Part shown: positions 1-64,000 of the stretch, one piece after another
Position numbering within the stretch: the first letter of the stretch is position 1
Layout of the letters: each line of letters opens with the position of its first letter
Origin: a virus
Lineage: Duplodnaviria > Caudoviricetes
IMG/VR virus record: IMGVR_UViG_3300032083_001406
Location: 1,617-65,616 of that record
Length of the DNA: 64,000 bases
Reading direction: 5' to 3' (one strand)
Notes under the pieces: model-generated
Databases searched by the model: none
What the model was told of the DNA's origin: nothing
Seen by the model: the letters and a program-made list of their open reading frames with translations, nothing else
Position numbers and translations under genes: made by a program

Positions 1-114
1 ACCTGCATTATTAGCATTTAATCTAACATCTTTCATTAAATCTTCTATTAATTCCTTAACGGTGAGTATATTGCTATTTACTTGTCTTTCGATACTAGAT
101 ACTGATTTATTCAT
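1..114 (-). CDS. hypothetical protein, 5' part (runs off the window edge)
   Basis: ATG at 114 opens MNKSVSSIERQVNSNILTVKELIEDLMKD...; a promoter-like ACAACCTTTATATC lies upstream on the minus strand (~161-175). Confidence 0.5.
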   Translation of the reverse strand, partial: MNKSVSSIERQVNSNILTVKELIEDLMKDVRLNANNAG

Positions 115-670
115 AATACCATTCAAACGTATCGCCCTATTCTAATGTATTTCAAAGATAGATATAAAGGTTGTGGGGGTATAACATTTTAACCATATCA
201 TTCAAACTAATTAATTCATTATTATTAATTGATGATTAATGCCTTTATTGATGTAATTGATGCCTTTATTATTGGTTATTTATGCTAAAATGGTCAATAA
301 TAAATTATTGATAAAAAAATAAAATTTGGAACAAAGCCATATGGTTGTAAAGAAATTATGAAAGTTGCATAATTAATTTGATTTAATCGTTTTTAAGCAA
401 TAAGGGGCTATTATCTAGAGTATAATAACCTTAATCAGCAATAAATCTATATATATTCAATGTTGCCTATATAGTTACATAACTGTTTAAAGTCATGTTA
501 TGCAACCTGCATTGACATATTAACACCATATGGTTGTTTAATAGAACATTAATATTGTTCTTTCCGATAAATAGTGTTTTATTAAAAAGGGAGGGAGGGG
601 CTAAAAAAAGGCCGAAACCAAGCAGTTTTTATGGTCTTGCTTAGGACTCGCACGTTTGAGGGTTAAAGGC

Positions 671-1012
671 TCAATTCTCTTCCAAATGAGGGAATTGTTG
701 CTTCAAAGTGTCAATGCACTCTTGAAGGCATAGCCTCGCTCCTTTGTCTGTTTCAGCATTGAACAAAGCACGTTCAAGTGAATAGAGAGTCAAAAGAGGC
801 ATTTTGTCTTGAGAGATAGGAAACGATAAATCCCCACGCTCAAAACCCTGTAATTCATCACAACGGGCAATAAATCGCTCTTTATCGAAGTTCTTACCAA
901 AACGGTCTAAAACGCCACAAAGACGTTCAACCATTGACTCATCAGTACCCATTAATTCTTCATTAGCCACAAACTCGGCAAATGCTTCAAAGTGTTGTGT
1001 TGTTAATGACAT
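671..1012 (-). CDS. hypothetical protein
   Basis: 113 aa ORF, last gene of a 3-gene minus-strand unit, GGAGG SD. Confidence 0.75.
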   Translation of the reverse strand: MSLTTQHFEAFAEFVANEELMGTDESMVERLCGVLDRFGKNFDKERFIARCDELQGFERGDLSFPISQDKMPLLTLYSLERALFNAETDKGARLCLQECIDTLKQQFPHLEEN

Positions 1013-1306
1013 TTATTCTTCCTCCAGCGTATAACCTTCGGGAGCGATAATAATACCTTTTCCGCCTTCTTCCCATTCACCATGCCAACGATTCTCTCTA
1101 AAAGCCTGTTTAAGTCTAGAAACAACATATCTTCCTCGATTCTCTGCATATTGGCGTTGATTGTGTATCATACCACGACTATGAGGATGAGTTAAGATAT
1201 TGAGCATAATGCCCTTATCTAGTTCCAAAGCCATGAATGCTTCTACAACGTGTTTCTGTATTTTGTTCAATTGTTCAATTATTTCATTTGGGATATATTT
1301 CATCAT
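1013..1306 (-). CDS. hypothetical protein
   Basis: 97 aa ORF coupled to upstream gene by ATGA overlap. Confidence 0.75.
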   Translation of the reverse strand: MMKYIPNEIIEQLNKIQKHVVEAFMALELDKGIMLNILTHPHSRGMIHNQRQYAENRGRYVVSRLKQAFRENRWHGEWEEGGKGIIIAPEGYTLEEE

Positions 1307-1533
1307 TCTTCACCTACTGCTGTTTGAGTTCCAGAGACAATAGTAGTAACAGCCCTTCGGTCAATTAATACCCTTAGTAGGGAATCCATATCAATTTCTA
1401 AAGCATAGTATTCTTCACCAGTTGAGGTTTCCCACTTTTGGCATTCTTTCAATGCTTCAATATTTAGGCTGATTTTCACCTTTGTTTTATCTGTTCTTCG
1501 TCTTACATATCCTATTAATTTTGGTTCTTCCAT
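1303..1533 (-). CDS. hypothetical small beta-rich protein
   Basis: GGTGA SD before ATG 1533; TATA-like CCTTATATAACCC upstream. Confidence 0.75.
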   Translation of the reverse strand: MEEPKLIGYVRRRTDKTKVKISLNIEALKECQKWETSTGEEYYALEIDMDSLLRVLIDRRAVTTIVSGTQTAVGEE

Positions 1534-1560
1534 GTTTTTCACCATTTATGAGATTCAATT

Positions 1561-1635
1561 GGGTTATATAAGGTTGTGTCTCAAAAGCGCACAACCATAT
1601 GGATGTCTTTGCATCCTCGTTAAGTACCCTAACCT
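1561..1635. promoter_or_regulatory. divergent archaeal-type promoter pair flanking a CCATATGG palindrome
   Basis: minus strand CCTTATATAACCC (1561-1573); plus strand TTAAGTACCC (1620-1629); palindrome at 1595-1602. Confidence 0.65.
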
Positions 1636-1688
1636 ATTCTAATGAACGGTTTATGGTGAGATTAGTCATCCAATATGGAGGAATAAAC

Positions 1689-2198
1689 ATGAATACAGAA
1701 AAATGGAACACAAAGAAACAATTAATCGTTGCTTATGTAGAGAACACAGACGTTGGTAGTTTTGCACCAATTGTTATGGGTACTGTCGCATTAGTCGATG
1801 AAGCGCAAACTGATGAAAGCCGACAAACTCTAGTAGAATCTATTAGAGCGATTTTCAAGACAATTGACCCTAATAAGATAAGTGGAGCCTTTCGTACAGG
1901 AAAGCAGCCTACACTTCCCGCTAGTGTCCTTTCAGTTCTAATGACCATTATGGCTACTGTTAATGCAAATCTTCAAGATTTGTTCAATTCAGACCATATG
2001 GCTAACCTTTTGATACCTCACGGTAAATCAAAAGATATGGGCGATTTGTTCTCAGATTCTGAACAATACGCTGAATACGAATCAAAGCGAATAGAAGCCC
2101 GCTTGAATAAGTGGTATCGTTCCAAAATTTGGGATGGTACGCTTAAAGGCTTACAAACACTAAATTTCCCTTCAATGGAGGTTGAAGAGGAAGAATGA
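1689..2198 (+). CDS. early protein, paralog family copy 1
   Basis: GGAGG SD; shares RTGKQPTLPA, PHGKS, WDGTL and an acidic tail with 4853-5401 and 6222-6704. Confidence 0.8.
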   Translation: MNTEKWNTKKQLIVAYVENTDVGSFAPIVMGTVALVDEAQTDESRQTLVESIRAIFKTIDPNKISGAFRTGKQPTLPASVLSVLMTIMATVNANLQDLFNSDHMANLLIPHGKSKDMGDLFSDSEQYAEYESKRIEARLNKWYRSKIWDGTLKGLQTLNFPSMEVEEEE

Positions 2199-2237
2199 TG
2201 GCAAATCTCACCATAGGCCACCTTTTAGTCCCAATAT

Positions 2238-2310
2238 GGGGAAAACGACCAATAGAATACGAATTAAAATTTACAATAAAATTATTCTGGTCGTTTTCCC
2301 CTGTTTTTTT
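2238..2310 (+). terminator. long hairpin plus T-run
   Basis: GGGGAAAACGACCA ... TGGTCGTTTTCCCC followed by a T7 run. Confidence 0.65.
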
Positions 2311-2358
2311 AAATAAGGTTGTATGCAAAGACATACAACCATATGGTAGTCTTTGCTA

Positions 2359-2377
2359 CCTCATTAAGTACCCCAAC
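2359..2377 (+). promoter_or_regulatory. TATA-like promoter
   Basis: CCTCATTAAGTACCCCAAC, near-identical to the promoter at 1615-1633. Confidence 0.6.
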
Positions 2378-2391
2378 AGAATTACTTGAAC

Positions 2392-2658
2392 ATGGAATCC
2401 CCATTTAAACCAATAAAGAAAGAATTAGGAGACATTGTATTCCAAGACGGAACAGTTTCTGTTACTGAAACATATGTCTTTAACAACCACATAGAATTAG
2501 AAGATTTACACGACTATCTTAAGTCCCTCAATAATCAAAAATATGAAATTTTAATTCATTTAGACAGAAAAGAAATAGCACTCACATATTATGTTAATTA
2601 CTTTCAACACGTTGAACTCTATCCAGAATTCAAAGTTAAAGGAGATGAAGAAGAATGA
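2392..2658 (+). CDS. hypothetical protein
   Basis: ORF starts just after the promoter (possibly leaderless), ends GDEEE with ATGA overlap. Confidence 0.7.
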   Translation: MESPFKPIKKELGDIVFQDGTVSVTETYVFNNHIELEDLHDYLKSLNNQKYEILIHLDRKEIALTYYVNYFQHVELYPEFKVKGDEEE

Positions 2659-2786
2659 GAAAATCAGCAACAACCTCCGTTGAAGAATTTGCCCTTGACT
2701 TTACTATTTGGATTCAAGAAACACATCCAAAGATATTCTTTGACCTACTAGCAGCCTATAATGGAAATAAGGGGGAAGAAGAATGA
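2655..2786 (+). CDS. small hypothetical protein (43 aa)
   Basis: MRKSATTSVEEFALDF...GEEE, ATGA-coupled at both ends; below ORF-track cutoff. Confidence 0.55.
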   Translation: MRKSATTSVEEFALDFTIWIQETHPKIFFDLLAAYNGNKGEEE

Positions 2787-2923
2787 CTCAAGTAATACTC
2801 TCAATGGGAGAACATATCAGAATTATAACTGAATTATGTTCTGAATATGACCATAGATATGCAATGCTTTCATGTAAAAAATGTAAGCCATTAAGAGATG
2901 GAAGTCCATTTGGATTAATTTAA
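2783..2923 (+). CDS. small Cys/His protein (46 aa)
   Basis: MTQVILSMGEH...CSEYDH..CKKC, ATGA-coupled. Confidence 0.5.
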   Translation: MTQVILSMGEHIRIITELCSEYDHRYAMLSCKKCKPLRDGSPFGLI

Positions 2924-3407
2924 TCCAAAGTTCAGTCATAGAGGACTGATGAATTACCACACTCTATGCAATAGGGGTTTGCCTAATTAAAAACTCGATA
3001 CCGAAGGGCTACGGCACTTTTTGTTCATCAATTAGTAATGCCGAGAATGAGCGAGTTCCCCATTTTTTTCCAAAATAACAAACCGTTCCCTACGGACACA
3101 ATTAGAGTTATTAGACGCATTTTCGTTGAAGCGGGGCTAAGACTATGTTAGACGTTGAAAGCCATTAACACGAATAAAGGAACAACCAGTTATTTAGAAC
3201 CAAAATCATGTAAGTTACAATCCAAACGATTGAAAGAGCCCCGCCAGTTCAATTTAGTCCTTTTGTAACCTCTGCATGATGGCGGTTTTTGCATTATTTT
3301 TATTTCTTAAGGTACACAAAGAAGTACCATATGGTTGTATCAGTTGTTATTGGTCTTTCTGTTAATATACATGATACAGGGGGGGAGGGGCTAAAAAATG
3401 AAAAAGT

Positions 3408-3436
3408 ACCCCCTCAAGACCTGAATCTTGAGGGGG
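3408..3436 (-). terminator. hairpin terminator
   Basis: CCCCCTCAAGA/TCTTGAGGGGG stem with a T-run on the minus strand. Confidence 0.65.
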
Positions 3437-3488
3437 TCGGCATTTGCATGAATAAATTCATACAATTTCAAACATCGAATGTTTGCAA

Positions 3489-3857
3489 TCAAAGTGTATC
3501 TTGATTCAAAAAGTCAAACTTTGCTTTGATTTTCGCAAGTTCTTTCTCTGCTTTGGTCAATGGTTCCGAAACTGGGGACAAATCAAGAGTTGATTTGAAA
3601 TTCCATGTTTGGTCTACTTGAACGGCTTCAACTGTGTATTTCTCACGACACACTTCTCTTTTGAGATTTTCCAATTTTACTTGGTTCTTTCCTCTAACCG
3701 TTCCACCTTGACGAACCAATGCAGTTATTTTATCCATTAACCTCATTCGGTGCATATTGTTTTTTTCCTTGCATACTGCAAGAGCGACGTGCTTTTTTGC
3801 ATAGCACTTCACTAGTTCTCCAGTTTTCACATTTATTACGTTGTGATGTTCAGACAT
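3489..3857 (-). CDS. hypothetical basic protein
   Basis: GGAGGT SD before ATG 3857; CCCTATATACCC promoter upstream. Confidence 0.75.
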   Translation of the reverse strand: MSEHHNVINVKTGELVKCYAKKHVALAVCKEKNNMHRMRLMDKITALVRQGGTVRGKNQVKLENLKREVCREKYTVEAVQVDQTWNFKSTLDLSPVSEPLTKAEKELAKIKAKFDFLNQDTL

Positions 3858-4007
3858 ATTACTACCTCCATCCATAATAATCTATTAGGGTATATAGGGT
3901 GTCGTTATACTTAATTCAAAGCATCACACCATATGGTAATAGGCTTTTGTATATTACCTTATATAATATCCAATTATTCTATAATTACCTTACAGGAGGT
4001 AAAACAA

Positions 4008-4541
4008 ATGGAAGAAAAACCAGAAATAGAAGAAGAAAAGAACAGAAAAGCCACAATGGAAGACGTTGAAGCATTAGCGAAAGAAATAGGAGTAAGCAAA
4101 ACAGGATGCTCCTATAATTCATTCACGATTGCTTTAGTGCATTTCATTAACAACCTAATGCAACACACATTAGCGAGTCAAAGCGTAAACCTTGAATGCC
4201 TAAAGATTCTAGTGGGAGAACCTATGTCCACACTTCAAGAAATAGAGACACTTTGGAAGAAACATAGTGATTTGCTCAGGGCAGAAAAGAAAAGAAAAGA
4301 ATACTTTGAGAAGGAAGCAGCCAAAATTAATGAAGAGTTAAGACAACTTAGACGTGAAGTGGAAGATTTTCTTAACTCTGAGTTAGAAAATGCAATCCTC
4401 GCTAATGGAATAAAGAGCGAAATGCTTTCTATTGCTAGAGGTCATAGCAATGAAATGTCGTTTTCTGCTATGCTAACAGATGCGGCATATTCAACCCGTG
4501 AAATCTACAAAGGGTTCATCTCAGAAAAGAACCGCAGATAA
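4008..4541 (+). CDS. hypothetical coiled-coil protein
   Basis: GGAGGT SD; promoter CCTTATATA at ~3957; charged helical sequence. Confidence 0.75.
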   Translation: MEEKPEIEEEKNRKATMEDVEALAKEIGVSKTGCSYNSFTIALVHFINNLMQHTLASQSVNLECLKILVGEPMSTLQEIETLWKKHSDLLRAEKKRKEYFEKEAAKINEELRQLRREVEDFLNSELENAILANGIKSEMLSIARGHSNEMSFSAMLTDAAYSTREIYKGFISEKNRR

Positions 4542-4579
4542 TCGAGTTTAAGGTAAATCAGACTTAATACCTGTGTAAC

Positions 4580-4615
4580 GGGGGATAGAGAGTAAATAGG
4601 GCTCTCTATCCCCCA
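4580..4615 (+). terminator. hairpin
   Basis: GGGGATAGAGAG/CTCTCTATCCCC stem after 4541. Confidence 0.55.
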
Positions 4616-4852
4616 AATTCGAGGCTGTATTACCTAAAGACCATTACAACCATATGGTTTGCTTTGCCATCGAAGATAAACCTCGAATTTGAAAAAAAAA
4701 CTGAACGAGTCGCTTTCAAACAATGAATTGAACAATTCCTACTTGAACCAGCCTCAAAACAGGGCGTGGCGAGATTATTATTCATTGTTTGAAAACGACC
4801 CGTTCGTAAAGAATGGGTGGCCGTTGAGCATTAGCCATCAATTCACCAAAAC

Positions 4853-5401
4853 TCACTCTTCTTCTGATACCTCCATATCAGTAGAATCGTTTGTTTCGGT
4901 TTCCGACTTAACTGGTGCTACCATACCAGTCATGCCGTTTTTGTCGAGAGTTCCATCCCAACGCTTTCCGTTCTTATCTCTAAAAGCAGAGATAAGATTA
5001 GATTCAGCCTTATCTGCAAAATATTGAGCAAAAGACTCTTGGGTGTAGTTTCCGCCAGTTTTACCGTGAGGGAGGATTGTCTCAAGGATAACAGGGCAAG
5101 AATCAATAAGGGCTACAAAGGCAGTATGAACCGCTTTCGCAACAGAATTGACATTTACCATGATTTCTGCTGGAAGGCTTGAACGACGACCTTGACGCAA
5201 TTGCAAGCCTTCGACGTTTTTTACCATAGCACGAATAGAATCCCAAAGGTTTCCACGACTTTCATCGTTGGATGTTTCGGAACGGCCTTGTTCGGCTTGA
5301 AGGGTTACAATAGTACCTATGTTCCCTATATCGTTCATTTTCATAAAAGCCTCAATTGGCTCTAATCTTTCGTTAAATTTATCTAATGTTAGTTCACTCA
5401 T
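4853..5401 (-). CDS. early protein, paralog family copy 2
   Basis: RQGRRSSLPA, LPHGKTGG, WDGTL, EVSEEE; promoter CCTTAAGTACCCC at 5480-5492. Confidence 0.8.
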   Translation of the reverse strand: MSELTLDKFNERLEPIEAFMKMNDIGNIGTIVTLQAEQGRSETSNDESRGNLWDSIRAMVKNVEGLQLRQGRRSSLPAEIMVNVNSVAKAVHTAFVALIDSCPVILETILPHGKTGGNYTQESFAQYFADKAESNLISAFRDKNGKRWDGTLDKNGMTGMVAPVKSETETNDSTDMEVSEEE

Positions 5402-5669
5402 ATGTTTCACTTCCGTTTGTTTCATGTTTTTTGGTGCGTTTGATGTTTAATGCTCAACGACTGTTCATAGGAAACTCATGGGGTACTTAAGGTGGAAACA
5501 AAGACTTCCACCTAATTATAACCTATTAACTTAACACTATATGGGTATAATATTTTGTACCTACGTCAAAGCCTCATTTTATTAGGTATATTCCAATTGG
5601 GTTTATACAAATAAGTATAGTTATACAATATCGTATAAGATATAACTATACTATAACTAAAGTAAATCA

Positions 5670-6130
5670 TTATTCTAACGCTGTGGAGGGGCTAGAATAA
5701 AACAAAGGTTGAGAAACTGGAGGGTTGTGCAACAGAAGTAGAGAGAAATTAAATATTTCTAATATTCTAATATTCTATACTATACTACTACTACTACTAT
5801 GTGTGTTATTAATTGTTATAGGGATAGGGTGGGAGATAGAGAGAGTAAGAGGGGGCATTAGAATAATAGAATAAAAAATAATGTTGCGAAAATGACAGTT
5901 TCGCAGAGTTATAGCAGGGCTGTGTTGCATAACCTATAATTTAAGCAGACTAGAATAACCTCGCTCAGATTAGAAACATCAGAATTTTTTTCTAATAAAT
6001 ATGCTTTGTTAAAATATCAATTAATTTTAATGGGTTTGAATTACACATTGTCAGATTTTTGTGCTGAATCTATTGACAGAATTGATTGAACAAAGAAAAT
6101 ACTTTAGAAAGTTTAGAAAGATTAGAATAA
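5670..6130. repeat. AT-rich non-coding region with about 13 TAGAA/TTCTA repeats and a (CTA)n tract; candidate replication origin
   Basis: e.g. TTCTAATATTCTAATATTCTA at 5757-5777, TTAGAATAATAGAAT at 5858-5872, TTAGAAAGTTTAGAAAGATTAGAAT at 6103-6128; no ORF. Confidence 0.45.
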
Positions 6131-6221
6131 TCATCTGTTCTGAATCGAATCATTCAATTCATTACTCCTTATATATGGGTAATACTTAGGAAGTTTGCCT
6201 TCGGGCAGTAGTTGAAAAATT

Positions 6222-6704
6222 ATGGAAGAAATGGACTGGAACAGTTTGAAAATTGAAATAGAAGAATACCTTGAAGCAGATACCCTACTTGATGGCGGAT
6301 TACGCCAAATTGTAGAGTTGCACCTTCAAGTTGGAACAGAAAACCCAAATGAGCGAGATGCGGCACACAACGCATTAAAGGCTCTATTGCGTGGCCGTGA
6401 TGGAACACCTTTCCGTCGAGGTCAAAAGAGCAGTATTCCTGCCGCAGTTAGAGTTGCAACCGATAGAATTTGTAATGTAGTTAATGAGGCTGTATTGTCT
6501 TATTACAATCATGACCCTATTATCGGAGCAATCTCCTTTAAACACGCAAAATCTGGTGGAGGAAACTTTGACTCCGCAGACGAATTTGCTGCTTCATGGG
6601 TTAAGAAAACTCGAAACTCCCTTAACAGTCAATATAAGGCTGGAACTTGGGATGGTTCAGTAGATAGTCTTCTATCCTCTGAAACCGTTGAAGAAGAACT
6701 TTGA
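6222..6704 (+). CDS. early protein, paralog family copy 3
   Basis: RRGQKSSIPA, KHAKSGGG, WDGSV, TVEEEL; promoter CCTTATATAT at ~6167. Confidence 0.8.
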   Translation: MEEMDWNSLKIEIEEYLEADTLLDGGLRQIVELHLQVGTENPNERDAAHNALKALLRGRDGTPFRRGQKSSIPAAVRVATDRICNVVNEAVLSYYNHDPIIGAISFKHAKSGGGNFDSADEFAASWVKKTRNSLNSQYKAGTWDGSVDSLLSSETVEEEL

Positions 6705-6752
6705 GTATAACTCTAAGTTTGTAATCTAATAAACTGTGTTTATTAGAGGCCG

Positions 6753-6788
6753 AATGGGGGGAGTTTCAGGACTCCCCTCATTCCTTTT
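6753..6788 (+). terminator. hairpin terminator
   Basis: GAATGGGGGGAGT...ACTCCCCTCATTC followed by TTTT. Confidence 0.55.
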
Positions 6789-7041
6789 CATGGGAGTTTG
6801 TTCGGTAATAAGGTCTTGATACCTCTTTGGTCGTCATATTCTGGTGGTAAGAACAATTGACCTTCCTCCCTCCTTTTTAAATCCTATTACAGATAATAGG
6901 TCTTTGTAGATTTGATGGGTTCGCTGAGCGTCGGACTCCTTAAGTACCCCACCGCCTCTCGGTGATTGTTAATAGTGAATTGTATCAAATAACGACATTA
7001 AATGTTATTTGTATTCATTCTAAGACTTAAACTCTTAATCT

Positions 7042-7126
7042 GTGGGAATATCCGAGTTTGGTCAAAGGAGCAGGGCTTAAACTCCTGTGCATATTCGCTT
7101 CGCAGGTTCAAATCCTGCTTCCCACA
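7042..7126 (+). tRNA. trnL: tRNA-Leu(UAA), long variable arm, CCA not encoded
   Basis: acceptor stem GTGGGAA/TTCCCAC, anticodon arm CAGGG-CTTAAAC-TCCTG, T arm GCAGG-TTCAAAT-CCTGC. Confidence 0.9.
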
Positions 7127-7248
7127 CTTCATGGAGAAGTTGAGCAAAGGTGGCCGTTTTAACGATAAACGATTAATTACCTCCCCCGTATAATTAATCG
7201 TATTGCTCCTTCTCCGCCTATTCCACTCTAAATAAGGAGGTAACAATA

Positions 7249-8685
7249 ATGATAACAGGAACAAAACAACAAGAAGAAATATGGAATGAATTAGAAAATG
7301 GAACCGACGATGTAATTGTAAATGCTGGTGCTGGAACTGGTAAGACTTTTACAATCGTTGAAGGTTCAAAGAGAACAAATGGAAGCAATATGGCTTTCCT
7401 TTGTTTTAATAAATCTATTCAAACTGAATTAGCAGAAAGACTTCCAGATAACGTAGTTGCAAAAACATTTCATGCACTTGGATTTGCGGCACTTCGTTCT
7501 GCTGGAATTAAAACAAGAGTAAATAACTATAAAGTAAAGAATATCATTGATGATATTCTAGGTAAAGATTTCAATGCTTTTCCTTTGGTTAAACTCATTG
7601 GACTAGTTAAGGGCTCATTGGTTGATGGTGATGATAAGAAAACTATCTTCCAATTGATTGATAAGTACAATATTAACTTTGAATCAGATAGAGAAGAAGA
7701 AATGGCTATTAATGCTATTCCTGCTATCTTGACACAATGCCGTCGTAATCTTGCAATGATTGACTTTGATGATATGATTTGGATTCCTATTGTGGAAAAC
7801 TTCCCATTACCTACATTCGATGTTCTATTTGTAGATGAAGCGCAAGACTTCAATGAAATGCAAAGAGAGTTGATTTTTAGATGTGTGGGTAATAACAGAG
7901 TCGTAATTGTAGGGGATAAAAACCAAGCAATTTATGGATTTAGAGGTGCTGACAGTAATTCAATCTCTATTTTTAAGCAAGAACTTGAAAGTCGTGGAAG
8001 AAAAGTCAAGGAATTTCCTTTGTCTCTAACATGGCGTTGTCCTAAATCGGTTGTTAAAGAAGCAAATCGTTTCGTAGCCGATTTTGATTGTAAAGAAGAT
8101 GCTGATGAAGGTCGAGTTATTGTAGATTCGCCCTTTAATCCAAGCGAAGGAGATATGGTTCTATGTAGATATAACGCTCCTTTGGTAAGTGCTTTTTACG
8201 AATTAATTATGCAAGGTAAATCTGCTTATGTTCTAGGTCGAGATATGACTAAAGGGCTAATTAATGCAGTAAATAAGATTACAAAGAATGGAAATATGGG
8301 TTCTGAAGAATTCATGCAATTGCTTGAGCAAGATTTCCATTATAATTATAATCGCTTGCTTAAACTTGACAAAGTAAATCAAGCGCAATCTCTTGAAGAT
8401 AAGTACGAATGTATTCGTATCTTTGGTACTAAGGCAACAACTGTTAGCGGTATTATTGCAGAGATTAAAAGAGTCTTTGATGGTAATGAAAAGGGAGAGA
8501 TTATGCTTTCTACTGTTCATAAGTCAAAAGGACTTGAAGCAGATAATGTTTATATTCTAGCAACTGAGAGAATGCCTCATCCGAAGGCTTCTGATATGCA
8601 AGAAGAATTAAACATTTGTTATGTGGCTATTACAAGAGCAATTAAGACATTGCATTATTGTGGGCCAAAACCAAATAGTAGGTGA
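7249..8685 (+). CDS. UvrD/Rep-like superfamily 1 helicase
   Basis: AGAGTGKT, TFHALG, VDEAQD, VGDKNQAIYGFRGA, STVHKSKGLE, YVAITRA. Confidence 0.95.
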   Translation: MITGTKQQEEIWNELENGTDDVIVNAGAGTGKTFTIVEGSKRTNGSNMAFLCFNKSIQTELAERLPDNVVAKTFHALGFAALRSAGIKTRVNNYKVKNIIDDILGKDFNAFPLVKLIGLVKGSLVDGDDKKTIFQLIDKYNINFESDREEEMAINAIPAILTQCRRNLAMIDFDDMIWIPIVENFPLPTFDVLFVDEAQDFNEMQRELIFRCVGNNRVVIVGDKNQAIYGFRGADSNSISIFKQELESRGRKVKEFPLSLTWRCPKSVVKEANRFVADFDCKEDADEGRVIVDSPFNPSEGDMVLCRYNAPLVSAFYELIMQGKSAYVLGRDMTKGLINAVNKITKNGNMGSEEFMQLLEQDFHYNYNRLLKLDKVNQAQSLEDKYECIRIFGTKATTVSGIIAEIKRVFDGNEKGEIMLSTVHKSKGLEADNVYILATERMPHPKASDMQEELNICYVAITRAIKTLHYCGPKPNSR

Positions 8686-8861
8686 ATAAATATGTATTAT
8701 GTGATATTGGAAGAAATGAATGAATTTATGGATTGGGCAACTGATGAACAAAAGGTAGAAATGGTAGAATCTTTAATAGAAAAATTGTGGGAAAAATGCA
8801 CAACTGAAATGCAAAAAATTGAATTAGTTTCTATCTTTAGTGATGCGATGGAGGAATTATA

Positions 8862-9167
8862 ATGGGTAGTTCACATTATGATATTTTACAAGAGAGTGAA
8901 AGAATAATTAAGATTTACAATGGACTTGATAACCCTGATTCGGCCTTTGATGAGGCGATGCAAGATGGAAAGGGTCATCTTTACAGAATTGACGACAAAT
9001 TGAGAGTAGCACAAAGATTACTGTATTTGGCTAGAGAATTTATTATAGATGCCAATAAATACCATGACCCAAAAAATCTTGATTTTGTGAATAGTGATTG
9101 GGATAGGTCAAGCCTCATGCAACAGATTCATGATGAAATCGAAAAGATGAAGGAGAAGATAAAATGA
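8862..9167 (+). CDS. hypothetical protein
   Basis: 101 aa ORF with GGAGG SD. Confidence 0.65.
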   Translation: MGSSHYDILQESERIIKIYNGLDNPDSAFDEAMQDGKGHLYRIDDKLRVAQRLLYLAREFIIDANKYHDPKNLDFVNSDWDRSSLMQQIHDEIEKMKEKIK

Positions 9168-9367
9168 TTAAATTTACAAATTGGTATGGAAAACTTTGGA
9201 AAAGAATACTTCCCCATTATTGGGACACCTTTTGGCGTACTCAATATATATATGGTGAACATTGGTGTTGGAATAGTCCACAAATGCAACACTTAAAACT
9301 AAAAAAAATAGAACAGGATATTTGGGATAATAGTATGAATCATAACTACTATCCTCCTGCGGCTTAA
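9164..9367 (+). CDS. hypothetical Trp-rich protein
   Basis: ATGA-coupled ORF. Confidence 0.5.
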   Translation: MIKFTNWYGKLWKRILPHYWDTFWRTQYIYGEHWCWNSPQMQHLKLKKIEQDIWDNSMNHNYYPPAA

Positions 9368-9515
9368 ATGGAGATGAATAAAATGATAAAAAATGAATGG
9401 AGAGATATAAGAGAACTAGAATGTGAGTGCGGAATAACGGTCAAATTTAATAATTTGTCAAGTGAAAGTTTCGTAAATGCTGTTAAAACAAAACAAATGA
9501 AGTGCAGGTGTAACA

Positions 9516-9698
9516 ATGCTTGAAGTTAATTTAAAGAGAATGATTAAAAACAATCAAATATATATCGAGGATTTAGAGAATAGATGTGAAGCATATAGAA
9601 GAATGCTATATGGTAATCAAATACCAGATGAAGTTCTTGATAGTGAATTTGAAGAGATACTGCACGAATTACTACTTGAAAAGGAAGTGAAACAATGA
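9516..9698 (+). CDS. hypothetical protein
   Basis: AGGTG SD; lies in a run of small co-oriented genes. Confidence 0.6.
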   Translation: MLEVNLKRMIKNNQIYIEDLENRCEAYRRMLYGNQIPDEVLDSEFEEILHELLLEKEVKQ

Positions 9699-9986
9699 AC
9701 TGTAAACATCCTAATTTCAAGTATGGTGTAAATGCTCTAGATGAATTAGATGATAATGGTTTAGTTACTGTTTTCTGTCTAGATTGTGGAGAAGAAATTA
9801 AAATGGCAGTAGTCTGTCGATGAGGAGATGATTGAATGATTGACACAGACAAATACGAAGAACACATGAATTGGTATGAGGATGGGCGTTGTCCTAAATG
9901 CGATGAAACATGGAACATTGATTCCCACGCATGGCGTTGTCCTAATTGTGATACAAAATTGATTGAGAGGGATGAAAGGTGATAAT

Positions 9987-10169
9987 ATGGGTAAAATGAG
10001 TCAATTAAATGCCATGTTAAATGATGGTGCATCAACTAATCAAATTGCAGACTGGATATTTAGTTTAAAGGTTCAACGTGGAGAGAACATTAATGAAGAT
10101 ACTCCTAAGAACTGTCTAGAAACTGCAAAGAGATTTAAGAGAGAATATGAGGTGAAGAAGAATGTTTGA
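9987..10169 (+). CDS. hypothetical protein
   Basis: GGTGAT SD before MGKMSQL. Confidence 0.6.
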   Translation: MGKMSQLNAMLNDGASTNQIADWIFSLKVQRGENINEDTPKNCLETAKRFKREYEVKKNV

Positions 10170-10485
10170 AAAAGAATGGAATAAAGTAGCAAAAGAAGTG
10201 TATAAAAACGCAGTTAATCATGGATTCTGGAAAGATGAAGTGAATGATGGTGAAAGAATGGCATTAATTCATGCTGAAATTTCAGAAGCATTAGAAGCAC
10301 TTCGTCAAAATAATCCTTCTTCAAATAAGATTATTGAGTATAGTAATCTCGAAGAAGAATTAGCAGATGCAGTAATTCGCATTATGGATTATGCATTTGG
10401 TAAAGATTTAGATATTGCAGGTGCTATATTGGCAAAGATTGAATACAATCAAAGTCGTGAATATATGCATGGTAAATCATTCTGA
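10162..10485 (+). CDS. MazG-like nucleotide pyrophosphohydrolase
   Basis: ALIHAEISEALEALR...EEELADAVIRIMD...KIEYNQSREYMHGK. Confidence 0.88.
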   Translation: MFEKEWNKVAKEVYKNAVNHGFWKDEVNDGERMALIHAEISEALEALRQNNPSSNKIIEYSNLEEELADAVIRIMDYAFGKDLDIAGAILAKIEYNQSREYMHGKSF

Positions 10486-10833
10486 GGTGTAAATATGGAT
10501 GATACTCAATACAATGATGATGCTGAATACTTATTAAATATGATTCAATCATTTCATTTAGTGTTAAAAGAAAACAAAAACAAACCTGTTCGTAAGATAA
10601 TTGAGGCTTATGAGCAGTATTTCAAATTCCAGTTAGGTTAAGCATTTTTCCTAACGGAAATAGAAGGTTTAAAATTAAAAATATTACTAAAAGGTTAGTT
10701 GTTTATCCTTTGTTTCGCATGATGTAATGTTTTCCTTCATGGGGTTTATTCAGTAATAACGGAAAAATGCTGACACGCAAGAAGATAGTAGTTTCGTGCT
10801 ACGAATCCGTTCCCCCGCTTTACAGGTGATAAT

Positions 10834-11043
10834 ATGATAAACTGGTTAAAAAATTTATTAAGAAAAGAAATATTCCCAAGCAGACCAAAGATAATACATT
10901 GTCATGTCTGTTTTTTAAAAGCAACTCATACACTAAGAATAATTAGTGAAGAGTTTGGTTCAGAAGAACCAACAGAAATTATAATAAAAATATGTGGTGG
11001 ATGTAATGAAGAAATACATGAAAGATATAATTCATCAGAGTAA
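10834..11043 (+). CDS. small zinc-finger protein
   Basis: CHVC...CGGC; GGTGAT SD. Confidence 0.6.
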   Translation: MINWLKNLLRKEIFPSRPKIIHCHVCFLKATHTLRIISEEFGSEEPTEIIIKICGGCNEEIHERYNSSE

Positions 11044-11175
11044 TCATAGGTATTACTCTAAAGAATTATTGAATAGAACAATAGAAAAAGAACAGAAGCG
11101 TGTAAGACGTTTCAAAGAATTTGTGGAGTTTGGTATGTCTCCCTATAAAGCATACATGAAATCAAAGGTGAAATT

Positions 11176-11460
11176 ATGAATAGAAATAAAGCAGTAAGAA
11201 GAATAAAAGAAATGTTACAAGACCCATATGGTAGTGGTTCAATAGATGCGGTAAAGGCACTATTTCAAGCACTAATGCATTGTGGTGTAGGATATACAGA
11301 TAATAGAAAGGATAGGAAAAGTTCAAACTTCGGTTGCCTTGATTTAGGTAATCATGAAGCACTAATGACTGTTCTAACAGATAGAAATACTATTAGAGAA
11401 TTAGTTCGCCAATACTATTATAAGTTTGATAAAGAAGTATATGGAGATGAGGAAGAATGA
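11176..11460 (+). CDS. hypothetical protein
   Basis: GGTGA SD, ends GDEEE. Confidence 0.65.
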   Translation: MNRNKAVRRIKEMLQDPYGSGSIDAVKALFQALMHCGVGYTDNRKDRKSSNFGCLDLGNHEALMTVLTDRNTIRELVRQYYYKFDKEVYGDEEE

Positions 11461-12119
11461 ATATATTTGCATTATCAAGATGTCCAGTAGAATCAGCACA
11501 ACAAATGTTAGATAAACACGTTGTCAAAATGCCAACAGAAACTTGTCAAATGTTGCATACTAATCAATTGTATTTCATATACAAAGGAATTTATGGTGTT
11601 GAGCCTTCTCTTAAAGACTTGAAGGTGTTTCATACAGAAAGTAATTCACATCTAATGAAACCTGCAATGTTAAATCATCCCAGTACAATATGGGCTAGAC
11701 AATCTGCTAAGAATTTTTCTTGGTTGTTTGAACATGGTATTGCTCTTTGTGATGAATATACTCATAGGTATGGTAAAAAACATGGTGCTAAAGAAAGAAT
11801 TCTAATGACTCATTTTCAAAATGAAACCAAACCTAATTGGCCTCATAGTGGATTAACTCCTGTAACTATTGCTATGTTAGATAAATATAGATTAGATGAG
11901 AAGCAATATTCACAAAGAAATCCTAATTGGACAGGTTGGGACTTTGTAATCGACAGTTATCGACATTATTACCTTGAAGGTAAATGGCGATTTGCTGAAT
12001 GGAGAATGGATAGAAGACCAGATTGGTTTCCAACCAATCAATATGAAATTAAATACAATGAGTGGGCATCAGCATTCAATAAAAATCATGGTGCAAATAT
12101 AAAATTAATGGAAGTGTAA
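11457..12119 (+). CDS. pyrimidine-dimer DNA glycosylase (DenV-like) family protein
   Basis: MNIFAL...AQ...DKHVVKMPTETCQML...NHPSTIWAR...LCDEYTHRYGKKH. Confidence 0.8.
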   Translation: MNIFALSRCPVESAQQMLDKHVVKMPTETCQMLHTNQLYFIYKGIYGVEPSLKDLKVFHTESNSHLMKPAMLNHPSTIWARQSAKNFSWLFEHGIALCDEYTHRYGKKHGAKERILMTHFQNETKPNWPHSGLTPVTIAMLDKYRLDEKQYSQRNPNWTGWDFVIDSYRHYYLEGKWRFAEWRMDRRPDWFPTNQYEIKYNEWASAFNKNHGANIKLMEV

Positions 12120-12121
12120 AA

Positions 12122-12373
12122 ATGTTTAATAATATAGAACAAAAGACAATTGAAATATTGAAGAAGAAATACGGGTCGGTTCACGACCCTGTTGAGTCTT
12201 TAGAGAAGGAAGTAGGATTAGCAAATGCTAATGAGTATATGCAAGCATCTTTGGAGTTGTTTCAAGAAAATCCTAATTCTACTAACTATAACTATGTGAT
12301 TTCTACTATGTTGGTTTATCAATATTGGAATCAAAAAGCAACGAAGGAATTTATTTTAACGGAGGAATTCTGA
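12122..12373 (+). CDS. hypothetical protein
   Basis: 83 aa ORF within the operon. Confidence 0.65.
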   Translation: MFNNIEQKTIEILKKKYGSVHDPVESLEKEVGLANANEYMQASLELFQENPNSTNYNYVISTMLVYQYWNQKATKEFILTEEF

Positions 12374-12649
12374 ATGTGCGAAGTATGTGATGGTAAAGGA
12401 TATACATTAGAAGCAGACTACAATCATGATGTAATGATGAAAGTAGAATGTATGAACTGTAAAGCAGAAGAAGCATTTCTAGAATTTCTAGAAGTAGAAG
12501 TAAGAGATGTTTTAGTTAATTGTAGTGTTCAAAAACTAGCAGAGCAAATGGCTTCTGCTATTGTTAAGAATAATACAAATAATACTGAACGATTGCAGAT
12601 GTTAGTTCAAGTAAAGAACATACCTGCGCTATTAGCATATGTTCAGTAA
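12374..12649 (+). CDS. zinc-finger protein
   Basis: CEVCDGKG...CMNC. Confidence 0.7.
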   Translation: MCEVCDGKGYTLEADYNHDVMMKVECMNCKAEEAFLEFLEVEVRDVLVNCSVQKLAEQMASAIVKNNTNNTERLQMLVQVKNIPALLAYVQ

Positions 12650-12656
12650 ATATAAT

Positions 12657-12731
12657 GGGCGTATGGTGTAATGGATAGCATTTTGGCCTTCTAAGCCGAA
12701 GATACGGGTTCGATTCCTGTTACGCCCACCA
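12657..12731 (+). tRNA. trnR: tRNA-Arg(UCU), CCA encoded
   Basis: acceptor stem GGGCGTA/TACGCCC, anticodon arm TTGGC-CTTCTAA-GCCGA, GGTTCGATTCC T arm, ACCA end. Confidence 0.95.
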
Positions 12732-12750
12732 AATTCAAGGAGAAATAAAT

Positions 12751-12978
12751 ATGATAGATTATAAAAAAATGTTTGATACATTAAAAGAAGAAATAGAAAA
12801 AGTCTTAAGACAAGACATAAGAATAATGGGAAGTTGTGCTGATGAAAAATGGTTTCATAAGAAACAATTGAGAGAAATAGCACAATTAATTTCCTTACCA
12901 GAATTTTCCCCTGCTGAACTTAACGGATTAGAATATGTTTGGGATGGGGAAATAGTAGAAGTAGATTTATGGGAATGA
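12751..12978 (+). CDS. hypothetical protein
   Basis: AGGAG SD. Confidence 0.6.
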   Translation: MIDYKKMFDTLKEEIEKVLRQDIRIMGSCADEKWFHKKQLREIAQLISLPEFSPAELNGLEYVWDGEIVEVDLWE

Positions 12979-13241
12979 TAAATATGAATATAGCAGAAAA
13001 AAGAAAAGCAGTAGAATTTAGAATAGTAGACGATGAAGAATTACCTCCCATTGTTATTACTATGAACAAAGAAGATGAACCGCAAGTATTGATTAATACA
13101 TATCATCGAATATGGATTTCTCTCCAGAGAAAACTTATTTGCGGCATTATCGACGTATTGCCTGAAAAGTTAGACATGATACTTTCGGGCTTTTTGACTG
13201 AACAACGTCAATACGAAAAAATGGACAAGGAGATGCTTTGA
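12939..13241 (+). CDS. hypothetical protein (true start probably ~12975-12984)
   Basis: ORF track; overlaps the end of the upstream gene. Confidence 0.65.
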   Translation: MGWGNSRSRFMGMINMNIAEKRKAVEFRIVDDEELPPIVITMNKEDEPQVLINTYHRIWISLQRKLICGIIDVLPEKLDMILSGFLTEQRQYEKMDKEML

Positions 13242-13333
13242 TTGCATTTGTCCAGAAATAAAAACATGACACAACCCCAACAAATAGTAACGCTTAAGTG
13301 GCACAAGTATATGGAAGAACAGAGAGTGATAAT

Positions 13334-13540
13334 ATGATAACACTAACAATTTTGAATGAGACAGGACACACTACCCTCTCCTTGACGGAGAGCGAAGTAA
13401 TTGAACAAATTGATACGCACCCTACGCATTGGGTCTTTATTGACGGCGAGATGGTATCTAGAGAGCAAATCAAAGAATTGGCTTGGGATGACGTTACAAG
13501 CGTCGATTTAACCCCTGCTATTGTCGGAGGACATTATTGA
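13334..13540 (+). CDS. ubiquitin-like beta-grasp protein (ThiS/MoaD/SAMP-like) with C-terminal GG-HY
   Basis: 68 aa; WVFIDGEMVSR resembles ThiS AVAVNGEIVPR; ends VDLTPAIVGG-HY; GAGTGAT SD, own TTAAGT promoter and terminator. Confidence 0.8.
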   Translation: MITLTILNETGHTTLSLTESEVIEQIDTHPTHWVFIDGEMVSREQIKELAWDDVTSVDLTPAIVGGHY

Positions 13541-13570
13541 GTAATTCAATAATACTAGCCACTATCTTTT

Positions 13571-13609
13571 GGGGAGAGAAATCGTTGGGGGTTTCTCTCC
13601 CCTTTTTTT
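13571..13609 (+). terminator. hairpin plus T-run after the Ubl gene
   Basis: GGGGAGAGAAA...TTTCTCTCCCC then T7. Confidence 0.7.
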
Positions 13610-13625
13610 GTCATTGTTGATTAAT

Positions 13626-14003
13626 ATGGATTTAAAGAATTTTATATCAGAAGAAGCCTTATCAATGATGATGACAATTAATGGGTGGAAATTACTTTCA
13701 CCTATCGTTATTGAAGATTATGCTGTATTTAAAGCAGATTTTTATGACGATGAACAAATTATAGCAGTAAGTCCTAAAGGTTCGCAGATAAGAAGTTTAG
13801 GCAAAACCGTCTTAAAATACAAAGACGAAATATTCTATTCCATATCCGAACTATTTTTGAGGTTCGGACAAGACTCAATACAATCCTTCAATGAATGGCA
13901 ATTTATAGAAGAAAAAGAATGGGTTGTATTTAAAAATGGTGAATGGACACATTCATTTACCACATTAAATAAATTGCCGAAAACAACTAAATTGAGGTGT
14001 TAA
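13626..14003 (+). CDS. hypothetical protein
   Basis: ORF from ATG 13626 (the upstream TTG overlaps the terminator). Confidence 0.65.
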   Translation: MDLKNFISEEALSMMMTINGWKLLSPIVIEDYAVFKADFYDDEQIIAVSPKGSQIRSLGKTVLKYKDEIFYSISELFLRFGQDSIQSFNEWQFIEEKEWVVFKNGEWTHSFTTLNKLPKTTKLRC

Positions 14004-14004
14004 T

Positions 14005-15864
14005 ATGACAACAGAAAAAGAAATACTATCAGACATTACAGTACACATGAAATACGCTAGATATGATGAATCTATATCAAGAAGAGAAACATGGAAAGAA
14101 ATCGTAACTAGAAATATGAATATGCATATTAAATCATATCCTGATTTAGAAACCGAAATTGTCAATGTTTATGATAATTTTGTATTAACCAAGAAGGTAT
14201 TACCTTCTATGCGCTCAATGCAATTTGGAGGAAAGCCAATTGAAATTTCTCCTAATCGAGTTTATAATTGTGCTTATCTACCAATTGATTCCATTACATC
14301 TTTTTCAGAAAGTATGTTTCTATTACTTGGTGGAACAGGTGTAGGTTATTCTGTTCAAAGACATCATATAGAAGAACTGCCTGAAATTAAGCAACCTAAT
14401 CCTAATAGAACTCGTAGATATTTAATCGCAGATTCAATAGAAGGTTGGGCTGATTCAGTAAGGATTCTTTTAGAATGTTATACAGGTATTCGTTCTTCAA
14501 GTCCAGTATTCGATTATTCCGATATTAGACCTAAAGGTTCTTTATTAAAGACTAGTGGGGGTAAAGCCCCAGGATTTCAACCTTTAAGAGAGTGTTTAGT
14601 TAAAGTTGAAGGTATTCTTCAAAATATACCAATAGGTGAGAAACTTCGTTCCATTCAAGTTCATGACATTATGTGCCATTTGGCTGATGCTGTTCTTGCA
14701 GGTGGAATTAGAAGGGCGGCTATGATTAGTTTATTCTCTGCTGACGACGTTGAAATGATTTCATCTAAATCTGGCAATTGGTGGGAAAATAGCCCACAAA
14801 GAGGTAGAGCCAATAATTCAGCAGTTATTTTAAGACATAGAGTAACTAAACAGTTCTTTATGGAACTATGGGAAAGAATTCAACTAAGTGGCTCTGGAGA
14901 GCCTGGAATTTACTTTTCTAACGATAAAGACTGGGGAACTAACCCTTGTTGCGAAATTGCACTACGACCATATCAATTCTGTAATTTAACTGAAGTTAAT
15001 GCTTCAAATGTTACTGACCAATTTGATTTAGAAGCAAGAGTTAAAGCGGCTTCTTTCCTAGGAACGCTTCAAGCGGGATATACTGATTTCCACTATCTAC
15101 GAGAGATTTGGCAGAAGAATAGTGAAAAGGATTCTTTATTGGGTGTATCAATGACTGGTATTGCTTCAAATGTTGTAGAACATTTAGATTTGGAAATGGC
15201 TGCTTTTGCTGCTAAAATGGAAAATAAGAGAGTTGCAGAACTTATTGGTATTAACCAAGCAAGTCGTGTAACTTGTGTTAAACCCGCAGGAACTACTTCT
15301 CTAGTTTTAGGTACTTCTAGTGGTATTCATGCTTGGCACGATAAGTATTATATTCGTAGAATTAGAGTAGGAAAGAATGAAGCAATTTATTCTTATCTTT
15401 CTGAAAATCATCCAGACTTAGTAGAAGATGAATATTTTAATCCTGCTGAACAAGCAGTAATTAGTATTCCTCAGAAAGCCCCAAAGGATGCTATTATTAG
15501 GACTGAAAACGTTTTTGATTTATTAGAGCGTGTAAAGAACTTTAGCATTCGTTGGGTAAGAACTGGTCATAAAGACGGTTTAAATACTCACAATGTTTCA
15601 GCAACAATTTCTATTAAGGAAAAAGAATGGGATGATGTTGGTGAATGGATGTGGATGAATAGACATTATTACAATGGCTTATCTGTATTGCCTTATGATG
15701 GTGGTACATACAAACAAGCCCCATTTGAAACTATTTCTAAGAAAGAATACGATGAATTGGCTTCAAAGTTATCTGAAATTGATTTAACTCAAGTTATTGA
15801 GAATCAAGATAATACTAACCTAACAGGCGAACTAGCGTGTGCAGGTGGTCAATGTGAAATCTAA
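14005..15864 (+). CDS. nrdJ: class II (adenosylcobalamin-dependent) ribonucleotide reductase
   Basis: VLPSMRS, YNCAY, GTGVGYS, GGIRRAA, TNPCCEI, FCNLTE, VKPAGTTS, C-terminal ACAGGQCEI; no small subunit gene nearby. Confidence 0.93.
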   Translation: MTTEKEILSDITVHMKYARYDESISRRETWKEIVTRNMNMHIKSYPDLETEIVNVYDNFVLTKKVLPSMRSMQFGGKPIEISPNRVYNCAYLPIDSITSFSESMFLLLGGTGVGYSVQRHHIEELPEIKQPNPNRTRRYLIADSIEGWADSVRILLECYTGIRSSSPVFDYSDIRPKGSLLKTSGGKAPGFQPLRECLVKVEGILQNIPIGEKLRSIQVHDIMCHLADAVLAGGIRRAAMISLFSADDVEMISSKSGNWWENSPQRGRANNSAVILRHRVTKQFFMELWERIQLSGSGEPGIYFSNDKDWGTNPCCEIALRPYQFCNLTEVNASNVTDQFDLEARVKAASFLGTLQAGYTDFHYLREIWQKNSEKDSLLGVSMTGIASNVVEHLDLEMAAFAAKMENKRVAELIGINQASRVTCVKPAGTTSLVLGTSSGIHAWHDKYYIRRIRVGKNEAIYSYLSENHPDLVEDEYFNPAEQAVISIPQKAPKDAIIRTENVFDLLERVKNFSIRWVRTGHKDGLNTHNVSATISIKEKEWDDVGEWMWMNRHYYNGLSVLPYDGGTYKQAPFETISKKEYDELASKLSEIDLTQVIENQDNTNLTGELACAGGQCEI

Positions 15865-16201
15865 TAGGGCTTTAAGAAATATAACCTATGATGAGTTTAA
15901 AGCCTACGTTGTAATCAACGTAGATATGTTTTCTGATGAATCTAGAGTTAGATTGAATCATACGTTTAAAGTATGTGAAAATACCCTTGATGAAAGTGAA
16001 AAGAAGAGAAGATTATATGACGTTTTATATCGCCATTGTCTTTGGGATGTTGAAGAAGCCAAAGAGGAAGGGTTTATAATGTTCTTAGAACGAGAGTTAA
16101 AGGAAGCAAAGGATATGTTTTCTTATTACAAAAATAATAAATTAGAATTAGGAGAGAATAAAAATGAAAGAAAAAAATCCAGAGTATGTGGCAAGTCATA
16201 G
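15839..16201 (+). CDS. hypothetical protein
   Basis: ORF track; start uncertain. Confidence 0.55.
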   Translation: MQVVNVKSNRALRNITYDEFKAYVVINVDMFSDESRVRLNHTFKVCENTLDESEKKRRLYDVLYRHCLWDVEEAKEEGFIMFLERELKEAKDMFSYYKNNKLELGENKNERKKSRVCGKS

Positions 16202-16331
16202 AAGTTATGGTAAAAGAGTCGCTACTCGATGTAGAATATGTGGGGGTCAATTATTGATTCCCGAAGAAATAAAAAATGAAGTGCATGAATCTTGCGAAAG
16301 CAAGGTTAATGATAAATTATTTATGATGTGA
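16164..16331 (+). CDS. small zinc-finger protein (55 aa)
   Basis: CRICGGQL...HESC; AGGAGAG SD; below ORF-track cutoff. Confidence 0.6.
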   Translation: MKEKNPEYVASHRSYGKRVATRCRICGGQLLIPEEIKNEVHESCESKVNDKLFMM

Positions 16332-16335
16332 TAAT

Positions 16336-17574
16336 ATGAATGAATTAATTATAGAAATACCGAAGCCCGACGATTCTAGAGATGTCCTAGTAGCAAAGAT
16401 TTATTCTGATAGTTTTACTATGCCTACAAGAACGATTAAATCAAACAGAGTTAATAATGCTAAAGACCCAATTAATGCGGGAATAACGCAGTTATTTAAT
16501 ACTTCAATTTTTCCTAGAAGGGCTAGGCGTGGTCGCTATAGTTATGACCGCAATTATAATATGTTTGATTTTAATATTCATAACGATTTCAATCTATTTC
16601 TTACCATAGGTTCTTTACCTATTCTTGTTGAGCGTAAAGGTAGTAGAATGTTTCTAAATGGATTAGAACATAGTAAGAAAAGCATTTGTCAAGTATTGGC
16701 TAGAGTTACATATAAATCTATTTTTGATAGTAATACTAGTACTTTATTATCTATTATGCATAAATATCTACAAATACCCGAAAACATTCGACACGTTATG
16801 GAGAATAGATTCCCTTATTATTTTTATGAAAGGTGGGAAAAGACAGAAGTTGTTCTTAATGTAGAACAGATTAGTTCAGATGAATTTGCAATTGAGATTT
16901 CTGATGGTCTTTGGGGTACTATTAATACTAAAGACCTCAATACTATGTGTAATTCTTATATGTTTAACTCTAAAAGAGGTAACTGGCATGATTTAAAACC
17001 TGAGACTCTTTATGAGAGGTTAATCGGTAGAGAACCTTCTGAATCCGAACTTAAAGTAATGAAAGAGTTTCTGAAGCAAAATAGACATGGTGATATTGTT
17101 GAAGTTAGAGCAATGGAATTACTTAAGGAAGTAGAAGTTAAATACTCAAACATCAAGGTAGAATATGATGAAGAAAAACATCCTAAAGTTATGTATGTTC
17201 GTGGTAAAGGTTATGATTGGCAGATTAAACCTACTAGATTTAAAGGCGGTGGAACTCAAGACGTTCAAAGTTTCGTTTGGCAAAAGTTTCCACAACTGGC
17301 ATATAATTCCGCAGGAAAACCAATTCTTGACGAAGAAGGTAAACACATTAAAATAACAGGTGCAGGAGTTTGGTCTGGGCCAATTTGTATTGATAACTTA
17401 CAAAGTGGTTCTTCATTAGGCGACCAATTTGTTGCAAGAGCATTAGCATTCCTTAATGATGTAATTACAGTTGCTAGAGTACATACAATTAAAAGTTACT
17501 TAGTTACTGAACCAGATACTTGTAGAAATAAAGATGTAACAATACTAATAAATGGTGAGAAAAATGAAATGTGA
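16336..17574 (+). CDS. uncharacterised 412 aa protein with C-terminal GPICID motif (possible E2-like Cys carrier)
   Basis: YVRGKGYDW...GPICIDN...GDQFVARALAFLND; by eye resembles the C-terminus of DUF4132-type proteins and the E2 G.ICLD motif. Confidence 0.45.
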   Translation: MNELIIEIPKPDDSRDVLVAKIYSDSFTMPTRTIKSNRVNNAKDPINAGITQLFNTSIFPRRARRGRYSYDRNYNMFDFNIHNDFNLFLTIGSLPILVERKGSRMFLNGLEHSKKSICQVLARVTYKSIFDSNTSTLLSIMHKYLQIPENIRHVMENRFPYYFYERWEKTEVVLNVEQISSDEFAIEISDGLWGTINTKDLNTMCNSYMFNSKRGNWHDLKPETLYERLIGREPSESELKVMKEFLKQNRHGDIVEVRAMELLKEVEVKYSNIKVEYDEEKHPKVMYVRGKGYDWQIKPTRFKGGGTQDVQSFVWQKFPQLAYNSAGKPILDEEGKHIKITGAGVWSGPICIDNLQSGSSLGDQFVARALAFLNDVITVARVHTIKSYLVTEPDTCRNKDVTILINGEKNEM

Positions 17575-18418
17575 TGAATGTGGTTGTAGAGAATTTGCAT
17601 TAAATGAAAGGCTAGGAGAACGAGAATGTTCTGATTGTGGCTTAATCCAAGTCTATGAAGCATTTGAAGAAAGTGTTTCTTTAATTAAAGATGGTAAGTT
17701 GATAAGAAACCCAGATAATAATACATTAGGTTCTATAATAACAGGGAAAGGTTCTTATAAATATACTAGAGGCGGATTGAGTAATACTAGAGATAGTAAT
17801 ATCCAAAAGGCCGTAATTATGGGAAATATGCTTTTAGCCAAGTTAGGTTTCTCTTCTCTAAAAAGAGAGTTTGAAGCCATGTATATTTCTTTGTATAGAA
17901 AACACATATTCAAATCTTCTCAATTAGAGATTAGAGTAAGTGGTATTACATATATTCTTTTAGAAGAAAATGCAACACCAGTTAAGGTTAAAGAAATTTG
18001 TCAAGAATACGATTGTTCTATTAAGTTAGTTAATAGAATGATTAAGGCAATAAGAAAGGTTAGGAAACCAGTAATGCGAGATAATTCCCTCTTTAAGTTT
18101 AAGAGAGAACTTAGTAAAATTACTGATGATTTAGCGTTTCATGCTAAAGCAGTTGAAGTGTATGAATACTTTGAAACTATTATAAGTCAAACTACTTTTA
18201 ATAAAGGTAAGACTTATAATGCTAGTATCTGTTGGATTGCAGTAAATATGTTCAACTGGTTTAGTTTAAACAGAGAAATGATTTCAAACAGTACTGATTT
18301 TAGTACTGTTGCTATTTGGCGGCAAAGTAAATCAATTGTTAATTTAATTGGTTTAGATAATGTCAAGGACATAAAGGGAAAGACCTTTGAACAATTATTA
18401 AATATAAAGGAGAAATAA
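17564..18418 (+). CDS. tfb: transcription initiation factor B (TFB/TFIIB)-like protein
   Basis: Zn ribbon CDECG...GERECSDCGLI followed by two cyclin-like helical repeats. Confidence 0.85.
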   Translation: MKCDECGCREFALNERLGERECSDCGLIQVYEAFEESVSLIKDGKLIRNPDNNTLGSIITGKGSYKYTRGGLSNTRDSNIQKAVIMGNMLLAKLGFSSLKREFEAMYISLYRKHIFKSSQLEIRVSGITYILLEENATPVKVKEICQEYDCSIKLVNRMIKAIRKVRKPVMRDNSLFKFKRELSKITDDLAFHAKAVEVYEYFETIISQTTFNKGKTYNASICWIAVNMFNWFSLNREMISNSTDFSTVAIWRQSKSIVNLIGLDNVKDIKGKTFEQLLNIKEK

Positions 18419-18420
18419 AT

Positions 18421-18582
18421 ATGAGAAAAGATAAAGCAATTAATGACGTACAATGTTTAGAATGCAGAAGTTATTCATTAGTGCATTGGAAACCAACAGA
18501 TACAAATTGTAAATGTATAGAATGTAATAAAGAATATGGAATGGATTTTATTCAGTTTGTTAGAGAAGGTGGATTAGAATGA
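18421..18582 (+). CDS. small Zn-ribbon protein (53 aa)
   Basis: CLECRS...CIECNKEY; AGGAG SD; ATGA overlap with the E1 gene. Confidence 0.6.
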   Translation: MRKDKAINDVQCLECRSYSLVHWKPTDTNCKCIECNKEYGMDFIQFVREGGLE

Positions 18583-19136
18583 GAAAAGTACTAATTATAG
18601 GAGCAGGTGGTATTGGGTCATTTTTGATTCAGAACTTAGATAAAGTCGGAATGTATGATATTACAGTTGCAGACCCCGATAAGGTTGAACAAAAGAATTT
18701 GACATATCAAAACTTTACAAAAGGACACGTTGGACAGAATAAGGCTTTAGTTATGAGAGATAGTTATGAATCTGTCAAACACGCAAATACATTCCCAATT
18801 CTTTCAGAGAAACAAATGCAAGGTTATGACTTGGTTATGTGCTGTGTAGACAACTTGGGAGTAAGACGCACGTTATACAACACAAGTATTAAATGGCTCG
18901 ACCTTAGAGCGCAAGGTAGGAATGCGGCGTTTATTTCATCGTATTCCGACCCAATGCTTTATGATAGTCTATTAGCAGGAGATGATAGAAGTTACAGTTG
19001 TCAAGGTGATTCATGGGATGGAACAAATAAGAATGTTCAATTCATGCAAATTGCTATTGCAGGACTAGGCGCACAATGGGCGCAAAAATTCTTTAATGAA
19101 GAAGAAGTAAAAGATTTCATTATGATAAACATATAA
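18579..19136 (+). CDS. E1-like ThiF/MoeB/UBA activating enzyme
   Basis: IIGAGGIGS, D.DKVEQKNL..Q, GQNKA, CVDNLGVR, WLDLR, candidate catalytic SCQ. Confidence 0.9.
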   Translation: MRKVLIIGAGGIGSFLIQNLDKVGMYDITVADPDKVEQKNLTYQNFTKGHVGQNKALVMRDSYESVKHANTFPILSEKQMQGYDLVMCCVDNLGVRRTLYNTSIKWLDLRAQGRNAAFISSYSDPMLYDSLLAGDDRSYSCQGDSWDGTNKNVQFMQIAIAGLGAQWAQKFFNEEEVKDFIMINI

Positions 19137-19140
19137 GGAG

Positions 19141-19881
19141 ATGAAAAATATGGTAAAAACATGGACAACAGAAGAAAAAGCATTTTTAACAATGCACTTG
19201 AATAAGAAGCCTAAACAAATTGTGAAGAGATTTCACACTAAGTTTGGAGAAGATAGAACATATCAATCTATATACGGTATGGTTAATACCCTAAGAAAGA
19301 ATGTTCTTAAACAACCACTAAAGAAGAATAGTATGAAGGTTACAATTGAGAAACCAGTTAAGACTAGAAAGCCTAGAAAAACAGGCTATTCCTCAAAAAG
19401 ATGGACTAAGAATGAAGATAACTACCTTAGTGAAATATCTTCTTTAGATGAGTTAAAAACAGCATCTAAACAAATGGGCAGGTCTTTAACAGCACTAAAG
19501 AATAGATTCTATGGAAAAGGATATTCATTCAAGAAGAATGAATTGAAGCAACAGTCAAACTCTGTTGATAGAAAGAAATCTAATCTAAAATTAGCGGCCG
19601 ATAAGTTGGCTCAATTACTAGAACAAAAGAAAGAAGATATTAATGTTCTTAGAAATAAGAACTCTTTGTTAGAAGCAAAATGTTTAACTCTAACTCAAGA
19701 GATTGAAAGGATGAATCAATCTTGGGCTAAGAAGTTTGAAGAATATACTATTGAAGTAGACCAGATTACTAGGCAAAAGATTGCAGAAGCAAGAAAGGAA
19801 AGACTCTCATGGAGAGAGCGTCGTAAAATAAAGAAAGCGAGCAAACTACAAAAGAAATTAGATAAACTAAATGGTGAATAA
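19141..19881 (+). CDS. Myb/SANT-like repeat protein with coiled coil
   Basis: WTTEEKAFL...RTYQSI and WTKNEDNYL...GRSLTALKNR. Confidence 0.65.
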   Translation: MKNMVKTWTTEEKAFLTMHLNKKPKQIVKRFHTKFGEDRTYQSIYGMVNTLRKNVLKQPLKKNSMKVTIEKPVKTRKPRKTGYSSKRWTKNEDNYLSEISSLDELKTASKQMGRSLTALKNRFYGKGYSFKKNELKQQSNSVDRKKSNLKLAADKLAQLLEQKKEDINVLRNKNSLLEAKCLTLTQEIERMNQSWAKKFEEYTIEVDQITRQKIAEARKERLSWRERRKIKKASKLQKKLDKLNGE

Positions 19882-19883
19882 AT

Positions 19884-20453
19884 ATGATAACATACGAAGA
19901 AGAAATGAAAAACAGACGAGCCTATGTGAAATTCAGTCTTGAAGATACTTGGGCTAGACGACAACTATGGGAAAATAAAGAAACTAACCTTGAGTCTTTT
20001 GCTCAACAGCCTTTCTTTGATGCTATTTGGGAAATGTCTACTAGAATTCTACCTAATCTTGAAGTACAAGTAGTTATTGATGATAATGACAATTGTTTCG
20101 TATCATCGGGTTCAAGTGGTTTTGTCTCTTTTATGCAAGACCCAGTAGGAATGAAATTACCTATTAAATGTTGGATTCATACTCATCCATTTGGTCGTGC
20201 TTATTTTAGCGGAACTGATTGGAATACTGTCAATATTTGGCAAAAGAATATGAAAGAAGCATATGTACTTGGTGGATATGAACACTTTGGATTTTGGCAG
20301 AATACCGACCCTAATGTTCTAGTTATTCAAGAAAGTAATTTAGGTGAACAACATATTCAACATCAATTTGAAAAAAAATGTTCATGTTGGACTGATTCGG
20401 GAACACCTCCCGTTGAATGGATTTGTGAGAATTGTCAGGAGGAAGAAGAATGA
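19884..20453 (+). CDS. JAB/MPN+ metalloisopeptidase
   Basis: LEVQV...WIHTHPFGRAYFSGTD matches JAMM E...HxH-x7-S-x2-D. Confidence 0.88.
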   Translation: MITYEEEMKNRRAYVKFSLEDTWARRQLWENKETNLESFAQQPFFDAIWEMSTRILPNLEVQVVIDDNDNCFVSSGSSGFVSFMQDPVGMKLPIKCWIHTHPFGRAYFSGTDWNTVNIWQKNMKEAYVLGGYEHFGFWQNTDPNVLVIQESNLGEQHIQHQFEKKCSCWTDSGTPPVEWICENCQEEEE

Positions 20454-20737
20454 ATACTAAACAAAATTTTAGAACAATTAAGAATGGGCATTCTTGGGCA
20501 TATAAACGGCAAGAAATAGCATTCCCAAAAGATGATTTAACTGTTACTGAAAGAACTCAACGCCATAAGTCTAATCATCCTAATGATAAGAACGAAAGAA
20601 AGGTTAAAGGGATAACTTGGTCTAAAAGAACTCAAAGAGATAAGGACTTGGATGAGTTTCATAAGAATCATATTTGGACTTATACGGATAGAACCATGAA
20701 AAAGAAGTGGGTATTTATAGGAAGTGAAGAAGAATGA
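20450..20737 (+). CDS. hypothetical basic protein
   Basis: ATGA-coupled ORF. Confidence 0.65.
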   Translation: MNTKQNFRTIKNGHSWAYKRQEIAFPKDDLTVTERTQRHKSNHPNDKNERKVKGITWSKRTQRDKDLDEFHKNHIWTYTDRTMKKKWVFIGSEEE

Positions 20738-20916
20738 GAACATTAAATATACATACATTAAAAGAAAGTTTGAAAACTAAACCTAGAGAATCTCTGTTAA
20801 GAATAACACTTATTATTCTCGACGAATATGAAAAGGCTCTTGATATGTTAGATGAACTTTATGGTAAGATTGATGAAATGTCCAACATTGTAACTTCATT
20901 GGAGGAAGAAGAATGA
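20734..20916 (+). CDS. hypothetical protein
   Basis: ATGA-coupled ORF. Confidence 0.6.
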   Translation: MRTLNIHTLKESLKTKPRESLLRITLIILDEYEKALDMLDELYGKIDEMSNIVTSLEEEE

Positions 20917-21074
20917 AGTGTTTAATTTGTAAAGAAGTTCGAGGAAATAGAATAGCAGTAATCTCTTGTTCTGGTAAAAGCGTTTGTATGAAATGTCTCC
21001 CAGAAGTAATTGATTCTTTTCTCTATTTAAGAGAATGGTCTAAAGGAATGAAAAAGAAATATAAGGAGGACTAA
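20913..21074 (+). CDS. small zinc-finger protein (53 aa)
   Basis: MKCLIC...SCSGKSVCMKC; ATGA-coupled; below ORF-track cutoff. Confidence 0.6.
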   Translation: MKCLICKEVRGNRIAVISCSGKSVCMKCLPEVIDSFLYLREWSKGMKKKYKED

Positions 21075-21076
21075 CT

Positions 21077-21295
21077 ATGAAAGCAATTGGTAATTATATT
21101 ATTGTGCAACAATATGAAGAACGAGTTAATGGAATACTTGTCAAAGAAAATAATGTAGGTATTGTTGTAGATGGTGCTAATGAGCATGGGTCTTTAGTAG
21201 GAAAGAAAGTAATCTTTTCTACAATGAAACATATTGAAGAATACGGTGAATATAAGTTTATTCATAAGGATTATGTTTTGGCGGTGATTGAATGA
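21077..21295 (+). CDS. groES: GroES-like co-chaperonin
   Basis: MKAIGNYIIV...GILV...GIVV...VGKKVIF...YVLAVIE, directly upstream of groEL. Confidence 0.75.
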   Translation: MKAIGNYIIVQQYEERVNGILVKENNVGIVVDGANEHGSLVGKKVIFSTMKHIEEYGEYKFIHKDYVLAVIE

Positions 21296-22806
21296 TATTA
21301 TTTGGAGATGAAGTAAAAAAGAAATTAATGGAAGGAATAAATCTTGTAGCAGATACAGTTAAACCAACTTTGGGGCCACAGGCTAAAACTGTTATTTTAC
21401 AGGGTAATCCTCCAGTTGTAATTAATGATGGAGTAACTATTACTAAGTACGTTAATAACGATGACCCATTCATTCAGATGGGAATTCAGTTAGTACAGGA
21501 TATTGCTTCAAAGGCTCAAGATACTTCTGGTGATGGAACTACTACTGCTTGCGTTTTAGCACAAGCATTATGTAATAATATTCTAGAACTAGAAGAACTT
21601 TATAATCTACATCAACTTAAGTTAGAACTATTAACTGCTTCAATGAAAGTAACTAGATTCTTAAAAGAAAAGGCTACTGAAATTGATGAAGATAATGTAT
21701 ATGATATTGCTATGATTGCTTCTAACAATGATGCTGATATGGCTTCTATTATTAGTGAAGCAGTAAAGACTGTTGGTAAAGAAGGCATTGTTGCTTTAGA
21801 AGAATCTAAATCTAACAAGACTTATCTTGAAGTAAAGGAAGGTATTGAACTTGATGAAGGATATTTAAGTCATCTTATGGCTAATACTGAAAACGGTGAA
21901 ACAGTATTCGAGAATCCTTTGATATTTATGTCAAATCTTTCTATACGAAACTTTCAAGATATACTTCCAGTATTAGAAATATCTTCTGCACAAAGCAGAC
22001 CTCTTCTAATTATGTGTAAAGGAATGGAAGGTTCAGCATTGAATAATTTAATTGCTAATGTAATGGCAAATACAATTCAATGTGCGGCTATTCTTGCACC
22101 TAACTTTGGTGATGCTCAAATTGATGAATTGGGAGATATTTGTTCTCTAGTTGGTGGTAAAGTATTAACTGCTGAATCTAAGGATGACCCACAGTTAGTT
22201 TCATTAACAGAACTAGGAAGTTGTTCAAAGGTTATGGTGTCGAAAGAGAAAACTATTCTGATTGGCGGAGAAGGTAATACAGACGGTAAAATCGCTCAAC
22301 TGCGTGGAACTATCGAAGAAGCAAAAGGTATGGATAGAGCAAGGCTCAAGCGTCGTTTAGCACGATTAGCAGGTGGAGTCGCCGTTATTCATGTTGGTGC
22401 AGGTTCAACCGTTGAACTTAGAGAAACTAAGGAAAGATTAGATGATGCCCTAAATGCAACTAAATCTGCATTAAAGGGAGGAATTATTATTGGTGGCGGT
22501 AAGTCATTGTATAATGCACGTAAGGCTCTTGACTTAGAAGTAACTGGAGATTATCTAGTTTACAAATCATTAACTGCTCCTTTTATGACATTAGTAAATA
22601 ATGCAGGTTTGGATTTAGAAAGATATACAGTATCAGTAGATGACGAATATGATATGGGAATTGATATGGTTTCTGGTAATGAAGTTAATTTAAGGGAAGC
22701 AGGTATCTTTGACCCATTGTTAGTTACACTAGGCAGTTTCGATGCGGCTATGTCTATTGCTAATCTTTTCCTAACTACTGATGTTGCAGTATTATCGGGT
22801 GAATAA
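21292..22806 (+). CDS. groEL: group I chaperonin GroEL
   Basis: TLGP, NDGVTI, GDGTTT, APNFGD, RLARLAGGVAVIHVGA, DDALNAT. Confidence 0.95.
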   Translation: MILFGDEVKKKLMEGINLVADTVKPTLGPQAKTVILQGNPPVVINDGVTITKYVNNDDPFIQMGIQLVQDIASKAQDTSGDGTTTACVLAQALCNNILELEELYNLHQLKLELLTASMKVTRFLKEKATEIDEDNVYDIAMIASNNDADMASIISEAVKTVGKEGIVALEESKSNKTYLEVKEGIELDEGYLSHLMANTENGETVFENPLIFMSNLSIRNFQDILPVLEISSAQSRPLLIMCKGMEGSALNNLIANVMANTIQCAAILAPNFGDAQIDELGDICSLVGGKVLTAESKDDPQLVSLTELGSCSKVMVSKEKTILIGGEGNTDGKIAQLRGTIEEAKGMDRARLKRRLARLAGGVAVIHVGAGSTVELRETKERLDDALNATKSALKGGIIIGGGKSLYNARKALDLEVTGDYLVYKSLTAPFMTLVNNAGLDLERYTVSVDDEYDMGIDMVSGNEVNLREAGIFDPLLVTLGSFDAAMSIANLFLTTDVAVLSGE

Positions 22807-22927
22807 GTATGGAAGATAGACTAATAAATGTATGTGCTGATGCTATTACACTTCTTCATGTTCTAGGTCATCCTGATATAGCAAACACATTACAAAAGAG
22901 AATTAATAAGATAATGGGGCTGAATCA

Positions 22928-23329
22928 ATGAAGGAAAGAGCAATTACTGTTACATTACCTGCACCACATAAAGCACAAATAAAATGTCCTATTTGTAAAG
23001 GAAACAAATGTATTGTCTGTAATATGACAGGTTCATTAAAGATTGATGTTGCACCAAAGATTCCAATTCAAAGAGCACATATTATTAAATATGTTTTTGA
23101 GAATATGCATTCTGTTGCAAATGAATTAACTCTTAAGTATGGGCTTGTTCCAGAAATAGGAACTAAAGAAGTATTAGAAATTAATGGTGGTCAATTTGAA
23201 ATAGTACAGGTATCATCTTTGGGTGGTTCTTGTTGGATTGTTAATCGACTAGATGAATTAGACACGCCAAGATATTTTACCTCAATAAAAGAATTGAATA
23301 AATTTAAGGAGGGATGGATGCTTGAGTGA
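22928..23329 (+). CDS. zinc-finger protein
   Basis: CPICKG..CIVCNMTG. Confidence 0.7.
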   Translation: MKERAITVTLPAPHKAQIKCPICKGNKCIVCNMTGSLKIDVAPKIPIQRAHIIKYVFENMHSVANELTLKYGLVPEIGTKEVLEINGGQFEIVQVSSLGGSCWIVNRLDELDTPRYFTSIKELNKFKEGWMLE

Positions 23330-23531
23330 TGAATTTGATACAATAGGTAGAATTGTTAGAGATACTAACAATGAAATCTTAGTTAAGAAAGGAACCTACT
23401 GGAATGTAGAAGTCCTAGATATTAGGTGGTTTAGTAATGATAAGCCTAGCCGAAAAGGTATTCGTATGAATATGAAAGAAGCAAAATTACTATATGATTT
23501 TTTAAGGAGAGAGTTTAATGAAGAGAACTAG
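23322..23531 (+). CDS. PC4/Sub1-like ssDNA-binding protein
   Basis: YWNVEVLDIRWF...PSRKGIRM matches the PC4 pattern. Confidence 0.75.
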   Translation: MSDEFDTIGRIVRDTNNEILVKKGTYWNVEVLDIRWFSNDKPSRKGIRMNMKEAKLLYDFLRREFNEEN

Positions 23532-23808
23532 AATAAGTGAAGTACAAGCAAAGAATGCTTTAAGAAAGGCTAATCCCGATAGACAATATTCTTATGGGTC
23601 AGTCCCTAAGTTTATGACTTTCTCTGGTAGATTAGTTGATTTATTTGCTTTTCATGTAGAAAGGAGAATGAAAAAACCTGCGAATAGTGGAAGAGGTTGT
23701 AGAGTTCCACCTGAACATATTGAAATATGTTTTGCAGAATTACAATCAAAGATATATGAACTTATATTACAAACAGAAAAAAACTTATACGGAGATGAAG
23801 AAGAATGA
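23518..23808 (+). CDS. possible histone-fold protein
   Basis: ISEVQAKNALRKANPDRQYS...long helix...GRGCRVPPEHIE. Confidence 0.45.
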   Translation: MKRTRISEVQAKNALRKANPDRQYSYGSVPKFMTFSGRLVDLFAFHVERRMKKPANSGRGCRVPPEHIEICFAELQSKIYELILQTEKNLYGDEEE

Positions 23809-24176
23809 ATTTTAATAAACTATATTTAATAGCAAATGATGATAAGAAGTTTGCCGCATGGTGCAAAGAAAAAAGAAAGAAACTAACTGGAGAATTGCAG
23901 ACTGAATTTTTCAATAACCATGTTCAAGATATAAGATATGGGAATTATTTTGCTAGGGCTACATTTATTTGCTATTGGGAAATACAATTAAGTACATATC
24001 TAACAAGATTAGCACCTGCTATAACTCAAGCAACTCTAATTTCTATTAGAGAAAAGTTAATTATCCAAGATAAAATGGAAGATGCAGAAGTAGTATCTTT
24101 AATGATGACTAACTTTCTAAGACTATTACAGAGGTTAGATGATGAAGAACAGAGGTTAGATGATGAACAAGAATGA
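23805..24176 (+). CDS. hypothetical protein
   Basis: ATGA-coupled ORF; C-terminus contains a 21-nt tandem duplication. Confidence 0.7.
   Translation: MNFNKLYLIANDDKKFAAWCKEKRKKLTGELQTEFFNNHVQDIRYGNYFARATFICYWEIQLSTYLTRLAPAITQATLISIREKLIIQDKMEDAEVVSLMMTNFLRLLQRLDDEEQRLDDEQE
24128..24167 (+). repeat. tandem duplication ACAGAGGTTAGATGATGAA x2 (period 21)
   Basis: exact 19-nt copies at 24128 and 24149. Confidence 0.9.
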
Positions 24177-24390
24177 ATGGCTCTATTTAGCGAATGCTAT
24201 GTGGAAATATGCAGAACAACACAACGGAAAACTAGGTAGCCTACTGAAAGAACTAGTAAAAACAATAAATAAAAACATGGAAGTGATTATAGATGACAAT
24301 GAGACAATTAACGAGAATGATGGAAGCAAGCGAGTTTATGACTCCAACTCAAGCAGTAACATTCCTTTCGAGGGAACTGGTGAATTTTGA
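24160..24390 (+). CDS. hypothetical protein
   Basis: GAGGT SD; 3' part overlaps the ligase start. Confidence 0.5.
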   Translation: MMNKNEWLYLANAMWKYAEQHNGKLGSLLKELVKTINKNMEVIIDDNETINENDGSKRVYDSNSSSNIPFEGTGEF

Positions 24391-25816
24391 AGATAAAGAA
24401 ACAGTATTTAGTATTCTTTCTCTTGAGTTAGAAACTAATAATATTGGTTTAGCAAAAGCAAAGAAGTGGATGGCTAATATCTTTGACGTATTTGAAGAAG
24501 AGATTACTTCCGAATACGACTACTATGGTGATTTAGGAGAAGCAATGTATCAATTAAATAATAAAGATACTAGTAATAACTATACAGTTAAGGGCTTTAA
24601 GAGACTACTAGAATTAGATTGTTCTAATATGACTTCATCCTCTTTCACTACTATTAGTGGTTGCGTTCAAGAAATGAATAATGTAGAACTCAAGTGGTTT
24701 GTTAGATACTGGTTAAGAACTACTAGGAATGGCATTAAAGAAGCAACACTACAAAAGGTATTGGCTAGATTTTACAATAAGAAACTAAAGGATGTTAAAA
24801 CCCATTGTAACTTTAATAAAATTAGTGATGTGGTTTCTTTCTATGAAAGAAATGTTGAACCTCCTGTTAATCTTACTTATGGTAAATTCATCAAGCCTAT
24901 GCTTGCTAAAGAAATACCCACTAAAGATTGGCCTACTAACTTTGTTGTTGATTATAAGTATGATGGTAATAGATACCAGATTCATATTGAACAAGATAAG
25001 GTTATGATTTTTAATAGGAAAGGTAAAATAGTAACTCAACAATTTCCTGATGTAGTAGAATTAGTTCAACAATATGAAGTTAATACTGCTATCCTTGATG
25101 GAGAAATATATCCAATTAATGAAGATGATTCTCCTGCTGAACACAAACTAATGGGAACAAGAGTACATTCAAAGAATGTTCAAGAGGCTATGGAAAGAGT
25201 TAAAGTAAAGTGGGTAATCTTTGATTGCCTCATGATTAATGGTGAAACTACTATGAACATGACTTATACTGAAAGACTAGATAAGATGAAAGACTTACCT
25301 AATCAAGCACATAGAATTACAGAAGGAGACATTATGGCATTTTATAACGATGCTATTAATGAAGGCTTTGAAGGTATCATTGTCAAAGATGCTTCATTAC
25401 CCTATGAATCAAATAAGCGTAGTAAGGGTTGGGCTAAGTATAAACCACCACGAATTGATTTAGATGTTGTTATTATCTCTGCTAAATATGGAGATGGTAG
25501 AAACTCCGATAAGTTTGCTACGTTTGAAATTGCAGTTAAATCAGATAATGGATTTATGAGTATTGGTAATATTGGAAGCGGTTTTACTGATATGCAATTA
25601 GTATCATTAACTAATACTCTAAGAAAGAATGTTGAATCATTTAAGGGTGGTAAATATAGTTTCTTACCTAGAGTAGTATTAGAAATTACTGCTGACTTAG
25701 TTACTAGAGATAGTAAAGGAAACCTTTCTCTTAGGTTTCCTAGAATGAAAAGAATAAGAGAAGATAAATTCGTAAGTGATATTAATACGGATAAAGATAT
25801 GGAGAGATTAGAATGA
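24293..25816 (+). CDS. lig: ATP-dependent DNA ligase
   Basis: KPMLA, YKYDGNR, LDGEI, FDCL, EGIIVK, WAKYK, SLRFPR. Confidence 0.95.
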   Translation: MTMRQLTRMMEASEFMTPTQAVTFLSRELVNFEDKETVFSILSLELETNNIGLAKAKKWMANIFDVFEEEITSEYDYYGDLGEAMYQLNNKDTSNNYTVKGFKRLLELDCSNMTSSSFTTISGCVQEMNNVELKWFVRYWLRTTRNGIKEATLQKVLARFYNKKLKDVKTHCNFNKISDVVSFYERNVEPPVNLTYGKFIKPMLAKEIPTKDWPTNFVVDYKYDGNRYQIHIEQDKVMIFNRKGKIVTQQFPDVVELVQQYEVNTAILDGEIYPINEDDSPAEHKLMGTRVHSKNVQEAMERVKVKWVIFDCLMINGETTMNMTYTERLDKMKDLPNQAHRITEGDIMAFYNDAINEGFEGIIVKDASLPYESNKRSKGWAKYKPPRIDLDVVIISAKYGDGRNSDKFATFEIAVKSDNGFMSIGNIGSGFTDMQLVSLTNTLRKNVESFKGGKYSFLPRVVLEITADLVTRDSKGNLSLRFPRMKRIREDKFVSDINTDKDMERLE

Positions 25817-26208
25817 CATTCAGAACAGATTACATAGCAGATGCAAAAGGTAGGGTTTACAAAATTAAAGACTTAAATAGAAAGCAAGTGGGATTCTTTA
25901 TCCAAGAACAATATCATTTTGTTCAAATGGTTAGAACTAGATTAGAAAGCCTACATGAGAGACTATTTGAAATAAGACAATCAGAAGGCAGTACTAAACC
26001 AAAAACAAATACTAATCAAAAGTTAGTCAAAGAATTGAAACTTAAGAAGTATATTGCTACATTAGATTTAGGTAAAATTAAAGACGATTCAGTTGTTCGT
26101 GAAAATATTAGATTGAAAACAATTCTTTCTTTAGTAAAGAATGCAGTAAGTGAAGAAGCAGACCATTCTTTTATCTTAAACTTACTAAATCAAGGAAGTG
26201 ATGAGTAA
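25813..26208 (+). CDS. hypothetical protein
   Basis: ATGA-coupled ORF. Confidence 0.65.
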   Translation: MTFRTDYIADAKGRVYKIKDLNRKQVGFFIQEQYHFVQMVRTRLESLHERLFEIRQSEGSTKPKTNTNQKLVKELKLKKYIATLDLGKIKDDSVVRENIRLKTILSLVKNAVSEEADHSFILNLLNQGSDE

Positions 26209-26666
26209 TGTTTAAAGTAGGTGATATGGTATTAATAGATATGGTAACATATATTATTTCTAAAATAGAAAATGATGTTGCTCACTTAAAAGACATAGTT
26301 AATCCTAAAGGCAGACCTAAGCAAATGAGCGTAGAATACTTACCTTACTTTGACCAAGATGGAAAATATGTAGTTCCACAAAGAAAGAAAGTAGGAAAGT
26401 TTAATGTTTCTGGAAAGATTTCTTTGAGGGCTATGGTTAAAGAATATACTGATATGCCAGTATCTAGAGACTTTATTGGATTTCTCAAACTTTGGTTAGA
26501 AGGAGCAATAGAAGATTTAGTGGTTGGTGCGGAAGATAATGCTAATAAGAAAGAACAATCTACAATTACTGCGGCTCATTTATTTTGGTGGGAAATGCAT
26601 CCTTCTCAAACAACAGAAGGCTATTGGCCTAATCAAATCAAACACATGAGGGATATTAATGAATGA
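26208..26666 (+). CDS. SH3/KOW-like N-terminus fused to a histone-fold domain
   Basis: FKVGDMV N-terminus; LRAMVKEYTDMPVSRDF...IEDLVVGAEDNA...STITAAHL. Confidence 0.6.
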   Translation: MFKVGDMVLIDMVTYIISKIENDVAHLKDIVNPKGRPKQMSVEYLPYFDQDGKYVVPQRKKVGKFNVSGKISLRAMVKEYTDMPVSRDFIGFLKLWLEGAIEDLVVGAEDNANKKEQSTITAAHLFWWEMHPSQTTEGYWPNQIKHMRDINE

Positions 26667-27042
26667 AGATGAGTTTCTAGTTTTTCTAGAAGAGAATCAA
26701 GTAGCGACAGAATTTATCTTTAATACAGATAGAGAACTTTCTCAACAAGAAGCGACTGTATTTAGATTAGCAACACAGGCGTTCTTAACTTCTCAAGGTA
26801 TTCTTCTTTTAGATTTTCAAGCGATGGGATATATTTATCCTGCTGATTCATCACAATTTTCATTCTTTGAGAATGATGTTGTGTATGAATTAGATTATAG
26901 GTATATGTTTCATTTTATTATAGGGATAGATGCGAAGGAACATACATCAGTAATTAAAAGACTACTAGAATTAGGACTGGAAGATGTTAATGTAGAACAC
27001 AAATACATTGATTGCAAACTAATAGAACCGAGAGGTGAATAA
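26659..27042 (+). CDS. hypothetical acidic protein
   Basis: 127 aa ORF within the operon. Confidence 0.65.
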   Translation: MNEDEFLVFLEENQVATEFIFNTDRELSQQEATVFRLATQAFLTSQGILLLDFQAMGYIYPADSSQFSFFENDVVYELDYRYMFHFIIGIDAKEHTSVIKRLLELGLEDVNVEHKYIDCKLIEPRGE

Positions 27043-27441
27043 ATGTTTTCAAAGGATATGTTAATAGGTATTATGCTTAGTTCATCTAAGTTTGATTTAC
27101 ATTTGAGCAGTTGTTCTAAATCTAAGATAGGATATAGAGTTAGGTTAAGACTAAACATCAGAGGTTCGGAAGATTTCCTTTTAGCAGTAAATCGTTCTTT
27201 GCTTCAATATGAAGTAGGGAGTCTGTATAAAGCGGAAGAACATAAATCTAGACCTCGCCCTATCCTTCAAATAGGGGGTATTATTAATTTGTATAAACTA
27301 TCACTATTAATTCCAGACAATCTACCAGATTTAAGGAACGAATGGGGTAATATTAAAGAAGCAATTGATATTGTTTCTAATAAAGAGCACCTTTCCTTAG
27401 AAGGAATGGAAAGGTTATTTAAAATAAAAGGTGTAGCATAA
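27043..27441 (+). CDS. LAGLIDADG-fold protein, probably catalytically inactive
   Basis: LIGIMLSSSKF..GYRVRLRLNI...KEHLSLEGMERL; the acidic residue of the motif is missing. Confidence 0.65.
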   Translation: MFSKDMLIGIMLSSSKFDLHLSSCSKSKIGYRVRLRLNIRGSEDFLLAVNRSLLQYEVGSLYKAEEHKSRPRPILQIGGIINLYKLSLLIPDNLPDLRNEWGNIKEAIDIVSNKEHLSLEGMERLFKIKGVA

Positions 27442-28301
27442 TGGGATTAACCAACATGAAAAAGAATAGACCAATACTAATTACAGGAAAAACAGGAACG
27501 GGTAAATCTACAAAAGCAAAAACATTTGTAGATGACCCTTTAGTTTTTCATGCGAATGATATTGAAGTAAAAGATATTTTTTCAATTGATATTAATAGAG
27601 GTATCATTATAGAAGATGTTCATTACAAACCTCGTAAAGATGATATTCTTTATGTTGTTAGAAATTATAAAGGTCAAGTAGTATTGACTTCTATTAATGA
27701 AAAAAGTGTTCCTAAAGAGATAAAAAGCCTTTGTCAAATCAAAAGAGCAGGTTCTAAGAAGTTTCTTAGAGAATCTATAAAAGAACTTGCACCTAGAAGT
27801 GAGGAACCCTTTACATTTGAAAGAGATACTTATTCATTAGTAATGGATTATCTTAAATTATCTGATAGGGATTTAGTGGCTAAGTTATTGTTATATAACA
27901 AACCATCTGATACTCAAATACTTTCATGGTTATGTGAAAATATGCATCCTAACAAATTAATATTTATTGATGGCGTAGTTAAGAGAAGATGGAGTCAAAG
28001 ATACTTTTATGAAATGTTAGGTTATGTTCATAATGGTAATTCCTTTGGTAGAATAACTATGCCAAAGAGAGGAACATATTCAAAGATTCCTTATCTATCA
28101 AGAAGATTAGGAATAAAGAATTCAGATACTAGGATTCTAAAACAACTTCTTCAAGATGATGATTTTAAAAAGCACACAATGAAGAAACTAAATAATGGTG
28201 ATTGCCGAATACTGGGTCTAGGCGAAAAACCAAGAAAAAGAAAAACAGACCCTATTAGGTTAGAAATAAAAAACCTAAGCGAATACTTTAATGGTGAATA
28301 A
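27441..28301 (+). CDS. clamp loader large subunit-like AAA+ protein
   Basis: GKTGTGKST, IIIEDV; close to the RFC small subunit gene. Confidence 0.65.
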   Translation: MGLTNMKKNRPILITGKTGTGKSTKAKTFVDDPLVFHANDIEVKDIFSIDINRGIIIEDVHYKPRKDDILYVVRNYKGQVVLTSINEKSVPKEIKSLCQIKRAGSKKFLRESIKELAPRSEEPFTFERDTYSLVMDYLKLSDRDLVAKLLLYNKPSDTQILSWLCENMHPNKLIFIDGVVKRRWSQRYFYEMLGYVHNGNSFGRITMPKRGTYSKIPYLSRRLGIKNSDTRILKQLLQDDDFKKHTMKKLNNGDCRILGLGEKPRKRKTDPIRLEIKNLSEYFNGE

Positions 28302-28302
28302 T

Positions 28303-28512
28303 ATGGTAGGAATAAGTAGAGAAGAAATGATTAAAAGAAGAATAATGCCTGTATTACAAGATGGTGCAGAACTATGTTCAGCAGACATTGTTATGGTTCT
28401 AAAGAATAGTGGTATGCATTGGGTTCCTAATAGTTGGCAACTCACTAATATACTTAAAAGACTTAATCTAAGATGTAGAAAAATTAATAAATTAAATTAC
28501 TGGAGGATATAA
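28303..28512 (+). CDS. small winged-HTH-like protein
   Basis: LCSADIVMVL...PNSWQLTNILKR. Confidence 0.5.
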   Translation: MVGISREEMIKRRIMPVLQDGAELCSADIVMVLKNSGMHWVPNSWQLTNILKRLNLRCRKINKLNYWRI

Positions 28513-28514
28513 AT

Positions 28515-29426
28515 ATGTTATGGACAGAAAAATATAGACCATCTAAATTAAGTGATATTGTAGGACAAGAACACTTTATAATGGATGCAGAAACTTGGGT
28601 TGAAGGAAAAGATATGCCAAACATTCTTCTTTATGGAAGAGCAGGTTTAGGCAAAACTGCGGCAGGTTTAGCATTAGCAAAATCTATATTAGGAGATAAT
28701 GCATCTGATAACTTCTTTGAAGTAAATGCATCTGATGATAGAAGATTAGAAACAGTTAGAACTACAATCAAAGGTATCGCTCAAAGCGGTACAATTGGTG
28801 ATGTACCATTTAGAATTATATTACTTGATGAGATGGGAGGAATGACGAATGATGCTCAAAGCGCACTTAAAAGAATCATGGAAAGATATGCGAACAATGT
28901 TCGTTTTATTATTACTTGTAATGATAGAAATAGAATTATCTTTCCACTTCAAAGTAGATGTGCAAACTATCATTTTAAACCACTCTCTAATGAATCCATT
29001 TTACAGGTAATCAAGGGAATCTTAAGTAACGAAAACATTAATCGCTTTAGTGATGAAGAGTTGATACCCTTTATATATTCGATGAATGGTGATATGCGTA
29101 GAGCGATTACCGAAATTCAAGCGGCTAAATCCTCGAATATCACGCTTAGAAAACAAAGCGATATGAATTTAGAAGAATATATGAAAATAATTAATATGAT
29201 AATTAATAAAAATACAAACGTCTTATCTCAACTTCATGACATGATTTACGGTGGTAGGTCTGTTCGTGAGATATGTATGGGATTACATGATAGTATTATC
29301 AAAGCAGAAGGAATTGAGACAAATGTTAAATTTAAATTCCTTAGAACAATTGGCGAAAGCGAATACCGTTCAACCACTATGACTCCAAGAGTATTGGTTT
29401 CATGGTTAGTCGGTCAATTAATTTGA
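28515..29426 (+). CDS. rfcS: replication factor C small subunit
   Basis: LWTEKYRP, GRAGLGKT, EVNASDDR, LLDE, AQSALKR, LQSRC, GDMRRAI. Confidence 0.95.
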   Translation: MLWTEKYRPSKLSDIVGQEHFIMDAETWVEGKDMPNILLYGRAGLGKTAAGLALAKSILGDNASDNFFEVNASDDRRLETVRTTIKGIAQSGTIGDVPFRIILLDEMGGMTNDAQSALKRIMERYANNVRFIITCNDRNRIIFPLQSRCANYHFKPLSNESILQVIKGILSNENINRFSDEELIPFIYSMNGDMRRAITEIQAAKSSNITLRKQSDMNLEEYMKIINMIINKNTNVLSQLHDMIYGGRSVREICMGLHDSIIKAEGIETNVKFKFLRTIGESEYRSTTMTPRVLVSWLVGQLI

Positions 29427-29463
29427 CAAAACAAAAAAATAAAAAAAAATCGGAAGTGAAAAA

Positions 29464-30684
29464 ATGAATGATGAAATGAAAACAGAAATAGAAAAGAGCG
29501 CACAATATATTGAAATGTCGGTTGAAGATGCAACCAAGAAGTTTCAATCTATTTGTGAAGAGAATGATGTTGAAACAACAGCAGATTTGGCAAAGGGACT
29601 TTGGCGAAACTATGTTGCTCAATTTAGACGACAAAAGAAAGTAACTGCAAGTAATGGCGGTTCATCAACTGGTGGACTAGTTAAAGCGGCATTTGGTTTC
29701 TTTATATCTTTAGAAGCACCTAGAGATATGATGTCATGGAATAGAAATAAAGCAAAGGAAGAATATTTGCGAAATAACGATAAAGCCCTTGAAGAAGGAT
29801 TTGTTGCTGTTGCTACTGAAAATGCTTTGGGTAAGTGGGTTATCTCACGTTATCACAAGAATGAGTATCAAGAGAAGATTGTAAGTAATTTACCAGAAGG
29901 CGCAGAAGAATTAGAAGATGGAACTATGATTATCCCACTAGATAGTCAAGCAACATATATGTCTGGTTCAACTAATAAGAATTATGGTAAGCCTCTTCCA
30001 TTAGAACAATTCCGCCGAAGTGGATTGTTTTACGGTTCAATTGATGGTGGAGAAAAGAAATTATACAATTTCTCATATAAGAATCAACCTGCTATTGATT
30101 TCGCACCTAATTGCTTTGAATGGATTTACTTTGCTTGTATTCCTAGTGAAGATGGTTCTGCTATCTATGGAATGACTAAGACTACATTAAACAGCCTTGT
30201 GAAGCATTCTGATACTAACCCCGAAGCAGATAATTATGAAGATGTTTCAGGATTTGACTTTGAACAATGTTTAGTAGATAACTTATCTAGCCATTTGGTT
30301 CCATTGGTTGAAGTTGATAGAGCACATATTCAAAGACAAACATTACCTTCTAAGGAACGATTTATCGTTACTGATGGAACTGTTTGTAATATGAACATGA
30401 GTCCAACTTCAAATGGTAATCGAATCATTAACATTACTGACTTGAATGCTGAATTTGACTATGATGGTGATTCTAACATGACTACTTGTTGGGTTCCAAA
30501 CCATTTGGTTATTGATTTCGGCATTGGTTCTTCTATTATTGTTATTGGAAGAACATCACAAAGAATTGTTGATGGTGAAGCAGACCCAGTTACAATCAAT
30601 GTAGCAGGTCTTTATGTAGTCCAAAGAACAGGTTCTCCTGTTGAAGTGGATGAAATCGTTGAAGAAAACCTTGATTGGTTCTGA
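29464..30684 (+). CDS. RPA/SSB-like OB-fold protein
   Basis: C-terminal OB-like strands, acidic-aromatic tail EENLDWF, replisome context. Confidence 0.55.
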   Translation: MNDEMKTEIEKSAQYIEMSVEDATKKFQSICEENDVETTADLAKGLWRNYVAQFRRQKKVTASNGGSSTGGLVKAAFGFFISLEAPRDMMSWNRNKAKEEYLRNNDKALEEGFVAVATENALGKWVISRYHKNEYQEKIVSNLPEGAEELEDGTMIIPLDSQATYMSGSTNKNYGKPLPLEQFRRSGLFYGSIDGGEKKLYNFSYKNQPAIDFAPNCFEWIYFACIPSEDGSAIYGMTKTTLNSLVKHSDTNPEADNYEDVSGFDFEQCLVDNLSSHLVPLVEVDRAHIQRQTLPSKERFIVTDGTVCNMNMSPTSNGNRIINITDLNAEFDYDGDSNMTTCWVPNHLVIDFGIGSSIIVIGRTSQRIVDGEADPVTINVAGLYVVQRTGSPVEVDEIVEENLDWF

Positions 30685-30764
30685 TACGTTAGCCTTGAGC
30701 GTGTAATTGTTGGCGCATTGAATGACAATCAAATAGGTGCAAAGCCTATAAAAGAGGAATTATT

Positions 30765-31034
30765 ATGACGACAGATTTAAAAGAAGAGAGATTTCTTTTG
30801 AAAGGTGATGCCTACATTGTTGATATGGCAAATGTAGACTTCTTAACTTGGAGAAAGAATGAAAAAGAAAATGGAACTTATTGGCTTAAAATGCATTTCA
30901 ATACGAAAGAAGCGAGATACATTTGCGATAAGTTGGAATTAGCAACTATTATAATGGCATGGACAAAAATGCATGGTAAAGAATTAGATATAAATATAGA
31001 TGAATTAGGTGATAGTTATGGGACTAACAGATAA
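30765..31034 (+). CDS. hypothetical protein
   Basis: GAGG SD. Confidence 0.65.
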   Translation: MTTDLKEERFLLKGDAYIVDMANVDFLTWRKNEKENGTYWLKMHFNTKEARYICDKLELATIIMAWTKMHGKELDINIDELGDSYGTNR

Positions 31035-31827
31035 AAAGGTAGCAGATAAAAGTACAAATTTTGGTAAAAAGCAAGAACAATTTAACTCACGTTTTGCGGA
31101 GTTAATGGCAGAGAAAAGAAAGGAAAAGAAAAGTAGATTAGTTTTAGGTGTTTGGGGAATCCCTAAATGTGGTAAAACAGGTATTGCTTTGGATTTTCCA
31201 GATAGAAACATATACGTTTTAGATTGGGATAGAGGCGTTGAATCTACATGGATTGAACATCATGATGCTACTGAACGTATTCAAGTTTTTAATCCGATTG
31301 AAATGAATGATGACAATGCAATTGATATTGTTAAGTCTGAAAACAATTCACATGACTTTGTACGTTATGTTCGTGATAAGATTAGTGAAGGAGATAAACC
31401 TATCTTTGTAATGGATGGAGTAGATACATGGTTTGAAAAATGTATTTACAAAGTCAATCCTAATCCTACTGTTGTAACTAAAATGATGCCATTCCAATAT
31501 GGTGCTAGAAACAAAACTTTTTATCATCTATTGGAAGCAATCTATAACTTAGATTGTGATATTATTTATATTACTCACGAAATAGAAAAGTATGTAGATA
31601 ATACTCCAACAGGAGTACAACCCGCTTGGAAAGATTGGGGTGGTAAACTAGAACAAGAGATACATTGTTTTAGAAAGAAGGTTAAAGGAGAAATACAATA
31701 TATTGCCGAACTAATTGGTTCTAGAACTAATGGTAATATGGTTGGGACTCGTTGGGTTATCCGTGAAGGACAACCGCCTAATATCGTTTGGAACGGTATT
31801 AGTGAATTAAAGGAAGGTAAAATATAA
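31018..31827 (+). CDS. RecA-superfamily ATPase (Sak4/AAA_24-like recombinase)
   Basis: GIPKCGKT, VLDWDRG, VMDGVD, YITHE. Confidence 0.75.
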   Translation: MGLTDKKVADKSTNFGKKQEQFNSRFAELMAEKRKEKKSRLVLGVWGIPKCGKTGIALDFPDRNIYVLDWDRGVESTWIEHHDATERIQVFNPIEMNDDNAIDIVKSENNSHDFVRYVRDKISEGDKPIFVMDGVDTWFEKCIYKVNPNPTVVTKMMPFQYGARNKTFYHLLEAIYNLDCDIIYITHEIEKYVDNTPTGVQPAWKDWGGKLEQEIHCFRKKVKGEIQYIAELIGSRTNGNMVGTRWVIREGQPPNIVWNGISELKEGKI

Positions 31828-31839
31828 GGAGAAGATAAT

Positions 31840-32574
31840 ATGAAAATAGAATATAAATTAGTAGAAATTACGAAAAAAGATAAAGTAGACTTTATGCAGG
31901 GCAATAGAAGTGTGAATAAACCTATGGTAAATAAAATCATAAAAAGCATGGAAAGATGGGGAGTTCTCACTTGCATTACTGTTCTGAAAGATAAAAAGAA
32001 ATATGTTATTGTCGATGGACAACATAGATATACTGCGGCGATGGAATTAGGTTTAACTATTCCTGCAATTGTTATCCCTAAAGATAGTATGAAGGTTATT
32101 ATTGATTTGAACACAATTCAAAAGAGTTGGAGTCTAGAGAACTATGCAGACTTCTTTTGTTCAGATAAGAAGTTATCCATGCCATATGAAACTTTAAAGA
32201 CATTTAAAGAAAATTCTGGTCTAAACTATACTGCGGCAATTAGAATATGTTCTAAAGGAGGATTGCCTCAATTCAAGAAGGGTAATCTAGTATTAGATAA
32301 TATGGAGTTTGCAGATATGTTTATGTCTTATTTAAATGATATATCTGAATATGTGCCGTTTGCTAAACACGCTAGATTTATTGATGGCTATATTAGGATA
32401 GTTAAGAATGATAATTATTCTCATGCTAGAATGATTAAAAAGTTAAAACTTAACGATAGAAGGCAATCCTTCTCTATGGATGGAACTTCAAAGCCTAACT
32501 CATATGGAAAACTAATGCAAGACATCTATAATATGCAACAATCAAGAAACCTTGTTATGTTTCATAAGTGGTGA
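31840..32574 (+). CDS. ParB/Srx N-terminal domain protein
   Basis: GNRSVN, IVDGQHRYTAA, LNTIQKSW. Confidence 0.8.
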   Translation: MKIEYKLVEITKKDKVDFMQGNRSVNKPMVNKIIKSMERWGVLTCITVLKDKKKYVIVDGQHRYTAAMELGLTIPAIVIPKDSMKVIIDLNTIQKSWSLENYADFFCSDKKLSMPYETLKTFKENSGLNYTAAIRICSKGGLPQFKKGNLVLDNMEFADMFMSYLNDISEYVPFAKHARFIDGYIRIVKNDNYSHARMIKKLKLNDRRQSFSMDGTSKPNSYGKLMQDIYNMQQSRNLVMFHKW

Positions 32575-32578
32575 AAAA

Positions 32579-33346
32579 ATGAAATTCGCAGTTAATACAA
32601 AGGTAATGATAGAAGCATTGGAAAGTATTCAAGGTAAAGGAAAGTATTTGACTTCATCGGGTTTTACTAATAATTCTATGGGTCTTAATTTTCTAATGAA
32701 GTTAAGTGGTAATACACTTTCTATTTGGAATGGAGATACCACCTTTGCAATGAATATTAATCTAGAAGTAATAGGTGCAGAAGATGGCGAGTTTATTGGT
32801 AATGGTAAAACTATTGTGCCGTATCTTAAGAAATACGGAGAACTAACTTCCTTTGTTGTTGAAGATTACTTAACAGTAGGTTCAGGAACAAAGAAGGCTA
32901 GTATTGCTAGAGTTATTAATCATCCTAACATGGATGCTTTAATTAGACTACAAGGAATGTTAGCACATATTAATCATGTAGAAGAATTAACTGAACTTCC
33001 TAAGTTTGGTAAATCAGAATACGAAGGAGCATTTATACTCAATCAAAAAGTATTCTCTGATTGTATCTCTTCATGTGAATTAGCAAATCATGGTGCATTT
33101 AAATTAGATTATAACGGTGAAGTTGTAGTCTTTTCAAGTGGACTTAACATACAAAATCAATATGAAGAAACAATAACACCTTCTTCATGTTTTGGAGAAG
33201 AAGCAACATTAGAATATAGTGGGCCACTACATAAGTTCTTTAAGAATAATTCAGACATTACATTTTATGTAAAGGATGAATTCCCACTATTGCTTGTTGC
33301 TGAAGATAGGATGATAATTAAAGCACCCTTTTCGGCAGGTAATTAA
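32579..33346 (+). CDS. sliding clamp (PCNA-like)
   Basis: 255 aa two-domain beta/alpha pattern ending FPLLL; lies between clamp loader and PolB. Confidence 0.65.
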   Translation: MKFAVNTKVMIEALESIQGKGKYLTSSGFTNNSMGLNFLMKLSGNTLSIWNGDTTFAMNINLEVIGAEDGEFIGNGKTIVPYLKKYGELTSFVVEDYLTVGSGTKKASIARVINHPNMDALIRLQGMLAHINHVEELTELPKFGKSEYEGAFILNQKVFSDCISSCELANHGAFKLDYNGEVVVFSSGLNIQNQYEETITPSSCFGEEATLEYSGPLHKFFKNNSDITFYVKDEFPLLLVAEDRMIIKAPFSAGN

Positions 33347-33347
33347 A

Positions 33348-35030
33348 ATGATAATAAGTAAACTAGATACAGGAAAGCATATCTATACATCGTATAGAAA
33401 GGATGGAAAGAAGATTGAGAATATAGAAGAGTTTAAGCCCTACTTCTATATTCTCAATTCAGAAGTTCAACCTAAGTATTACAAACCTTCTAAGTATTTA
33501 ACTAGAGAGTTTGAATATGAAGAAGGAGATTGGGTCAATCTTCAAAAGCAAAAACTAACTAAAGTATATGTAGATAATTCTTATGATATGCATATTGCTA
33601 AGAAATCTTTTCATAAAACTTATGAAGCAGATGTATCTTATACCTTTAGATTTGCAGTAGATAAATTAGCAGTATTACCAGAATATGAAATGCATAAATG
33701 GTATTGGGATATGGAATGGCAACAAGGTGGAGAACATCATGATGAAATCACCACTATTGTAGCGTATGATAATTATGATAAGAAGTATTACCAATGGGTT
33801 TGGTTTCCTAATGAAATAGACTATAATCTTGTTGATAGTCCTATTAATAAAGATGAAAAACAAATAGGAAGAAAATATACATTTGATAATGAAAAAGATA
33901 TGATTCAATCCTTTATGACAACAATGGCTGTAAAAGACCCTGATATGTTAATTGCTTGGTTTGGGTTGAAATTCGATTTACCTAAACTCCTTGAACGTGC
34001 GTGTGCTTTGGGATTGAACCCCACTATCATATCGCCAATTAATATCGTTAAGGGTGTTAAGAAGGTCAAGGATGGCTTTAGATTCAAGTATGGTGAAAAT
34101 GGGTTCGGTGCTATCGAACAGCCGATAGGAGGCCGCATAACCCTCAATTTAGACCTTGCTTTTGAACGTCAATGGAATGATTCACAAAGAGGAACATTAC
34201 CATCAATGTCTTTAAATTATATTTCTGAATCAGTTTTAGGTAAAGAAAAGTTAGTTAGTGAGAAATTTCCTGACCCTAACGAGTTTTATCGTAGAGCATG
34301 GTTAGAAGATACTGAAACGTATTTGAAGTATGCTTTAGTGGATGTCGAGTTAATGGTTGAAATTGATGAATTAAATTATTGTAGTGAAGCAATTATAGCA
34401 TTACAAAGATTATTGATTGCACCATTTAGTGCTTGTTTTTATGCTAGTCATATGGGTTCAATCTATTTTATGCGTAATGCAGAATGGATTGCTCCTACTG
34501 GAGAAAAGGTAGATAAGCGTCAAGAATATGATGGTGCTATGATTTATGACCCATTAAGTGAAGGAACAAACGGATTACATCTTAATGTAGCCGCTTTTGA
34601 TTTTGCAGGGCTATATCCTAGTATGATGATTTCAAGGAACATTTCATGGGAAACTAAATCAAATGAGCCTACTGAATTTGGTGCTAATCTATCTACTCCT
34701 AGAGACTTTAGTATTAGTGATAAGAAACAAATGTTGTATTATAAAACTGATAAGTTGGGTCTATTACCTAGAGCAGTTCTTGATTTGAAAGAGTTGCGAA
34801 ATGAATATAAGCGACTTATGAGAAAGGCAAGAGATGAGGATAACAAATCAGAATATGTTAAGTGGAATAACAATCAAATGGCAGTAAAGCGATTAATGGC
34901 ATCTTTTTATGGCATTGTTGCTTTTCAAGGATTTGGTTGGGCTGATGTAGATTTAGCCGCTAGTATTACTGCTAGTGCTAGAGAAGCAATTCGTTTAGCC
35001 GCATTTAAAGCAAAGGAGATGGAAGAATGA
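33348..35030 (+). CDS. polB: family B DNA polymerase, N-terminal part (exonuclease, motifs A and B)
   Basis: WDMEW, FDLPKL, YALVD, FDFAGLYPS, KRLMASFYG. Confidence 0.93.
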   Translation: MIISKLDTGKHIYTSYRKDGKKIENIEEFKPYFYILNSEVQPKYYKPSKYLTREFEYEEGDWVNLQKQKLTKVYVDNSYDMHIAKKSFHKTYEADVSYTFRFAVDKLAVLPEYEMHKWYWDMEWQQGGEHHDEITTIVAYDNYDKKYYQWVWFPNEIDYNLVDSPINKDEKQIGRKYTFDNEKDMIQSFMTTMAVKDPDMLIAWFGLKFDLPKLLERACALGLNPTIISPINIVKGVKKVKDGFRFKYGENGFGAIEQPIGGRITLNLDLAFERQWNDSQRGTLPSMSLNYISESVLGKEKLVSEKFPDPNEFYRRAWLEDTETYLKYALVDVELMVEIDELNYCSEAIIALQRLLIAPFSACFYASHMGSIYFMRNAEWIAPTGEKVDKRQEYDGAMIYDPLSEGTNGLHLNVAAFDFAGLYPSMMISRNISWETKSNEPTEFGANLSTPRDFSISDKKQMLYYKTDKLGLLPRAVLDLKELRNEYKRLMRKARDEDNKSEYVKWNNNQMAVKRLMASFYGIVAFQGFGWADVDLAASITASAREAIRLAAFKAKEMEE

Positions 35031-35275
35031 GTAGAAGTAACTTTAACTTAAAGATTAAAAAACAAATTAGAAAAATATTGCCCAACTTAGAAGATATGCA
35101 ACCTTTTACTGCATCTGAATTAAAAGGTATGCTATACGATAATGGGGTAACTAATACCACTACTACACAATTAGGAGGCTTAATTAAAAAGTTTGCTAAA
35201 ACTGATGGTTATGGTAATTGGAAATTAAAAGCAGATTGGAGGAATATTCTTGAACAAGAAAACAGTCGTTATTGA
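35027..35275 (+). CDS. small HTH-like protein between the polB halves
   Basis: FTASELKGML...TTQLGGLIKK; ATGA-coupled. Confidence 0.6.
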   Translation: MSRSNFNLKIKKQIRKILPNLEDMQPFTASELKGMLYDNGVTNTTTTQLGGLIKKFAKTDGYGNWKLKADWRNILEQENSRY

Positions 35276-35414
35276 AGTATCATATGATACTGATGAAACA
35301 TGGGAAGAAACATATAAAGAAGTAAAAGAAATACTTCAGATGATGAACAATCTCAAAAGAAATGCAGTAATCAAATCTATTAAAGGTGATAATGATGATG
35401 ATGGACAAAACTAA
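35250..35414 (+). CDS. small hypothetical protein (TTG start)
   Basis: GGAGG SD; MNKKTVVIEVSYDTDETWEE... Confidence 0.5.
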   Translation: MNKKTVVIEVSYDTDETWEETYKEVKEILQMMNNLKRNAVIKSIKGDNDDDGQN

Positions 35415-35526
35415 CGAACTGCTAGAAGAATTGCTCGCTATGATAGCAAAGTCAAATAAGATATTAATGATGGTAAATATCGTAAACATAGCAACCATTA
35501 TAACAATAGTAACGGTGATATTATGA
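35401..35526 (+). CDS. small membrane-anchored protein
   Basis: MDKTNELLEELLAMIAKSNKILMMVNIVNIATIITIVTVIL. Confidence 0.5.
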   Translation: MDKTNELLEELLAMIAKSNKILMMVNIVNIATIITIVTVIL

Positions 35527-35717
35527 GTAAAGAAATAAAAGAATTAAAAGAAGAGGTTAAAAACCTTAAGCAAATAATCAAGAGACTTGAAGTAGAAATA
35601 GATGAAATATGTAATTCTAATGTAACTATTCATTCTCTTAATAAGGATATGAAAATCATTAAACAGGAACTGATGAAGTATTCTGAAGGAAAACTGTATT
35701 TTGAAAACGCTTGGTGA
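35523..35717 (+). CDS. small coiled-coil protein
   Basis: heptad pattern; GGTGAT SD. Confidence 0.6.
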   Translation: MSKEIKELKEEVKNLKQIIKRLEVEIDEICNSNVTIHSLNKDMKIIKQELMKYSEGKLYFENAW

Positions 35718-35721
35718 TATA

Positions 35722-36609
35722 ATGAAAGTAGTTTATGGACATACAGATTCTATCTATGTTCAGATTGATTCTATCGAAAAGGCTGAACAGTCAATCAAAG
35801 AGATTGAAGCATCAGTTAGAGAACATTTTCCTAATGTATTGGGATTGGAAGAACACCCAGTTGTTCTCGAATTTGAAAAGTATTATTCTGCATTGGGAGT
35901 AGGAACGACAAAGAATAGAAATGCAGGTTTAGTATCATGGGAAGATGGAGTTTGGCTTAAGGAGCCTAAGTTCACTATGACTGGTTTTACTGCTAAAAGA
36001 GTAAGTGAGACTAAACTAGCAAAGGATGTCCAAACCACAGTATTAAAAATGTGGGTTGGGCAAAAGGATATAAAATCTATCAATAAATATTTATCTGATA
36101 AATATAATGATGTAATAAATGGTAAGTTAGAAACTCCTGACATCATTAAAAGAAGTAGATTGAGAGAAGATAGAGTTCTTCTAAAATGTCCAGAATGTAA
36201 TAAGAAACACCATCTTAAAGAATGTATTAAGATTAAGTGGTGTGATAAGTGTGGAACTGAAACAGAGCAATTTGTTACATTTACACACAAAAGACCTGCT
36301 ATCGGTTCGGGTATCGCAGGTATTCTTTATGCTTGGGAAAGATTAAATATGACCTTTGATGACTCGTATTTATATCTGAAGGTAAAGGATGTGCATGATA
36401 CATATACTCATCCTTTGACAAAAGTTCAAAGAAATGTAGATTATGTGTCTGCTACAACCTATGAGGATTTTGCAGATTATACTCCCGATTATAAACACTA
36501 TGCAGAACAGATAGTAAAGAAGGCCGAACCTATTTATCGAGCAATGAATTGGGAAGTATCTTCTATAAGAACAGGAAAAATACAAATGAAATTAGACGAA
36601 TGGTGGTAA
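35722..36609 (+). CDS. polB: family B DNA polymerase, C-terminal part (motif C, thumb)
   Basis: VVYGHTDSIY, LEFEK, KNRNAG, Zn insert CPEC...CDKC, PIP-like QMKLDEWW; GGTGAT SD. Confidence 0.92.
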   Translation: MKVVYGHTDSIYVQIDSIEKAEQSIKEIEASVREHFPNVLGLEEHPVVLEFEKYYSALGVGTTKNRNAGLVSWEDGVWLKEPKFTMTGFTAKRVSETKLAKDVQTTVLKMWVGQKDIKSINKYLSDKYNDVINGKLETPDIIKRSRLREDRVLLKCPECNKKHHLKECIKIKWCDKCGTETEQFVTFTHKRPAIGSGIAGILYAWERLNMTFDDSYLYLKVKDVHDTYTHPLTKVQRNVDYVSATTYEDFADYTPDYKHYAEQIVKKAEPIYRAMNWEVSSIRTGKIQMKLDEWW

Positions 36610-36610
36610 T

Positions 36611-37516
36611 ATGAACGACGATGAAAAATATAATGCGGTGATTTCTTCTATGAAGGAATTCACTTACAAATGGAAACCCGAAAATTATGATGACCCATCG
36701 AAACCAATCCTAAAGATAACTAAATCTTCTTTGGGAAGTTTTGATTGGTGTCCGAAAAAGTATGAGTTTTCTTACAGGCAAAGATTACCTCAAGACCAAA
36801 CGGAGGCTATGTTGAAAGGAACGGTACTTCACAATCATAGAGAGGACTTCTTTAATACCTTTGATATTAAGAAAGCAGAAAAGATGAACAATAGTGAAGT
36901 ATTAGAATACTGCACTAGTTTAATGCCTGTTGATGATTACTATGATATTTCATTGACAGTAGCATCGCTTGAAGCACAAAGATTTATTGAAGCAAGAACA
37001 GAAAATAAGATAGATGAATATCTTCCAGTATGTAATGAAGGAAAGTTTGATGCAGAAATTACAATACCTGCAAATACCAATCCTAAATTTCCTCTAAGTA
37101 GAGACTATGTAATTCATATTCAAGGAATTATTGATAGAATATTTAAAGAGAATGGAGGATTAGTTCCATTTGAATACAAAACTGGTGGATGGAAAGATTG
37201 GAAGAAAACTTCTATGCGTAAAGAAATGGCATTCTATGAATTGTTATTGATTAATGCGCCCGATGAAGTTATGATTAAGAATGGATTAGACCCTAATGAT
37301 AAAGTAACTCATTGGGGTTGGTATTATCCTGCGGCAAATTACATTTATGCAGAACCTAGAAAAACTAGGTCAATGACTTCTGTTATGAATAACATCGCTA
37401 AACTAATTCACCACTATGAAAAGGATATGTTTCCTGCAAAATACTTCTATAAGACTTGCGCTCATTGTTCTTTCTTTGGTATTTGTGATGAAGCACAGGA
37501 TGATTCATGGGTTTGA
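36611..37516 (+). CDS. Cas4-like PD-(D/E)XK exonuclease
   Basis: WCPKKY, GTVLH, GIIDRI, EYKTG, CAHCSFFGIC. Confidence 0.85.
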   Translation: MNDDEKYNAVISSMKEFTYKWKPENYDDPSKPILKITKSSLGSFDWCPKKYEFSYRQRLPQDQTEAMLKGTVLHNHREDFFNTFDIKKAEKMNNSEVLEYCTSLMPVDDYYDISLTVASLEAQRFIEARTENKIDEYLPVCNEGKFDAEITIPANTNPKFPLSRDYVIHIQGIIDRIFKENGGLVPFEYKTGGWKDWKKTSMRKEMAFYELLLINAPDEVMIKNGLDPNDKVTHWGWYYPAANYIYAEPRKTRSMTSVMNNIAKLIHHYEKDMFPAKYFYKTCAHCSFFGICDEAQDDSWV

Positions 37517-37520
37517 TATT

Positions 37521-37892
37521 ATGAAAGAACTTATAGAAAAAAAAGTATTGGCAAAGAATTGGACATTCAATGAAATTTCTAACCTAACTGAAACTATCAA
37601 TTTAATATCCAATGACATTTATTCAGAAATGACATTAATTGAAAGATTTAAAATGATAGAAGATGTAAGAATTAAAGAAACTTATGTAGGTCAATTATAT
37701 ACAGATGTGTTAAGAGAGATGGTTCAAATATCTCTTAAGGCAGAAGTAGCAGGAACAATTAAACAATTATTAAATACAGCAACAGTAAATTTTGGGGGAA
37801 ATAAAAATGAAATATCCGAGAGAAGTATGGGCGGGAAGCCACATAAAGAACGCACCACAGATGAGAAGAAAGATAGTCTTGACAAAGAATGA
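37521..37892 (+). CDS. hypothetical protein
   Basis: ORF from ATG 37521. Confidence 0.55.
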   Translation: MKELIEKKVLAKNWTFNEISNLTETINLISNDIYSEMTLIERFKMIEDVRIKETYVGQLYTDVLREMVQISLKAEVAGTIKQLLNTATVNFGGNKNEISERSMGGKPHKERTTDEKKDSLDKE

Positions 37893-38847
37893 TTATATTT
37901 CTTTTGTTAAAGTACAGAATAATAGAACAAACGTATATACTACTGTCTATGATTTTGAGCACTTTAGCGAAACTGCGAAGATTGAATCTTCTGTAATATT
38001 GAATAGAATATTTCTAGACTTTGATGGACATGAAGGAGATTTAAATAATGCTTATCGTGATATTAAAGTTGTCATGGATTGGGTAATGGAGAAAGACATT
38101 ATGCATACTTTATTCTTTTCAGGAAGAGGATTTCATTTATTCTTAGATGGAAAAGAAACTGATAGCATTAGAAACATTCAAGCATATTTCAAAGAGGTTA
38201 AGAAGATGTTAATTTCAAAGGTTGGTAAAGATATAACTTTAGATGATAGAGTTGGTCAAACAACTCGTTTGAGAAGAATTCCAAATACTGTTAATATGTC
38301 ATCAGCAGATAAGAATGGTAATCCTCTTTTCTGCATACCTTTGATGTATGATGACCTATCTTTACCTCTTAACGAATTGATGACATTAGCATCCAAACCT
38401 AGAAATATTCCTTTTAAAAAGGTCGGCTCTATCAAGGTAGAGTTTCCTGAACAACCCCCCATAGAAGCCGTTGAAGGGGAAGTTACCGTACCGTCTTACG
38501 AAGGTAAATTGCCATTATTGCCATGTTTACATAATGCAGTAATGAGCGAGAATCCTTCGCATATGGCGAGAGCATACCTTGTTTCTTGGTATAGGGATTT
38601 ATTGACTGGAAGAACAAATTTGATTTCTAGAGAAGATAAAGACAAAGTATTGAATATGGTTGTTGAAGAAATCAAAACTGTTTTTGGTGAAAAAGAAAAC
38701 GTATGGTTAGATTGGGATGAAGGCGAAACTAGAAAACACGCTAGATTTACCGTTCATGGAAATTACAATACTCCCTTTTGTGATAAGTTAATATCGGAAG
38801 GATATTGTGTAGGAAAATGTTGGAGGTTCCCTCATGTTAATAATTGA
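37807..38847 (+). CDS. archaeo-eukaryotic primase, PriS fused to a PriL C-terminal Fe-S-like domain
   Basis: FLDFD, FSGRGFH, RLRRIPNT, LPCL...H..R, PFCDKL...YCVGKC. Confidence 0.88.
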   Translation: MKYPREVWAGSHIKNAPQMRRKIVLTKNDYISFVKVQNNRTNVYTTVYDFEHFSETAKIESSVILNRIFLDFDGHEGDLNNAYRDIKVVMDWVMEKDIMHTLFFSGRGFHLFLDGKETDSIRNIQAYFKEVKKMLISKVGKDITLDDRVGQTTRLRRIPNTVNMSSADKNGNPLFCIPLMYDDLSLPLNELMTLASKPRNIPFKKVGSIKVEFPEQPPIEAVEGEVTVPSYEGKLPLLPCLHNAVMSENPSHMARAYLVSWYRDLLTGRTNLISREDKDKVLNMVVEEIKTVFGEKENVWLDWDEGETRKHARFTVHGNYNTPFCDKLISEGYCVGKCWRFPHVNN

Positions 38848-39529
38848 TTCAAGAGAAAAGAAAGGTTCTAAGTTAGTACACTTAGTAGAAGATAAAGCAA
38901 AAAGACTGAACATACAAATGGAAAAGAAGTGGCTAGAAATAGGCGATTATGTATTTGATAATGTTTGCTTTGAAGCAAAGTCTGTTCAAGACTTTATTGG
39001 TTCTGTAATGTCTAAAAGACTATGGACTCAATTAGATAACATGGATAGGCATTATCATACTAATGTAGTAATTATTTATGGTGATTTAGAAGAAGCAATA
39101 TATAATATTGTTGAACATTCACAAAGTAAATTACCACCCCATGCTAGAAAGATAATGATGAGAAATAAATTTCTAGGAGCATTGGGTCGAATAACATTAG
39201 ATATGGATGCGAAACCATTTTGGGTTCATAGTGAAGAAGAAGCATCTTCTATCATTACTGCAATATGTAAAATGCAACCAATCAAAAGAGATAATATTAG
39301 GCCACAGGTCTTTAAACGAGTATCTACTGATGATTTGAGATTAGATTTATTAACAAGTATAAAAGGTGTATCCTATAAAAAAGCAAAGTTACTCATTGAT
39401 AACTTTGGGTCTGTTATGGAAATAGGAGAACAAACTAGTTTTGAAATACAAAAACTAGAAGGGTTTGGAAAAGTATTAGCAGACAGAATAATCAATGTAT
39501 TAAATTCAGAAATGAAGGTGAAAATATGA
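38834..39529 (+). CDS. ERCC4/XPF-like nuclease with HhH motifs
   Basis: IIDSRE, LEIGDY, EAKSVQDF, IKGVS, LEGFGKVLA. Confidence 0.9.
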   Translation: MLIIDSREKKGSKLVHLVEDKAKRLNIQMEKKWLEIGDYVFDNVCFEAKSVQDFIGSVMSKRLWTQLDNMDRHYHTNVVIIYGDLEEAIYNIVEHSQSKLPPHARKIMMRNKFLGALGRITLDMDAKPFWVHSEEEASSIITAICKMQPIKRDNIRPQVFKRVSTDDLRLDLLTSIKGVSYKKAKLLIDNFGSVMEIGEQTSFEIQKLEGFGKVLADRIINVLNSEMKVKI

Positions 39530-40977
39530 ATGAAGAATATGAAGAAGAAGAATATGAAGCAATATTTGAAGAAAGGGCAGTAGTATCTGAATCCTTACCT
39601 AGAGTGGTAAGAGACTTTCAGAAGTCAGCAGTAGAAGTATCTCACTATAATGAGATACCTGCGGCTATATCTTTCTTTAATATCTTAGGGCAAATAAGTA
39701 AAGACTTTGTGCAAATACCTAAAGGAAGAAATATCTTAGATAGTAGAATCCACTTTTGTTGGATTCAGACATCTGGTACTGGTAAGTCTACCTTATACAA
39801 TTTTATTGGGCCAATTGCTAAAAGTGTATTTAAAAAGATTAATGAAGATGGTAGTCATCCTAGAGCAGTTAGAAACGATATTGCTATCCCAAAAGTATTT
39901 GATACGTTTTCATTGACAGATTATACCGATGCTTCTTTAATTGGTTATTATAAAAAAGGTCAAGATGAAGATGGTGATGAATCGTGGGAAAGAATTGCAG
40001 GGGCTTTAGAAGGAAGTGGATTAGCACATTGGGATGAATTTGAATATTCTGGTGTGTTTAAAGCAACCCAACATAAAGAAAGTTCTATTGTATATTTGAA
40101 TACTTTAATGAATACATTAGCAGGGGAGTCTTGGGTTATTACTAAGAAACTTAAAGAAGGAGATGTCATGGAATGTTTTTCTGAAAGGTCAGTATTAGCA
40201 ATGACTTATTGCCCTAAGAACCTAGAAGATGTAATGGCAGAAAAAGGTGTTCTACAAAGAATGTTATGTTATGTTTGGGAAGTCCCTCCTTATATTCAAG
40301 ATAAGATGAGAAGAGAACAAATTGCTTTAGCAGGAACATATGTCGAAGTTACCCAACCTATCGAAAGATTTGCTAATGCTTTCTATAATATCTATTCAGA
40401 AGTTAAGACTAGGTTTGAAGAAGTAGGGCGTAATCCATTAGATACAATGACCTATGCTCAAGGATTTAACGATGTATTATTATTAGAATATGAGAGTATG
40501 CACAATTTCATTCAATCTGAGAGAAGTGAGGTTAAAGACATCGCAGGTAACTTTACTACTAGATTGATGGAAACATTGATGAAATTGAGCGTATTATGTT
40601 CAGTTGCAGAAAGTCCTTCCATTACAGATAAAAGCAAAAAATTCATTGTAACTGGTAATAATGTCCGTCAAGCGGCGGCTATTGTCCGACAATGTTATAG
40701 CACATTAGTTGAGTGGTTGAATCGTAGCCTACGCACCCGACGCAAGCAGACTCATGAAAAGAGCGCACTTTCAGTATTTATCAAAGTATATGCAGAAATG
40801 GATAAAGATGAAGATGGGTTCATTAGTAAGAAGAAATACTTAGATGAAGTTCAAAAAGAAAGTAAAAAGAGCAGACCCAGTATTTATAATTATTTTAAGA
40901 CAATATCGCATATGTTCGGACAAGAAAAAGTTGGGCGTTCAGTATTTGTAAAATATATAGGAGAGGAAAAAGAATGA
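39526..40977 (+). CDS. MCM-like AAA+ replicative helicase
   Basis: SGTGKST, TDASLIG, WDEFE, GVLQR, TTRL, C-terminal wHTH. Confidence 0.7.
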   Translation: MNEEYEEEEYEAIFEERAVVSESLPRVVRDFQKSAVEVSHYNEIPAAISFFNILGQISKDFVQIPKGRNILDSRIHFCWIQTSGTGKSTLYNFIGPIAKSVFKKINEDGSHPRAVRNDIAIPKVFDTFSLTDYTDASLIGYYKKGQDEDGDESWERIAGALEGSGLAHWDEFEYSGVFKATQHKESSIVYLNTLMNTLAGESWVITKKLKEGDVMECFSERSVLAMTYCPKNLEDVMAEKGVLQRMLCYVWEVPPYIQDKMRREQIALAGTYVEVTQPIERFANAFYNIYSEVKTRFEEVGRNPLDTMTYAQGFNDVLLLEYESMHNFIQSERSEVKDIAGNFTTRLMETLMKLSVLCSVAESPSITDKSKKFIVTGNNVRQAAAIVRQCYSTLVEWLNRSLRTRRKQTHEKSALSVFIKVYAEMDKDEDGFISKKKYLDEVQKESKKSRPSIYNYFKTISHMFGQEKVGRSVFVKYIGEEKE

Positions 40978-41195
40978 AATATGAAAACACATACCTTGTC
41001 TTTGAGGTATCAAAAGGCCCAAAAGTAATAATTGAATCATTAGACACCTATGGTGCAGATGGTTGGGAATGTTGTTCTATGCTAACAGTAGCAGGGAATA
41101 ATATTGTTTGCTTTTTAAAGCGTCGAATTGATGTTGAAGAAGAAAAGACAGATAAAGAAACAGAAAAGATTTCCAAACTTTGGTCGCAGGATTGA
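40974..41195 (+). CDS. DUF4177-like small protein
   Basis: MKYE...LDTYGADGWE...FLKR. Confidence 0.6.
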   Translation: MKYENTYLVFEVSKGPKVIIESLDTYGADGWECCSMLTVAGNNIVCFLKRRIDVEEEKTDKETEKISKLWSQD

Positions 41196-41200
41196 TTTAA

Positions 41201-41794
41201 ATGTCAGTATTGGCTATTGATTTAGAGACTAAGAATATGTCTCATGATATTGGTGGTTTTGGAAATACCCATATGTTTCAAGTATCTACTGTTGCTACTT
41301 GGGATGGAAAGAATGGAACAGTATATGTTGATGAACCAGTAGATAACTTTGCTAAGTCTGGTCATGTAATTAAATCTATTAGAGAACTCAAGTATGATTT
41401 AGATGACCATTTACAAAAGGGTGGAGTATTGTTAGGACATAACATTGCTTCATTTGATTTAGCGATTCTTAGAGATTCAGTTGATATTCATTGTATACAT
41501 AAGTATTTAGATGAAAAGAAGTATATTGACACTAGTAGAATTTTAAATAAAGAACATGGAGAAAGGTTCCCACTAAGTAATTTAGTTAAATGTACTATGG
41601 ATGACTTTAAACTCATGGATAGTGCAGATGCTCCTAAATTATGGAAGATGGGTCAATATGATGAAGTAGTTGAGTATTGTATGAAAGATACTCAATTAGT
41701 TTATGACCTTTGGAAGTATGGTCAAGATAACGGAATTGTTAAGGCATTTTCTGTTGATAAAGAAGAGTTTGTTGAATTGGAGGTGAATTGGTAA
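41201..41794 (+). CDS. DEDD/RNase H-like 3'-5' exonuclease
   Basis: AIDLET, GHNIASFD, YCMKD. Confidence 0.85.
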   Translation: MSVLAIDLETKNMSHDIGGFGNTHMFQVSTVATWDGKNGTVYVDEPVDNFAKSGHVIKSIRELKYDLDDHLQKGGVLLGHNIASFDLAILRDSVDIHCIHKYLDEKKYIDTSRILNKEHGERFPLSNLVKCTMDDFKLMDSADAPKLWKMGQYDEVVEYCMKDTQLVYDLWKYGQDNGIVKAFSVDKEEFVELEVNW

Positions 41795-41946
41795 TGGAAG
41801 GCTGGGATTGGTTCTTTCTTATTATTTTCTTAGTAGTTCTCATGCTACTCTTCTTCGCCGCATTTGGTGGTAGAAATATCACCGATGAAAGCGTTGAAGA
41901 TTATATGAGAAGGCTAATGCAAAATAAAGGCGAAGGGCAACAATGA
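41794..41946 (+). CDS. small membrane protein
   Basis: MEGWDWFFLIIFLVVLMLLFFAAFGG; GGAGGTGA SD. Confidence 0.6.
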   Translation: MEGWDWFFLIIFLVVLMLLFFAAFGGRNITDESVEDYMRRLMQNKGEGQQ

Positions 41947-42086
41947 CATTAAAACAAAAGTGTTGCTATTGTGGAGTTAATACTTTAGCGAAGCGTTTAG
42001 TTGGATTCTATGTGGGTTCAACTGAACAAATTAAACTTTGGGAATGTCGAGAATGTTTTAAGATTTGGTCTGTAAAGACTGATTGA
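41943..42086 (+). CDS. small Zn-ribbon protein
   Basis: CCYCG...WECRECFKIW; ATGA-coupled. Confidence 0.6.
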   Translation: MTLKQKCCYCGVNTLAKRLVGFYVGSTEQIKLWECRECFKIWSVKTD

Positions 42087-42130
42087 GAGGCGAGGTAACT
42101 TAATTGTTGCCTCGCCTCAATTTTTTTTTT
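42087..42130 (+). terminator. terminator at the convergence of the replication and structural modules
   Basis: GAGGCGAGG/CCTCGCCTC stem followed by T10. Confidence 0.8.
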
Positions 42131-42220
42131 AAATTTTTTAATCGCCAATTGTGGCTAACCATGTTGCAAGAAATCCACCGACAAAGGCTATAATACCTAA
42201 TATACACAATTCCATGTTAA

Positions 42221-42415
42221 TCACGAATTGTGCCAATTAGTAATTTCTGTCTGAGTTGGTGGAGTAGAATAAACATTGCTCGGCCAGTTGGCTAAATTTA
42301 ATTTAATTGTTCTAATGCCGTTTTCATCTATTGATTTAAATATTGAAGGTGATAAATCTGTCCAATCAACTAAGGGATAATTAGTTTCTAAAAAATCTTT
42401 CATACAAGCCATCAT
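42221..42415 (-). CDS. small tail-fibre-associated protein
   Basis: follows the tail fibre gene; W...PPTQTEI motif reminiscent of XkdW-like proteins. Confidence 0.5.
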   Translation of the reverse strand: MMACMKDFLETNYPLVDWTDLSPSIFKSIDENGIRTIKLNLANWPSNVYSTPPTQTEITNWHNS

Positions 42416-43695
42416 GCCACCTTCCTTATTGTAAATGCAGTATATTGTGGATTATTAGCAGATTGAGGGTCAGAACTTCCAGTAGCAAGAAATTCTGTAT
42501 TAGCACCAGACCAAACAATATATCCACTTAATTTAATAACAGTATCTCCTGTTGTTTTGATAGTAGCAGTAGTAAATTGAGAAAATCTAACTACTGCATT
42601 TAAAGTAATAATAGTTCTATTATAAGCATATTTATTATGTTGGTTTCCGTCGCCTATTGATAAATCGAATTCTAATTGTGCATTAGCGGTGTCTCCAAGA
42701 AAATATCCATAAAGATTAACTTCAAAAATACCTGCGCCTTTTAAGGTAATATTTTCTCCTGAAAAGGTAACTGAGTTAGTATCTTCGGCATATGCTGTAA
42801 AATCACCACTTGTAAAAGTATATCTTGAACCAGTAGATAATGATTTATCGTTCGTTAATCCGTATCTTACTAATGTATTTGTTACTGCTAAACTACCATT
42901 TTCTGTAATTCTAGTATCTTGACCAGTATCATCAGTAAAGAATAAAGCATTGGGTATTTCGTTTTTTACCCAAAGTTGTCCTAGTGATGCAGTATCACTA
43001 GCAGCAGAACTTTGTTCTTTAATAAATAACTGATTGTCTAATTTTAATCCATTAACTCTTCCACCAACATCTGCATTAATATAAAATGCTAAGGTATCAA
43101 CTCCCCCATCATTGACATAGAATTCCATATCTTTATCTGATTCCTTTGCTCTAATTTGAGCATCTCCAGCATTACTAAATATTTCCAAAGATTCTGTATA
43201 TCCAGAATTATCTCTACCAACACTTAATGTATTAGCGGCTTTTTCAGTTGTAAAGAATTGAACCCTTCTAGCACCATTAGATGTAGTTGAAGAATATTCT
43301 AACATAGCAATAATAGTATCTCCCGCAGTAAATTGTGCTACTCTATTAGTTGCAGTAGGAACTCTTAATCTAACTACATTCGATGAATCTACTACAATTA
43401 AATAATAACTATTATCTGATGTTGCAGTAAAAGCGGCGGCATTAAATGTAGTTTGGGAGGCAGAATACTTTTTTCCATCTCTAAAGTATTGCCCTGCCGC
43501 TACTGTAATAATAGGGTCAGAAGAACTTTGTGTAATATTAAAACCGTTTGTAGTTTTAATTGCGTAGTTTCCTTTTGACATTTGATTTAATGCTTTAATG
43601 ATTCCCGAATGTGGGAAATCTACTAAGTCATCAATTTGTCCAAATGTAATCCCTGTTCCTTCTGTACTAATAAAAAATGGGTTGTTATCTGCCAT
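42412..43695 (-). CDS. tail fibre / receptor-binding protein
   Basis: beta-rich and T/S/G-rich; ITVAAGQYFRDG, GQLWVKN..LFFTDD; C1q/BclA-like C-terminus. Confidence 0.65.
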   Translation of the reverse strand: MADNNPFFISTEGTGITFGQIDDLVDFPHSGIIKALNQMSKGNYAIKTTNGFNITQSSSDPIITVAAGQYFRDGKKYSASQTTFNAAAFTATSDNSYYLIVVDSSNVVRLRVPTATNRVAQFTAGDTIIAMLEYSSTTSNGARRVQFFTTEKAANTLSVGRDNSGYTESLEIFSNAGDAQIRAKESDKDMEFYVNDGGVDTLAFYINADVGGRVNGLKLDNQLFIKEQSSAASDTASLGQLWVKNEIPNALFFTDDTGQDTRITENGSLAVTNTLVRYGLTNDKSLSTGSRYTFTSGDFTAYAEDTNSVTFSGENITLKGAGIFEVNLYGYFLGDTANAQLEFDLSIGDGNQHNKYAYNRTIITLNAVVRFSQFTTATIKTTGDTVIKLSGYIVWSGANTEFLATGSSDPQSANNPQYTAFTIRKVA

Positions 43696-43696
43696 A

Positions 43697-44047
43697 TTAT
43701 TCCACCTCTAATAAGAAAAAGACTTCTAAATTTTCATTTGATGCAAATGGCCCGATTCCATCAAAATTAACTCTTGCTAATAAATTATTAGACGAATCTA
43801 AGATACCATATTCTCTAATTACTTTACCTGTCATACTAGCAGATGAACCTTGAAAAACCGCTTGAACTTCTACTACATTAGTGTCTGATTTTATCGCATT
43901 GAATACTGAAGTTGCAGTAGTTAATGCAACATCTAAGGTTGTTGCGGCAGGACTAGTTGAATTGCCACCTTGACCAATTTTTCCACTATTAATAGCAGTA
44001 CCTTGTATATATGTAGCGACTAATTCTTTTAATTTATCTGTAATCAT
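43697..44047 (-). CDS. tail/baseplate structural protein
   Basis: IGQGG...IREYGILD...LLARV, a pattern of tail-collar/baseplate domains. Confidence 0.6.
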   Translation of the reverse strand: MITDKLKELVATYIQGTAINSGKIGQGGNSTSPAATTLDVALTTATSVFNAIKSDTNVVEVQAVFQGSSASMTGKVIREYGILDSSNNLLARVNFDGIGPFASNENLEVFFLLEVE

Positions 44048-47000
44048 TCTAATTCCTCATCAAGTAAAGTAGTGTATGAAAGGCTCCCACCTAACGCTCC
44101 TAGAGGCGAGGTTTCCGTATTTAATGGTATCGAGAAACCTAATGGGAATCCAGTTGTAGGGAAAGTTTTCTTTCTAATTAACACCCTTAAGCCTTTAACT
44201 TTCATATCTTCTAAAAAGTCCAGACTCTCTGATTCTTTAAAAGATTGATTTCTTACCTTAGAATTAATATTTTTATTATCTATTAATAATTCAGCAAACC
44301 TATCTTCTAATCCTTTACTATATTTACCCAGTTCTAAAACCATCAATCCAGTTAATAGGTATTCTATTTGTAATACCATGTAATGATTTAAAGGAATGTT
44401 TTCTCTAGGTATTTCTAAACCAATAATATCCCCTACTTTTATTTGAGATATGTTTTCATGTCCAACAGTTACCTTAAGTTTTTTATTTTTGGCAGAATGC
44501 AATCTAAGCAATTTAGAGGCTTCTTTATTTACATCTTCTTGAGTAGTTAATTTATCCTCAAATACTTCTAAAGCCTTCAATCCTTTTTCGTTAATGCTTC
44601 TTATATCTTTTCTAGTTTTCTTATGATTACGGCCATATACTGTAATTTGATTATAGAAGTTAAACATATTTTTAGATTCTTCAAAGTCATATATTTGATA
44701 TTTGCCAGTTTCATTAAGAACAATGCCCTTATAGAAAGTAGCGTCATTTCTATTCTTAATCTTGAACACTTCGTTTTCTTCAAATAGTGTCATATCTTTT
44801 TGTTCTAATAGATAATTAATTGCAGAGAATAAATCAACACCTTGATAATTGGGTGCTAAGAATAAAGGATAGTCGTCATTTGTCATTTCAAATTCAATAT
44901 TATTTTCTTCTAATAGTTCATTAATTAAATCTTCAGTTTCGTTTGCTATTGTAGCAGTTGTTCCAATACAGGCTCTTGTTGGGGTTATTTTTAAATTGTC
45001 AAATACCTGTATTGTAAAGGTTTGGCTTAAAGATACTATCCCTTTACAGAAAAATGGCTTTGAAATATTGCTTATTGCTGGCGTTGTTGTTTTCTCTTGA
45101 GTTCTAACATTAAGATTTATTTTTTTACCATTTTCACCATCGGTGGCATATAATGGATAGTCATTATCCCCAGTAAATAGTTCGCTGTATATTTTAGTAT
45201 TATCCCTTATAATTAAGTGGTCATCGGTAGTTTGCTTATCAGTATCTAACATAACATACATAGATAAAAATGCTTCATTTTCGTGTAAGTTAGATATACC
45301 ACTTTGATACAAGTATGAAGATTTTATATTATAAGTTTTATCTTCATCCATCACTTTAGTATATCTGCTTGATAATTTATTAAAAGTAATCTCTTCTGGA
45401 CTAAAATCATACATACATACTTCATTAGGTTGCATGATTCTATATGCTCTATCATCAGTCAATTCTTTATCTGTTATTAAGATATGAGTTTCGTGATTAC
45501 TTGGGTCTATTTCATGTGAAACAACATAAACAATATCTTCTGGAAATCGTTCATTCATGTACGTTACTCCAGTTTCAGTTCCAGTAGTTCCTAAAATAGC
45601 ATCTTTTTCCATAACCAAATAACAACCAGTTAAATCCATAAACTGCAAAAATTCATTTTTACCATCTACATCTAATGTGTTTTTTCTTAAGTTACCATTT
45701 GAAGATGCAATAGTGGCATTATCGGTTCTACTACTAGTATCAATCCATAATCTACATTTAAATCCTAAAATTATACCATCTACTGCAAAGGGAATACTAT
45801 CTGCGTGATTCTCTGCGCTTGTATCTCCGACATGAGTAAAGTCTTTAAAATGATTACCACTTTTAACAGTAAAGAAATTATCAGGAGATATTGCGAATTC
45901 AGCACCAGTAGTTAAAACATCCGAAACATTTCCTTTTTCTAGTTTATACTTACCTCCATCTCGTATATCATATCTATTTAAGGCAACTGCCATAGTTCCT
46001 TCATAGTAGTCATTATCATTGTCAAGACTAGTTATCATATTACCAAAGACTCTACATTCAGAAGTAGTAGCAGTAGTTCCCGATATTCCAGTTATTCCCG
46101 CTTTACTGAAAGGTAAAATTATTTCAGAATCAGTTGGCAAAGAAACAGGATTTGACCCATCAAAACCATTTCCTTGTGTTTTAAAGAATTTAGACTCATC
46201 TGGCATAACCGCCCCAAGATGTTTTCTACTTACATTAATAGCCCTACCAGCAGGTAAGAAATTTTCTCCTTTAAATGGAGTTTCAGGATTCCATGCAAGT
46301 GCTTCTACTGATTTATAAATAGTTCCAGAAGAAAGAACTACATTACTTCCAGAAATGCTAGTATATTTAACATCTGCTGAAAAGGTGTGAATGTTAGAAG
46401 TAGTAGGAGTAGAAGCATTATTTACCTGACCTATTAAGTTACCTTCATCATCTATTAATTTATCTCCATTTGCTAATGCTATACTTCCTGTAAATGTTAT
46501 TTTGTTTCTATCCCCGCTATTATGTTGAGTAGTAGTAGCACCGACATCTATATTTCCCACGCTAGTATTATTAAAGAAATGGAAATCTATATTAGGAGAT
46601 GCGGCTATTCTACTTTCTAATTCCTTTTCAGGGTTAAACGGATTATACAAAAAATCAAAACACATTTCTGTGAGCCTCATCATACCTACTCTTTTAATAT
46701 TATTAGTAAAATCAGAGGTACTGATAGGAACGGTTTGATAATTAATGTCTTGTAGTTTGATTCTATTACCACTATTATCGTCTAAAGTATTATCTTTTAT
46801 TGAAGTGTTCTCAATCAAGTGTAAATTATAATTAGTTATGTCCTTAGTTCCATTAAATAGACTATCTTTTCTTAGGGAAGAATAAGGTAAAACGTCAGAA
46901 TTAATATATAAAAATAACCTATGATATGAATTATCTATGTTTTTAATAGCGTTTTTTCTATGTATTAATTTGTCAGACTCCACCAATATTCTAGTTCTTT

Positions 47001-50000
47001 CTATATCTGTATGAAATACTGTGTCTGCAAACATAGAACCTAATACATCTACTTGTCCTCTTTCATCGTAAGGCCAATGTTTATCGGCAGTATTGGTTTG
47101 ACCTCTAGAAACTAAATTGGAAGTAGCAGTTTTAGGTTTAAACTGATAAGTTTCGCTCAAGTAATTTATTAAGGATGTTCTTCCAGAATAAGTGTTTTGT
47201 TGATAATTAGGAGTGGAACCGATAATAATTCCAGCAATGTCATTAGAATAATTAAAATTCCCTAATGCTAATGAATTCAATTTGTAATATGGTTGCCCAA
47301 ACTTTTTAAATATATCTTCATCGGTACTGTGTGGATTAACGTGATTTAAAGGCACTACCCCAGTTGAAGTAATTTTAGGATGGGGGCTAGAAATAATTTT
47401 TCCTCCCCATAAATGCTTACCATTGACAAATCCTAATTCTTGAATATTATGACTTATAGTATAAATAGTTTCATCGGCACTATAATCAGCATCTCTATCT
47501 AAATGCAATTCAACTGAAGTATTATTATGAGTATTAGTTTTCAATATATATCTTAATATCCCCATAAAAACATAAGCCCCACTATCTAGTTTAAATATAG
47601 GTTCTCCTATTTTTAATGTTTTCCAACTATCTGCTCCAGTATTTGTTATTAAAATATTTTTTGAAATACTACTTCCTCTAGCGGCTAAAGTAACATTAGT
47701 AGATACTGCGGAATTATCACCAGTATTAGTAAATTTAGGAATTTTTCTCCCTAATGTAATAGGAATATATGGTGCTAATTCTATTTCAGTAATGCTATCT
47801 TTACTATTTACATTTACTATTTCAAAATCAATTAAAGTATTTACAGTATCAAAAGAAGAATTAGCCTCACTTCCTATCTCATCTTTGAATTTTGCTTGGA
47901 AAGCATTATCGTTATTAATAGATACAGGACTATTAATATGATAGCCAATTGCTTTTGGATTAGTATTGATACTACTTCCAACTAAATCATTTCCTTCTGA
48001 ACCATCAGACATAGTAATTTGCTTACCGCTTGTAAAGTAAACACCCTTTCCAGCAGAGCCAGTTAATGAAGTGGGATTAACAGTAGTTAAATGAGATGAG
48101 CCTAATGCTTTATTAAACATATAATTTTTATCTGTTTCCATATAAATTGCTTCGCTGTTTAATTTTGTCAAAGATGGTGTAATTACCAATCTTCTTTTTG
48201 AAGCACCATGAGTAGAAATACCAGTAACTTCACCAATATAACCGTTTTCGCTAAATATTCTTGTTCCTTCAACAGAAGGGTCATTATCAAATGTTTGTGC
48301 GCCTGAAATTTTAATATCGGTATCTATTTGAGTAGCATTTAAGGCAACAGAATGAGTAGTTCCTGCTTTTATATTTGCTAGAGTATTATACGGACTTAGG
48401 GTAGAATAAATAATATCTTCTGAAAAAGCAGTATCTTTATTAATAATTGGCCCAAATAATTTACTAATATCGCTACGACCATTTAATTCTACAAAGTTCT
48501 GTGAATCTTCTTTATAAGAACTTATCTTTTCTATTGTCCCTGTAAATCTTTCTACCTCAATAGAATACGAGCCTAACGAATATCTTAGCGAAGAGTCGCC
48601 TGAATAGGACTGAGAATTAGAACTTAATGTAATCAATCCATGTCTAGCATCAACCGCAGTAACAGTTGATTCTAAAGATTCCATATCTTTAGACTGAGTT
48701 TTAACATACAATTCATCAGTCCTTCCATCTAATAAATTAAACGTAGTTAGAATAGTATTGTCTTGATAATTATACGCTCTTCTTTGTAATGTTCCTGTTA
48801 GTGAAGTTAAACTAGTAGATGTAGTAAAAACAGATTCGGTTTCTAATCTACTGTATTCTTCAAACGTAATAGTAGTAGTGGTAATTGCACTACAAATAAT
48901 AATTCTAGTACCTATTCTTATTTCATCTCCTACATTAATAAAGTCCCGCACATCAGAATAATCAGTAACTATGTTATATTGCCTACTAGAAATATGGGAA
49001 CCTAATGTAACTTTCATATCAACAAATTCATTTAAATCTCCAGTAAATACTCTATGCCTAACTCGATATTTATCAAATTCAGTAATCTTTGTAGTTAGCA
49101 TTCTACTAGGATTAAGTATTTTAGTTTCACAATATCCGCCACGATTTCCAACAGATTGTTCTAATTTATTATCTAATACATTATCTAATACATTTACCTT
49201 TGTTGGAGAGTAGTCATAATGTAAGTATCTAATTGGGCCTTCTGTTAAAATAGTAGAAGTTCCGACGACTTTATCATCAGAATCCCTTCTAGCATTTGGA
49301 AATATCTTATCATAATCAGTATTAACATTCAAAACAGTATTTCCTTCATTTGAAGTATTAGAAACATCCAATGTTTTAAGATTATCAGTTAATGTTAATT
49401 GCATAGTATATTTACTATAATCTAATATTTTATTAGAAAATGCTTGTTCGGTAACAAAAACTCTTTGTTCTGAAAGATGGTCTACTGTTGTAGTAACACC
49501 ATCGGTCTTTTGAAGTCTTAAGTGGTATTTTGTATTGTGGTCTAGTTCTCCTTTTTTATTTAAAGAAGTATCTAATAAATAAAACAAAGGTGATGAAACT
49601 ACTAATGCTGCTTTTAATTCATTCTTAATTCCTGCCGAAAAAGCAATTGCTTTTGTAGTTTTAATTGGCCCTTTAAACACCATAAACTCAGTATCTTTAG
49701 GGATTTCTTTTCCTAAAGGCGGAGTAAATTCAAAAGCATCACCTACAACATCTTCTGTTATAATATCAGTAACTTTAGCAAAATGATGTTTTAAATGATT
49801 ATCTGAATGAACTAATACAAAGTAATAGTAATCACTATCATAATTTCCACCAGTCAATTGAATTCCAGTAGAAGTAACTGAATCAAAACATTTTATTCTA
49901 AAACCTTTTGTATTTTCTAAATTATATCTAGGCGTATTTGCACTAGAAGCACCTACTTCCACAAAAGTTTCACTTGATGTAGAATCATCTGGATAAATTA

Positions 50001-50124
50001 AAGTAAAGAGCCTTTCAGAATCAGTAAATGAACTGTTAGATTCTACTAAAGGATTAGTAGGAGTATTAAATCCTGTTGCACTACCGAATGTAGTTTCTCC
50101 TTTCTGAAATACTACGGTTGCCAT
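44044..50124 (-). CDS. very large tail tip/hub protein (2026 aa)
   Basis: position downstream of the tape measure gene; C-terminal hub-like motifs (NQITVYG, SINEKG, IKVGDII). Confidence 0.65.
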   Translation of the reverse strand: MATVVFQKGETTFGSATGFNTPTNPLVESNSSFTDSERLFTLIYPDDSTSSETFVEVGASSANTPRYNLENTKGFRIKCFDSVTSTGIQLTGGNYDSDYYYFVLVHSDNHLKHHFAKVTDIITEDVVGDAFEFTPPLGKEIPKDTEFMVFKGPIKTTKAIAFSAGIKNELKAALVVSSPLFYLLDTSLNKKGELDHNTKYHLRLQKTDGVTTTVDHLSEQRVFVTEQAFSNKILDYSKYTMQLTLTDNLKTLDVSNTSNEGNTVLNVNTDYDKIFPNARRDSDDKVVGTSTILTEGPIRYLHYDYSPTKVNVLDNVLDNKLEQSVGNRGGYCETKILNPSRMLTTKITEFDKYRVRHRVFTGDLNEFVDMKVTLGSHISSRQYNIVTDYSDVRDFINVGDEIRIGTRIIICSAITTTTITFEEYSRLETESVFTTSTSLTSLTGTLQRRAYNYQDNTILTTFNLLDGRTDELYVKTQSKDMESLESTVTAVDARHGLITLSSNSQSYSGDSSLRYSLGSYSIEVERFTGTIEKISSYKEDSQNFVELNGRSDISKLFGPIINKDTAFSEDIIYSTLSPYNTLANIKAGTTHSVALNATQIDTDIKISGAQTFDNDPSVEGTRIFSENGYIGEVTGISTHGASKRRLVITPSLTKLNSEAIYMETDKNYMFNKALGSSHLTTVNPTSLTGSAGKGVYFTSGKQITMSDGSEGNDLVGSSINTNPKAIGYHINSPVSINNDNAFQAKFKDEIGSEANSSFDTVNTLIDFEIVNVNSKDSITEIELAPYIPITLGRKIPKFTNTGDNSAVSTNVTLAARGSSISKNILITNTGADSWKTLKIGEPIFKLDSGAYVFMGILRYILKTNTHNNTSVELHLDRDADYSADETIYTISHNIQELGFVNGKHLWGGKIISSPHPKITSTGVVPLNHVNPHSTDEDIFKKFGQPYYKLNSLALGNFNYSNDIAGIIIGSTPNYQQNTYSGRTSLINYLSETYQFKPKTATSNLVSRGQTNTADKHWPYDERGQVDVLGSMFADTVFHTDIERTRILVESDKLIHRKNAIKNIDNSYHRLFLYINSDVLPYSSLRKDSLFNGTKDITNYNLHLIENTSIKDNTLDDNSGNRIKLQDINYQTVPISTSDFTNNIKRVGMMRLTEMCFDFLYNPFNPEKELESRIAASPNIDFHFFNNTSVGNIDVGATTTQHNSGDRNKITFTGSIALANGDKLIDDEGNLIGQVNNASTPTTSNIHTFSADVKYTSISGSNVVLSSGTIYKSVEALAWNPETPFKGENFLPAGRAINVSRKHLGAVMPDESKFFKTQGNGFDGSNPVSLPTDSEIILPFSKAGITGISGTTATTSECRVFGNMITSLDNDNDYYEGTMAVALNRYDIRDGGKYKLEKGNVSDVLTTGAEFAISPDNFFTVKSGNHFKDFTHVGDTSAENHADSIPFAVDGIILGFKCRLWIDTSSRTDNATIASSNGNLRKNTLDVDGKNEFLQFMDLTGCYLVMEKDAILGTTGTETGVTYMNERFPEDIVYVVSHEIDPSNHETHILITDKELTDDRAYRIMQPNEVCMYDFSPEEITFNKLSSRYTKVMDEDKTYNIKSSYLYQSGISNLHENEAFLSMYVMLDTDKQTTDDHLIIRDNTKIYSELFTGDNDYPLYATDGENGKKINLNVRTQEKTTTPAISNISKPFFCKGIVSLSQTFTIQVFDNLKITPTRACIGTTATIANETEDLINELLEENNIEFEMTNDDYPLFLAPNYQGVDLFSAINYLLEQKDMTLFEENEVFKIKNRNDATFYKGIVLNETGKYQIYDFEESKNMFNFYNQITVYGRNHKKTRKDIRSINEKGLKALEVFEDKLTTQEDVNKEASKLLRLHSAKNKKLKVTVGHENISQIKVGDIIGLEIPRENIPLNHYMVLQIEYLLTGLMVLELGKYSKGLEDRFAELLIDNKNINSKVRNQSFKESESLDFLEDMKVKGLRVLIRKKTFPTTGFPLGFSIPLNTETSPLGALGGSLSYTTLLDEELE

Positions 50125-51257
50125 TATACATCAATCTCCTCGAATCTTAAATATAATAAAGTATTATCTAAACTAGGTAATAGAGTTTCTCTATTTGTAA
50201 AACTATTTTTAGGTATTCCTTGAATAGATAACTCATGCATTTCTCCCATAAATTGTTTATTAACTATTGCTGAATTAGCACCAGTAGCACCATCACCAGT
50301 AGCACCAATATAACTATCAAATTTCTCAAATGCAAATGTACCAGTATTGGCATGAGTTGAATTTAATACTCTTTTACCATTTAAATAAATGCATATTCTA
50401 TTAGGATTCTCAAATAAGGTGCAAGCAATGTGATATGTATTATTAATGTAAGAAGCATCCTTCCTTGAACGAATATATACTCTTGTTCCATTACTCAACG
50501 TAGGAGAATATGAGGCGTTAAGAGTTATGCTAGTTGTGCCTGTAACTGATGCGATAGTACCAAGTGAAGTGAATGTAAAACCATCCCGTATGAATACCTC
50601 CTGACCCGCATGACATTGGTTTTCAAAGGAACCCGACAAACCGATTACAGCACCACTATGGGAGGTGGTCGATGAGAGGAAGTCGTGTGTCTTTCTACCA
50701 TTAATATCAAATCCATCAATATCACTAGATGAACCCCATTTGAACATAGAATCCTCATTAGCAGTAATTACAGCACTAGTTGTAGTAAAAGTATTTGAAA
50801 CTCCACCTATGCTCATATCTACTTTAATTTTATATTCAGCAGGTTGATTCTCATTATACGTTGTTGCATTTAAAAGCGATACTGAAAAGTTAGGACTTGA
50901 AAATATTCTCATTTCATGTGTTAATCTTCCACCTGCAACTGGTAAATATAATTCACTTTGATAATTAGTAGGAGTCGATTGATGACTACTTGATGGCATT
51001 ATCTTTTTACTAGCAGTAAAAGAAGGAATAGTGCCACTTGCACTTTGCCTACCAAATCCATTTATATCATAAGGAGTAACAATGGATTCAAAAGTAAAAG
51101 ACCCTTCATGTGCAAATAGCCCAAAAGCAGTATCAGTAGAAGTATCTCCGTCTGATTCAGTATCGGGAATATTATCAGAATAATCTAGTTTAACAAATCC
51201 ATTACACATAACAGGGAATACAAGACTCCTTTTCTTACCTGCTAGAATAGTGTACAT
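50124..51257 (-). CDS. tail protein with LamG/concanavalin-like domain
   Basis: FTFESIV...YHIACT...IYLNG...YIGA...FMGEMHEL. Confidence 0.65.
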   Translation of the reverse strand: MYTILAGKKRSLVFPVMCNGFVKLDYSDNIPDTESDGDTSTDTAFGLFAHEGSFTFESIVTPYDINGFGRQSASGTIPSFTASKKIMPSSSHQSTPTNYQSELYLPVAGGRLTHEMRIFSSPNFSVSLLNATTYNENQPAEYKIKVDMSIGGVSNTFTTTSAVITANEDSMFKWGSSSDIDGFDINGRKTHDFLSSTTSHSGAVIGLSGSFENQCHAGQEVFIRDGFTFTSLGTIASVTGTTSITLNASYSPTLSNGTRVYIRSRKDASYINNTYHIACTLFENPNRICIYLNGKRVLNSTHANTGTFAFEKFDSYIGATGDGATGANSAIVNKQFMGEMHELSIQGIPKNSFTNRETLLPSLDNTLLYLRFEEIDV

Positions 51258-51267
51258 TTATTTCACC

Positions 51268-51906
51268 TTAAGGAGCAACTTGAGCAGATTGGAATTCTAA
51301 ACTAAAACTAATTTCATATGATTCTGAATTGATGTCGAAACTAAAAGAGCGAATAAATCCAGTTAATCCAGTATCGGTTTGGACATCAGGGTAAGTTGAT
51401 ATTTTAGCAGGAACTCCTTCATTGTCTCCTTTACCATTATCTCCCCTTGAAGCAAAATTAAATGGTATATTAGTACCATCTTCTCTAGTAGATGAATCAG
51501 ATAATCCAGCCCTATATGCGTGGTCATCATCAACTAAAGAAGGATATAGAATAACTAATTCAGAGAATGCTTGGCTTTTAGCCAAACTAGTAGAATCAAC
51601 TCCTGATGCAATCATTTGTGCTACTTCATGAGCAGAATACTTTCTAGTAACATCAGTACCATCAATTGTTTTAGTAATTAATGTATCTAATATAATACCT
51701 TGTATACTAACTGATTTATCCGCCATACCTAAATCTAATGCGGCAGTAATTGATTCACCAGTAGCAATTCCAGATAAAGGAACTGGGAACGCAGGAATAG
51801 TCTTAGTTACTGAAACAGAAACGCTAGTTACATTTAATGGAATAACATTCTTAGTTAAGTCACTTCCACTATTATTTTGTGTCTTTAAATATACAAATGT
51901 TGTCAT
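51268..51906 (-). CDS. distal tail protein-like
   Basis: follows the tape measure gene; GFIRSFSFD...FSLEF. Confidence 0.55.
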   Translation of the reverse strand: MTTFVYLKTQNNSGSDLTKNVIPLNVTSVSVSVTKTIPAFPVPLSGIATGESITAALDLGMADKSVSIQGIILDTLITKTIDGTDVTRKYSAHEVAQMIASGVDSTSLAKSQAFSELVILYPSLVDDDHAYRAGLSDSSTREDGTNIPFNFASRGDNGKGDNEGVPAKISTYPDVQTDTGLTGFIRSFSFDINSESYEISFSLEFQSAQVAP

Positions 51907-51910
51907 TTAA

Positions 51911-53689
51911 TCACCCTAATGTTCTAGAAGAAGTTCTTCTGTTAATTTTATTATTTACCATGTTTCCAATCTTATCAGCAATACGTCTTAGTTCTGCATC
52001 GGAGGTATCTCTAGCATTAATTGTAATGTTTATAGTATTTCCTCCAGAGGAAGCGGCAACCATTTTCTTTGAATCTCTATTTGAATGAACTCTAGCACCT
52101 TTAGGTAAATTAACTAATTCTGGGCCTTTTTCTCCAACAACTGTCATTCCACCTTTAGCAACTCCACCTTCTGCCATAAATGGTAAATTACCTGTTATCT
52201 GTTTCATAAGCCATGCCCCAAACGCATACAAGGCGGCAAAACCTAAAGCAACAAGTAATACAGGCATTGCATAAATAGCAACCAATTGAGCAATCTGAAT
52301 AGCAAGAGTTTTTACAGCCCAAGCAATAAAATATATTTTAGCAAACTTTACTAATATTTTAAATGCATTTTCTCTGAATTTTTCACTAAATAATAATAGT
52401 CCAATATTGTCTATAACTGTATAGAATGTCCCAACTAATAAAGCACCTAAACCTTTAAGTGCTACTAAAGCCAAGTTCCACACTATTAATAATGCACCGT
52501 CTATTAGAGTCATTAAGTGTTCCAATACCGCTTCATAATCCCCTGTAATAAATGCTCCTATTAATCCAAAGAAAGCACCCACCATAGTTAGTGCAGTATA
52601 AAACATCTCAGTTATTAAATCAATCCCTCCAAAACTCTTGAATATTTCAAATACATCATATGCTGCTTTCATGAATACTAATAATCCCATAAAGACAAAC
52701 ATAGACATAATTAACATTTTGAATAAGAACTTAAAAACTACTCTTACTGTTTTTGCTAACTTTAACATGAATAGTTGGTATTTAATTGTCATTTTTCCAT
52801 AGAAAAGTACGGTGGCTTGCCAACCCCTCCTAATTAAATTAGTTTTCTTATCAAATTTTAACTGTTCTTTAATAGCCCTACCAATATTCTTAAGTTTACC
52901 TGTCATACTAATGAATCCACGTTCTCTAAAACCTACATTTTGAGCCGTTTTAAATACATTTTTTAATCTCTCTTTGCGAGTAACTCCGCCAGTAACTCTA
53001 CCTTTTTTCTCTGTAAGAGCATCAAGTGTTATTTGAGCCTGTTTTTGACCTTGAGGCGTTGATAATGCTTCTTTACCAAAAGTTTCTTCCATTCTTTTAG
53101 CCTTCATAAAAGCGTTTTGACGTTCTTTAAATAAATCCCTTTGTACGTTTCCTTTCTTAATCAATTCATCTAAACCTGCGGCCATCGCTTCATTAGCCTT
53201 TGCCCCTTCAAGAACTGCTTTAGCATATGCAAGAGTTCCTTTTATTGCGCTTTCTTGTTCGGTGGTATATGCAGTAATATCGGCAAGTTGTTCTTCAAAA
53301 AATGGGTCGCCTTTTAAAAGACTTTCTTCTGCTCTTTTTTTTATTTTATCTAGTTCATCCAGTTCTTTCTTTAAAGTTTGAAATGCCGATACTTGCTTTA
53401 CTACTGTCTGATTTGAGGCTGCTTGTGCGGCCATATTATCTTTTGACCGCTTTTCCATCATTCCCAGAATACCTAGATATGCTCTGAATTTGTTTTGAAT
53501 AGCCCACAATGGACTTCCCGAAACTAATCGACTGAAAATATTCCAATTTCTACCTGCGCCTGCAAAACTGTTAGCGGATTGAAGAATTGTTTTTGTAAGT
53601 CCTTCAAATTCAATTGGGGCTCTTTCAACAACTGTATTTAAATCACCAATAGCACTTGCTAAGTTCTTTATTTCAGTTTCTGCGCCTAT
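51911..53689 (-). CDS. tape measure protein (frame is open 60 codons upstream of the track start; probable ATA start)
   Basis: helical with hydrophobic segments; MAEGG...VVGEKGPELV; follows the tail chaperones. Confidence 0.75.
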   Translation of the reverse strand: MGAETEIKNLASAIGDLNTVVERAPIEFEGLTKTILQSANSFAGAGRNWNIFSRLVSGSPLWAIQNKFRAYLGILGMMEKRSKDNMAAQAASNQTVVKQVSAFQTLKKELDELDKIKKRAEESLLKGDPFFEEQLADITAYTTEQESAIKGTLAYAKAVLEGAKANEAMAAGLDELIKKGNVQRDLFKERQNAFMKAKRMEETFGKEALSTPQGQKQAQITLDALTEKKGRVTGGVTRKERLKNVFKTAQNVGFRERGFISMTGKLKNIGRAIKEQLKFDKKTNLIRRGWQATVLFYGKMTIKYQLFMLKLAKTVRVVFKFLFKMLIMSMFVFMGLLVFMKAAYDVFEIFKSFGGIDLITEMFYTALTMVGAFFGLIGAFITGDYEAVLEHLMTLIDGALLIVWNLALVALKGLGALLVGTFYTVIDNIGLLLFSEKFRENAFKILVKFAKIYFIAWAVKTLAIQIAQLVAIYAMPVLLVALGFAALYAFGAWLMKQITGNLPFMAEGGVAKGGMTVVGEKGPELVNLPKGARVHSNRDSKKMVAASSGGNTINITINARDTSDAELRRIADKIGNMVNNKINRRTSSRTLG

Positions 53690-53691
53690 GA

Positions 53692-53907
53692 TTAAACCCC
53701 CTTAGCCGACCTTTTTGCTTTATCTATTTCCTCTGCTTTAAGTTGTTCAATAGTAGAATGAACATTCAATAAGTCTTTAACTAGACTTACTGGCATTTTA
53801 TACACTTCTAACGGACTAATAGATAGTGCGCTAGAAAGAGTATAAACCATAATTAACGAAATTGTTTTAGGGTTTGCTTTTTTTCCTTTTAAAGCATCCC
53901 TAATCAT
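53692..53907 (-). CDS. tail assembly chaperone T (frameshift extension)
   Basis: ISPLEVYKMP; lies in the -1 frame of the upstream chaperone. Confidence 0.7.
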   Translation of the reverse strand: MIRDALKGKKANPKTISLIMVYTLSSALSISPLEVYKMPVSLVKDLLNVHSTIEQLKAEEIDKAKRSAKGV

Positions 53908-54272
53908 TCGTTTTTTCCTTCATCCTCCTGCATCATCATCATTGGATTTGGAAGGATTTCTTTAATCTGATTTCCTACATAATGGCTTAATCTAAGCATA
54001 TCAATTGTTGATAATGAGGGTTCTGTCTTTGAGATGAAATTCTCAACCATATAGCGGTACATCGCATTTAAGTCAAGGTCTACCGATTGTGTGCGTGAAT
54101 CAATCTTCATCACGCTATTCAAGGCTTTCTCGGCTTCAAGCCATGTGGGTTCTTTAACCCATACCTTGAGGTATTCTTCGCTTTCGGGTGCTACTTTAAT
54201 ATAATGTAGCGTAGGCTCTTGTAGTGCAAATAATACACTCTTATCTGTAATAACTTTTTTATCGTTTAACAT
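53904..54272 (-). CDS. tail assembly chaperone G
   Basis: between the tail tube and tape measure genes; ends with slippery A-AAA-AAC. Confidence 0.7.
   Translation of the reverse strand: MLNDKKVITDKSVLFALQEPTLHYIKVAPESEEYLKVWVKEPTWLEAEKALNSVMKIDSRTQSVDLDLNAMYRYMVENFISKTEPSLSTIDMLRLSHYVGNQIKEILPNPMMMMQEDEGKNE
53910..53916 (-). other. -1 programmed ribosomal frameshift site A AAA AAC
   Basis: GGA AAA AAC GAA TGA; a -1 slip reads CGA ATG ATT into ORF 53907. Confidence 0.7.
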
Positions 54273-54321
54273 TTCATCCACCTTCAAAACCAACAAACAA
54301 ACAAACGGTGTTGGTGGAATA

Positions 54322-54429
54322 TTATTCTAACTTAGACTTCTTTGGAGTTTCTTTAACCTCTTTAGGCTCAGTTTTTTTCGGCTTTTTAGCCAATTCTTCT
54401 TTAAGACGAAGTTTATCATACTTATCCAT
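54322..54429 (-). CDS. small Lys/Glu-rich peptide (35 aa)
   Basis: GGGGTGAT SD; MDKYDKLRLKEELAKKPKK... Confidence 0.45.
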   Translation of the reverse strand: MDKYDKLRLKEELAKKPKKTEPKEVKETPKKSKLE

Positions 54430-54433
54430 AGAA

Positions 54434-56080
54434 TCACCCCTGTAAAATCCAATGTGTTCTAACTTCACAAGTATTTAGATTTCTTGGCATTATAGTTCCT
54501 TCGATAGTAATTGCCCCTTTATCATCTGGAATTGTAATATTTGCAGAACTTAAGAAGTAATCTTGGAACTTTAGTAGGATTTGCTCATTAAGAGTTCCGT
54601 CTGGAGCATTCTTATCAAATTGTAAAGTAACAAGATTACTTGCCCCTTCTTCTGTTTGGTCGAGAAGTTCTTCAAATAATTGATTATCTGTAATCATAGC
54701 AGTAAATGAAATTTCATAAGTTCTTTGAGCAGGGATAGCCTCCTTAATTCCTTTATCCCCTGCACCAATAAATCTTTTATCTTGTAAGTTATTATTGATA
54801 GTTAATGTCATGTTTGTAATCTTAAGGAATTGTTGTCCGAAGATAGTGAATGAACCGCTTGAAAAGAAGAAAGGTTCAAGAGATTCTTCTCCTGTTGCCG
54901 TTAATGTATTTGAACCACTTCCAAAGTTAAACAAATCAGCATTATCATCTACACCTGCACGACCTTCATAAGCCTCACCTGTCTTTAATTTATGAACTGC
55001 TCTAGAGTTTAAATCTAAAGTCATCTTAACTTCTTCATTTTCATTTGCTGTCATTGTTAAAGTATTTACTCGATTACCTCTAGCAATACGAACAAAGTTA
55101 TGTGATTCTGTTGCTAATGTCATATCTCCCGTTCTATGTGGAGTAGTCGCTTCTAGTTTACTTATATTTTGTTCTAATCCAAACGAAGGTAATTCTTCAC
55201 CATTTGCTTCTCCAAATGTATATTTAATTGGGTTTGTTAGAACACCGCTTGCATTATATTCTGGTAATGTTAATAGTGCCATATGTGCAGCAGTATCTTG
55301 ATTTGCTACTGGTGGAATCATAAAAGTAGAATCCTTTGCAGTTCTATAAAAGATTGGCCCTGTTGATGTAAAACCTGTAATGTTATCACCAAATGCCTTT
55401 GCGGCTGCATTTTCTCCAATATCCAAATAATGAACATTGTTTGCATGAGCAGTATACGGTGGGGTTGCAGGGTCTAAAGAAGAACTTCCAGTAAAGGTTG
55501 CATTAATTTGTGTGCATTTACCTAAAGCATAATAAAGCCATGTTCCTTGATTAGCCATTAATGCTAAATTGCCACCACTAGCAGTTTCAATACCTTTGTA
55601 TTGATGAGTAAAGTTTCTTGAGCCACCAAGAGAAAGATTTAATTGTTTCATTTCAACTTCTAGATTAGGGAACGCTGATGTTTCTAAAAGACCTAACCAA
55701 TTATCTGCACTTAATCGTGCAATAGAACCTGTAAGAGTAGAAGGAGCAGGTGCGCCATATCCTCTAATAACAATAAAATCTGTTGCATCCTGAATTGTTC
55801 CAATAGTATGAGCAGGTGAAATAGTGAATGCAGTTTCGCTATTAGCAGTAATAACGTGAGTAGAAAGAGGTTCAGTTGGAGAAACATCATGGTCGTATAA
55901 ATCAATAACACAACCAACGTATAGATTTTGTACCATTCTTACGTTATCTGTCCAAAGAGCATCAGCAACTAAATTAGTCGCTGTTGAGCCTGAATTATTT
56001 AATATGATTTTTAAATCCAATTCTGGTATCATTGTTAAACTTGCGCCGCTTCCTAAAAATATATCTGTGTTTATTGCCAT
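54434..56080 (-). CDS. major tail tube protein with insertions
   Basis: WLYYALG, ELPSFGLE, GNRVNTLTM, LTINNNL, RTYEISFT; upstream of the chaperones. Confidence 0.75.
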   Translation of the reverse strand: MAINTDIFLGSGASLTMIPELDLKIILNNSGSTATNLVADALWTDNVRMVQNLYVGCVIDLYDHDVSPTEPLSTHVITANSETAFTISPAHTIGTIQDATDFIVIRGYGAPAPSTLTGSIARLSADNWLGLLETSAFPNLEVEMKQLNLSLGGSRNFTHQYKGIETASGGNLALMANQGTWLYYALGKCTQINATFTGSSSLDPATPPYTAHANNVHYLDIGENAAAKAFGDNITGFTSTGPIFYRTAKDSTFMIPPVANQDTAAHMALLTLPEYNASGVLTNPIKYTFGEANGEELPSFGLEQNISKLEATTPHRTGDMTLATESHNFVRIARGNRVNTLTMTANENEEVKMTLDLNSRAVHKLKTGEAYEGRAGVDDNADLFNFGSGSNTLTATGEESLEPFFFSSGSFTIFGQQFLKITNMTLTINNNLQDKRFIGAGDKGIKEAIPAQRTYEISFTAMITDNQLFEELLDQTEEGASNLVTLQFDKNAPDGTLNEQILLKFQDYFLSSANITIPDDKGAITIEGTIMPRNLNTCEVRTHWILQG

Positions 56081-56110
56081 GCTTAATCTCTCCTTTCCTT
56101 TACAAACTTA

Positions 56111-56620
56111 CTAAGGGAGTGTTAATGCGAATCTTTTTGCTTCAATGTTTAATTTATATCCGAATAATCGTTTTGCTCGGTCATTACTTTCGCTTCTAGA
56201 ACCTAAAAAGATTTGATTGAATTTACTTCCATCACTTGCGGTATATCCACGACGACCTCGCTCAATTGCATGACGGGCAATCAAGTATAAAGCCCTTAGC
56301 CTATCTCGGCCAAAATTTGAGTCCGTTCCTGCTCTTTCATCATGAATAGTCCTAATGTGCATAGTAAAACCATATGTTTCATGTCTAACATCAAAATGAA
56401 CAGTAGGGTATTCTATGCTTTGACTATCCTCAAAGAAGATAATTACATCCTTTGAAGATAAATCATATCTCATTCCTTTTCCTTTTTCTAATGTTCTAAC
56501 ATCAACAAAATTAGGAGTAGCAACATGGGAAGAACTAACTGTTCCAGCCGATTGTAGCGTTGAAGCAGATGATGACCAATTGCTAGAAACTAAATCAATT
56601 AAAAGGCTGACTTCATCAAT
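56111..56620 (-). CDS. tail terminator/completion protein (probable ATT start at 56620)
   Basis: frame open from GGAGGT-N6-ATT GAT GAA GTC; upstream of the tail tube gene. Confidence 0.6.
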   Translation of the reverse strand: MDEVSLLIDLVSSNWSSSASTLQSAGTVSSSHVATPNFVDVRTLEKGKGMRYDLSSKDVIIFFEDSQSIEYPTVHFDVRHETYGFTMHIRTIHDERAGTDSNFGRDRLRALYLIARHAIERGRRGYTASDGSKFNQIFLGSRSESNDRAKRLFGYKLNIEAKRFALTLP

Positions 56621-56817
56621 AACGATACCTCCTTTGTAAATTCTTTTGAAATATAATTTGCATATGCTTTTCCAGCATTATCCATTAATTCTTCTTCACT
56701 AAAACTAACATCATAGCCTAGTATCATAGATAATTCTTTCATTGCTAATTGTCTCTCTTGTTCTATTTTAAGAAACTCTTGGAATTTCTTAGTGCTAATA
56801 TTAATATTTTTAAGCAT
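56599..56817 (-). CDS. hypothetical protein
   Basis: ORF within the structural operon. Confidence 0.55.
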   Translation of the reverse strand: MLKNINISTKKFQEFLKIEQERQLAMKELSMILGYDVSFSEEELMDNAGKAYANYISKEFTKEVSLLMKSAF

Positions 56818-56821
56818 AATA

Positions 56822-58126
56822 TCAACCCAAGAAATAAACAATATCCGATTTACCAGATAAAATATCCAACGCTTCCTTTCTTAATATATCATATTTTTCT
56901 TTCAATGATATATTACCGCCAGTTTCAGCAATTAGAATAGTTTGGTCATCATGTCTTAGTATTTCAGCCGCCACTAATTTAGTAGCCGCTTCATGAATAG
57001 CCGCAGGTACTCTATTATCTCCTGCAATATATGAAACAATAATAGAATTTTGAGTATGATAAGGATAATCTTGTAAGAAGAATACTTTACCTTCTTCTCC
57101 AATAGTCCAGAAAGAACCTAATCTTTTAAGGTTCTGCTTATCTGTAAATCCACTTACAGTACAAAGGGTAGGGATAGAAGTATTTGTTGCAGTAAATAAA
57201 ACAGTATCGCTCATAGAACCAGTAGTAGTATGACTTAGAACAACAGTAGTTGAATCAGTAATAGAACTTATTGTTGCAGATGAATTGATATTTGTCCCTG
57301 CAACTGCCATTCCTACAATTAATTTACTAGAATCCTGAACTGTTAAGTTTGTTGTAGTTCCTGATGCTGAACAAGTTTGTTGAACTTTTACTTTAATTGT
57401 GCAATCAGAACCATCTTCTCCTGCTAATAAAGAAGAAATAAATATCTCTTTTGAGTTCTCAGTATTCTTATGAGCATAAAAGAAATCTGAAATGTTTCTA
57501 CTATTAACTATTAATTCTTTAGCCGCAGTAGCACCAGTAAATTGTGCAGTTGGTGAAGGGAATTGTTCATTTACTAAAGAAACAATTTCATTAGCAGTTG
57601 TCTTTTCTCCAAAAGAAGTATTAAATTCTGTGTTTTGTAAAGAACCTGCATCTTCTGAAAGCATTTCAAAAGAAGTTCCGCTATTTGGTAATTCTAATAC
57701 TATTGAATAAATATCTCTATAATTTTCAAGTAGTTCTATCTTCGCTTGAGCAGATGCTAATTCAATATAACTACTTCCTTGCCAAACCTGAAGAGAAACA
57801 ATCTTTCTTACCTTCATCATTGAAAGTTGAATATAGCCTACATATCCTCCATAATATGCTCTTGCTGGATGCCTAATGAATTCAAAGTTATGATATTCAT
57901 TTTGAGTAATTATTGGTCGGAAGGAACGCTTTACTTTGTCGTCTATCATCCCTTCTACACGCTTAATGATAGAACCGACCTGTGATTGAGAGGGGTTAGT
58001 AGAGTCTGAAAATGCTGAAACTTGAAGTAAATCAGAAACTGCGCCTTTATCAGTATAAAAACCAGTACCGCTTGAGTAGTCTACATTGATTGTTGTATAA
58101 TCACTTGGCGAGCGAACTGTTCCCAT
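56822..58126 (-). CDS. head-tail adaptor (gp15/gp6-like) with inserted beta domain
   Basis: YT....V..LL N-terminus; VSYIAG...VPAAIHEAATKLVA. Confidence 0.7.
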   Translation of the reverse strand: MGTVRSPSDYTTINVDYSSGTGFYTDKGAVSDLLQVSAFSDSTNPSQSQVGSIIKRVEGMIDDKVKRSFRPIITQNEYHNFEFIRHPARAYYGGYVGYIQLSMMKVRKIVSLQVWQGSSYIELASAQAKIELLENYRDIYSIVLELPNSGTSFEMLSEDAGSLQNTEFNTSFGEKTTANEIVSLVNEQFPSPTAQFTGATAAKELIVNSRNISDFFYAHKNTENSKEIFISSLLAGEDGSDCTIKVKVQQTCSASGTTTNLTVQDSSKLIVGMAVAGTNINSSATISSITDSTTVVLSHTTTGSMSDTVLFTATNTSIPTLCTVSGFTDKQNLKRLGSFWTIGEEGKVFFLQDYPYHTQNSIIVSYIAGDNRVPAAIHEAATKLVAAEILRHDDQTILIAETGGNISLKEKYDILRKEALDILSGKSDIVYFLG

Positions 58127-58130
58127 AATA

Positions 58131-59909
58131 TCACCTCAATGCTCTTTTAATAACTCTTACGTTCTTTCTGAATTTATTAATCATAGTATTGAATTTACCT
58201 AATAAATTTACAGGTACTCTTGGATTATCTTCATCAGAAGAAACCTTTTTACTTCTTGACCTTCCAGTTCTTAAAAGTGCTTTCATGCCTTGATTGAACT
58301 TTCTATAATTCATAACTTCCCATTTACTTCTATCAACATCGAATGTTATTTTGTTTATTTGTGTTAAGTCATTAATTGGATTTTGTAATTTAATATCCAA
58401 CCAATGAAGTAGTTCTGTAAGGGTTTTATCATCAACAGTATTTCCTTCTTTTGTTGCGTCATCAAATAAAGTACCTAGAGTTCCTTTTTTACCATCGGCT
58501 CTGATATATTCTGTATCTCTTATTACTTTTTGTTCAGTATATTCTTCAAGCATATCTTGATAAAAGGAATCTATTATTTCAGTACTTTCGTCTTTATTCA
58601 TTAATTTTAATTGACTAAGCGGCCTTACTCTATCTATTTCTGAAGTTATTTTTAGATACTCTTCCTGTAATTTATCTTTTTTACTTTCATCTTTATTATT
58701 AATTACTTCTTCTCGTTTTTCTTTTTGCTTAGCCTGAAGTTTTGTCTTATTAAAGCCTAATTTTCTCATCATAGTACCAACAACAACTGATTGAGATGCT
58801 TTTATAAATTCGTTAATTTTATCTCTATTTTCCCTAGCCCAACTATCATAAGTTTGTTCTGGATATTTATTATTAATTTCTTTTATTTCTTCATCACTTG
58901 CTTTTTGAGTTTCCTTTTCTTTTTTCTTTTTCTTCTTCTCTTCTATTTTTTTATGTAGAGGTTGTAAGAATACTTCTACCATGTTCGTCTTAAATGCCCC
59001 ACCATTGAAATAGGCAAGAGCCTCTTGAATACTTTCAAACTCATCGTAATCAAGCATTCTTTTAATCTGCTCAACATTCTGTGTATCAAGGTCATCTTCT
59101 TCTTTTAATCCGAAGGTTTCTTTTTTAGTTTTCTTTTTAGAAATAGAACCATAGGCAGTTTTAACTCCCGTTCCTTTAGCAGTAGCAGAACCAGTAGTAT
59201 CTCTTATTCCTACTAACTCTTTAAGTTTCTTTTCTTTAACATCTAATAATGCCTCATCAAAAACAATAGATGTAAGTTCACTTCCATCAAAGTATGCTTT
59301 AGTAGCACTTTTAAAATATTCAAATATTTCGTTATCACTACCTAATCCTTTTGAAAGTTCTGATAATATTTCTTTTTCTTTAGGAGTAGCACCCATTGGT
59401 TGTTCTTCGGAAACGACTATTTTTCTATCTTTACCTTCACCTTCTTGAGTAATATCTCTTTGCATTTCTCTTTGAATAGGTTGTATTTCAGTAATAAAAG
59501 CATCATCAAGTAACTTATTTAATGGCTCATCTTGAATTAATTTAACAAATATACTTGGCATACCGCCTTTAGCAGTAGTATCTTCACCAATGTTTCTAGG
59601 TTTAATTTGCTTCTTACTAACACTTGCATCAGTCATTAACTCGTTGAAGGTTTCTTTTAAGAGTTTTAAGTATCTTTCTTTAGTTTCTGCATCTGCGAGT
59701 TCTTGATTTAATGATACTGGGGGCTTTACCAAATTAGAAATTTTAAGATATTCTCCATTTAAATCTGGAGAACCACTAGTAGGTTTCTTATTCTCAATAT
59801 TATAGAATAAGAAATTATAATAGTTTCTTAATAAAAAATTCCTATTAACTTTAAGGGTATTTTTATCCTTAGTCTTAATAGTAAATTCAGTTTGCCCTTC
59901 ATTACTCAC
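58131..59909 (-). CDS. large charged hypothetical protein
   Basis: K/E-rich and helical; probable GTG start at 59909. Confidence 0.65.
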   Translation of the reverse strand: MSNEGQTEFTIKTKDKNTLKVNRNFLLRNYYNFLFYNIENKKPTSGSPDLNGEYLKISNLVKPPVSLNQELADAETKERYLKLLKETFNELMTDASVSKKQIKPRNIGEDTTAKGGMPSIFVKLIQDEPLNKLLDDAFITEIQPIQREMQRDITQEGEGKDRKIVVSEEQPMGATPKEKEILSELSKGLGSDNEIFEYFKSATKAYFDGSELTSIVFDEALLDVKEKKLKELVGIRDTTGSATAKGTGVKTAYGSISKKKTKKETFGLKEEDDLDTQNVEQIKRMLDYDEFESIQEALAYFNGGAFKTNMVEVFLQPLHKKIEEKKKKKKEKETQKASDEEIKEINNKYPEQTYDSWARENRDKINEFIKASQSVVVGTMMRKLGFNKTKLQAKQKEKREEVINNKDESKKDKLQEEYLKITSEIDRVRPLSQLKLMNKDESTEIIDSFYQDMLEEYTEQKVIRDTEYIRADGKKGTLGTLFDDATKEGNTVDDKTLTELLHWLDIKLQNPINDLTQINKITFDVDRSKWEVMNYRKFNQGMKALLRTGRSRSKKVSSDEDNPRVPVNLLGKFNTMINKFRKNVRVIKRALR

Positions 59910-60559
59910 ATTAACCACTTAGCCCAAGCCGCACCTTTTTGAATTGCTGAACCTAATCCTAATCCGCTTTGTGGCGGTTCATAACTTGTTTGGCCTGTTT
60001 GTGGGTCAATCCAATATGGTCGGCCATAACCATCAGTTCCCGAAGGAGGAACAGGATAACCCGAACCATTACTTACTGCGCCTTGCATTTGTTGATATTG
60101 TTGAGTTTGTCCTGTTAATCCAGCAATAGCCATACCTGCTGTTGGGGCGGCCATACCTCCTGAGAAGCCTTGAGATTCTAGGTACTGCTGTTTTGCCATC
60201 TTTCTTTGATTAACTATTTCTGTGTTAATTGCCGAATCTAATAAGTTCTTTAAATCTAAGTCAATATTTTCTTGAGTAATCCTTTCAAACTCTCTCATAC
60301 TTTCTGAATCGACTTTCATTCTGTTAGTAGTAGAATCTTGAACAAATGCTAATTTACCTAACATTTGACTCATTACTCTTTCCAATACATCTTCCATTAG
60401 TTTTTCTAATGATTTAAAGAATTGTTCTCCATGATATTGAAAGAACTCTTCAACGTGATTTTCTTGCAAAGATAACAGATTATTTACTGTTTTGAAATTT
60501 GCTTCGCCTTGTTGTTGAACTGCTCCTAAAACCGTTCCATTACTTGTTCCCCATACCAT
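59906..60559 (-). CDS. coiled-coil, Q/G-rich protein with WW-like motif and amphipathic C-terminus
   Basis: GRPYWIDPQTGQTSYEPP; LGSAIQKGAAWAKWLM. Confidence 0.6.
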   Translation of the reverse strand: MVWGTSNGTVLGAVQQQGEANFKTVNNLLSLQENHVEEFFQYHGEQFFKSLEKLMEDVLERVMSQMLGKLAFVQDSTTNRMKVDSESMREFERITQENIDLDLKNLLDSAINTEIVNQRKMAKQQYLESQGFSGGMAAPTAGMAIAGLTGQTQQYQQMQGAVSNGSGYPVPPSGTDGYGRPYWIDPQTGQTSYEPPQSGLGLGSAIQKGAAWAKWLM

Positions 60560-60561
60560 GT

Positions 60562-61233
60562 CTATTCCTCCTTTTGATTAACTAAAAAGTCTAACTTCAA
60601 AGTAATTGCTTTTAGTTCCGTTGTTAGCCGCAATACTTCGGCCTCCTTCGACTCATCTTCTGATAGCGTGGGTGGCTTTATAATATATCCTACTGACGAC
60701 AGGGCGATAATATCTTCCATAGATAAAGCATAAATTGGCCCACTTTTCATTAATTGAGGCATTTTAGGCTTAGGAATAAATCTTTTGAAATCTAATCCGT
60801 GTTCATCTGCTAATATTTCTTGTTGTAGCATTTCTAATTGTTTATGATAAGCGGCGTGTTTAGGACAATAAGTTCCTCTTAATGGCCTTCCACGTTCTAC
60901 TCTATCTAAAGGAATAGGTGGTCGCAAATAATCTCCTGCTTCCCAAATGTGATGCATTCCACATACTACGCATCTTTCTTTAAGATTAAATTTATATCCA
61001 TACTTAATAAATAATAGTTTCTTCTTCTCTGGAACTAATACCTTATGTAGTTCTTTTAGTTTCTTTTTAGGTTTGAAATTATCAAACTTATATTCTTCTA
61101 TTACTCCACTTGCTCTTGCCTGTTGTAATTTAGGCAAAAATCTATTTGGTGCGTTCTGACCAATCGTATTACCGACTGGTGTTCCATTTGTTCCTACTTG
61201 CTGTATAATGTTGTTCTGATACATAATAATCAA
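60562..61233 (-). CDS. Zn-binding protein with C-terminal coiled coil
   Basis: CVVCGMHH...YCPKH; RPPIP. Confidence 0.6.
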   Translation of the reverse strand: MIIMYQNNIIQQVGTNGTPVGNTIGQNAPNRFLPKLQQARASGVIEEYKFDNFKPKKKLKELHKVLVPEKKKLLFIKYGYKFNLKERCVVCGMHHIWEAGDYLRPPIPLDRVERGRPLRGTYCPKHAAYHKQLEMLQQEILADEHGLDFKRFIPKPKMPQLMKSGPIYALSMEDIIALSSVGYIIKPPTLSEDESKEAEVLRLTTELKAITLKLDFLVNQKEE

Positions 61234-61892
61234 TAGTCCTTTATCATTGTAAACACACCTTGATAAACTGCTTCGGGTTCTGATTTAGCCGATACAATAT
61301 ATTTGTGTGTTGGAATTCCTACATCATTTAACTTTTGCATTCCATATTTAAATGGTTCAAAGATAGGATGCTTTTCAATAGGTAAATCACTTTTATGTTT
61401 TTCTCCCCATATATCATACTTATTAGCCCAAATAGAAACTGCTAATGGATAGTCTGCTTCTTTCTTCTTTTTACCAGTAGGCCATCTTTCACTAACAATT
61501 GTATCTACTAAAAACTTCCATGCTACTTGATGGTCTAAATTACCACCTTTATCTAAATGTCTATGGTCGATTAAAAAAATAATATATTTTACTTTTCTAG
61601 TTTGCATATCTTTAGCCCATTCTTTCCAGTATATTGCTTCTCCACCAATATCAGAAGTTTTTAAAGTATTCATCTCACCATCTAATTTAATTGACTTTCT
61701 AGTGGCTCTATGACGACCAACAGTTCTTTTCTGTATTGTTGGCACTTCTCCCCTAGTTCTTAATTGATGGTGTAAAGTAGTTTTACCTACCATTGTTGCA
61801 CCATAGACACCAAAGTTAATAGCATGAATTTTCTTATAAAAACCAATTACTGCTTCTGTAACAACAACTGCAAATCCTGCTAGTAATGACAT
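61230..61892 (-). CDS. Arf/Sar-like small GTPase
   Basis: G1 GATMVGKTT, G2 RTVG, G3 DIGGE..W, IIFLID, G4 WANKYD, G5 VSAK; hydrophobic N-terminal helix. Confidence 0.88.
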   Translation of the reverse strand: MSLLAGFAVVVTEAVIGFYKKIHAINFGVYGATMVGKTTLHHQLRTRGEVPTIQKRTVGRHRATRKSIKLDGEMNTLKTSDIGGEAIYWKEWAKDMQTRKVKYIIFLIDHRHLDKGGNLDHQVAWKFLVDTIVSERWPTGKKKKEADYPLAVSIWANKYDIWGEKHKSDLPIEKHPIFEPFKYGMQKLNDVGIPTHKYIVSAKSEPEAVYQGVFTMIKDY

Positions 61893-61901
61893 ATAATAAC
61901 C

Positions 61902-62117
61902 TCAATGCCATAATGATTTCAAATAACTAATTAAAGAACCCATAATATTGATGTCAAAGACACCCATAATATTCCCAATCAGAAATGCCGACAATGTTGC
62001 ACAACTGCCCCAAAATATCAGTCTCATCTTAACAAAAAACATATCCGCAGAATGCGCTCTTTGCTGATTATAAGCATAATCAGAATCGCTAAAGCCTAAC
62101 CAATCTGATACTACCAT
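61902..62117 (-). CDS. small membrane protein
   Basis: LIFWGSCATLSAFLIGNIMGVF transmembrane segment plus amphipathic tail. Confidence 0.7.
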   Translation of the reverse strand: MVVSDWLGFSDSDYAYNQQRAHSADMFFVKMRLIFWGSCATLSAFLIGNIMGVFDINIMGSLISYLKSLWH

Positions 62118-62125
62118 TTACTCAC

Positions 62126-62524
62126 CTATTGCAATTGGGTCAAGAAATCAGAAGAAACTACGTTTTCTGTTTCATATGACTGTGCAATAGGCGGCATTCC
62201 AGTATAAGGTGAAAGGTTGTATGATTTAGCAGTATCTTGAAGTTTCTTTCGTTGTTCTTCATCTCTTGCCATTCTAGCCCAATAAGCAGTAATTTTACGG
62301 TCTAATAGCCAAAGTTCAATCTTATCATTTAATGATAAGTCAAATAATGCTTTCATGCACATAATAGTTCCTACTGTCATAAGACCGAATAGAACTCCAT
62401 GAGCAATTGGTGGATAAGGGAATGCTGAACCGTATTCTGCATAGAAGAATACATTAGCACCGCTTACTGTTCCAACAAAAAGAATAGTCATAACTAATCG
62501 AGTATCTTGATTTAATGCTGGCAT
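62126..62524 (-). CDS. two-transmembrane protein with charged cytoplasmic tail
   Basis: LVMTILFVGTVSGANVFFY and IAHGVLFGLMTVGTIMCM segments. Confidence 0.7.
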   Translation of the reverse strand: MPALNQDTRLVMTILFVGTVSGANVFFYAEYGSAFPYPPIAHGVLFGLMTVGTIMCMKALFDLSLNDKIELWLLDRKITAYWARMARDEEQRKKLQDTAKSYNLSPYTGMPPIAQSYETENVVSSDFLTQLQ

Positions 62525-62533
62525 TATATCACC

Positions 62534-62836
62534 TCAAGCGAATTCAACAGAAATTTCTGCTGTTGAAGAACCTGCTTCTGTAATCTCCAAAAAGATTCCA
62601 CCACGACATAATACGCCATGCATATCGTATTCAAGATTATAATGCCCGTTTACGGCATTAGTAATTCTAGCCACTTCTGTACCGCTATTATCTTGTCCAT
62701 CAAAAACTTTAACGGTTACTGCATCTCCACCAGAAATAATCAAATTAGCATGAATGCTAATTAATAACGATTGTCCTGTATTTACGATTGCGCTTGCGCC
62801 TAAAACTCCGCTTGAACGACATACTTGATTTGCCAT
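62534..62836 (-). CDS. small beta-rich virion protein
   Basis: jelly-roll-like strand pattern; GGTGAT SD; TTAAGTA promoter upstream (~62872-62878). Confidence 0.55.
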   Translation of the reverse strand: MANQVCRSSGVLGASAIVNTGQSLLISIHANLIISGGDAVTVKVFDGQDNSGTEVARITNAVNGHYNLEYDMHGVLCRGGIFLEITEAGSSTAEISVEFA

Positions 62837-62887
62837 GTTATCACCTTCACTTTGAGCAGAGTGCCAACCCTACTTAATACTTGGGAT

Positions 62888-63250
62888 TCAATCTTCACTT
62901 AAAGCAGATTTCTTCGTTGTTTTTGAAGGTTTCTTAGCCTTTGGCTTAGGTTTAGCCTTTGGTGATTCCTTCTTTGGTAGAAGTAAATCACACAAATCTT
63001 CTGCTGAACCTAATTCTTGGCCTAGTTCTTCAAAACCAATCTTTAATAATTTCTCATTAAGTAGTAGAATGCCTTCTCTATCAGATTCTTCAAATGTAAA
63101 CATTAAGTTTTTATCTGATAAACCAATGATAGCACGACGAAGAGGGATAGAAGCGGAATCATTCTGAGTAATCTCAGTCATCCGTTCTAATCCTTCAATC
63201 ACACACCTACTGCCTAAGCGACTGTTTTCAGTCAATTTGACAGAAACCAT
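62888..63250 (-). CDS. hypothetical protein with Lys/Pro-rich tail
   Basis: GAGGTGAT SD; downstream of the capsid gene. Confidence 0.65.
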   Translation of the reverse strand: MVSVKLTENSRLGSRCVIEGLERMTEITQNDSASIPLRRAIIGLSDKNLMFTFEESDREGILLLNEKLLKIGFEELGQELGSAEDLCDLLLPKKESPKAKPKPKAKKPSKTTKKSALSED

Positions 63251-63259
63251 TTAATCACC

Positions 63260-63616
63260 TCAAAGTTGTCCGTGAACTCTAATAGTTATTGGAGAACCGT
63301 CTAAAGAAGCGTCAGAATTCGCTAATTGTGCTTCAATACCAGTAGTACCATCTTCTACGTTTATTTCCAAATAAAGAGTATCTCCAGTTGATGCACCATC
63401 TACTAGATTTAAACTATGTTTTACTAAACCCCCAGGAATTCTGGTAATAAACCCACAATTAATAGTTTTAAGCCCCAATGATGCAGCAGTAATAACTATT
63501 CCACCAGTAGTATATGTTTGAATGTCAATTGAAGCATCAACGACGTATTCATCACCTAATACTCTAGGTCTAGTGAAACCTTTATGGTTTGCCACTAATG
63601 TTACTGTATGTGCCAA
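63260..63616 (-). CDS. putative head decoration/minor virion protein
   Basis: YTTGG..ITAASLGL; downstream of the capsid gene. Confidence 0.55.
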   Translation of the reverse strand: MAHTVTLVANHKGFTRPRVLGDEYVVDASIDIQTYTTGGIVITAASLGLKTINCGFITRIPGGLVKHSLNLVDGASTGDTLYLEINVEDGTTGIEAQLANSDASLDGSPITIRVHGQL

Positions 63617-63626
63617 TTAAAACACC

Positions 63627-63890
63627 TCATTGCCCAATCGCTTGGAAATAGACAACATCACCGCTAACGCAATGAATCGCTACATCACCACTAGCAAGTG
63701 GTAAATTAGCGTTAATAACCGCCGCCGCCGCTTCTTCTGCTGAACCCTTATGTGTAAAAACTAAAGATTCTACCAAAGATAGCCCTGTTTCAATATTTCC
63801 GTCTGTTGAATCAGTAGTGGTTTGCCCACAAACTAATTTTCTGTTTCCTTCTAAATTCATTTCTAAATGTATAACTGTTGCAAATGCCAT
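63627..63890 (-). CDS. putative head decoration/minor virion protein
   Basis: IETGLSLV...YFQAIGQ; beta-rich; directly after the capsid gene. Confidence 0.55.
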   Translation of the reverse strand: MAFATVIHLEMNLEGNRKLVCGQTTTDSTDGNIETGLSLVESLVFTHKGSAEEAAAAVINANLPLASGDVAIHCVSGDVVYFQAIGQ

Positions 63891-63918
63891 ATATAATCAT
63901 CTCCTTTTCTTTTTTTCC

Positions 63919-64000
63919 TCATTGTACGTTAGTAATCTTACCCTGTCCCTTAAAGAAAGAACATCCGACTTCTCCGATTGTTCGGTATAATGCTCTGTTT
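63919..64000 (-). CDS. major capsid protein, C-terminal end (partial)
   Basis: NRALYRTIGEVGCSFFKGQGKITNVQ*, typical of HK97-fold capsid C-termini; gene-order context. Confidence 0.65.
   Translation of the reverse strand, partial: NRALYRTIGEVGCSFFKGQGKITNVQ

Follow-up and report, generated by a model that had tools for sequence, protein, structure and literature searches.

A palindromic motif at the cassette boundaries of a hyperplastic accessory-gene array in a group-B magrovirus

Described cassette systems and the magrovirus array

Mobile or invertible gene segments have been described in several forms: integron arrays, with IntI, attI and attC; shufflons and invertase switches, with Rci and Hin/Gin/Cin; pdif modules, moved on Acinetobacter plasmids by host XerC/XerD; and the PeSL cassettes of T4-type phages, on which Comeau et al. 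are said to have also reported in 2014 (PMC4122927). PeSLs (promoter-early stem-loops) are regulatory cassettes (Arbiol et al., 2010, PMC2839356). HGTV-1, a haloarchaeal myovirus, is reported to carry a conserved motif of a TATA-box and an inverted repeat before its ORFs, which its describers suggested might serve both to control transcription and to shuffle the genome (Sencilo et al., 2013, as summarized in passages of PMC3950731). Archaeal dif sites, in the part of PMC2958812 that treats them, consist of inverted arms around a 6-bp spacer.

The DNA analyzed here (the window: 64,000 nucleotides of IMG/VR record IMGVR_UViG_3300032083_001406) comes from a magrovirus of group B, whose hosts are marine Poseidoniales archaea. 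It encodes a split family-B DNA polymerase (33348-35030 and 35701-36609) whose top matches are haloarchaeal tailed viruses at ~25% identity, together with GroEL, ribonucleotide reductase, tRNA-Leu and tRNA-Arg; the split polymerase and its affinity, GroEL, the reductase and tRNAs all figure among group-B features in the portions of Philosof et al. (2017) consulted. Because the virus infects Poseidoniales archaea, TATA-like promoters and T-runs fit archaeal signals. A hyperplastic accessory-gene array occupies the stretch at which GC skew changes sign and the leftward block of genes parts from the rightward one.

The 8-base palindrome CCATATGG, hereafter the core, is present in nine copies in the window, whereas 100 dinucleotide-preserving shuffles gave 0.71 on average (the largest count being 4 and none reaching 9). 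Eight of the nine copies fall within 331-5545. The array of repeated palindromes first recognized in a sequence-only reading is thus real, and the seven sites listed there (cores 1 to 7 in Table 1) are all intergenic, between 337 and 4657. That list lacked an eighth copy at 1994, within ORF 1689-2198; the ninth lies at 11224, within ORF 11176-11460, and the 1,616 contig bases left of the window contain no further copy. The units between sites are small and, as predicted from sequence, complete transcription units, with the orientations -,+,+,-,+,- originally given. The degenerate copy reported at 5537 is doubtful: the 10-mer TATATGGGTA is common to this site and to the promoter region at 6172-6181, and in L008 and L009, the relatives looked at, the array ends at the site matching 4650 of the window.

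HGTV-1 is similar by description, being an archaeal tailed virus with a TATA-like box and inverted repeat before many small ORFs (passages of PMC3950731). The likeness to PeSLs, as excerpts of PMC2839356 present them, extends further: both are repeated intergenic composites of promoter and stem-loop, the stem-loops overlapping promoter elements, both are concentrated in a hyperplastic ORFan-rich region, and in both the motifs are where related genomes differ by insertion, deletion or replacement. The magrovirus array differs in having archaeal BRE/TATA-type rather than sigma-70 promoters, in copies that share only ~8-13 bp, in cassettes that lie in both orientations, with inversions, and in an invariant 8-10 bp palindromic core, with which PeSLs are not described in those excerpts.

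With integrons the locus shares an array of small mobile cassettes and hairpin-forming boundary sites in which structure outweighs sequence around a short invariant crossover motif, and with shufflons and invertase switches several segments, in either orientation, split by short repeats. Membership in either class, one of the two options of the sequence-only reading, was nevertheless not borne out. Neither a tyrosine (PF00589) nor a serine (PF00239) recombinase was found at E<=1 in the whole records of five relatives, of which four are at least 90% complete. Each cassette comes with a predicted promoter and terminator of its own, both orientations occur, and in place of an R-box pair there is a perfectly palindromic core with a hairpin on either side; unlike in shufflons, indels occur besides inversions, whole transcription units move instead of alternative gene ends, and frequent within-population switching left no sign in one independent contig, colinear across four cores. 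pdif modules likewise need no element-encoded recombinase, but they are carried by plasmids, whereas the present array belongs to a lytic archaeal virus and its conserved arms span only ~5-7 bp. In both, gene modules end at short sites made of inverted arms around a 6-bp center, the layout of archaeal XerA/dif in the relevant passages of PMC2958812.

Anatomy of the cassette boundaries

Table 1. Features of the array; promoters and terminators were assigned by reading the sequence and with a crude purpose-made ORF caller
Feature	Position	Strand	Remark
Core 1, anchor site	337..344	.	Boundary with leftward gene block; left arm CTTTGTTCCAAATTTT... kept in the 7 anchor sites compared (window and 6 relatives)
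Non-coding AT-rich mini-cassette, cores 1-2	345..525	.	Counterpart of 163-223 bp in some relatives, precisely missing in others
Core 2	526..533	.	
Cassette, three overlapping small ORFs (1303-1545, 1013-1306, 671-1012)	671..1545	-	No Pfam or PHROG family for any of the three
TATA-like box TTATATAA of the 1545-671 unit	1564..1571	-	Directly beyond core 3 left hairpin
Core 3 left arm hairpin	1572..1596	.	Stem GGTTGTG/CACAACC ending in the core's CC; folding z -2.68
Core 3, divergent junction	1595..1602	.	Predicted promoters both sides
Core 3 right arm hairpin	1601..1616	.	GGATG-TCTTTG-CATCC
TATA-like box TTAAGTA of ORF 1689-2198	1620-1626		After core 3 right hairpin
Cassette ORF, paralogous F0 family	1689..2198	+	Helical, acidic C-terminus; flipped in relatives L008, L009
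Long stem GGGGAAAACGACC...GGTCGTTTTCCCC and T-run	2238..2310	+	Read as terminator of the 1689-2198 unit (sequence reading)
Core 4 (2339-2346) with arm hairpins 2317-2340, 2345-2360	2317..2360	.	ATAT unpaired between the hairpins
Cassette, three small overlapping ORFs (2392-2658, 2655-2786, 2783-2923)	2392..2923	+	
Core 5, convergent junction	3327..3334	.	Gene ends both sides
Single-ORF cassette	3489..3857	-	
Core 6, divergent junction	3929..3936	.	Right arm hairpin GGTAATA...ATATTACC, then TTATATAA
Single-ORF cassette, family F11	4008..4541	+	Flipped in relative L008
Core 7, convergent junction	4650..4657	.	Last exact core; 10-bp inverted repeat AAATTCGAGG...CCTCGAATTT encloses the whole junction
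F0-family ORF	4853..5401	-	
Promoter arm of ORF 4853-5401	~5480-5515		Hairpin GGTGGAA...TTCCACC and TTAAGTA
One-mismatch core copy CTATATGG	5537..5544	.	Doubtful as junction site

The arms flanking the core form hairpins whose stems co-vary. The longest perfect stem averaged 4.36 when each arm's own halves were paired and 3.60 when halves were swapped between arms, an excess reached in none of 200 permutations, and stems of at least 5 bp made up 35% and 12%, respectively. When the eight window junctions (the seven cores and the 5537 copy) were folded as single-stranded DNA, five gave z-scores of -1.9 to -3.75; two hairpins around an unpaired ATAT appeared at 1595, 2339 and 3929 (z -2.68, -3.75 and -1.58), and at core 4 none of 200 shuffles was equally stable.

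Elements found in the arms include CTTTG, ACC and TATA-like sequences. Of 489 unique arms from the window and 40 relatives, 89% have a T next to the core, with no fixed base beyond +5, and 347 contain CTTTG no more than 30 nt from it, a pentamer present in 5.4% of random 30-mers. The larger dyad that had been described around the core is only partly right: CTTTG recurs, but the ACAA/TTGT flank is one-sided. Perfect 16-base palindromes are avoided: a junction flanked by TTGT on either side was seen once among 223, where 18.7 would be expected (1 against 6.6 in a subset of 16 divergent loci).

Sites occur at divergent, tandem and convergent junctions alike, as first noted: the 223 intergenic sites comprise 124 tandem, 45 divergent and 33 convergent junctions plus 21 left unclassified, and the strand switches at 78 of the 202 classified. 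At least one promoter-side arm is present at 169 of the 223, the core standing ~15-32 nt from the TATA-like box (a strict pattern that caught only 24 arms).

Cassette exchange between relatives

Upstream of the helicase gene, CCATATGG outnumbers every other 8-base palindrome in 41 of 43 related loci, which span helicase identities of 47-89% and GC contents of 0.32-0.46; the motif is thus present in homologous regions. In whole records, 7/7, 6/7, 6/6 and 8/8 of its copies fell within the array, and a reversed control pattern gave 0. Each array has six to ten sites over 4-5 kb, one per cassette boundary. The 253 cassette ORFs form 123 families, 89 of them singletons, and none of the cassette proteins scanned matched a known family.

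Comparison of these genomes shows that cassettes have been inserted, deleted or inverted between relatives, with breakpoints inside the core. Four pairs (L008/L009, L036/L039, L049/L065 and L013/L010) differ by indels of whole cassettes whose flanks match up to the core, and L008 and L009 carry the window cassettes 1595-2339 and 3929-4650 in the opposite orientation, homology beginning 4-8 nt from the core center. Of 666 match ends, 96 lie no more than 15 nt from a core (4.6% would do so at random), and of 57 inverted matches situated between cores, 26 keep mirror register to within 15 nt, although many of the compared loci are close relatives and such counts are not independent events. Among 16 cassette families seen in at least three loci, seven occur in both orientations, the largest splitting 27 versus 31. 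An insertion in L038 left the hybrid cores CCATATGC…GCATATGG, so that the exchange there can be located to the central CATATG.

Relatives thus differ in cassette content and orientation, homology breaking in the cores or a few bases from them, rather than sharing one order with breakpoints unrelated to the motif. Since they differ at cores, and the motif recurs in 41 of 43 loci, the earlier proposal of a recombination-site array holds as an evolutionary pattern of exchange-bounded cassettes, though not as integron or shufflon membership: reshuffling of this genome region follows seams marked by the palindrome.

Explanations for the boundary site

We give an even chance to a reading in which each boundary is a PeSL-like promoter/terminator composite whose protein-bound palindromic core doubles as a crossover point. 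Each cassette would be an archaeal transcription unit complete in itself, made up of a BRE/TATA-type promoter, one to three small ORFs and an oligo-T terminator. Each boundary would have three layers: the central invariant palindrome (A)CCATATGG(T); on each side a hairpin-capable arm, its stem running from the core's GG to an ACC directly before a TATA box or near a T-run, with C-TTT-G at or near the hairpin tip; and, beyond each arm, either a promoter that fires outward or the terminator of a gene reading toward the core. The core would be the putative binding site of a dimeric sequence-specific protein that, with the arm hairpins, might insulate or control the units, so that the dimeric regulator first offered as an alternative to recombination becomes part of this reading. 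Because one symmetric core is common to all junctions, a break that is rejoined within it can, as the genome comparison shows, delete, insert or flip whole cassettes with promoters and terminators undamaged. Such exchange may be a by-product of the virus's general recombination and repair enzymes, which would act on short homology and palindrome-prone DNA and require no dedicated recombinase; the replication block of one relative encodes ERCC4, PD-(D/E)XK/Cas4-like, HNH and AAA_24 domains and a DNA ligase. PeSL cassette logic would in this way be carried over to an archaeal virus, the symmetric core adding inversion.

Several observations tell against this composite reading. Because the arms differ, junctions share identity over only ~8-13 bp, very short for general homologous recombination. 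The 37 small proteins examined around one relative's array included no member of a regulator family, and a search of RNA runs turned up none with this stretch. The core-TATA spacing of ~15-32 nt is loose for a classical operator, the 33 convergent sites of 223 have no promoter to regulate, and the negative association between arms (1/223 against 18.7) is unpredicted by a symmetric homodimer site.

A tenable but less probable explanation is dedicated site-specific recombination, in which an unrecognized viral enzyme or a host Xer-type recombinase would insert, excise and invert cassettes at an 18-bp site, TACAAC-CATATG-GTTGTA, with a symmetric 6-8 bp crossover region; the outcome would resemble integron, shufflon or pdif modules, and promoters and terminators would adjoin the sites only because it is there that cassettes end. 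Consistent with this are the confinement of exchange to a core of at most 8 bp, with its hybrid pair around one insertion, the invariance of the core down to 47% helicase identity, the convergent sites and the nearly random orientation. The arms are asymmetric and conserved in structure, not sequence, as attC sites are. In L014, which retains the anchor core only, 10 of 12 ORFs between anchor and helicase lie on one strand, those on the opposite strand encoding 51 and 59 aa (purpose-made caller). The archaeal dif layout, as far as PMC2958812 outlines it, also counts in its favor. Against it, besides the recombinase search, no transposase-like family appeared among those listed for the 70 proteins of one complete relative, the listing for the second set covering 25 of 55 families. 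Near-identical genomes share one arrangement (L042 and L068, 99.9% identical; L049, L050 and L051 show the same pattern), and together with the colinear contig from an independent study this argues that switching is not frequent. In a crude polarity test by eye, sites flanking indels were direct in only three of five cases.

It is improbable that the palindrome is an early-promoter regulator site and nothing else, its coincidence with breakpoints reflecting the survival of intergenic breaks. Viral early regions often hold repeated intergenic regulatory motifs, and the frequent promoter-side arms with their CTTTG, ACC and TATA-like elements would suit an operator; however, breakpoints fall in the 8-bp core itself and not anywhere intergenic, four independent indels match to the core, inversions are mirror-registered with cores, and convergent junctions also carry sites.

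Least credible of all is a replication or packaging signal (origin-recognition or packaging repeats) or a REP/MITE-like mobile palindrome spread intergenically, for although the array sits at the gene-block divergence and skew change, and REP/BIME elements are likewise palindromes with hairpin arms, its sites are spaced one per boundary over 4-5 kb and not in an origin-like cluster, and arm sequences are not conserved, which argues that no element is being copied. A better candidate for an origin is the separate cluster of TAGAATAA repeats at 5670-6130.

Setting and conservation of the cassette array

The window carries a family-B DNA polymerase split into two genes, GroEL, ribonucleotide reductase, an ATP-dependent ligase, a UvrD-like helicase and two tRNA genes (see table), and we assign it by this gene content to the group-B magroviruses, all of whose listed features it holds: a split DNA polymerase B, GroEL, ribonucleotide reductase, tRNA-Leu and tRNA-Arg (Philosof et al., 2017). 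The source contig, of which the window represents bases 1617-65616, is 65.6 kb long and estimated to be 71% complete. Among deposited phage records, the best matches to the polymerase are haloarchaeal tailed viruses at ~25% identity, and a nucleotide search of phage records with window positions 1-8000 returned no match. Our host assignment comes from the literature, in which magroviruses are attributed to Marine Group II (Poseidoniales) archaea (Philosof et al., 2017). In a complete relative, the array (window 331-5545) lies exactly between a leftward structural block and a rightward replication block, and in the window GC skew switches sign there. An archaeal host makes sense of the TATA-like promoters and T-runs that had been noticed in the units of the array, as in archaea the promoter is a TATA box preceded by a BRE and transcription terminates at oligo-T.

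The array is divided by an invariant 8-base palindrome, CCATATGG, here termed the core. It occurs nine times in the 64-kb window, where 100 dinucleotide-preserving shuffles average 0.71 copies and never exceed 4, and is absent from the 1,616 contig bases preceding the window. We call the first core the anchor site, the flank on either side of a core an arm, a core with its two arms a junction, and the unit between successive cores a cassette. The sequence-only reading had described one complete unit between each pair of successive intergenic cores, and the ORF listing of the window, called with our own crude scripts, bears this out. It had also pointed to a degenerate copy at 5537: a one-mismatch copy does exist there, but its standing as a junction is doubtful, because a 10-mer at this place recurs in the promoter region of the conserved gene that follows and because the arrays of the relatives L008 and L009 stop at the equivalent of the 4650 site.

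Copies of the core, cassette contents and tRNA genes by window position
Feature	Position	Strand	Remark
Intergenic cores	337, 526, 1595, 2339, 3327, 3929, 4650		between ORFs
Intragenic copy of CCATATGG	1994		within ORF 1689-2198
Intragenic copy of CCATATGG	11224		within another ORF
Non-coding stretch, 181 bp	345-525		
Three overlapping ORFs, one unit	671-1545	minus	
Single ORF	1689-2198	plus	
Three-ORF unit	2392-2923	plus	
Single ORF	3489-3857	minus	
Single ORF	4008-4541	plus	
Single ORF	4853-5401	minus	
tRNA-Leu(TAA)	7042-7127		with tRNA-Arg, pair reported for group-B magroviruses
tRNA-Arg(TCT)	12657-12731		with tRNA-Leu, pair reported for group-B magroviruses

Two stretches of the array stand out for their lack of ORFs. 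The first cassette past the anchor core is AT-rich, with (T)CTATATAG(A) palindromes and long-range inverted ends; equivalents of 163-223 bp occur in twelve relatives (L008, L009, L013, L035-L039, L041, L043, L067 and L068), and in others a spacer of 21-35 bp between two cores takes its place (29-43 bp from start to start). The second, ~400 bp at 2924-3326, between a three-ORF unit and the fifth core, holds no ORF of at least 40 aa and returned nothing above threshold from Rfam.

The helicase gene 2.5 kb downstream served to locate related loci, and these were retrieved with as much as 10 kb of upstream DNA for the best 80 of 212 relatives. The motif, which the sequence-only reading had proposed to look for in homologous regions, is kept: CCATATGG is the top 8-base palindrome upstream of the helicase in 41 of the 43 loci with at least 4.3 kb of upstream DNA, at 2-10 copies each, and the 41 cover helicase identities of 47-89% and GC contents of 0.32 to 0.46. 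In L042, it is only the joint commonest 8-base palindrome; L014, an exception, has kept the anchor site and otherwise holds only degenerate CCATATGC/CATATG copies. Downstream of the helicase start, just two copies occur among the 43 loci, and in relatives' whole records the share of copies inside the array is 7/7, 6/7, 6/6 and 8/8, with no occurrence of the pattern read backwards, which served as a control. The cassettes of L014 (3799-8200 of that locus) run nearly all in the same direction and terminate in GC-rich stems that have C-TTT-G or GAAA loops and precede T-runs. The other exception, the distant locus L069, was rejected as an analogous array, as it has tandem CATGAGCT repeats at one place only.

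Anatomy of the junctions

Arms were collected from the window and 40 relatives, leaving out L050 and L051 (duplicates of L049) and the unrelated L069; of the 508 arms, 489 are unique, and many of the loci are kin, so that arm and junction counts do not represent independent events. The base after the core is T in 89% of the 489 arms, followed by weaker preferences for T/A, G/T, T and A, and beyond +5 no fixed position is conserved. CTTTG lies within 30 nt of the core in 347 of the 489, compared with 5.4% of random 30-mers; its offset varies and is mostly 4-10. Each arm is an inverted repeat, in which the bases from the core GG outward pair with distal bases ending in ACC, and C-TTT-G sits at or near the tip. 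Among 315 arms, the longest perfect stem has a mean length of 4.36 when an arm is paired with its own partner and of 3.60 when the partner is taken from a different arm at the same offset; 0 of 200 permutations reached the observed 4.36, and stems of at least 5 bp make up 35% versus 12%. Stems thus vary between arms yet match within one arm, which amounts to co-variation. Pair counts from a MAFFT alignment of 140 arm segments were abandoned in favor of this permutation test because stem length and register vary. In predicted single-stranded DNA folds, the window junctions at 1595, 2339 and 3929 form two hairpins with only ATAT unpaired between them (z of -2.7, -3.75 and -1.6), those at 526 and 4650 adopt other shapes that are more stable than shuffles, and those at 337 and 3327 are not more stable than shuffles.

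Outside the arm there is one of two elements: a CC(C/T)-TATA-like box with a Shine-Dalgarno-like GGAGG and a start codon 35-70 nt further on, or the arriving gene's T-run. These promoter and terminator roles are read from the sequence only, by eye, and strict promoter patterns caught few arms (24/224 in one run, 2 matches in another). According to a simple ORF caller of our own, the 223 intergenic junctions comprise 124 tandem, 45 divergent and 33 convergent cases and 21 that could not be classified; all three types hold cores, and the site is therefore not bound to one kind of junction. Strand switches make up 78 of the 202 classified junctions, which is near random orientation, and the gene blocks on either side of the array are strictly co-oriented, an unusual juxtaposition.

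The two arms of a junction are not equivalent. TTGT comes directly after the core in 29% of arms, at the same rate on promoter sides as on terminator sides, and only 1 of 223 junctions carries it in both arms, against an expected 18.7 (1 versus 6.6 in a subset of 16 divergent loci); from this rarity we conclude that the fully symmetric 16-mer is avoided. There are three possible explanations, namely that asymmetry keeps the two arm hairpins from pairing with each other, that the site is polar, or that perfect palindromes are selected against. Taking the TTGT arm as an indicator of polarity, a crude model for predicting cassette excision or inversion, gave no clean fit to the observed events. 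The asymmetry, the structure-conserved arms and the cores at convergent junctions all speak for dedicated site-specific recombination by an unknown or host enzyme, the main rival to the reading that we prefer. The perfect 16-mer, ACAACCATATGGTTGT, occurs in at least 120 bacterial contigs among prokaryote genomes. The prokaryote loci listed (L098-L177) are mostly Actinomycetota, Acidimicrobiia and other bacterial MAGs, many of them high in GC, and no Poseidoniales appear among these matches (at least 80 loci); in the high-GC Actinomycetota and Acidimicrobiia, ACAACCATATGGTTGT might be the site of a regulator.

Cassette gain, loss and inversion at the cores

Whole-cassette indels are evident between related loci: in every case the sequence on either side agrees with the relative as far as the core, and the additional cassette comes with arms of its own. 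Cassettes of 702 bp in L008 (between two cores), 173 bp in L036 and 518 bp in L049 correspond to a single core in L009, L039 and L065, respectively, and the non-coding mini-cassette of L013, the window, L008 and L009 is missing from L010 and L011. Inversions follow the same boundaries: the window cassettes at 1595-2339 and 3929-4650 are inverted in both L008 and L009, with homology starting 4-8 nt from the core centre. More broadly, 57 inverted matches are flanked by cores in both genomes, and 26 of them keep mirror register with those cores to within 15 nt. Seven of the 16 cassette families present in at least three loci occur in both orientations, and F0, a family of paralogous cassette ORFs and the largest, divides 27 to 31. 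L038, 97-98% identical to L037, has an insertion of ~300 bp within a core, with CCATATGC left on one side and GCATATGG on the other; these hybrid sites place the exchange within the central CATATG. Both this hybrid site and the tiny region of identity are further points in favor of a dedicated recombination system.

Inside the arrays, 96 of 666 match ends fall within 15 nt of a core centre, compared with 4.6% for random positions, and the ends away from cores mostly reflect fading similarity. There are counter-examples, in which indels or replacements lie inside cassettes and not at cores (L055 versus L057, L046 versus L059, and L010 versus L011). The census amounts to 181 cassettes with a median length of 678 bp, whose 253 ORFs form 123 families, 89 of them singletons. 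Comparison of these genomes shows that the cores are conserved cassette boundaries and that they were the points of cassette gain, loss and inversion as these viruses diverged. The integron- or shufflon-like exchange suggested by the sequence-only reading holds in that breakpoints in relatives fall at cores, and membership among integrons or shufflons is not supported.

That reading had seen no recombinase in the window and suggested searching elsewhere in the genome and in the host; a search of relatives' records was negative. Neither tyrosine (PF00589) nor serine recombinases (PF00239) were detected at E<=1 in any of five relatives' whole records, of which four are at least 90% complete, and the controls were positive (for PF00589 in 14/14 genomes). 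A 2025 paper on Poseidoniales viruses likewise remarks that integrases are absent. The 37 proteins around the array of one complete relative matched only Pyr_excise, pyrophosphatase and, weakly, zinc-finger-like and Lar-like domains, and the 33 replication-block proteins of the same genome include ERCC4, PD-(D/E)XK/Cas4-like, HNH, AAA_24, PC4 and ligase matches (among the 25 of 55 families listed). The virus thus possesses general recombination and repair tools and no recognizable site-specific recombinase. A PHROG "DNA binding protein" (11457-12119) was dismissed as a regulator, since it is a Pyr_excise (endonuclease V-like) protein.

Evidence on switching comes from assembled contigs of 24 public runs, none of them recorded as RNA, and from near-identical genomes. 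Across four cores, a contig from another study is colinear with the window, and the near-identical genomes keep the same arrangement, which suggests at this contig-level view that switching, if it occurs, is not frequent. Joints such as that of ~348/349 to 4643-4649 have shorter sides of 19-40 letters, mostly below 30 (one joint reached 83 in one run), and sides of fewer than 30 letters often stem from repeats or other organisms; no weight is placed on these joints. Summed contig depth near 330 is 499-693, far above neighboring bins, and shows only that the anchor junction is common to many contigs.

Known systems, possible mechanisms and neighboring genes

In integrons, the attC sites are imperfect inverted repeats with conserved R boxes that are recognized as folded single strands, and the cassettes are mostly promoterless, lie in one orientation and share a common promoter. 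The arms described here form co-varying predicted hairpins; however, the invariant motif CCATATGG lies between two hairpins with no R-box pair, cassette starts have promoter-like arms of their own, strand switches are common, and IntI has no counterpart in the five records searched for PF00589. The same searches gave no equivalent of the Rci or Hin/Gin recombinases of shufflons and invertase switches, systems that produce inversions only and switch within a clonal population, whereas whole cassettes are also gained and lost here and one contig remained colinear over four cores. The Xer dif site consists of two inverted ~11-bp arms around a 6-bp spacer (PMC2958812); by comparison, the central CATATG is flanked by a conserved G/C and T-T-G-T-A, conservation fades after +5, and TTGT occupies one arm only.

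Closer parallels are the PeSLs, promoter-early stem-loop cassettes of T4-type phages, which are composites of promoter and stem-loop in hyperplastic regions that mediate modular shuffling (PMC2839356), and a TATA-plus-inverted-repeat motif of the haloarchaeal virus HGTV-1 that was given the same interpretation (PMC3950731). Like PeSLs, the junctions are repeated intergenic composites of (predicted, archaeal-type) promoter and stem-loop, in an ORFan-rich hyperplastic location, and they bound indels and replacements between related genomes; unlike the sigma-70 early promoters of T4-type bacteriophages, they belong to an archaeal magrovirus with TATA-type promoter-like elements. The kind of element is therefore already known; new are a core both invariant and symmetric, arms that are paired and co-vary, the avoided full symmetry, inversions documented alongside indels by direct genome comparison, and the occurrence throughout an abundant group of uncultivated archaeal viruses. 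The main texts of the magrovirus literature that we searched describe no such motif and use the word only in an unrelated sense, and the literature matches listed for CCATATGG include none on archaeal viruses and look like unrelated primer or cloning-site contexts.

Because PeSLs and the HGTV-1 motif are the closest described systems, we favor reading the sites as regulatory boundaries with incidental recombination, and give this about an even chance of being correct. The core would owe its invariance to a sequence-specific, probably dimeric protein, arms and core would insulate neighboring units, and cassette exchange would arise as a side effect when general recombination acts on a short palindrome that the junctions share. 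The dedicated system introduced above as the main rival has no enzyme in the records searched and shows no sign of frequent switching, and we regard it as a serious contender of lower probability. A more elaborate version, in which group-B magroviruses have independently evolved a cassette exchange system functionally analogous to integrons and shufflons, with an invariant CATATG-centred crossover between two structure-conserved hairpins that is cut and joined by a not-yet-recognised recombinase family or by host XerA, can be put forward only tentatively. If such an exchange system were at work, self-expressing accessory genes could be captured, dropped or flipped at will, and the avoided symmetry and co-varying arms would be substrate requirements of the enzyme. 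A purely regulatory palindrome acting as an operator only fits poorly and is improbable, and an origin, packaging signal or mobile element, also a poor fit, is more improbable still.

In the surface ocean, magroviruses rank among the most abundant archaeal viruses, and both they and their hosts are uncultivated. The rule of CCATATGG plus hairpin arms delimits their accessory cassettes and indicates where their genomes are remodelled. The resulting catalogue comprises well over a hundred families of ORFans moving as self-contained units. The rule also widens the idea of mobile regulatory cassettes from T4-type phages to archaeal viruses, with inversion added by the symmetric core, and raises the question of which protein reads the palindrome: were it a recombinase or nuclease, recombination here would rely on a compact system whose site is only 8 bp long.

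None of the nine window proteins that we scanned reached the Pfam cut-off (sub-threshold matches, E 0.004-0.06, only), and a single one weakly matched a PHROG whose function is unknown. F0 has three paralogs in the window (1689-2198, 4853-5401 and 6222-6704) and 58 members in the arrays of 34 relatives, with invariant R, H, K, W and G residues, PHGK(S/T)xGG and WDG motifs and an acidic EEE tail. Its AlphaFold model (mean pLDDT 77.5) is all-helical; Foldseek found nothing in the PDB at E<=0.001, VIA-align returned generic helical bundles only (Z<=8) and the ESM Atlas hypothetical proteins only. Identity as a Cas1/casposase was discounted, as such entries appeared only at E 2.7-6.3 and TM ~0.25. 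Within the structural block, a 2,026-aa protein (44044-50124, minus strand), considered as a possible virion RNA polymerase, has no Pfam, PHROG or PDB-sequence match. Many cassette proteins have C-termini with glutamate runs (ORF ends 1306, 2198, 2658, 2786, 4853 and 6704), and their GAAGAAGAA codons double as the purine-rich stretch before an overlapping next start codon (…GAAGAATGA…).

To the left of the window, contig bases 1-1400 (window coordinates -1615 to -250) hold small minus-strand genes joined by a near-identical …ccatgtcataataatcac…; an MTWK-like protein start follows each identical ribosome-binding stretch, and the group looks like a family of tandem paralogs. On the opposite side, between the array and the next conserved gene, a 680-bp non-coding stretch contains six exact copies of TAGAATAA on both strands and several inverted pairs of ATTAGAATAAT-like repeats at 5670-6130, with a similar "ttagaaaattagaa" region in L014. 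Lying beside the GC-skew switch, the 5670-6130 region is a candidate replication origin or regulatory region.

What the first reader, a model, noticed from the sequence alone, without database searches (positions are those of the whole stretch)
59906..62524. Five-gene membrane module built around an Arf/Sar-like small GTPase inside the virion operon
Seen: between head genes and the head-tail adaptor lie, tightly coupled, a 2-TM protein, a 1-TM protein, a small GTPase with complete G1-G5 motifs and Arf-like features (DIGGE..W, IIFLID, WANKYD, N-terminal hydrophobic helix), a Zn-binding coiled-coil protein, and a Q/G-rich protein with a WW-like motif and an amphipathic end. Established: Arf/Sar GTPases use an N-terminal helix to bind and bend membranes and recruit coats, and small GTPases are rare in tailed viruses. 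The switch-II Gln is replaced by Glu. No holin or endolysin is recognisable in the window. Inference: a GTPase-timed membrane-remodelling system for egress/lysis, or for building a membrane-associated assembly site.
Basis: partly seen in the sequence, partly recalled or inferred. Interest (0 to 1): 0.86.

Follow-up and report, generated by a model that had tools for sequence, protein, structure and literature searches.

The report
Magrovirus Arf-like GTPase membrane cassette
A tailed virus of the abundant ocean archaea Marine Group II carries a very divergent Arf-type GTP switch with a greasy membrane anchor, always next to two small membrane proteins and two orphan proteins, which makes the block an untested candidate for how such viruses act on, or break out through, the host membrane.

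Summary
Five closely spaced minus-strand genes (59906-62524) encode a 2-TM protein, a small TM protein, a small GTPase with complete G1-G5 boxes and a hydrophobic N-terminal helix, a Cys/His protein and a Gln/Gly-rich protein.

The window is a magrovirus. The order is kept in all 80 close relatives wherever the locus is not cut. It is also kept in a second magrovirus clade whose GTPase is about 33% identical, and in a third element with other neighbours.

The GTPase is Arf-like by fold and by profile: the best solved relative is Asgard ArfR 8OUN, then Arl8. It forms a small family found almost only in viruses: 76 hits among 1.84 billion representatives. It does not itself reach Pfam's Arf cut-off.

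Function is untested. I favour a late-acting membrane GTP switch, most likely for egress. Zinc ligands are not kept in the third clade. The WW-like motif is below Pfam's cut-off and clade-specific.

No searchable paper holds both 'magrovirus' and 'GTPase'. This scan has already reported the same cassette on many other magrovirus genomes, so this is a replicate with some added detail.

The parts
62126..62524 (-). 132-aa membrane protein: two hydrophobic helices (10-28, 43-61) followed by a charged helical tail
   Evidence: ORF; hydropathy and conservation; found in 78 of 80 related loci. The protein at the same position in clades 2 and 3 has the same build, but homology to it is not shown (hhalign probability 6%).
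61902..62117 (-). 71-aa membrane protein: conserved N-terminal 30 residues, then one long hydrophobic stretch (33-63)
   Evidence: found in 78 of 80 loci. A protein of similar size and topology sits at the same position in clades 2 and 3; homology is not shown (hhalign probability 2%).
61230..61892 (-). 220-aa Arf-like small GTPase: hydrophobic N-terminal helix (about 2-22), G1 GATMVGKT, G3 DIGGE, G4 NKYD, G5 SAK
   Evidence: Motifs invariant in 32 of 32 sequences. AlphaFold2 model pLDDT 69.5, pTM 0.67. VIA-align Z 12.2-12.5 to Arl3, Arl8, Arf6 and transducin alpha. Viral-only profile hits Asgard ArfR 8oun_A at E 1.7e-5. It is the best conserved gene of the region, median 76% identity in 69 diverged loci.
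60562..61233 (-). 223-aa Cys/His protein (C88, C91, C123, H126), mostly helical C-terminal half. The likely true start is the ATG at 61224, 5 nt after the GTPase stop.
   Evidence: Homologous to the gene that follows the GTPase in clade 2 (hhalign 97.5%, E 5.6e-12) and in clade 3 (HMM E about 1e-42). No recognisable fold: pLDDT 66.6, best Z 4.7 among 48,161 chains.
59906..60559 (-). 217-aa protein: helical N-terminal half, Gln/Gly-rich C-terminal half with a WW-like GRPYW motif, and a conserved Gly-rich, Trp/Lys-bearing C-terminal end
   Evidence: Central domain related to the clade-2 protein at the same position (hhalign 86%, E 4.9e-6). The WW-like motif is in 47 of 47 clade-1 proteins and 0 of 72 clade-2 proteins.

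Best explanation
The five genes encode a virus-made complex at the host membrane, built around a GTP switch and produced with the late (virion) genes.

Shown:
- The GTPase is an intact, strongly conserved Arf-like G protein with a hydrophobic N-terminal helix.
- It is always encoded right after a 2-TM and a 1-TM protein and right before two soluble orphan proteins.
- The block keeps its order in three diverged clades whose surrounding genes differ.

Inferred:
- The N-terminal helix holds the GTPase on the cytoplasmic face of the host membrane beside the two small membrane proteins.
- The nucleotide state, set or read by the Cys/His protein and the Q/G-rich protein, decides when the membrane proteins act.
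- The most likely job is to breach or reshape the membrane at the end of infection so that virions get out. The 2-TM protein with its charged tail would play a holin-like part and the GTPase would act as timer.
- The Glu in place of the catalytic Gln in this clade would make hydrolysis slow or partner-dependent.

I put about 0.75 on 'membrane-associated GTP-switch complex' and about 0.35 on the egress job in particular. The confidence given below is for the whole statement, egress included.
For: GTPase integrity and selection:
- G1-G5 are invariant in 32 of 32 homologues.
- It has the highest median identity of 13 neighbouring genes: 76% against 37-72%, apart from one gene found in only 20 loci.
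- The fold is Ras-like and closest to Arl3, Arl8, Arf6 and G-alpha, Z about 12.5, rmsd 2.6-2.8 over 133-147 residues.

Arf link:
- A profile of the viral clades alone ranks Asgard ArfR 8oun_A first (E 1.7e-5), then four Arl8 entries (4e-4 to 8e-4), then H-Ras (3.8e-3).
- The same profile matches, at hhalign probability 99.8% and E 3.7e-30, a set of metagenomic relatives. For P0159, P0170, P0184, P0185 and P0193 of that set, Pfam Arf is the top family and above its cut-off (5 of the 10 relatives scanned).
- The Trp seven residues after the switch-II Gln/Glu aligns with the Trp of ArfR and Arl3 (alignments).

Membrane association:
- Three adjacent genes carry hydrophobic helices.
- They are the only cluster of adjacent ORFs with hydrophobic segments; 11 of the window's 102 non-overlapped ORFs have such a segment.
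- The GTPase N-terminus has mean hydrophobicity 0.68 and moment 0.20.

Module behaviour:
- Clade 1 keeps the order in 80 of 80 loci where the loci are not cut.
- In clade 2 the same order is seen, with the families found in 79-84 of 84 loci.
- In clade 1 the block lies after the capsid gene. In clade 2 it lies upstream of terminase, portal, protease and capsid genes.
- In clade 3 it lies beside glycosyltransferases and a serine recombinase.

Late co-expression is suggested by the same strand and tight spacing with virion genes.

Context from papers (passages read):
- The egress machinery of archaeal tailed viruses is uncharacterised (PMC10791045).
- A cellular euryarchaeal small GTPase with an N-terminal helix, ArvA, drives membrane vesiculation together with a Zn-ribbon protein encoded in the same operon (PMC10927574).
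Against: - There is no functional datum of any kind.
- None of the five proteins matches a holin, lysin or other lysis family in PHROGs or Pfam.
- The two small membrane proteins are not demonstrably homologous between clades (hhalign 6% and 2%).
- The block sits among virion genes, which fits an assembly or virion role equally well.
- The window GTPase does not reach any Pfam or NCBIfam small-GTPase cut-off on its own, and its model is only of middling confidence.
- Variable tagged genes are inserted between the GTPase and the Cys/His gene in 27 of 67 loci, so strict translational coupling of that pair is not required.
- The Cys/His ligands are lost in clade 3.
- RNA-library contigs that cover parts of the block may be DNA carry-over and come partly from relatives.
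Confidence: 0.35

Rival explanations
1. Membrane-bound assembly platform. The GTPase and its membrane partners mark a site on the host membrane where proheads or packaging complexes are nucleated. The precedent, recalled and not from any call, is T4, where prohead assembly starts at the membrane.
For: The block lies inside the morphogenesis gene block in both tailed clades: after the capsid gene in clade 1, and before terminase and portal in clade 2. Spacing with the virion genes is tight.
Against: Its position relative to the head genes is not conserved between clades. In clade 3 the held flanks (up to 8 kb each side, 86,947 bases in all) show no capsid, portal, terminase, protease or tube homologue. 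No haloarchaeal tailed virus in the phage collection has the GTPase, so head assembly in related viruses does without it.
Confidence: 0.2
2. Viral vesiculation system. This would be an analogue of the cellular ArvA-ArvB-ArvC machinery that buds vesicles from the host membrane, for virion or DNA export, for decoys, or to hijack vesicle traffic.
For: It shares with ArvABC a small GTPase with an N-terminal membrane helix and a Cys-rich zinc-type protein encoded downstream in one operon, in a euryarchaeal setting (PMC10927574, passages).
Against: No match to OapC/ArvC (PF09845) was found in the whole 65.6-kb record. No Pfam family at E up to 1 was found for the Cys/His protein. No DUF2073-like protein was listed for the five proteins scanned. 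The two membrane proteins and the Q/G protein have no counterpart in ArvABC. Homology of the viral GTPase to ArvA was not tested, because no ArvA sequence was available from a tool.
Confidence: 0.12
3. Virion-borne entry (ejection) proteins. The small membrane proteins and the Q/G-rich protein would be packed in the head and form a channel in the next host's membrane, as ejection proteins of some podoviruses do (recalled, not from any call).
For: The genes lie between head and neck or tail genes. There are hydrophobic segments and a low-complexity protein. Weak PHROG hit of the Q/G protein to a 'virion structural protein' family (E 0.012).
Against: A GTPase switch has no obvious use inside a virion. 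The PHROG hit is not significant. None of the five starts with the W-x-x-I-L-K leader that marks the presumed capsid cargo genes inserted next to them.
Confidence: 0.1
4. Host take-over or exclusion. A membrane GTPase signalling unit that changes host envelope properties, such as superinfection exclusion or S-layer and glycan handling, rather than releasing virions.
For: In clade 3 the block lies next to GT4 and GT2 glycosyltransferases, and all clades keep the membrane proteins.
Against: Exclusion genes are usually early genes, whereas this block is co-oriented and packed with late genes. The glycosyltransferase neighbourhood is seen in one clade only.
Confidence: 0.08

Closest known systems
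Arf family small GTPases, including Asgard ArfR (GerdArfR1, PDB 8OUN), Arl3, Arl8 and Arf6
   Same: Ras-like G domain with an N-terminal membrane helix. Switch II is D-x-G-G-[Q/E] with a Trp seven residues later. It is the best structural tie and the best sequence match among solved structures. Intermediate relatives pass Pfam Arf.
   Different: The window protein does not reach Pfam's Arf cut-off. Glu replaces the catalytic Gln in this clade. The N-terminal helix is hydrophobic rather than amphipathic. There are inserts around switch I and after G3. It is virus-encoded in a euryarchaeal virus, whereas ArfR is reported as almost exclusive to Asgard archaea (preprint 10.1101/2024.02.28.582541, passages). 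No phylogeny was made here.
SR-beta (signal recognition particle receptor beta subunit)
   Same: An Arf-related GTPase held in the membrane by a hydrophobic N-terminal segment (recalled). One distant relative is labelled this way by its source (P0193).
   Different: Pfam SRPRB gives only 13.6 bits against a cut-off of 25. There is no SR-alpha-like partner nearby.
ArvA-ArvB-ArvC (OapABC), the vesiculating GTPase operon of Euryarchaeota
   Same: A small GTPase with an N-terminal membrane helix plus a zinc-type protein encoded in the same operon. It acts on the cell membrane (PMC10927574).
   Different: No OapC match and no SepF-like ArvB. The viral block has two membrane proteins and a Q/G-rich protein instead. 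GTPase-to-ArvA homology was not tested.
Phage holin/antiholin lysis cassettes
   Same: Small proteins with one or two TM helices and a charged tail, encoded with the late genes. No cell-wall enzyme would be needed in a host without murein (inference).
   Different: No sequence match to any lysis family. No known holin system is run by a GTPase (recalled).
Rab/Ras/Ran GTPases of giant eukaryotic viruses
   Same: They are the nearest viral structures in BFVD.
   Different: None reaches E 0.001. They are recent captures from eukaryotic hosts (recalled), with a different subfamily, host domain and gene context.

Membership tests
Ras-superfamily small GTPase | G1 (GxxxxGK[ST]), G3 (DxxG), G4 (NKxD) and G5 (SA[KT]) boxes | tested here: met
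   All are invariant in 32 of 32 aligned homologues. G1, G3 and G4 are also invariant across 18 sequences down to 22% identity.
Ras-superfamily small GTPase | Ras-like alpha/beta G-domain fold | tested here: met
   Model pLDDT 69.5. 338 of the best 500 Foldseek PDB matches have E <= 0.001, and all of the 50 listed are G-alpha or Ras. VIA-align Z 11.8-12.7.
Ras-superfamily small GTPase | Reaches a curated family cut-off (Pfam or NCBIfam) | tested here: not met
   MMR_HSR1 17.4 against 21.9, SRPRB 13.6 against 25, Ras 13.2 against 21.6. TIGR00231 23.7 against 42.5.
Arf family | Sequence closer to Arf than to other small-GTPase families | tested here: inconclusive
   Directly, Arf is not among the window protein's Pfam hits. 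By viral-only profile, ArfR 8oun_A scores E 1.7e-5, Arl8 4e-4 and H-Ras 3.8e-3. By transitivity, hhalign gives 99.8% to relatives that pass Pfam Arf. The margins are small.
Arf family | N-terminal amphipathic helix | tested here: inconclusive
   A helix at residues 3-24 is present in the model. It is hydrophobic with a low moment: residues 2-19 have <H> 0.68 and muH 0.20; clade 2 has 0.53 and 0.15.
Arf family | Switch II DxGGQ with catalytic Gln and a Trp seven residues later | tested here: inconclusive
   The Trp (W92) is nearly invariant and aligns with the Trp of ArfR and Arl3. The Gln is Glu in all 32 clade-1 sequences but is Gln in most clade-2 and clade-3 members.
Arf family | Interswitch toggle that couples nucleotide state to helix release | not testable with these tools
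   Needs GDP- and GTP-bound structures. The switch I region of the model has pLDDT below 50.
Arf family | Placement inside the Arf/ArfR clade in a phylogeny with Ras, Rab, MglA, ArfL, SR-beta and G-alpha | not tested
   No reference sequences could be brought in from a tool.
ArvABC (OapABC) vesiculation operon | ArvC/OapC Zn-ribbon protein (PF09845) next to the GTPase | tested here: not met
   No match in the six frames of the 65.6-kb record, while the control found it in Haloferax volcanii and Methanosarcina acetivorans. The Cys/His protein has no Pfam hit at E up to 1.
ArvABC (OapABC) vesiculation operon | ArvA-type GTPase | not tested
   No ArvA sequence was obtainable from a tool.
Holin (for the 132-aa and 71-aa proteins) | Small size, one or more TM helices, charged C-terminal tail | tested here: met
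   The feature is generic and proves little.
Holin (for the 132-aa and 71-aa proteins) | Match to a known holin family, or adjacency to an endolysin | tested here: not met
   Only non-significant PHROG hits of unknown function (E 0.0058 and 0.046), no Pfam hit, and no lysin among the 16 neighbouring proteins scanned.
WW domain (for the 217-aa protein) | Pfam PF00397 at or above its cut-off, with two signature Trp | tested here: not met
   21.3 bits against 26.9, matching only profile positions 10-31. The motif is absent from 72 of 72 clade-2 homologues.
Zinc-binding protein (for the 223-aa protein) | Four conserved Cys/His ligands | tested here: inconclusive
   C88 and C123 are invariant and H126 nearly so in 34 sequences of clades 1 and 2, with the second Cys shifted. 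In clade 3 the C-P-x-H site reads S-P-D-L or similar.

The most novel reading that the evidence does not exclude
The cassette is the missing release machine of archaeal tailed viruses. An Arf-type GTPase, anchored in the host membrane, times and triggers holin-like small membrane proteins. The cassette is portable between unrelated mobile elements of marine archaea. A second strand of this reading is that Arf-type membrane switches, thought to be nearly confined to Asgard archaea and eukaryotes, circulate in viruses of Euryarchaeota.
Probability: 0.25. Interest if true: 0.9.

Novelty: new variant of a known kind. Interest (0 to 1): 0.66.

Why it matters
[quoted passage not shown] How any archaeal tailed virus leaves its cell is an open question (PMC10791045, passage).

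A conserved, virus-encoded Arf-like membrane switch gives that question a concrete set of genes. These can be expressed and assayed in model archaea even though the natural host is uncultured.

It also widens the known range of Arf-like GTPases beyond Asgard archaea and eukaryotes, if a phylogeny confirms the placement.

The value of this particular report is limited because the scan already reported the same cassette on many other magrovirus genomes.

Tried and rejected
- **Complex prediction.** GTPase plus the Cys/His protein, with GTP and Mg riding along. The verdict was 'no answer' (score 0.00, mark 0.32), so it counts neither for nor against binding.
- **Fold of the Cys/His protein.** Model pLDDT 66.6. 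The wide VIA-align search found nothing at Z 5 or more among 48,161 chains, so no fold can be named. This does not show that the fold is new.
- **ESM Atlas.** Look-ups of the Q/G protein and the Cys/His protein gave best scores of 0.82 and 0.79. Both are below the level at which the tool says hits are usable.
- **PDB search with the clade-1-only GTPase profile.** The best E was 0.19, not significant. Only broader profiles reached significance.
- **Clade-1 HMMs against clade-2 loci.** The 2-TM, 1-TM and Q/G genes gave 0, 0 and 1 of 84. Homology of the two membrane proteins between clades stays unproven.
- **Clade P0138.** No relative was found in viral contigs. P0132 had none in viral contigs either and was then found in metagenome contigs.
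- **Cellular genomes.** One locus among 185,579 species genomes, a 12.2-kb contig in a MAG labelled Maricaulis. I take it for a mis-binned viral contig; that is an inference.
- **Cluster look-up of ten distant relatives.** It gave almost no names.
- **The 434-aa protein as head-tail adaptor.** No PDB or phage-record match, so the label stays unverified.
- **Hallmark genes in clade-3 loci.** tblastn with nine hallmark or tail proteins found none in 86,947 bases held. Only short flanks were held, and the three records could not be searched, so this shows nothing about the rest of those elements.
- **RNA libraries.** Contigs of three metatranscriptome runs from three studies cover parts of the block at 90-99% likeness. 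One 766-nt contig spans the 1-TM gene, the 2-TM gene and the start of the upstream gene. The tool warns that DNA may be present in such libraries and that contigs show no level or strand. I treat this as a weak hint of transcription only.
- **Literature.** The first search asked for either term and was uninformative. The search for both terms found 0 papers. 'Poseidoniales' + 'virus' + 'GTPase' found 3 papers, which by title and abstract start concern Asgard archaea and the origin of eukaryotes and do not mention such a gene. 'Archaeal viruses' + 'small GTPase' found 14 papers, and none of the 13 listed describes a virus-encoded one by title or abstract. The word GTPase occurs 0 times in the main texts of PMC5434244, PMC11706807, PMC10160649 and PMC8651126. 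Supplementary gene tables of these papers were not seen and may list the gene. JGI's automatic annotation already calls some homologues 'GTPase SAR1 family protein'.
- **Rejected reading: chance ORFs or a decayed gene.** Rejected because of the invariant G boxes and the conservation.

Full report
**What the window is.** The 220-aa protein has hundreds of near relatives in marine viral contigs and metagenomes, one of them named 'Poseidoniales virus YSH_150918'. The record is a 65.6-kb linear IMG/VR virus, estimated 71% complete, and the window ends where the contig ends. In longer relatives the genes just upstream of the window's end are a DNA ligase-sized ORF, a prohead protease-scaffold-like ORF and a 444-aa capsid protein (function read from the sequence and). 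This matches the published magrovirus layout, ligase inside the structural block included (PMC5434244, passages). So this is a magrovirus, a tailed virus assigned to Marine Group II archaea.

**The observation.** Five minus-strand ORFs lie at 62126-62524, 61902-62117, 61230-61892, 60562-61233 and 59906-60559. Spacers are 8, 9, -4 and 2 nt, and most starts have a strong GAGGTGAT-type ribosome-binding motif. The Cys/His protein probably starts at the ATG 5 nt after the GTPase stop. The same packing continues upstream to 63890 and downstream to 56599, so the five genes are part of a longer late operon rather than a separate unit.
- Hydropathy finds two helices in the 132-aa protein, one long hydrophobic stretch in the 71-aa protein, and a hydrophobic N-terminus in the GTPase.
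- These are the only adjacent ORFs with hydrophobic segments; 11 of the window's 102 non-overlapped ORFs have such a segment.
- The G boxes are complete and invariant in 32 of 32 homologues, with Glu at the switch-II position.

**Synteny.**
- Clade 1: among 80 loci whose GTPase is 73-98% identical, the five genes keep order and strand. Counts are 80, 78, 78, 74 and 67, and all misses are at loci cut by a contig end.
- The GTPase is the best conserved gene of the neighbourhood: median 76% identity in the 69 loci below 85%, against 37-72% for 11 other genes and 83% for one gene found in only 20 loci.
- Clade 2: a second clade of viral contigs has a GTPase about 33% identical. It belongs to magroviruses with a capsid protein 44-48% identical to clade 1. 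The order is a 2-TM protein of 184-218 aa, a 1-TM protein of 81-95 aa, the GTPase, a 293-329-aa Cys/His protein, a 190-217-aa Q/G-rich protein and an extra small 2-TM protein. These families occur in 79-84 of 84 loci.
- Profile-profile comparison between the two clades gives 100% for the GTPase, 97.5% (E 5.6e-12) for the Cys/His protein and 86% (E 4.9e-6) for the Q/G protein. It gives only 6% and 2% for the two membrane proteins, and controls between non-corresponding pairs give 0.1-6%.
- Flanks differ. In clade 1 the block follows the capsid gene and four small genes. In a 98%-complete clade-2 genome it follows a 2310-aa protein and precedes terminase, portal, protease and capsid genes.
- Clade 3: a third clade from metagenome contigs of 27-81 kb has the same order with an acidic 250-aa insert. 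There it lies next to GT4 and GT2 glycosyltransferases, a TFIIB-like protein and a serine recombinase. Three of 11 loci were inspected in detail.

**What the GTPase is.**
- On its own the window protein reaches no curated cut-off.
- A profile search of 1.84 billion representatives found only 76 proteins at E <= 0.001, many of them fragments, and no bulk of ordinary Ras or Arf proteins.
- No cellular genome holds a close copy, except one probably mis-binned contig. Neither PHROGs nor 50,697 phage records contain a match. The nearest viral structures are giant-virus Rab/Ras proteins, none at E <= 0.001.
- The model (pLDDT 69.5) has the Ras-like fold. Its top VIA-align matches are tied within one Z unit: Arl3 (Z 12.5, rmsd 2.6, 133 residues), Arl8 (12.4), transducin alpha (12.4), Arf6 (12.2) and many G-alpha chains.
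- A profile of the three viral clades alone ranks Asgard ArfR (8oun_A, E 1.7e-5) first, then Arl8 entries, then Ras. 8OUN is GerdArfR1, an Arf-family protein with an N-terminal membrane helix (preprint 10.1101/2024.02.28.582541, passages).
- Five of ten more distant relatives scanned have Pfam Arf as their top family, above its cut-off. The viral profile matches the alignment that contains those five at 99.8%, E 3.7e-30.
- I therefore call it Arf-like, but I do not file it as a member of the Arf family, because no tree was made and the margins are small.
- The N-terminal helix is more hydrophobic and less amphipathic than the word 'Arf-like' suggests. It may be a fixed anchor, as in SR-beta (recalled).
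- The Glu for Gln is a clade-1 trait, since most other members have Gln.

**The partners.**
- The Cys/His protein has no Pfam, PHROG or structural match. Its ligands are kept in clades 1 and 2 but not in clade 3.
- The Q/G protein shares only its central helical domain across clades. The WW-like motif is sub-threshold and clade-specific.

**How it most likely works, and rivals.** What is shown is a conserved, portable block that pairs a membrane-tethered GTP switch with small membrane proteins and is encoded with late genes. From that I infer a membrane complex whose action is gated by nucleotide state. I favour virion release because:
- no egress system is known for archaeal tailed viruses (PMC10791045);
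- the host probably needs no wall-degrading enzyme (inference);
- the 2-TM protein has a holin-like build;
- the block's position relative to the head genes is not fixed, and in clade 3 no virion genes are seen in the held flanks.

Rivals are a membrane assembly platform, an ArvABC-like vesiculation unit (no OapC match), virion-borne entry proteins, and envelope modification or exclusion. None can be excluded without experiments.

**Novelty.** No paper in the searchable library holds both 'magrovirus' and 'GTPase'. Four key papers never use the word in their main text; their supplements were not seen. Automatic JGI annotation already labels some homologues 'GTPase SAR1 family protein'. This scan has reported the same cassette on many other magrovirus genomes with the same reading.
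- the clade-3 context;
- the loss of the Cys/His ligands there;
- the clade-limited WW-like motif;
- the hydrophobic rather than amphipathic helix;
- the insertion hot spot for tagged genes inside the cassette (27 of 67 loci);
- RNA-library contigs over the block.

Noticed in passing
Related loci L003-L080, between the GTPase and the Cys/His gene (and between the 1-TM gene and the GTPase); also genome C1:135-1353, just outside the window: Variable, mutually unrelated genes are inserted inside the cassette: in 27 of 67 loci after the GTPase and in 7 of 76 before it. 32 of 34 such ORFs of 55 aa or more start with the same M-(x)-W-x-x-I-L-K leader behind a GTGATTATTATG start context. Five small genes at the left end of this record carry the same leader; no ORF inside the window itself does. 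The scan has read this leader elsewhere as a possible capsid-loading tag.
   Followed up: partly
L165, L170, L174 (metagenome contigs of 27-81 kb): The same cassette lies in an element with GT4 and GT2 glycosyltransferases, a TFIIB-like protein and a serine recombinase. No magrovirus head or tail homologue was found in the flanks held. What kind of element this is remains unknown.
   Followed up: partly
window 51911-53509 (-): A 532-aa protein with a block of about six to ten hydrophobic segments (residues 261-427) lies downstream of the tail-tube-like gene. It is possibly a tape-measure-like or membrane-inserting tail protein.
   Followed up: no
window 44044-50124 (-); G002 (L180 6015-12062, L181 8997-15929): Giant ORFs of 2026 aa in the window and of 2015 and 2310 aa in a clade-2 magrovirus. 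In clade 2 the 2310-aa one directly precedes the cassette.
   Followed up: no
window 54434-63890 (-): Nearly every late gene is preceded by a GAGGTGAT-type Shine-Dalgarno motif 4-8 nt before the start.
   Followed up: partly
L182 (12.2-kb contig of a MAG labelled Maricaulis sp.): This is the only hit for the GTPase among 185,579 species genomes, at 74% identity. It is most likely a magrovirus contig binned into a bacterial genome.
   Followed up: no
window 41788-41946 (+): A 52-aa ORF with a very hydrophobic segment (Kyte-Doolittle 3.07) sits at the junction between the plus-strand and minus-strand gene blocks.
   Followed up: no
window 62650-63629: A 1487-nt contig from one metatranscriptome library covers the small genes just upstream of the cassette, at about 93% likeness. 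The tool says depth cannot rank genes.
   Followed up: no
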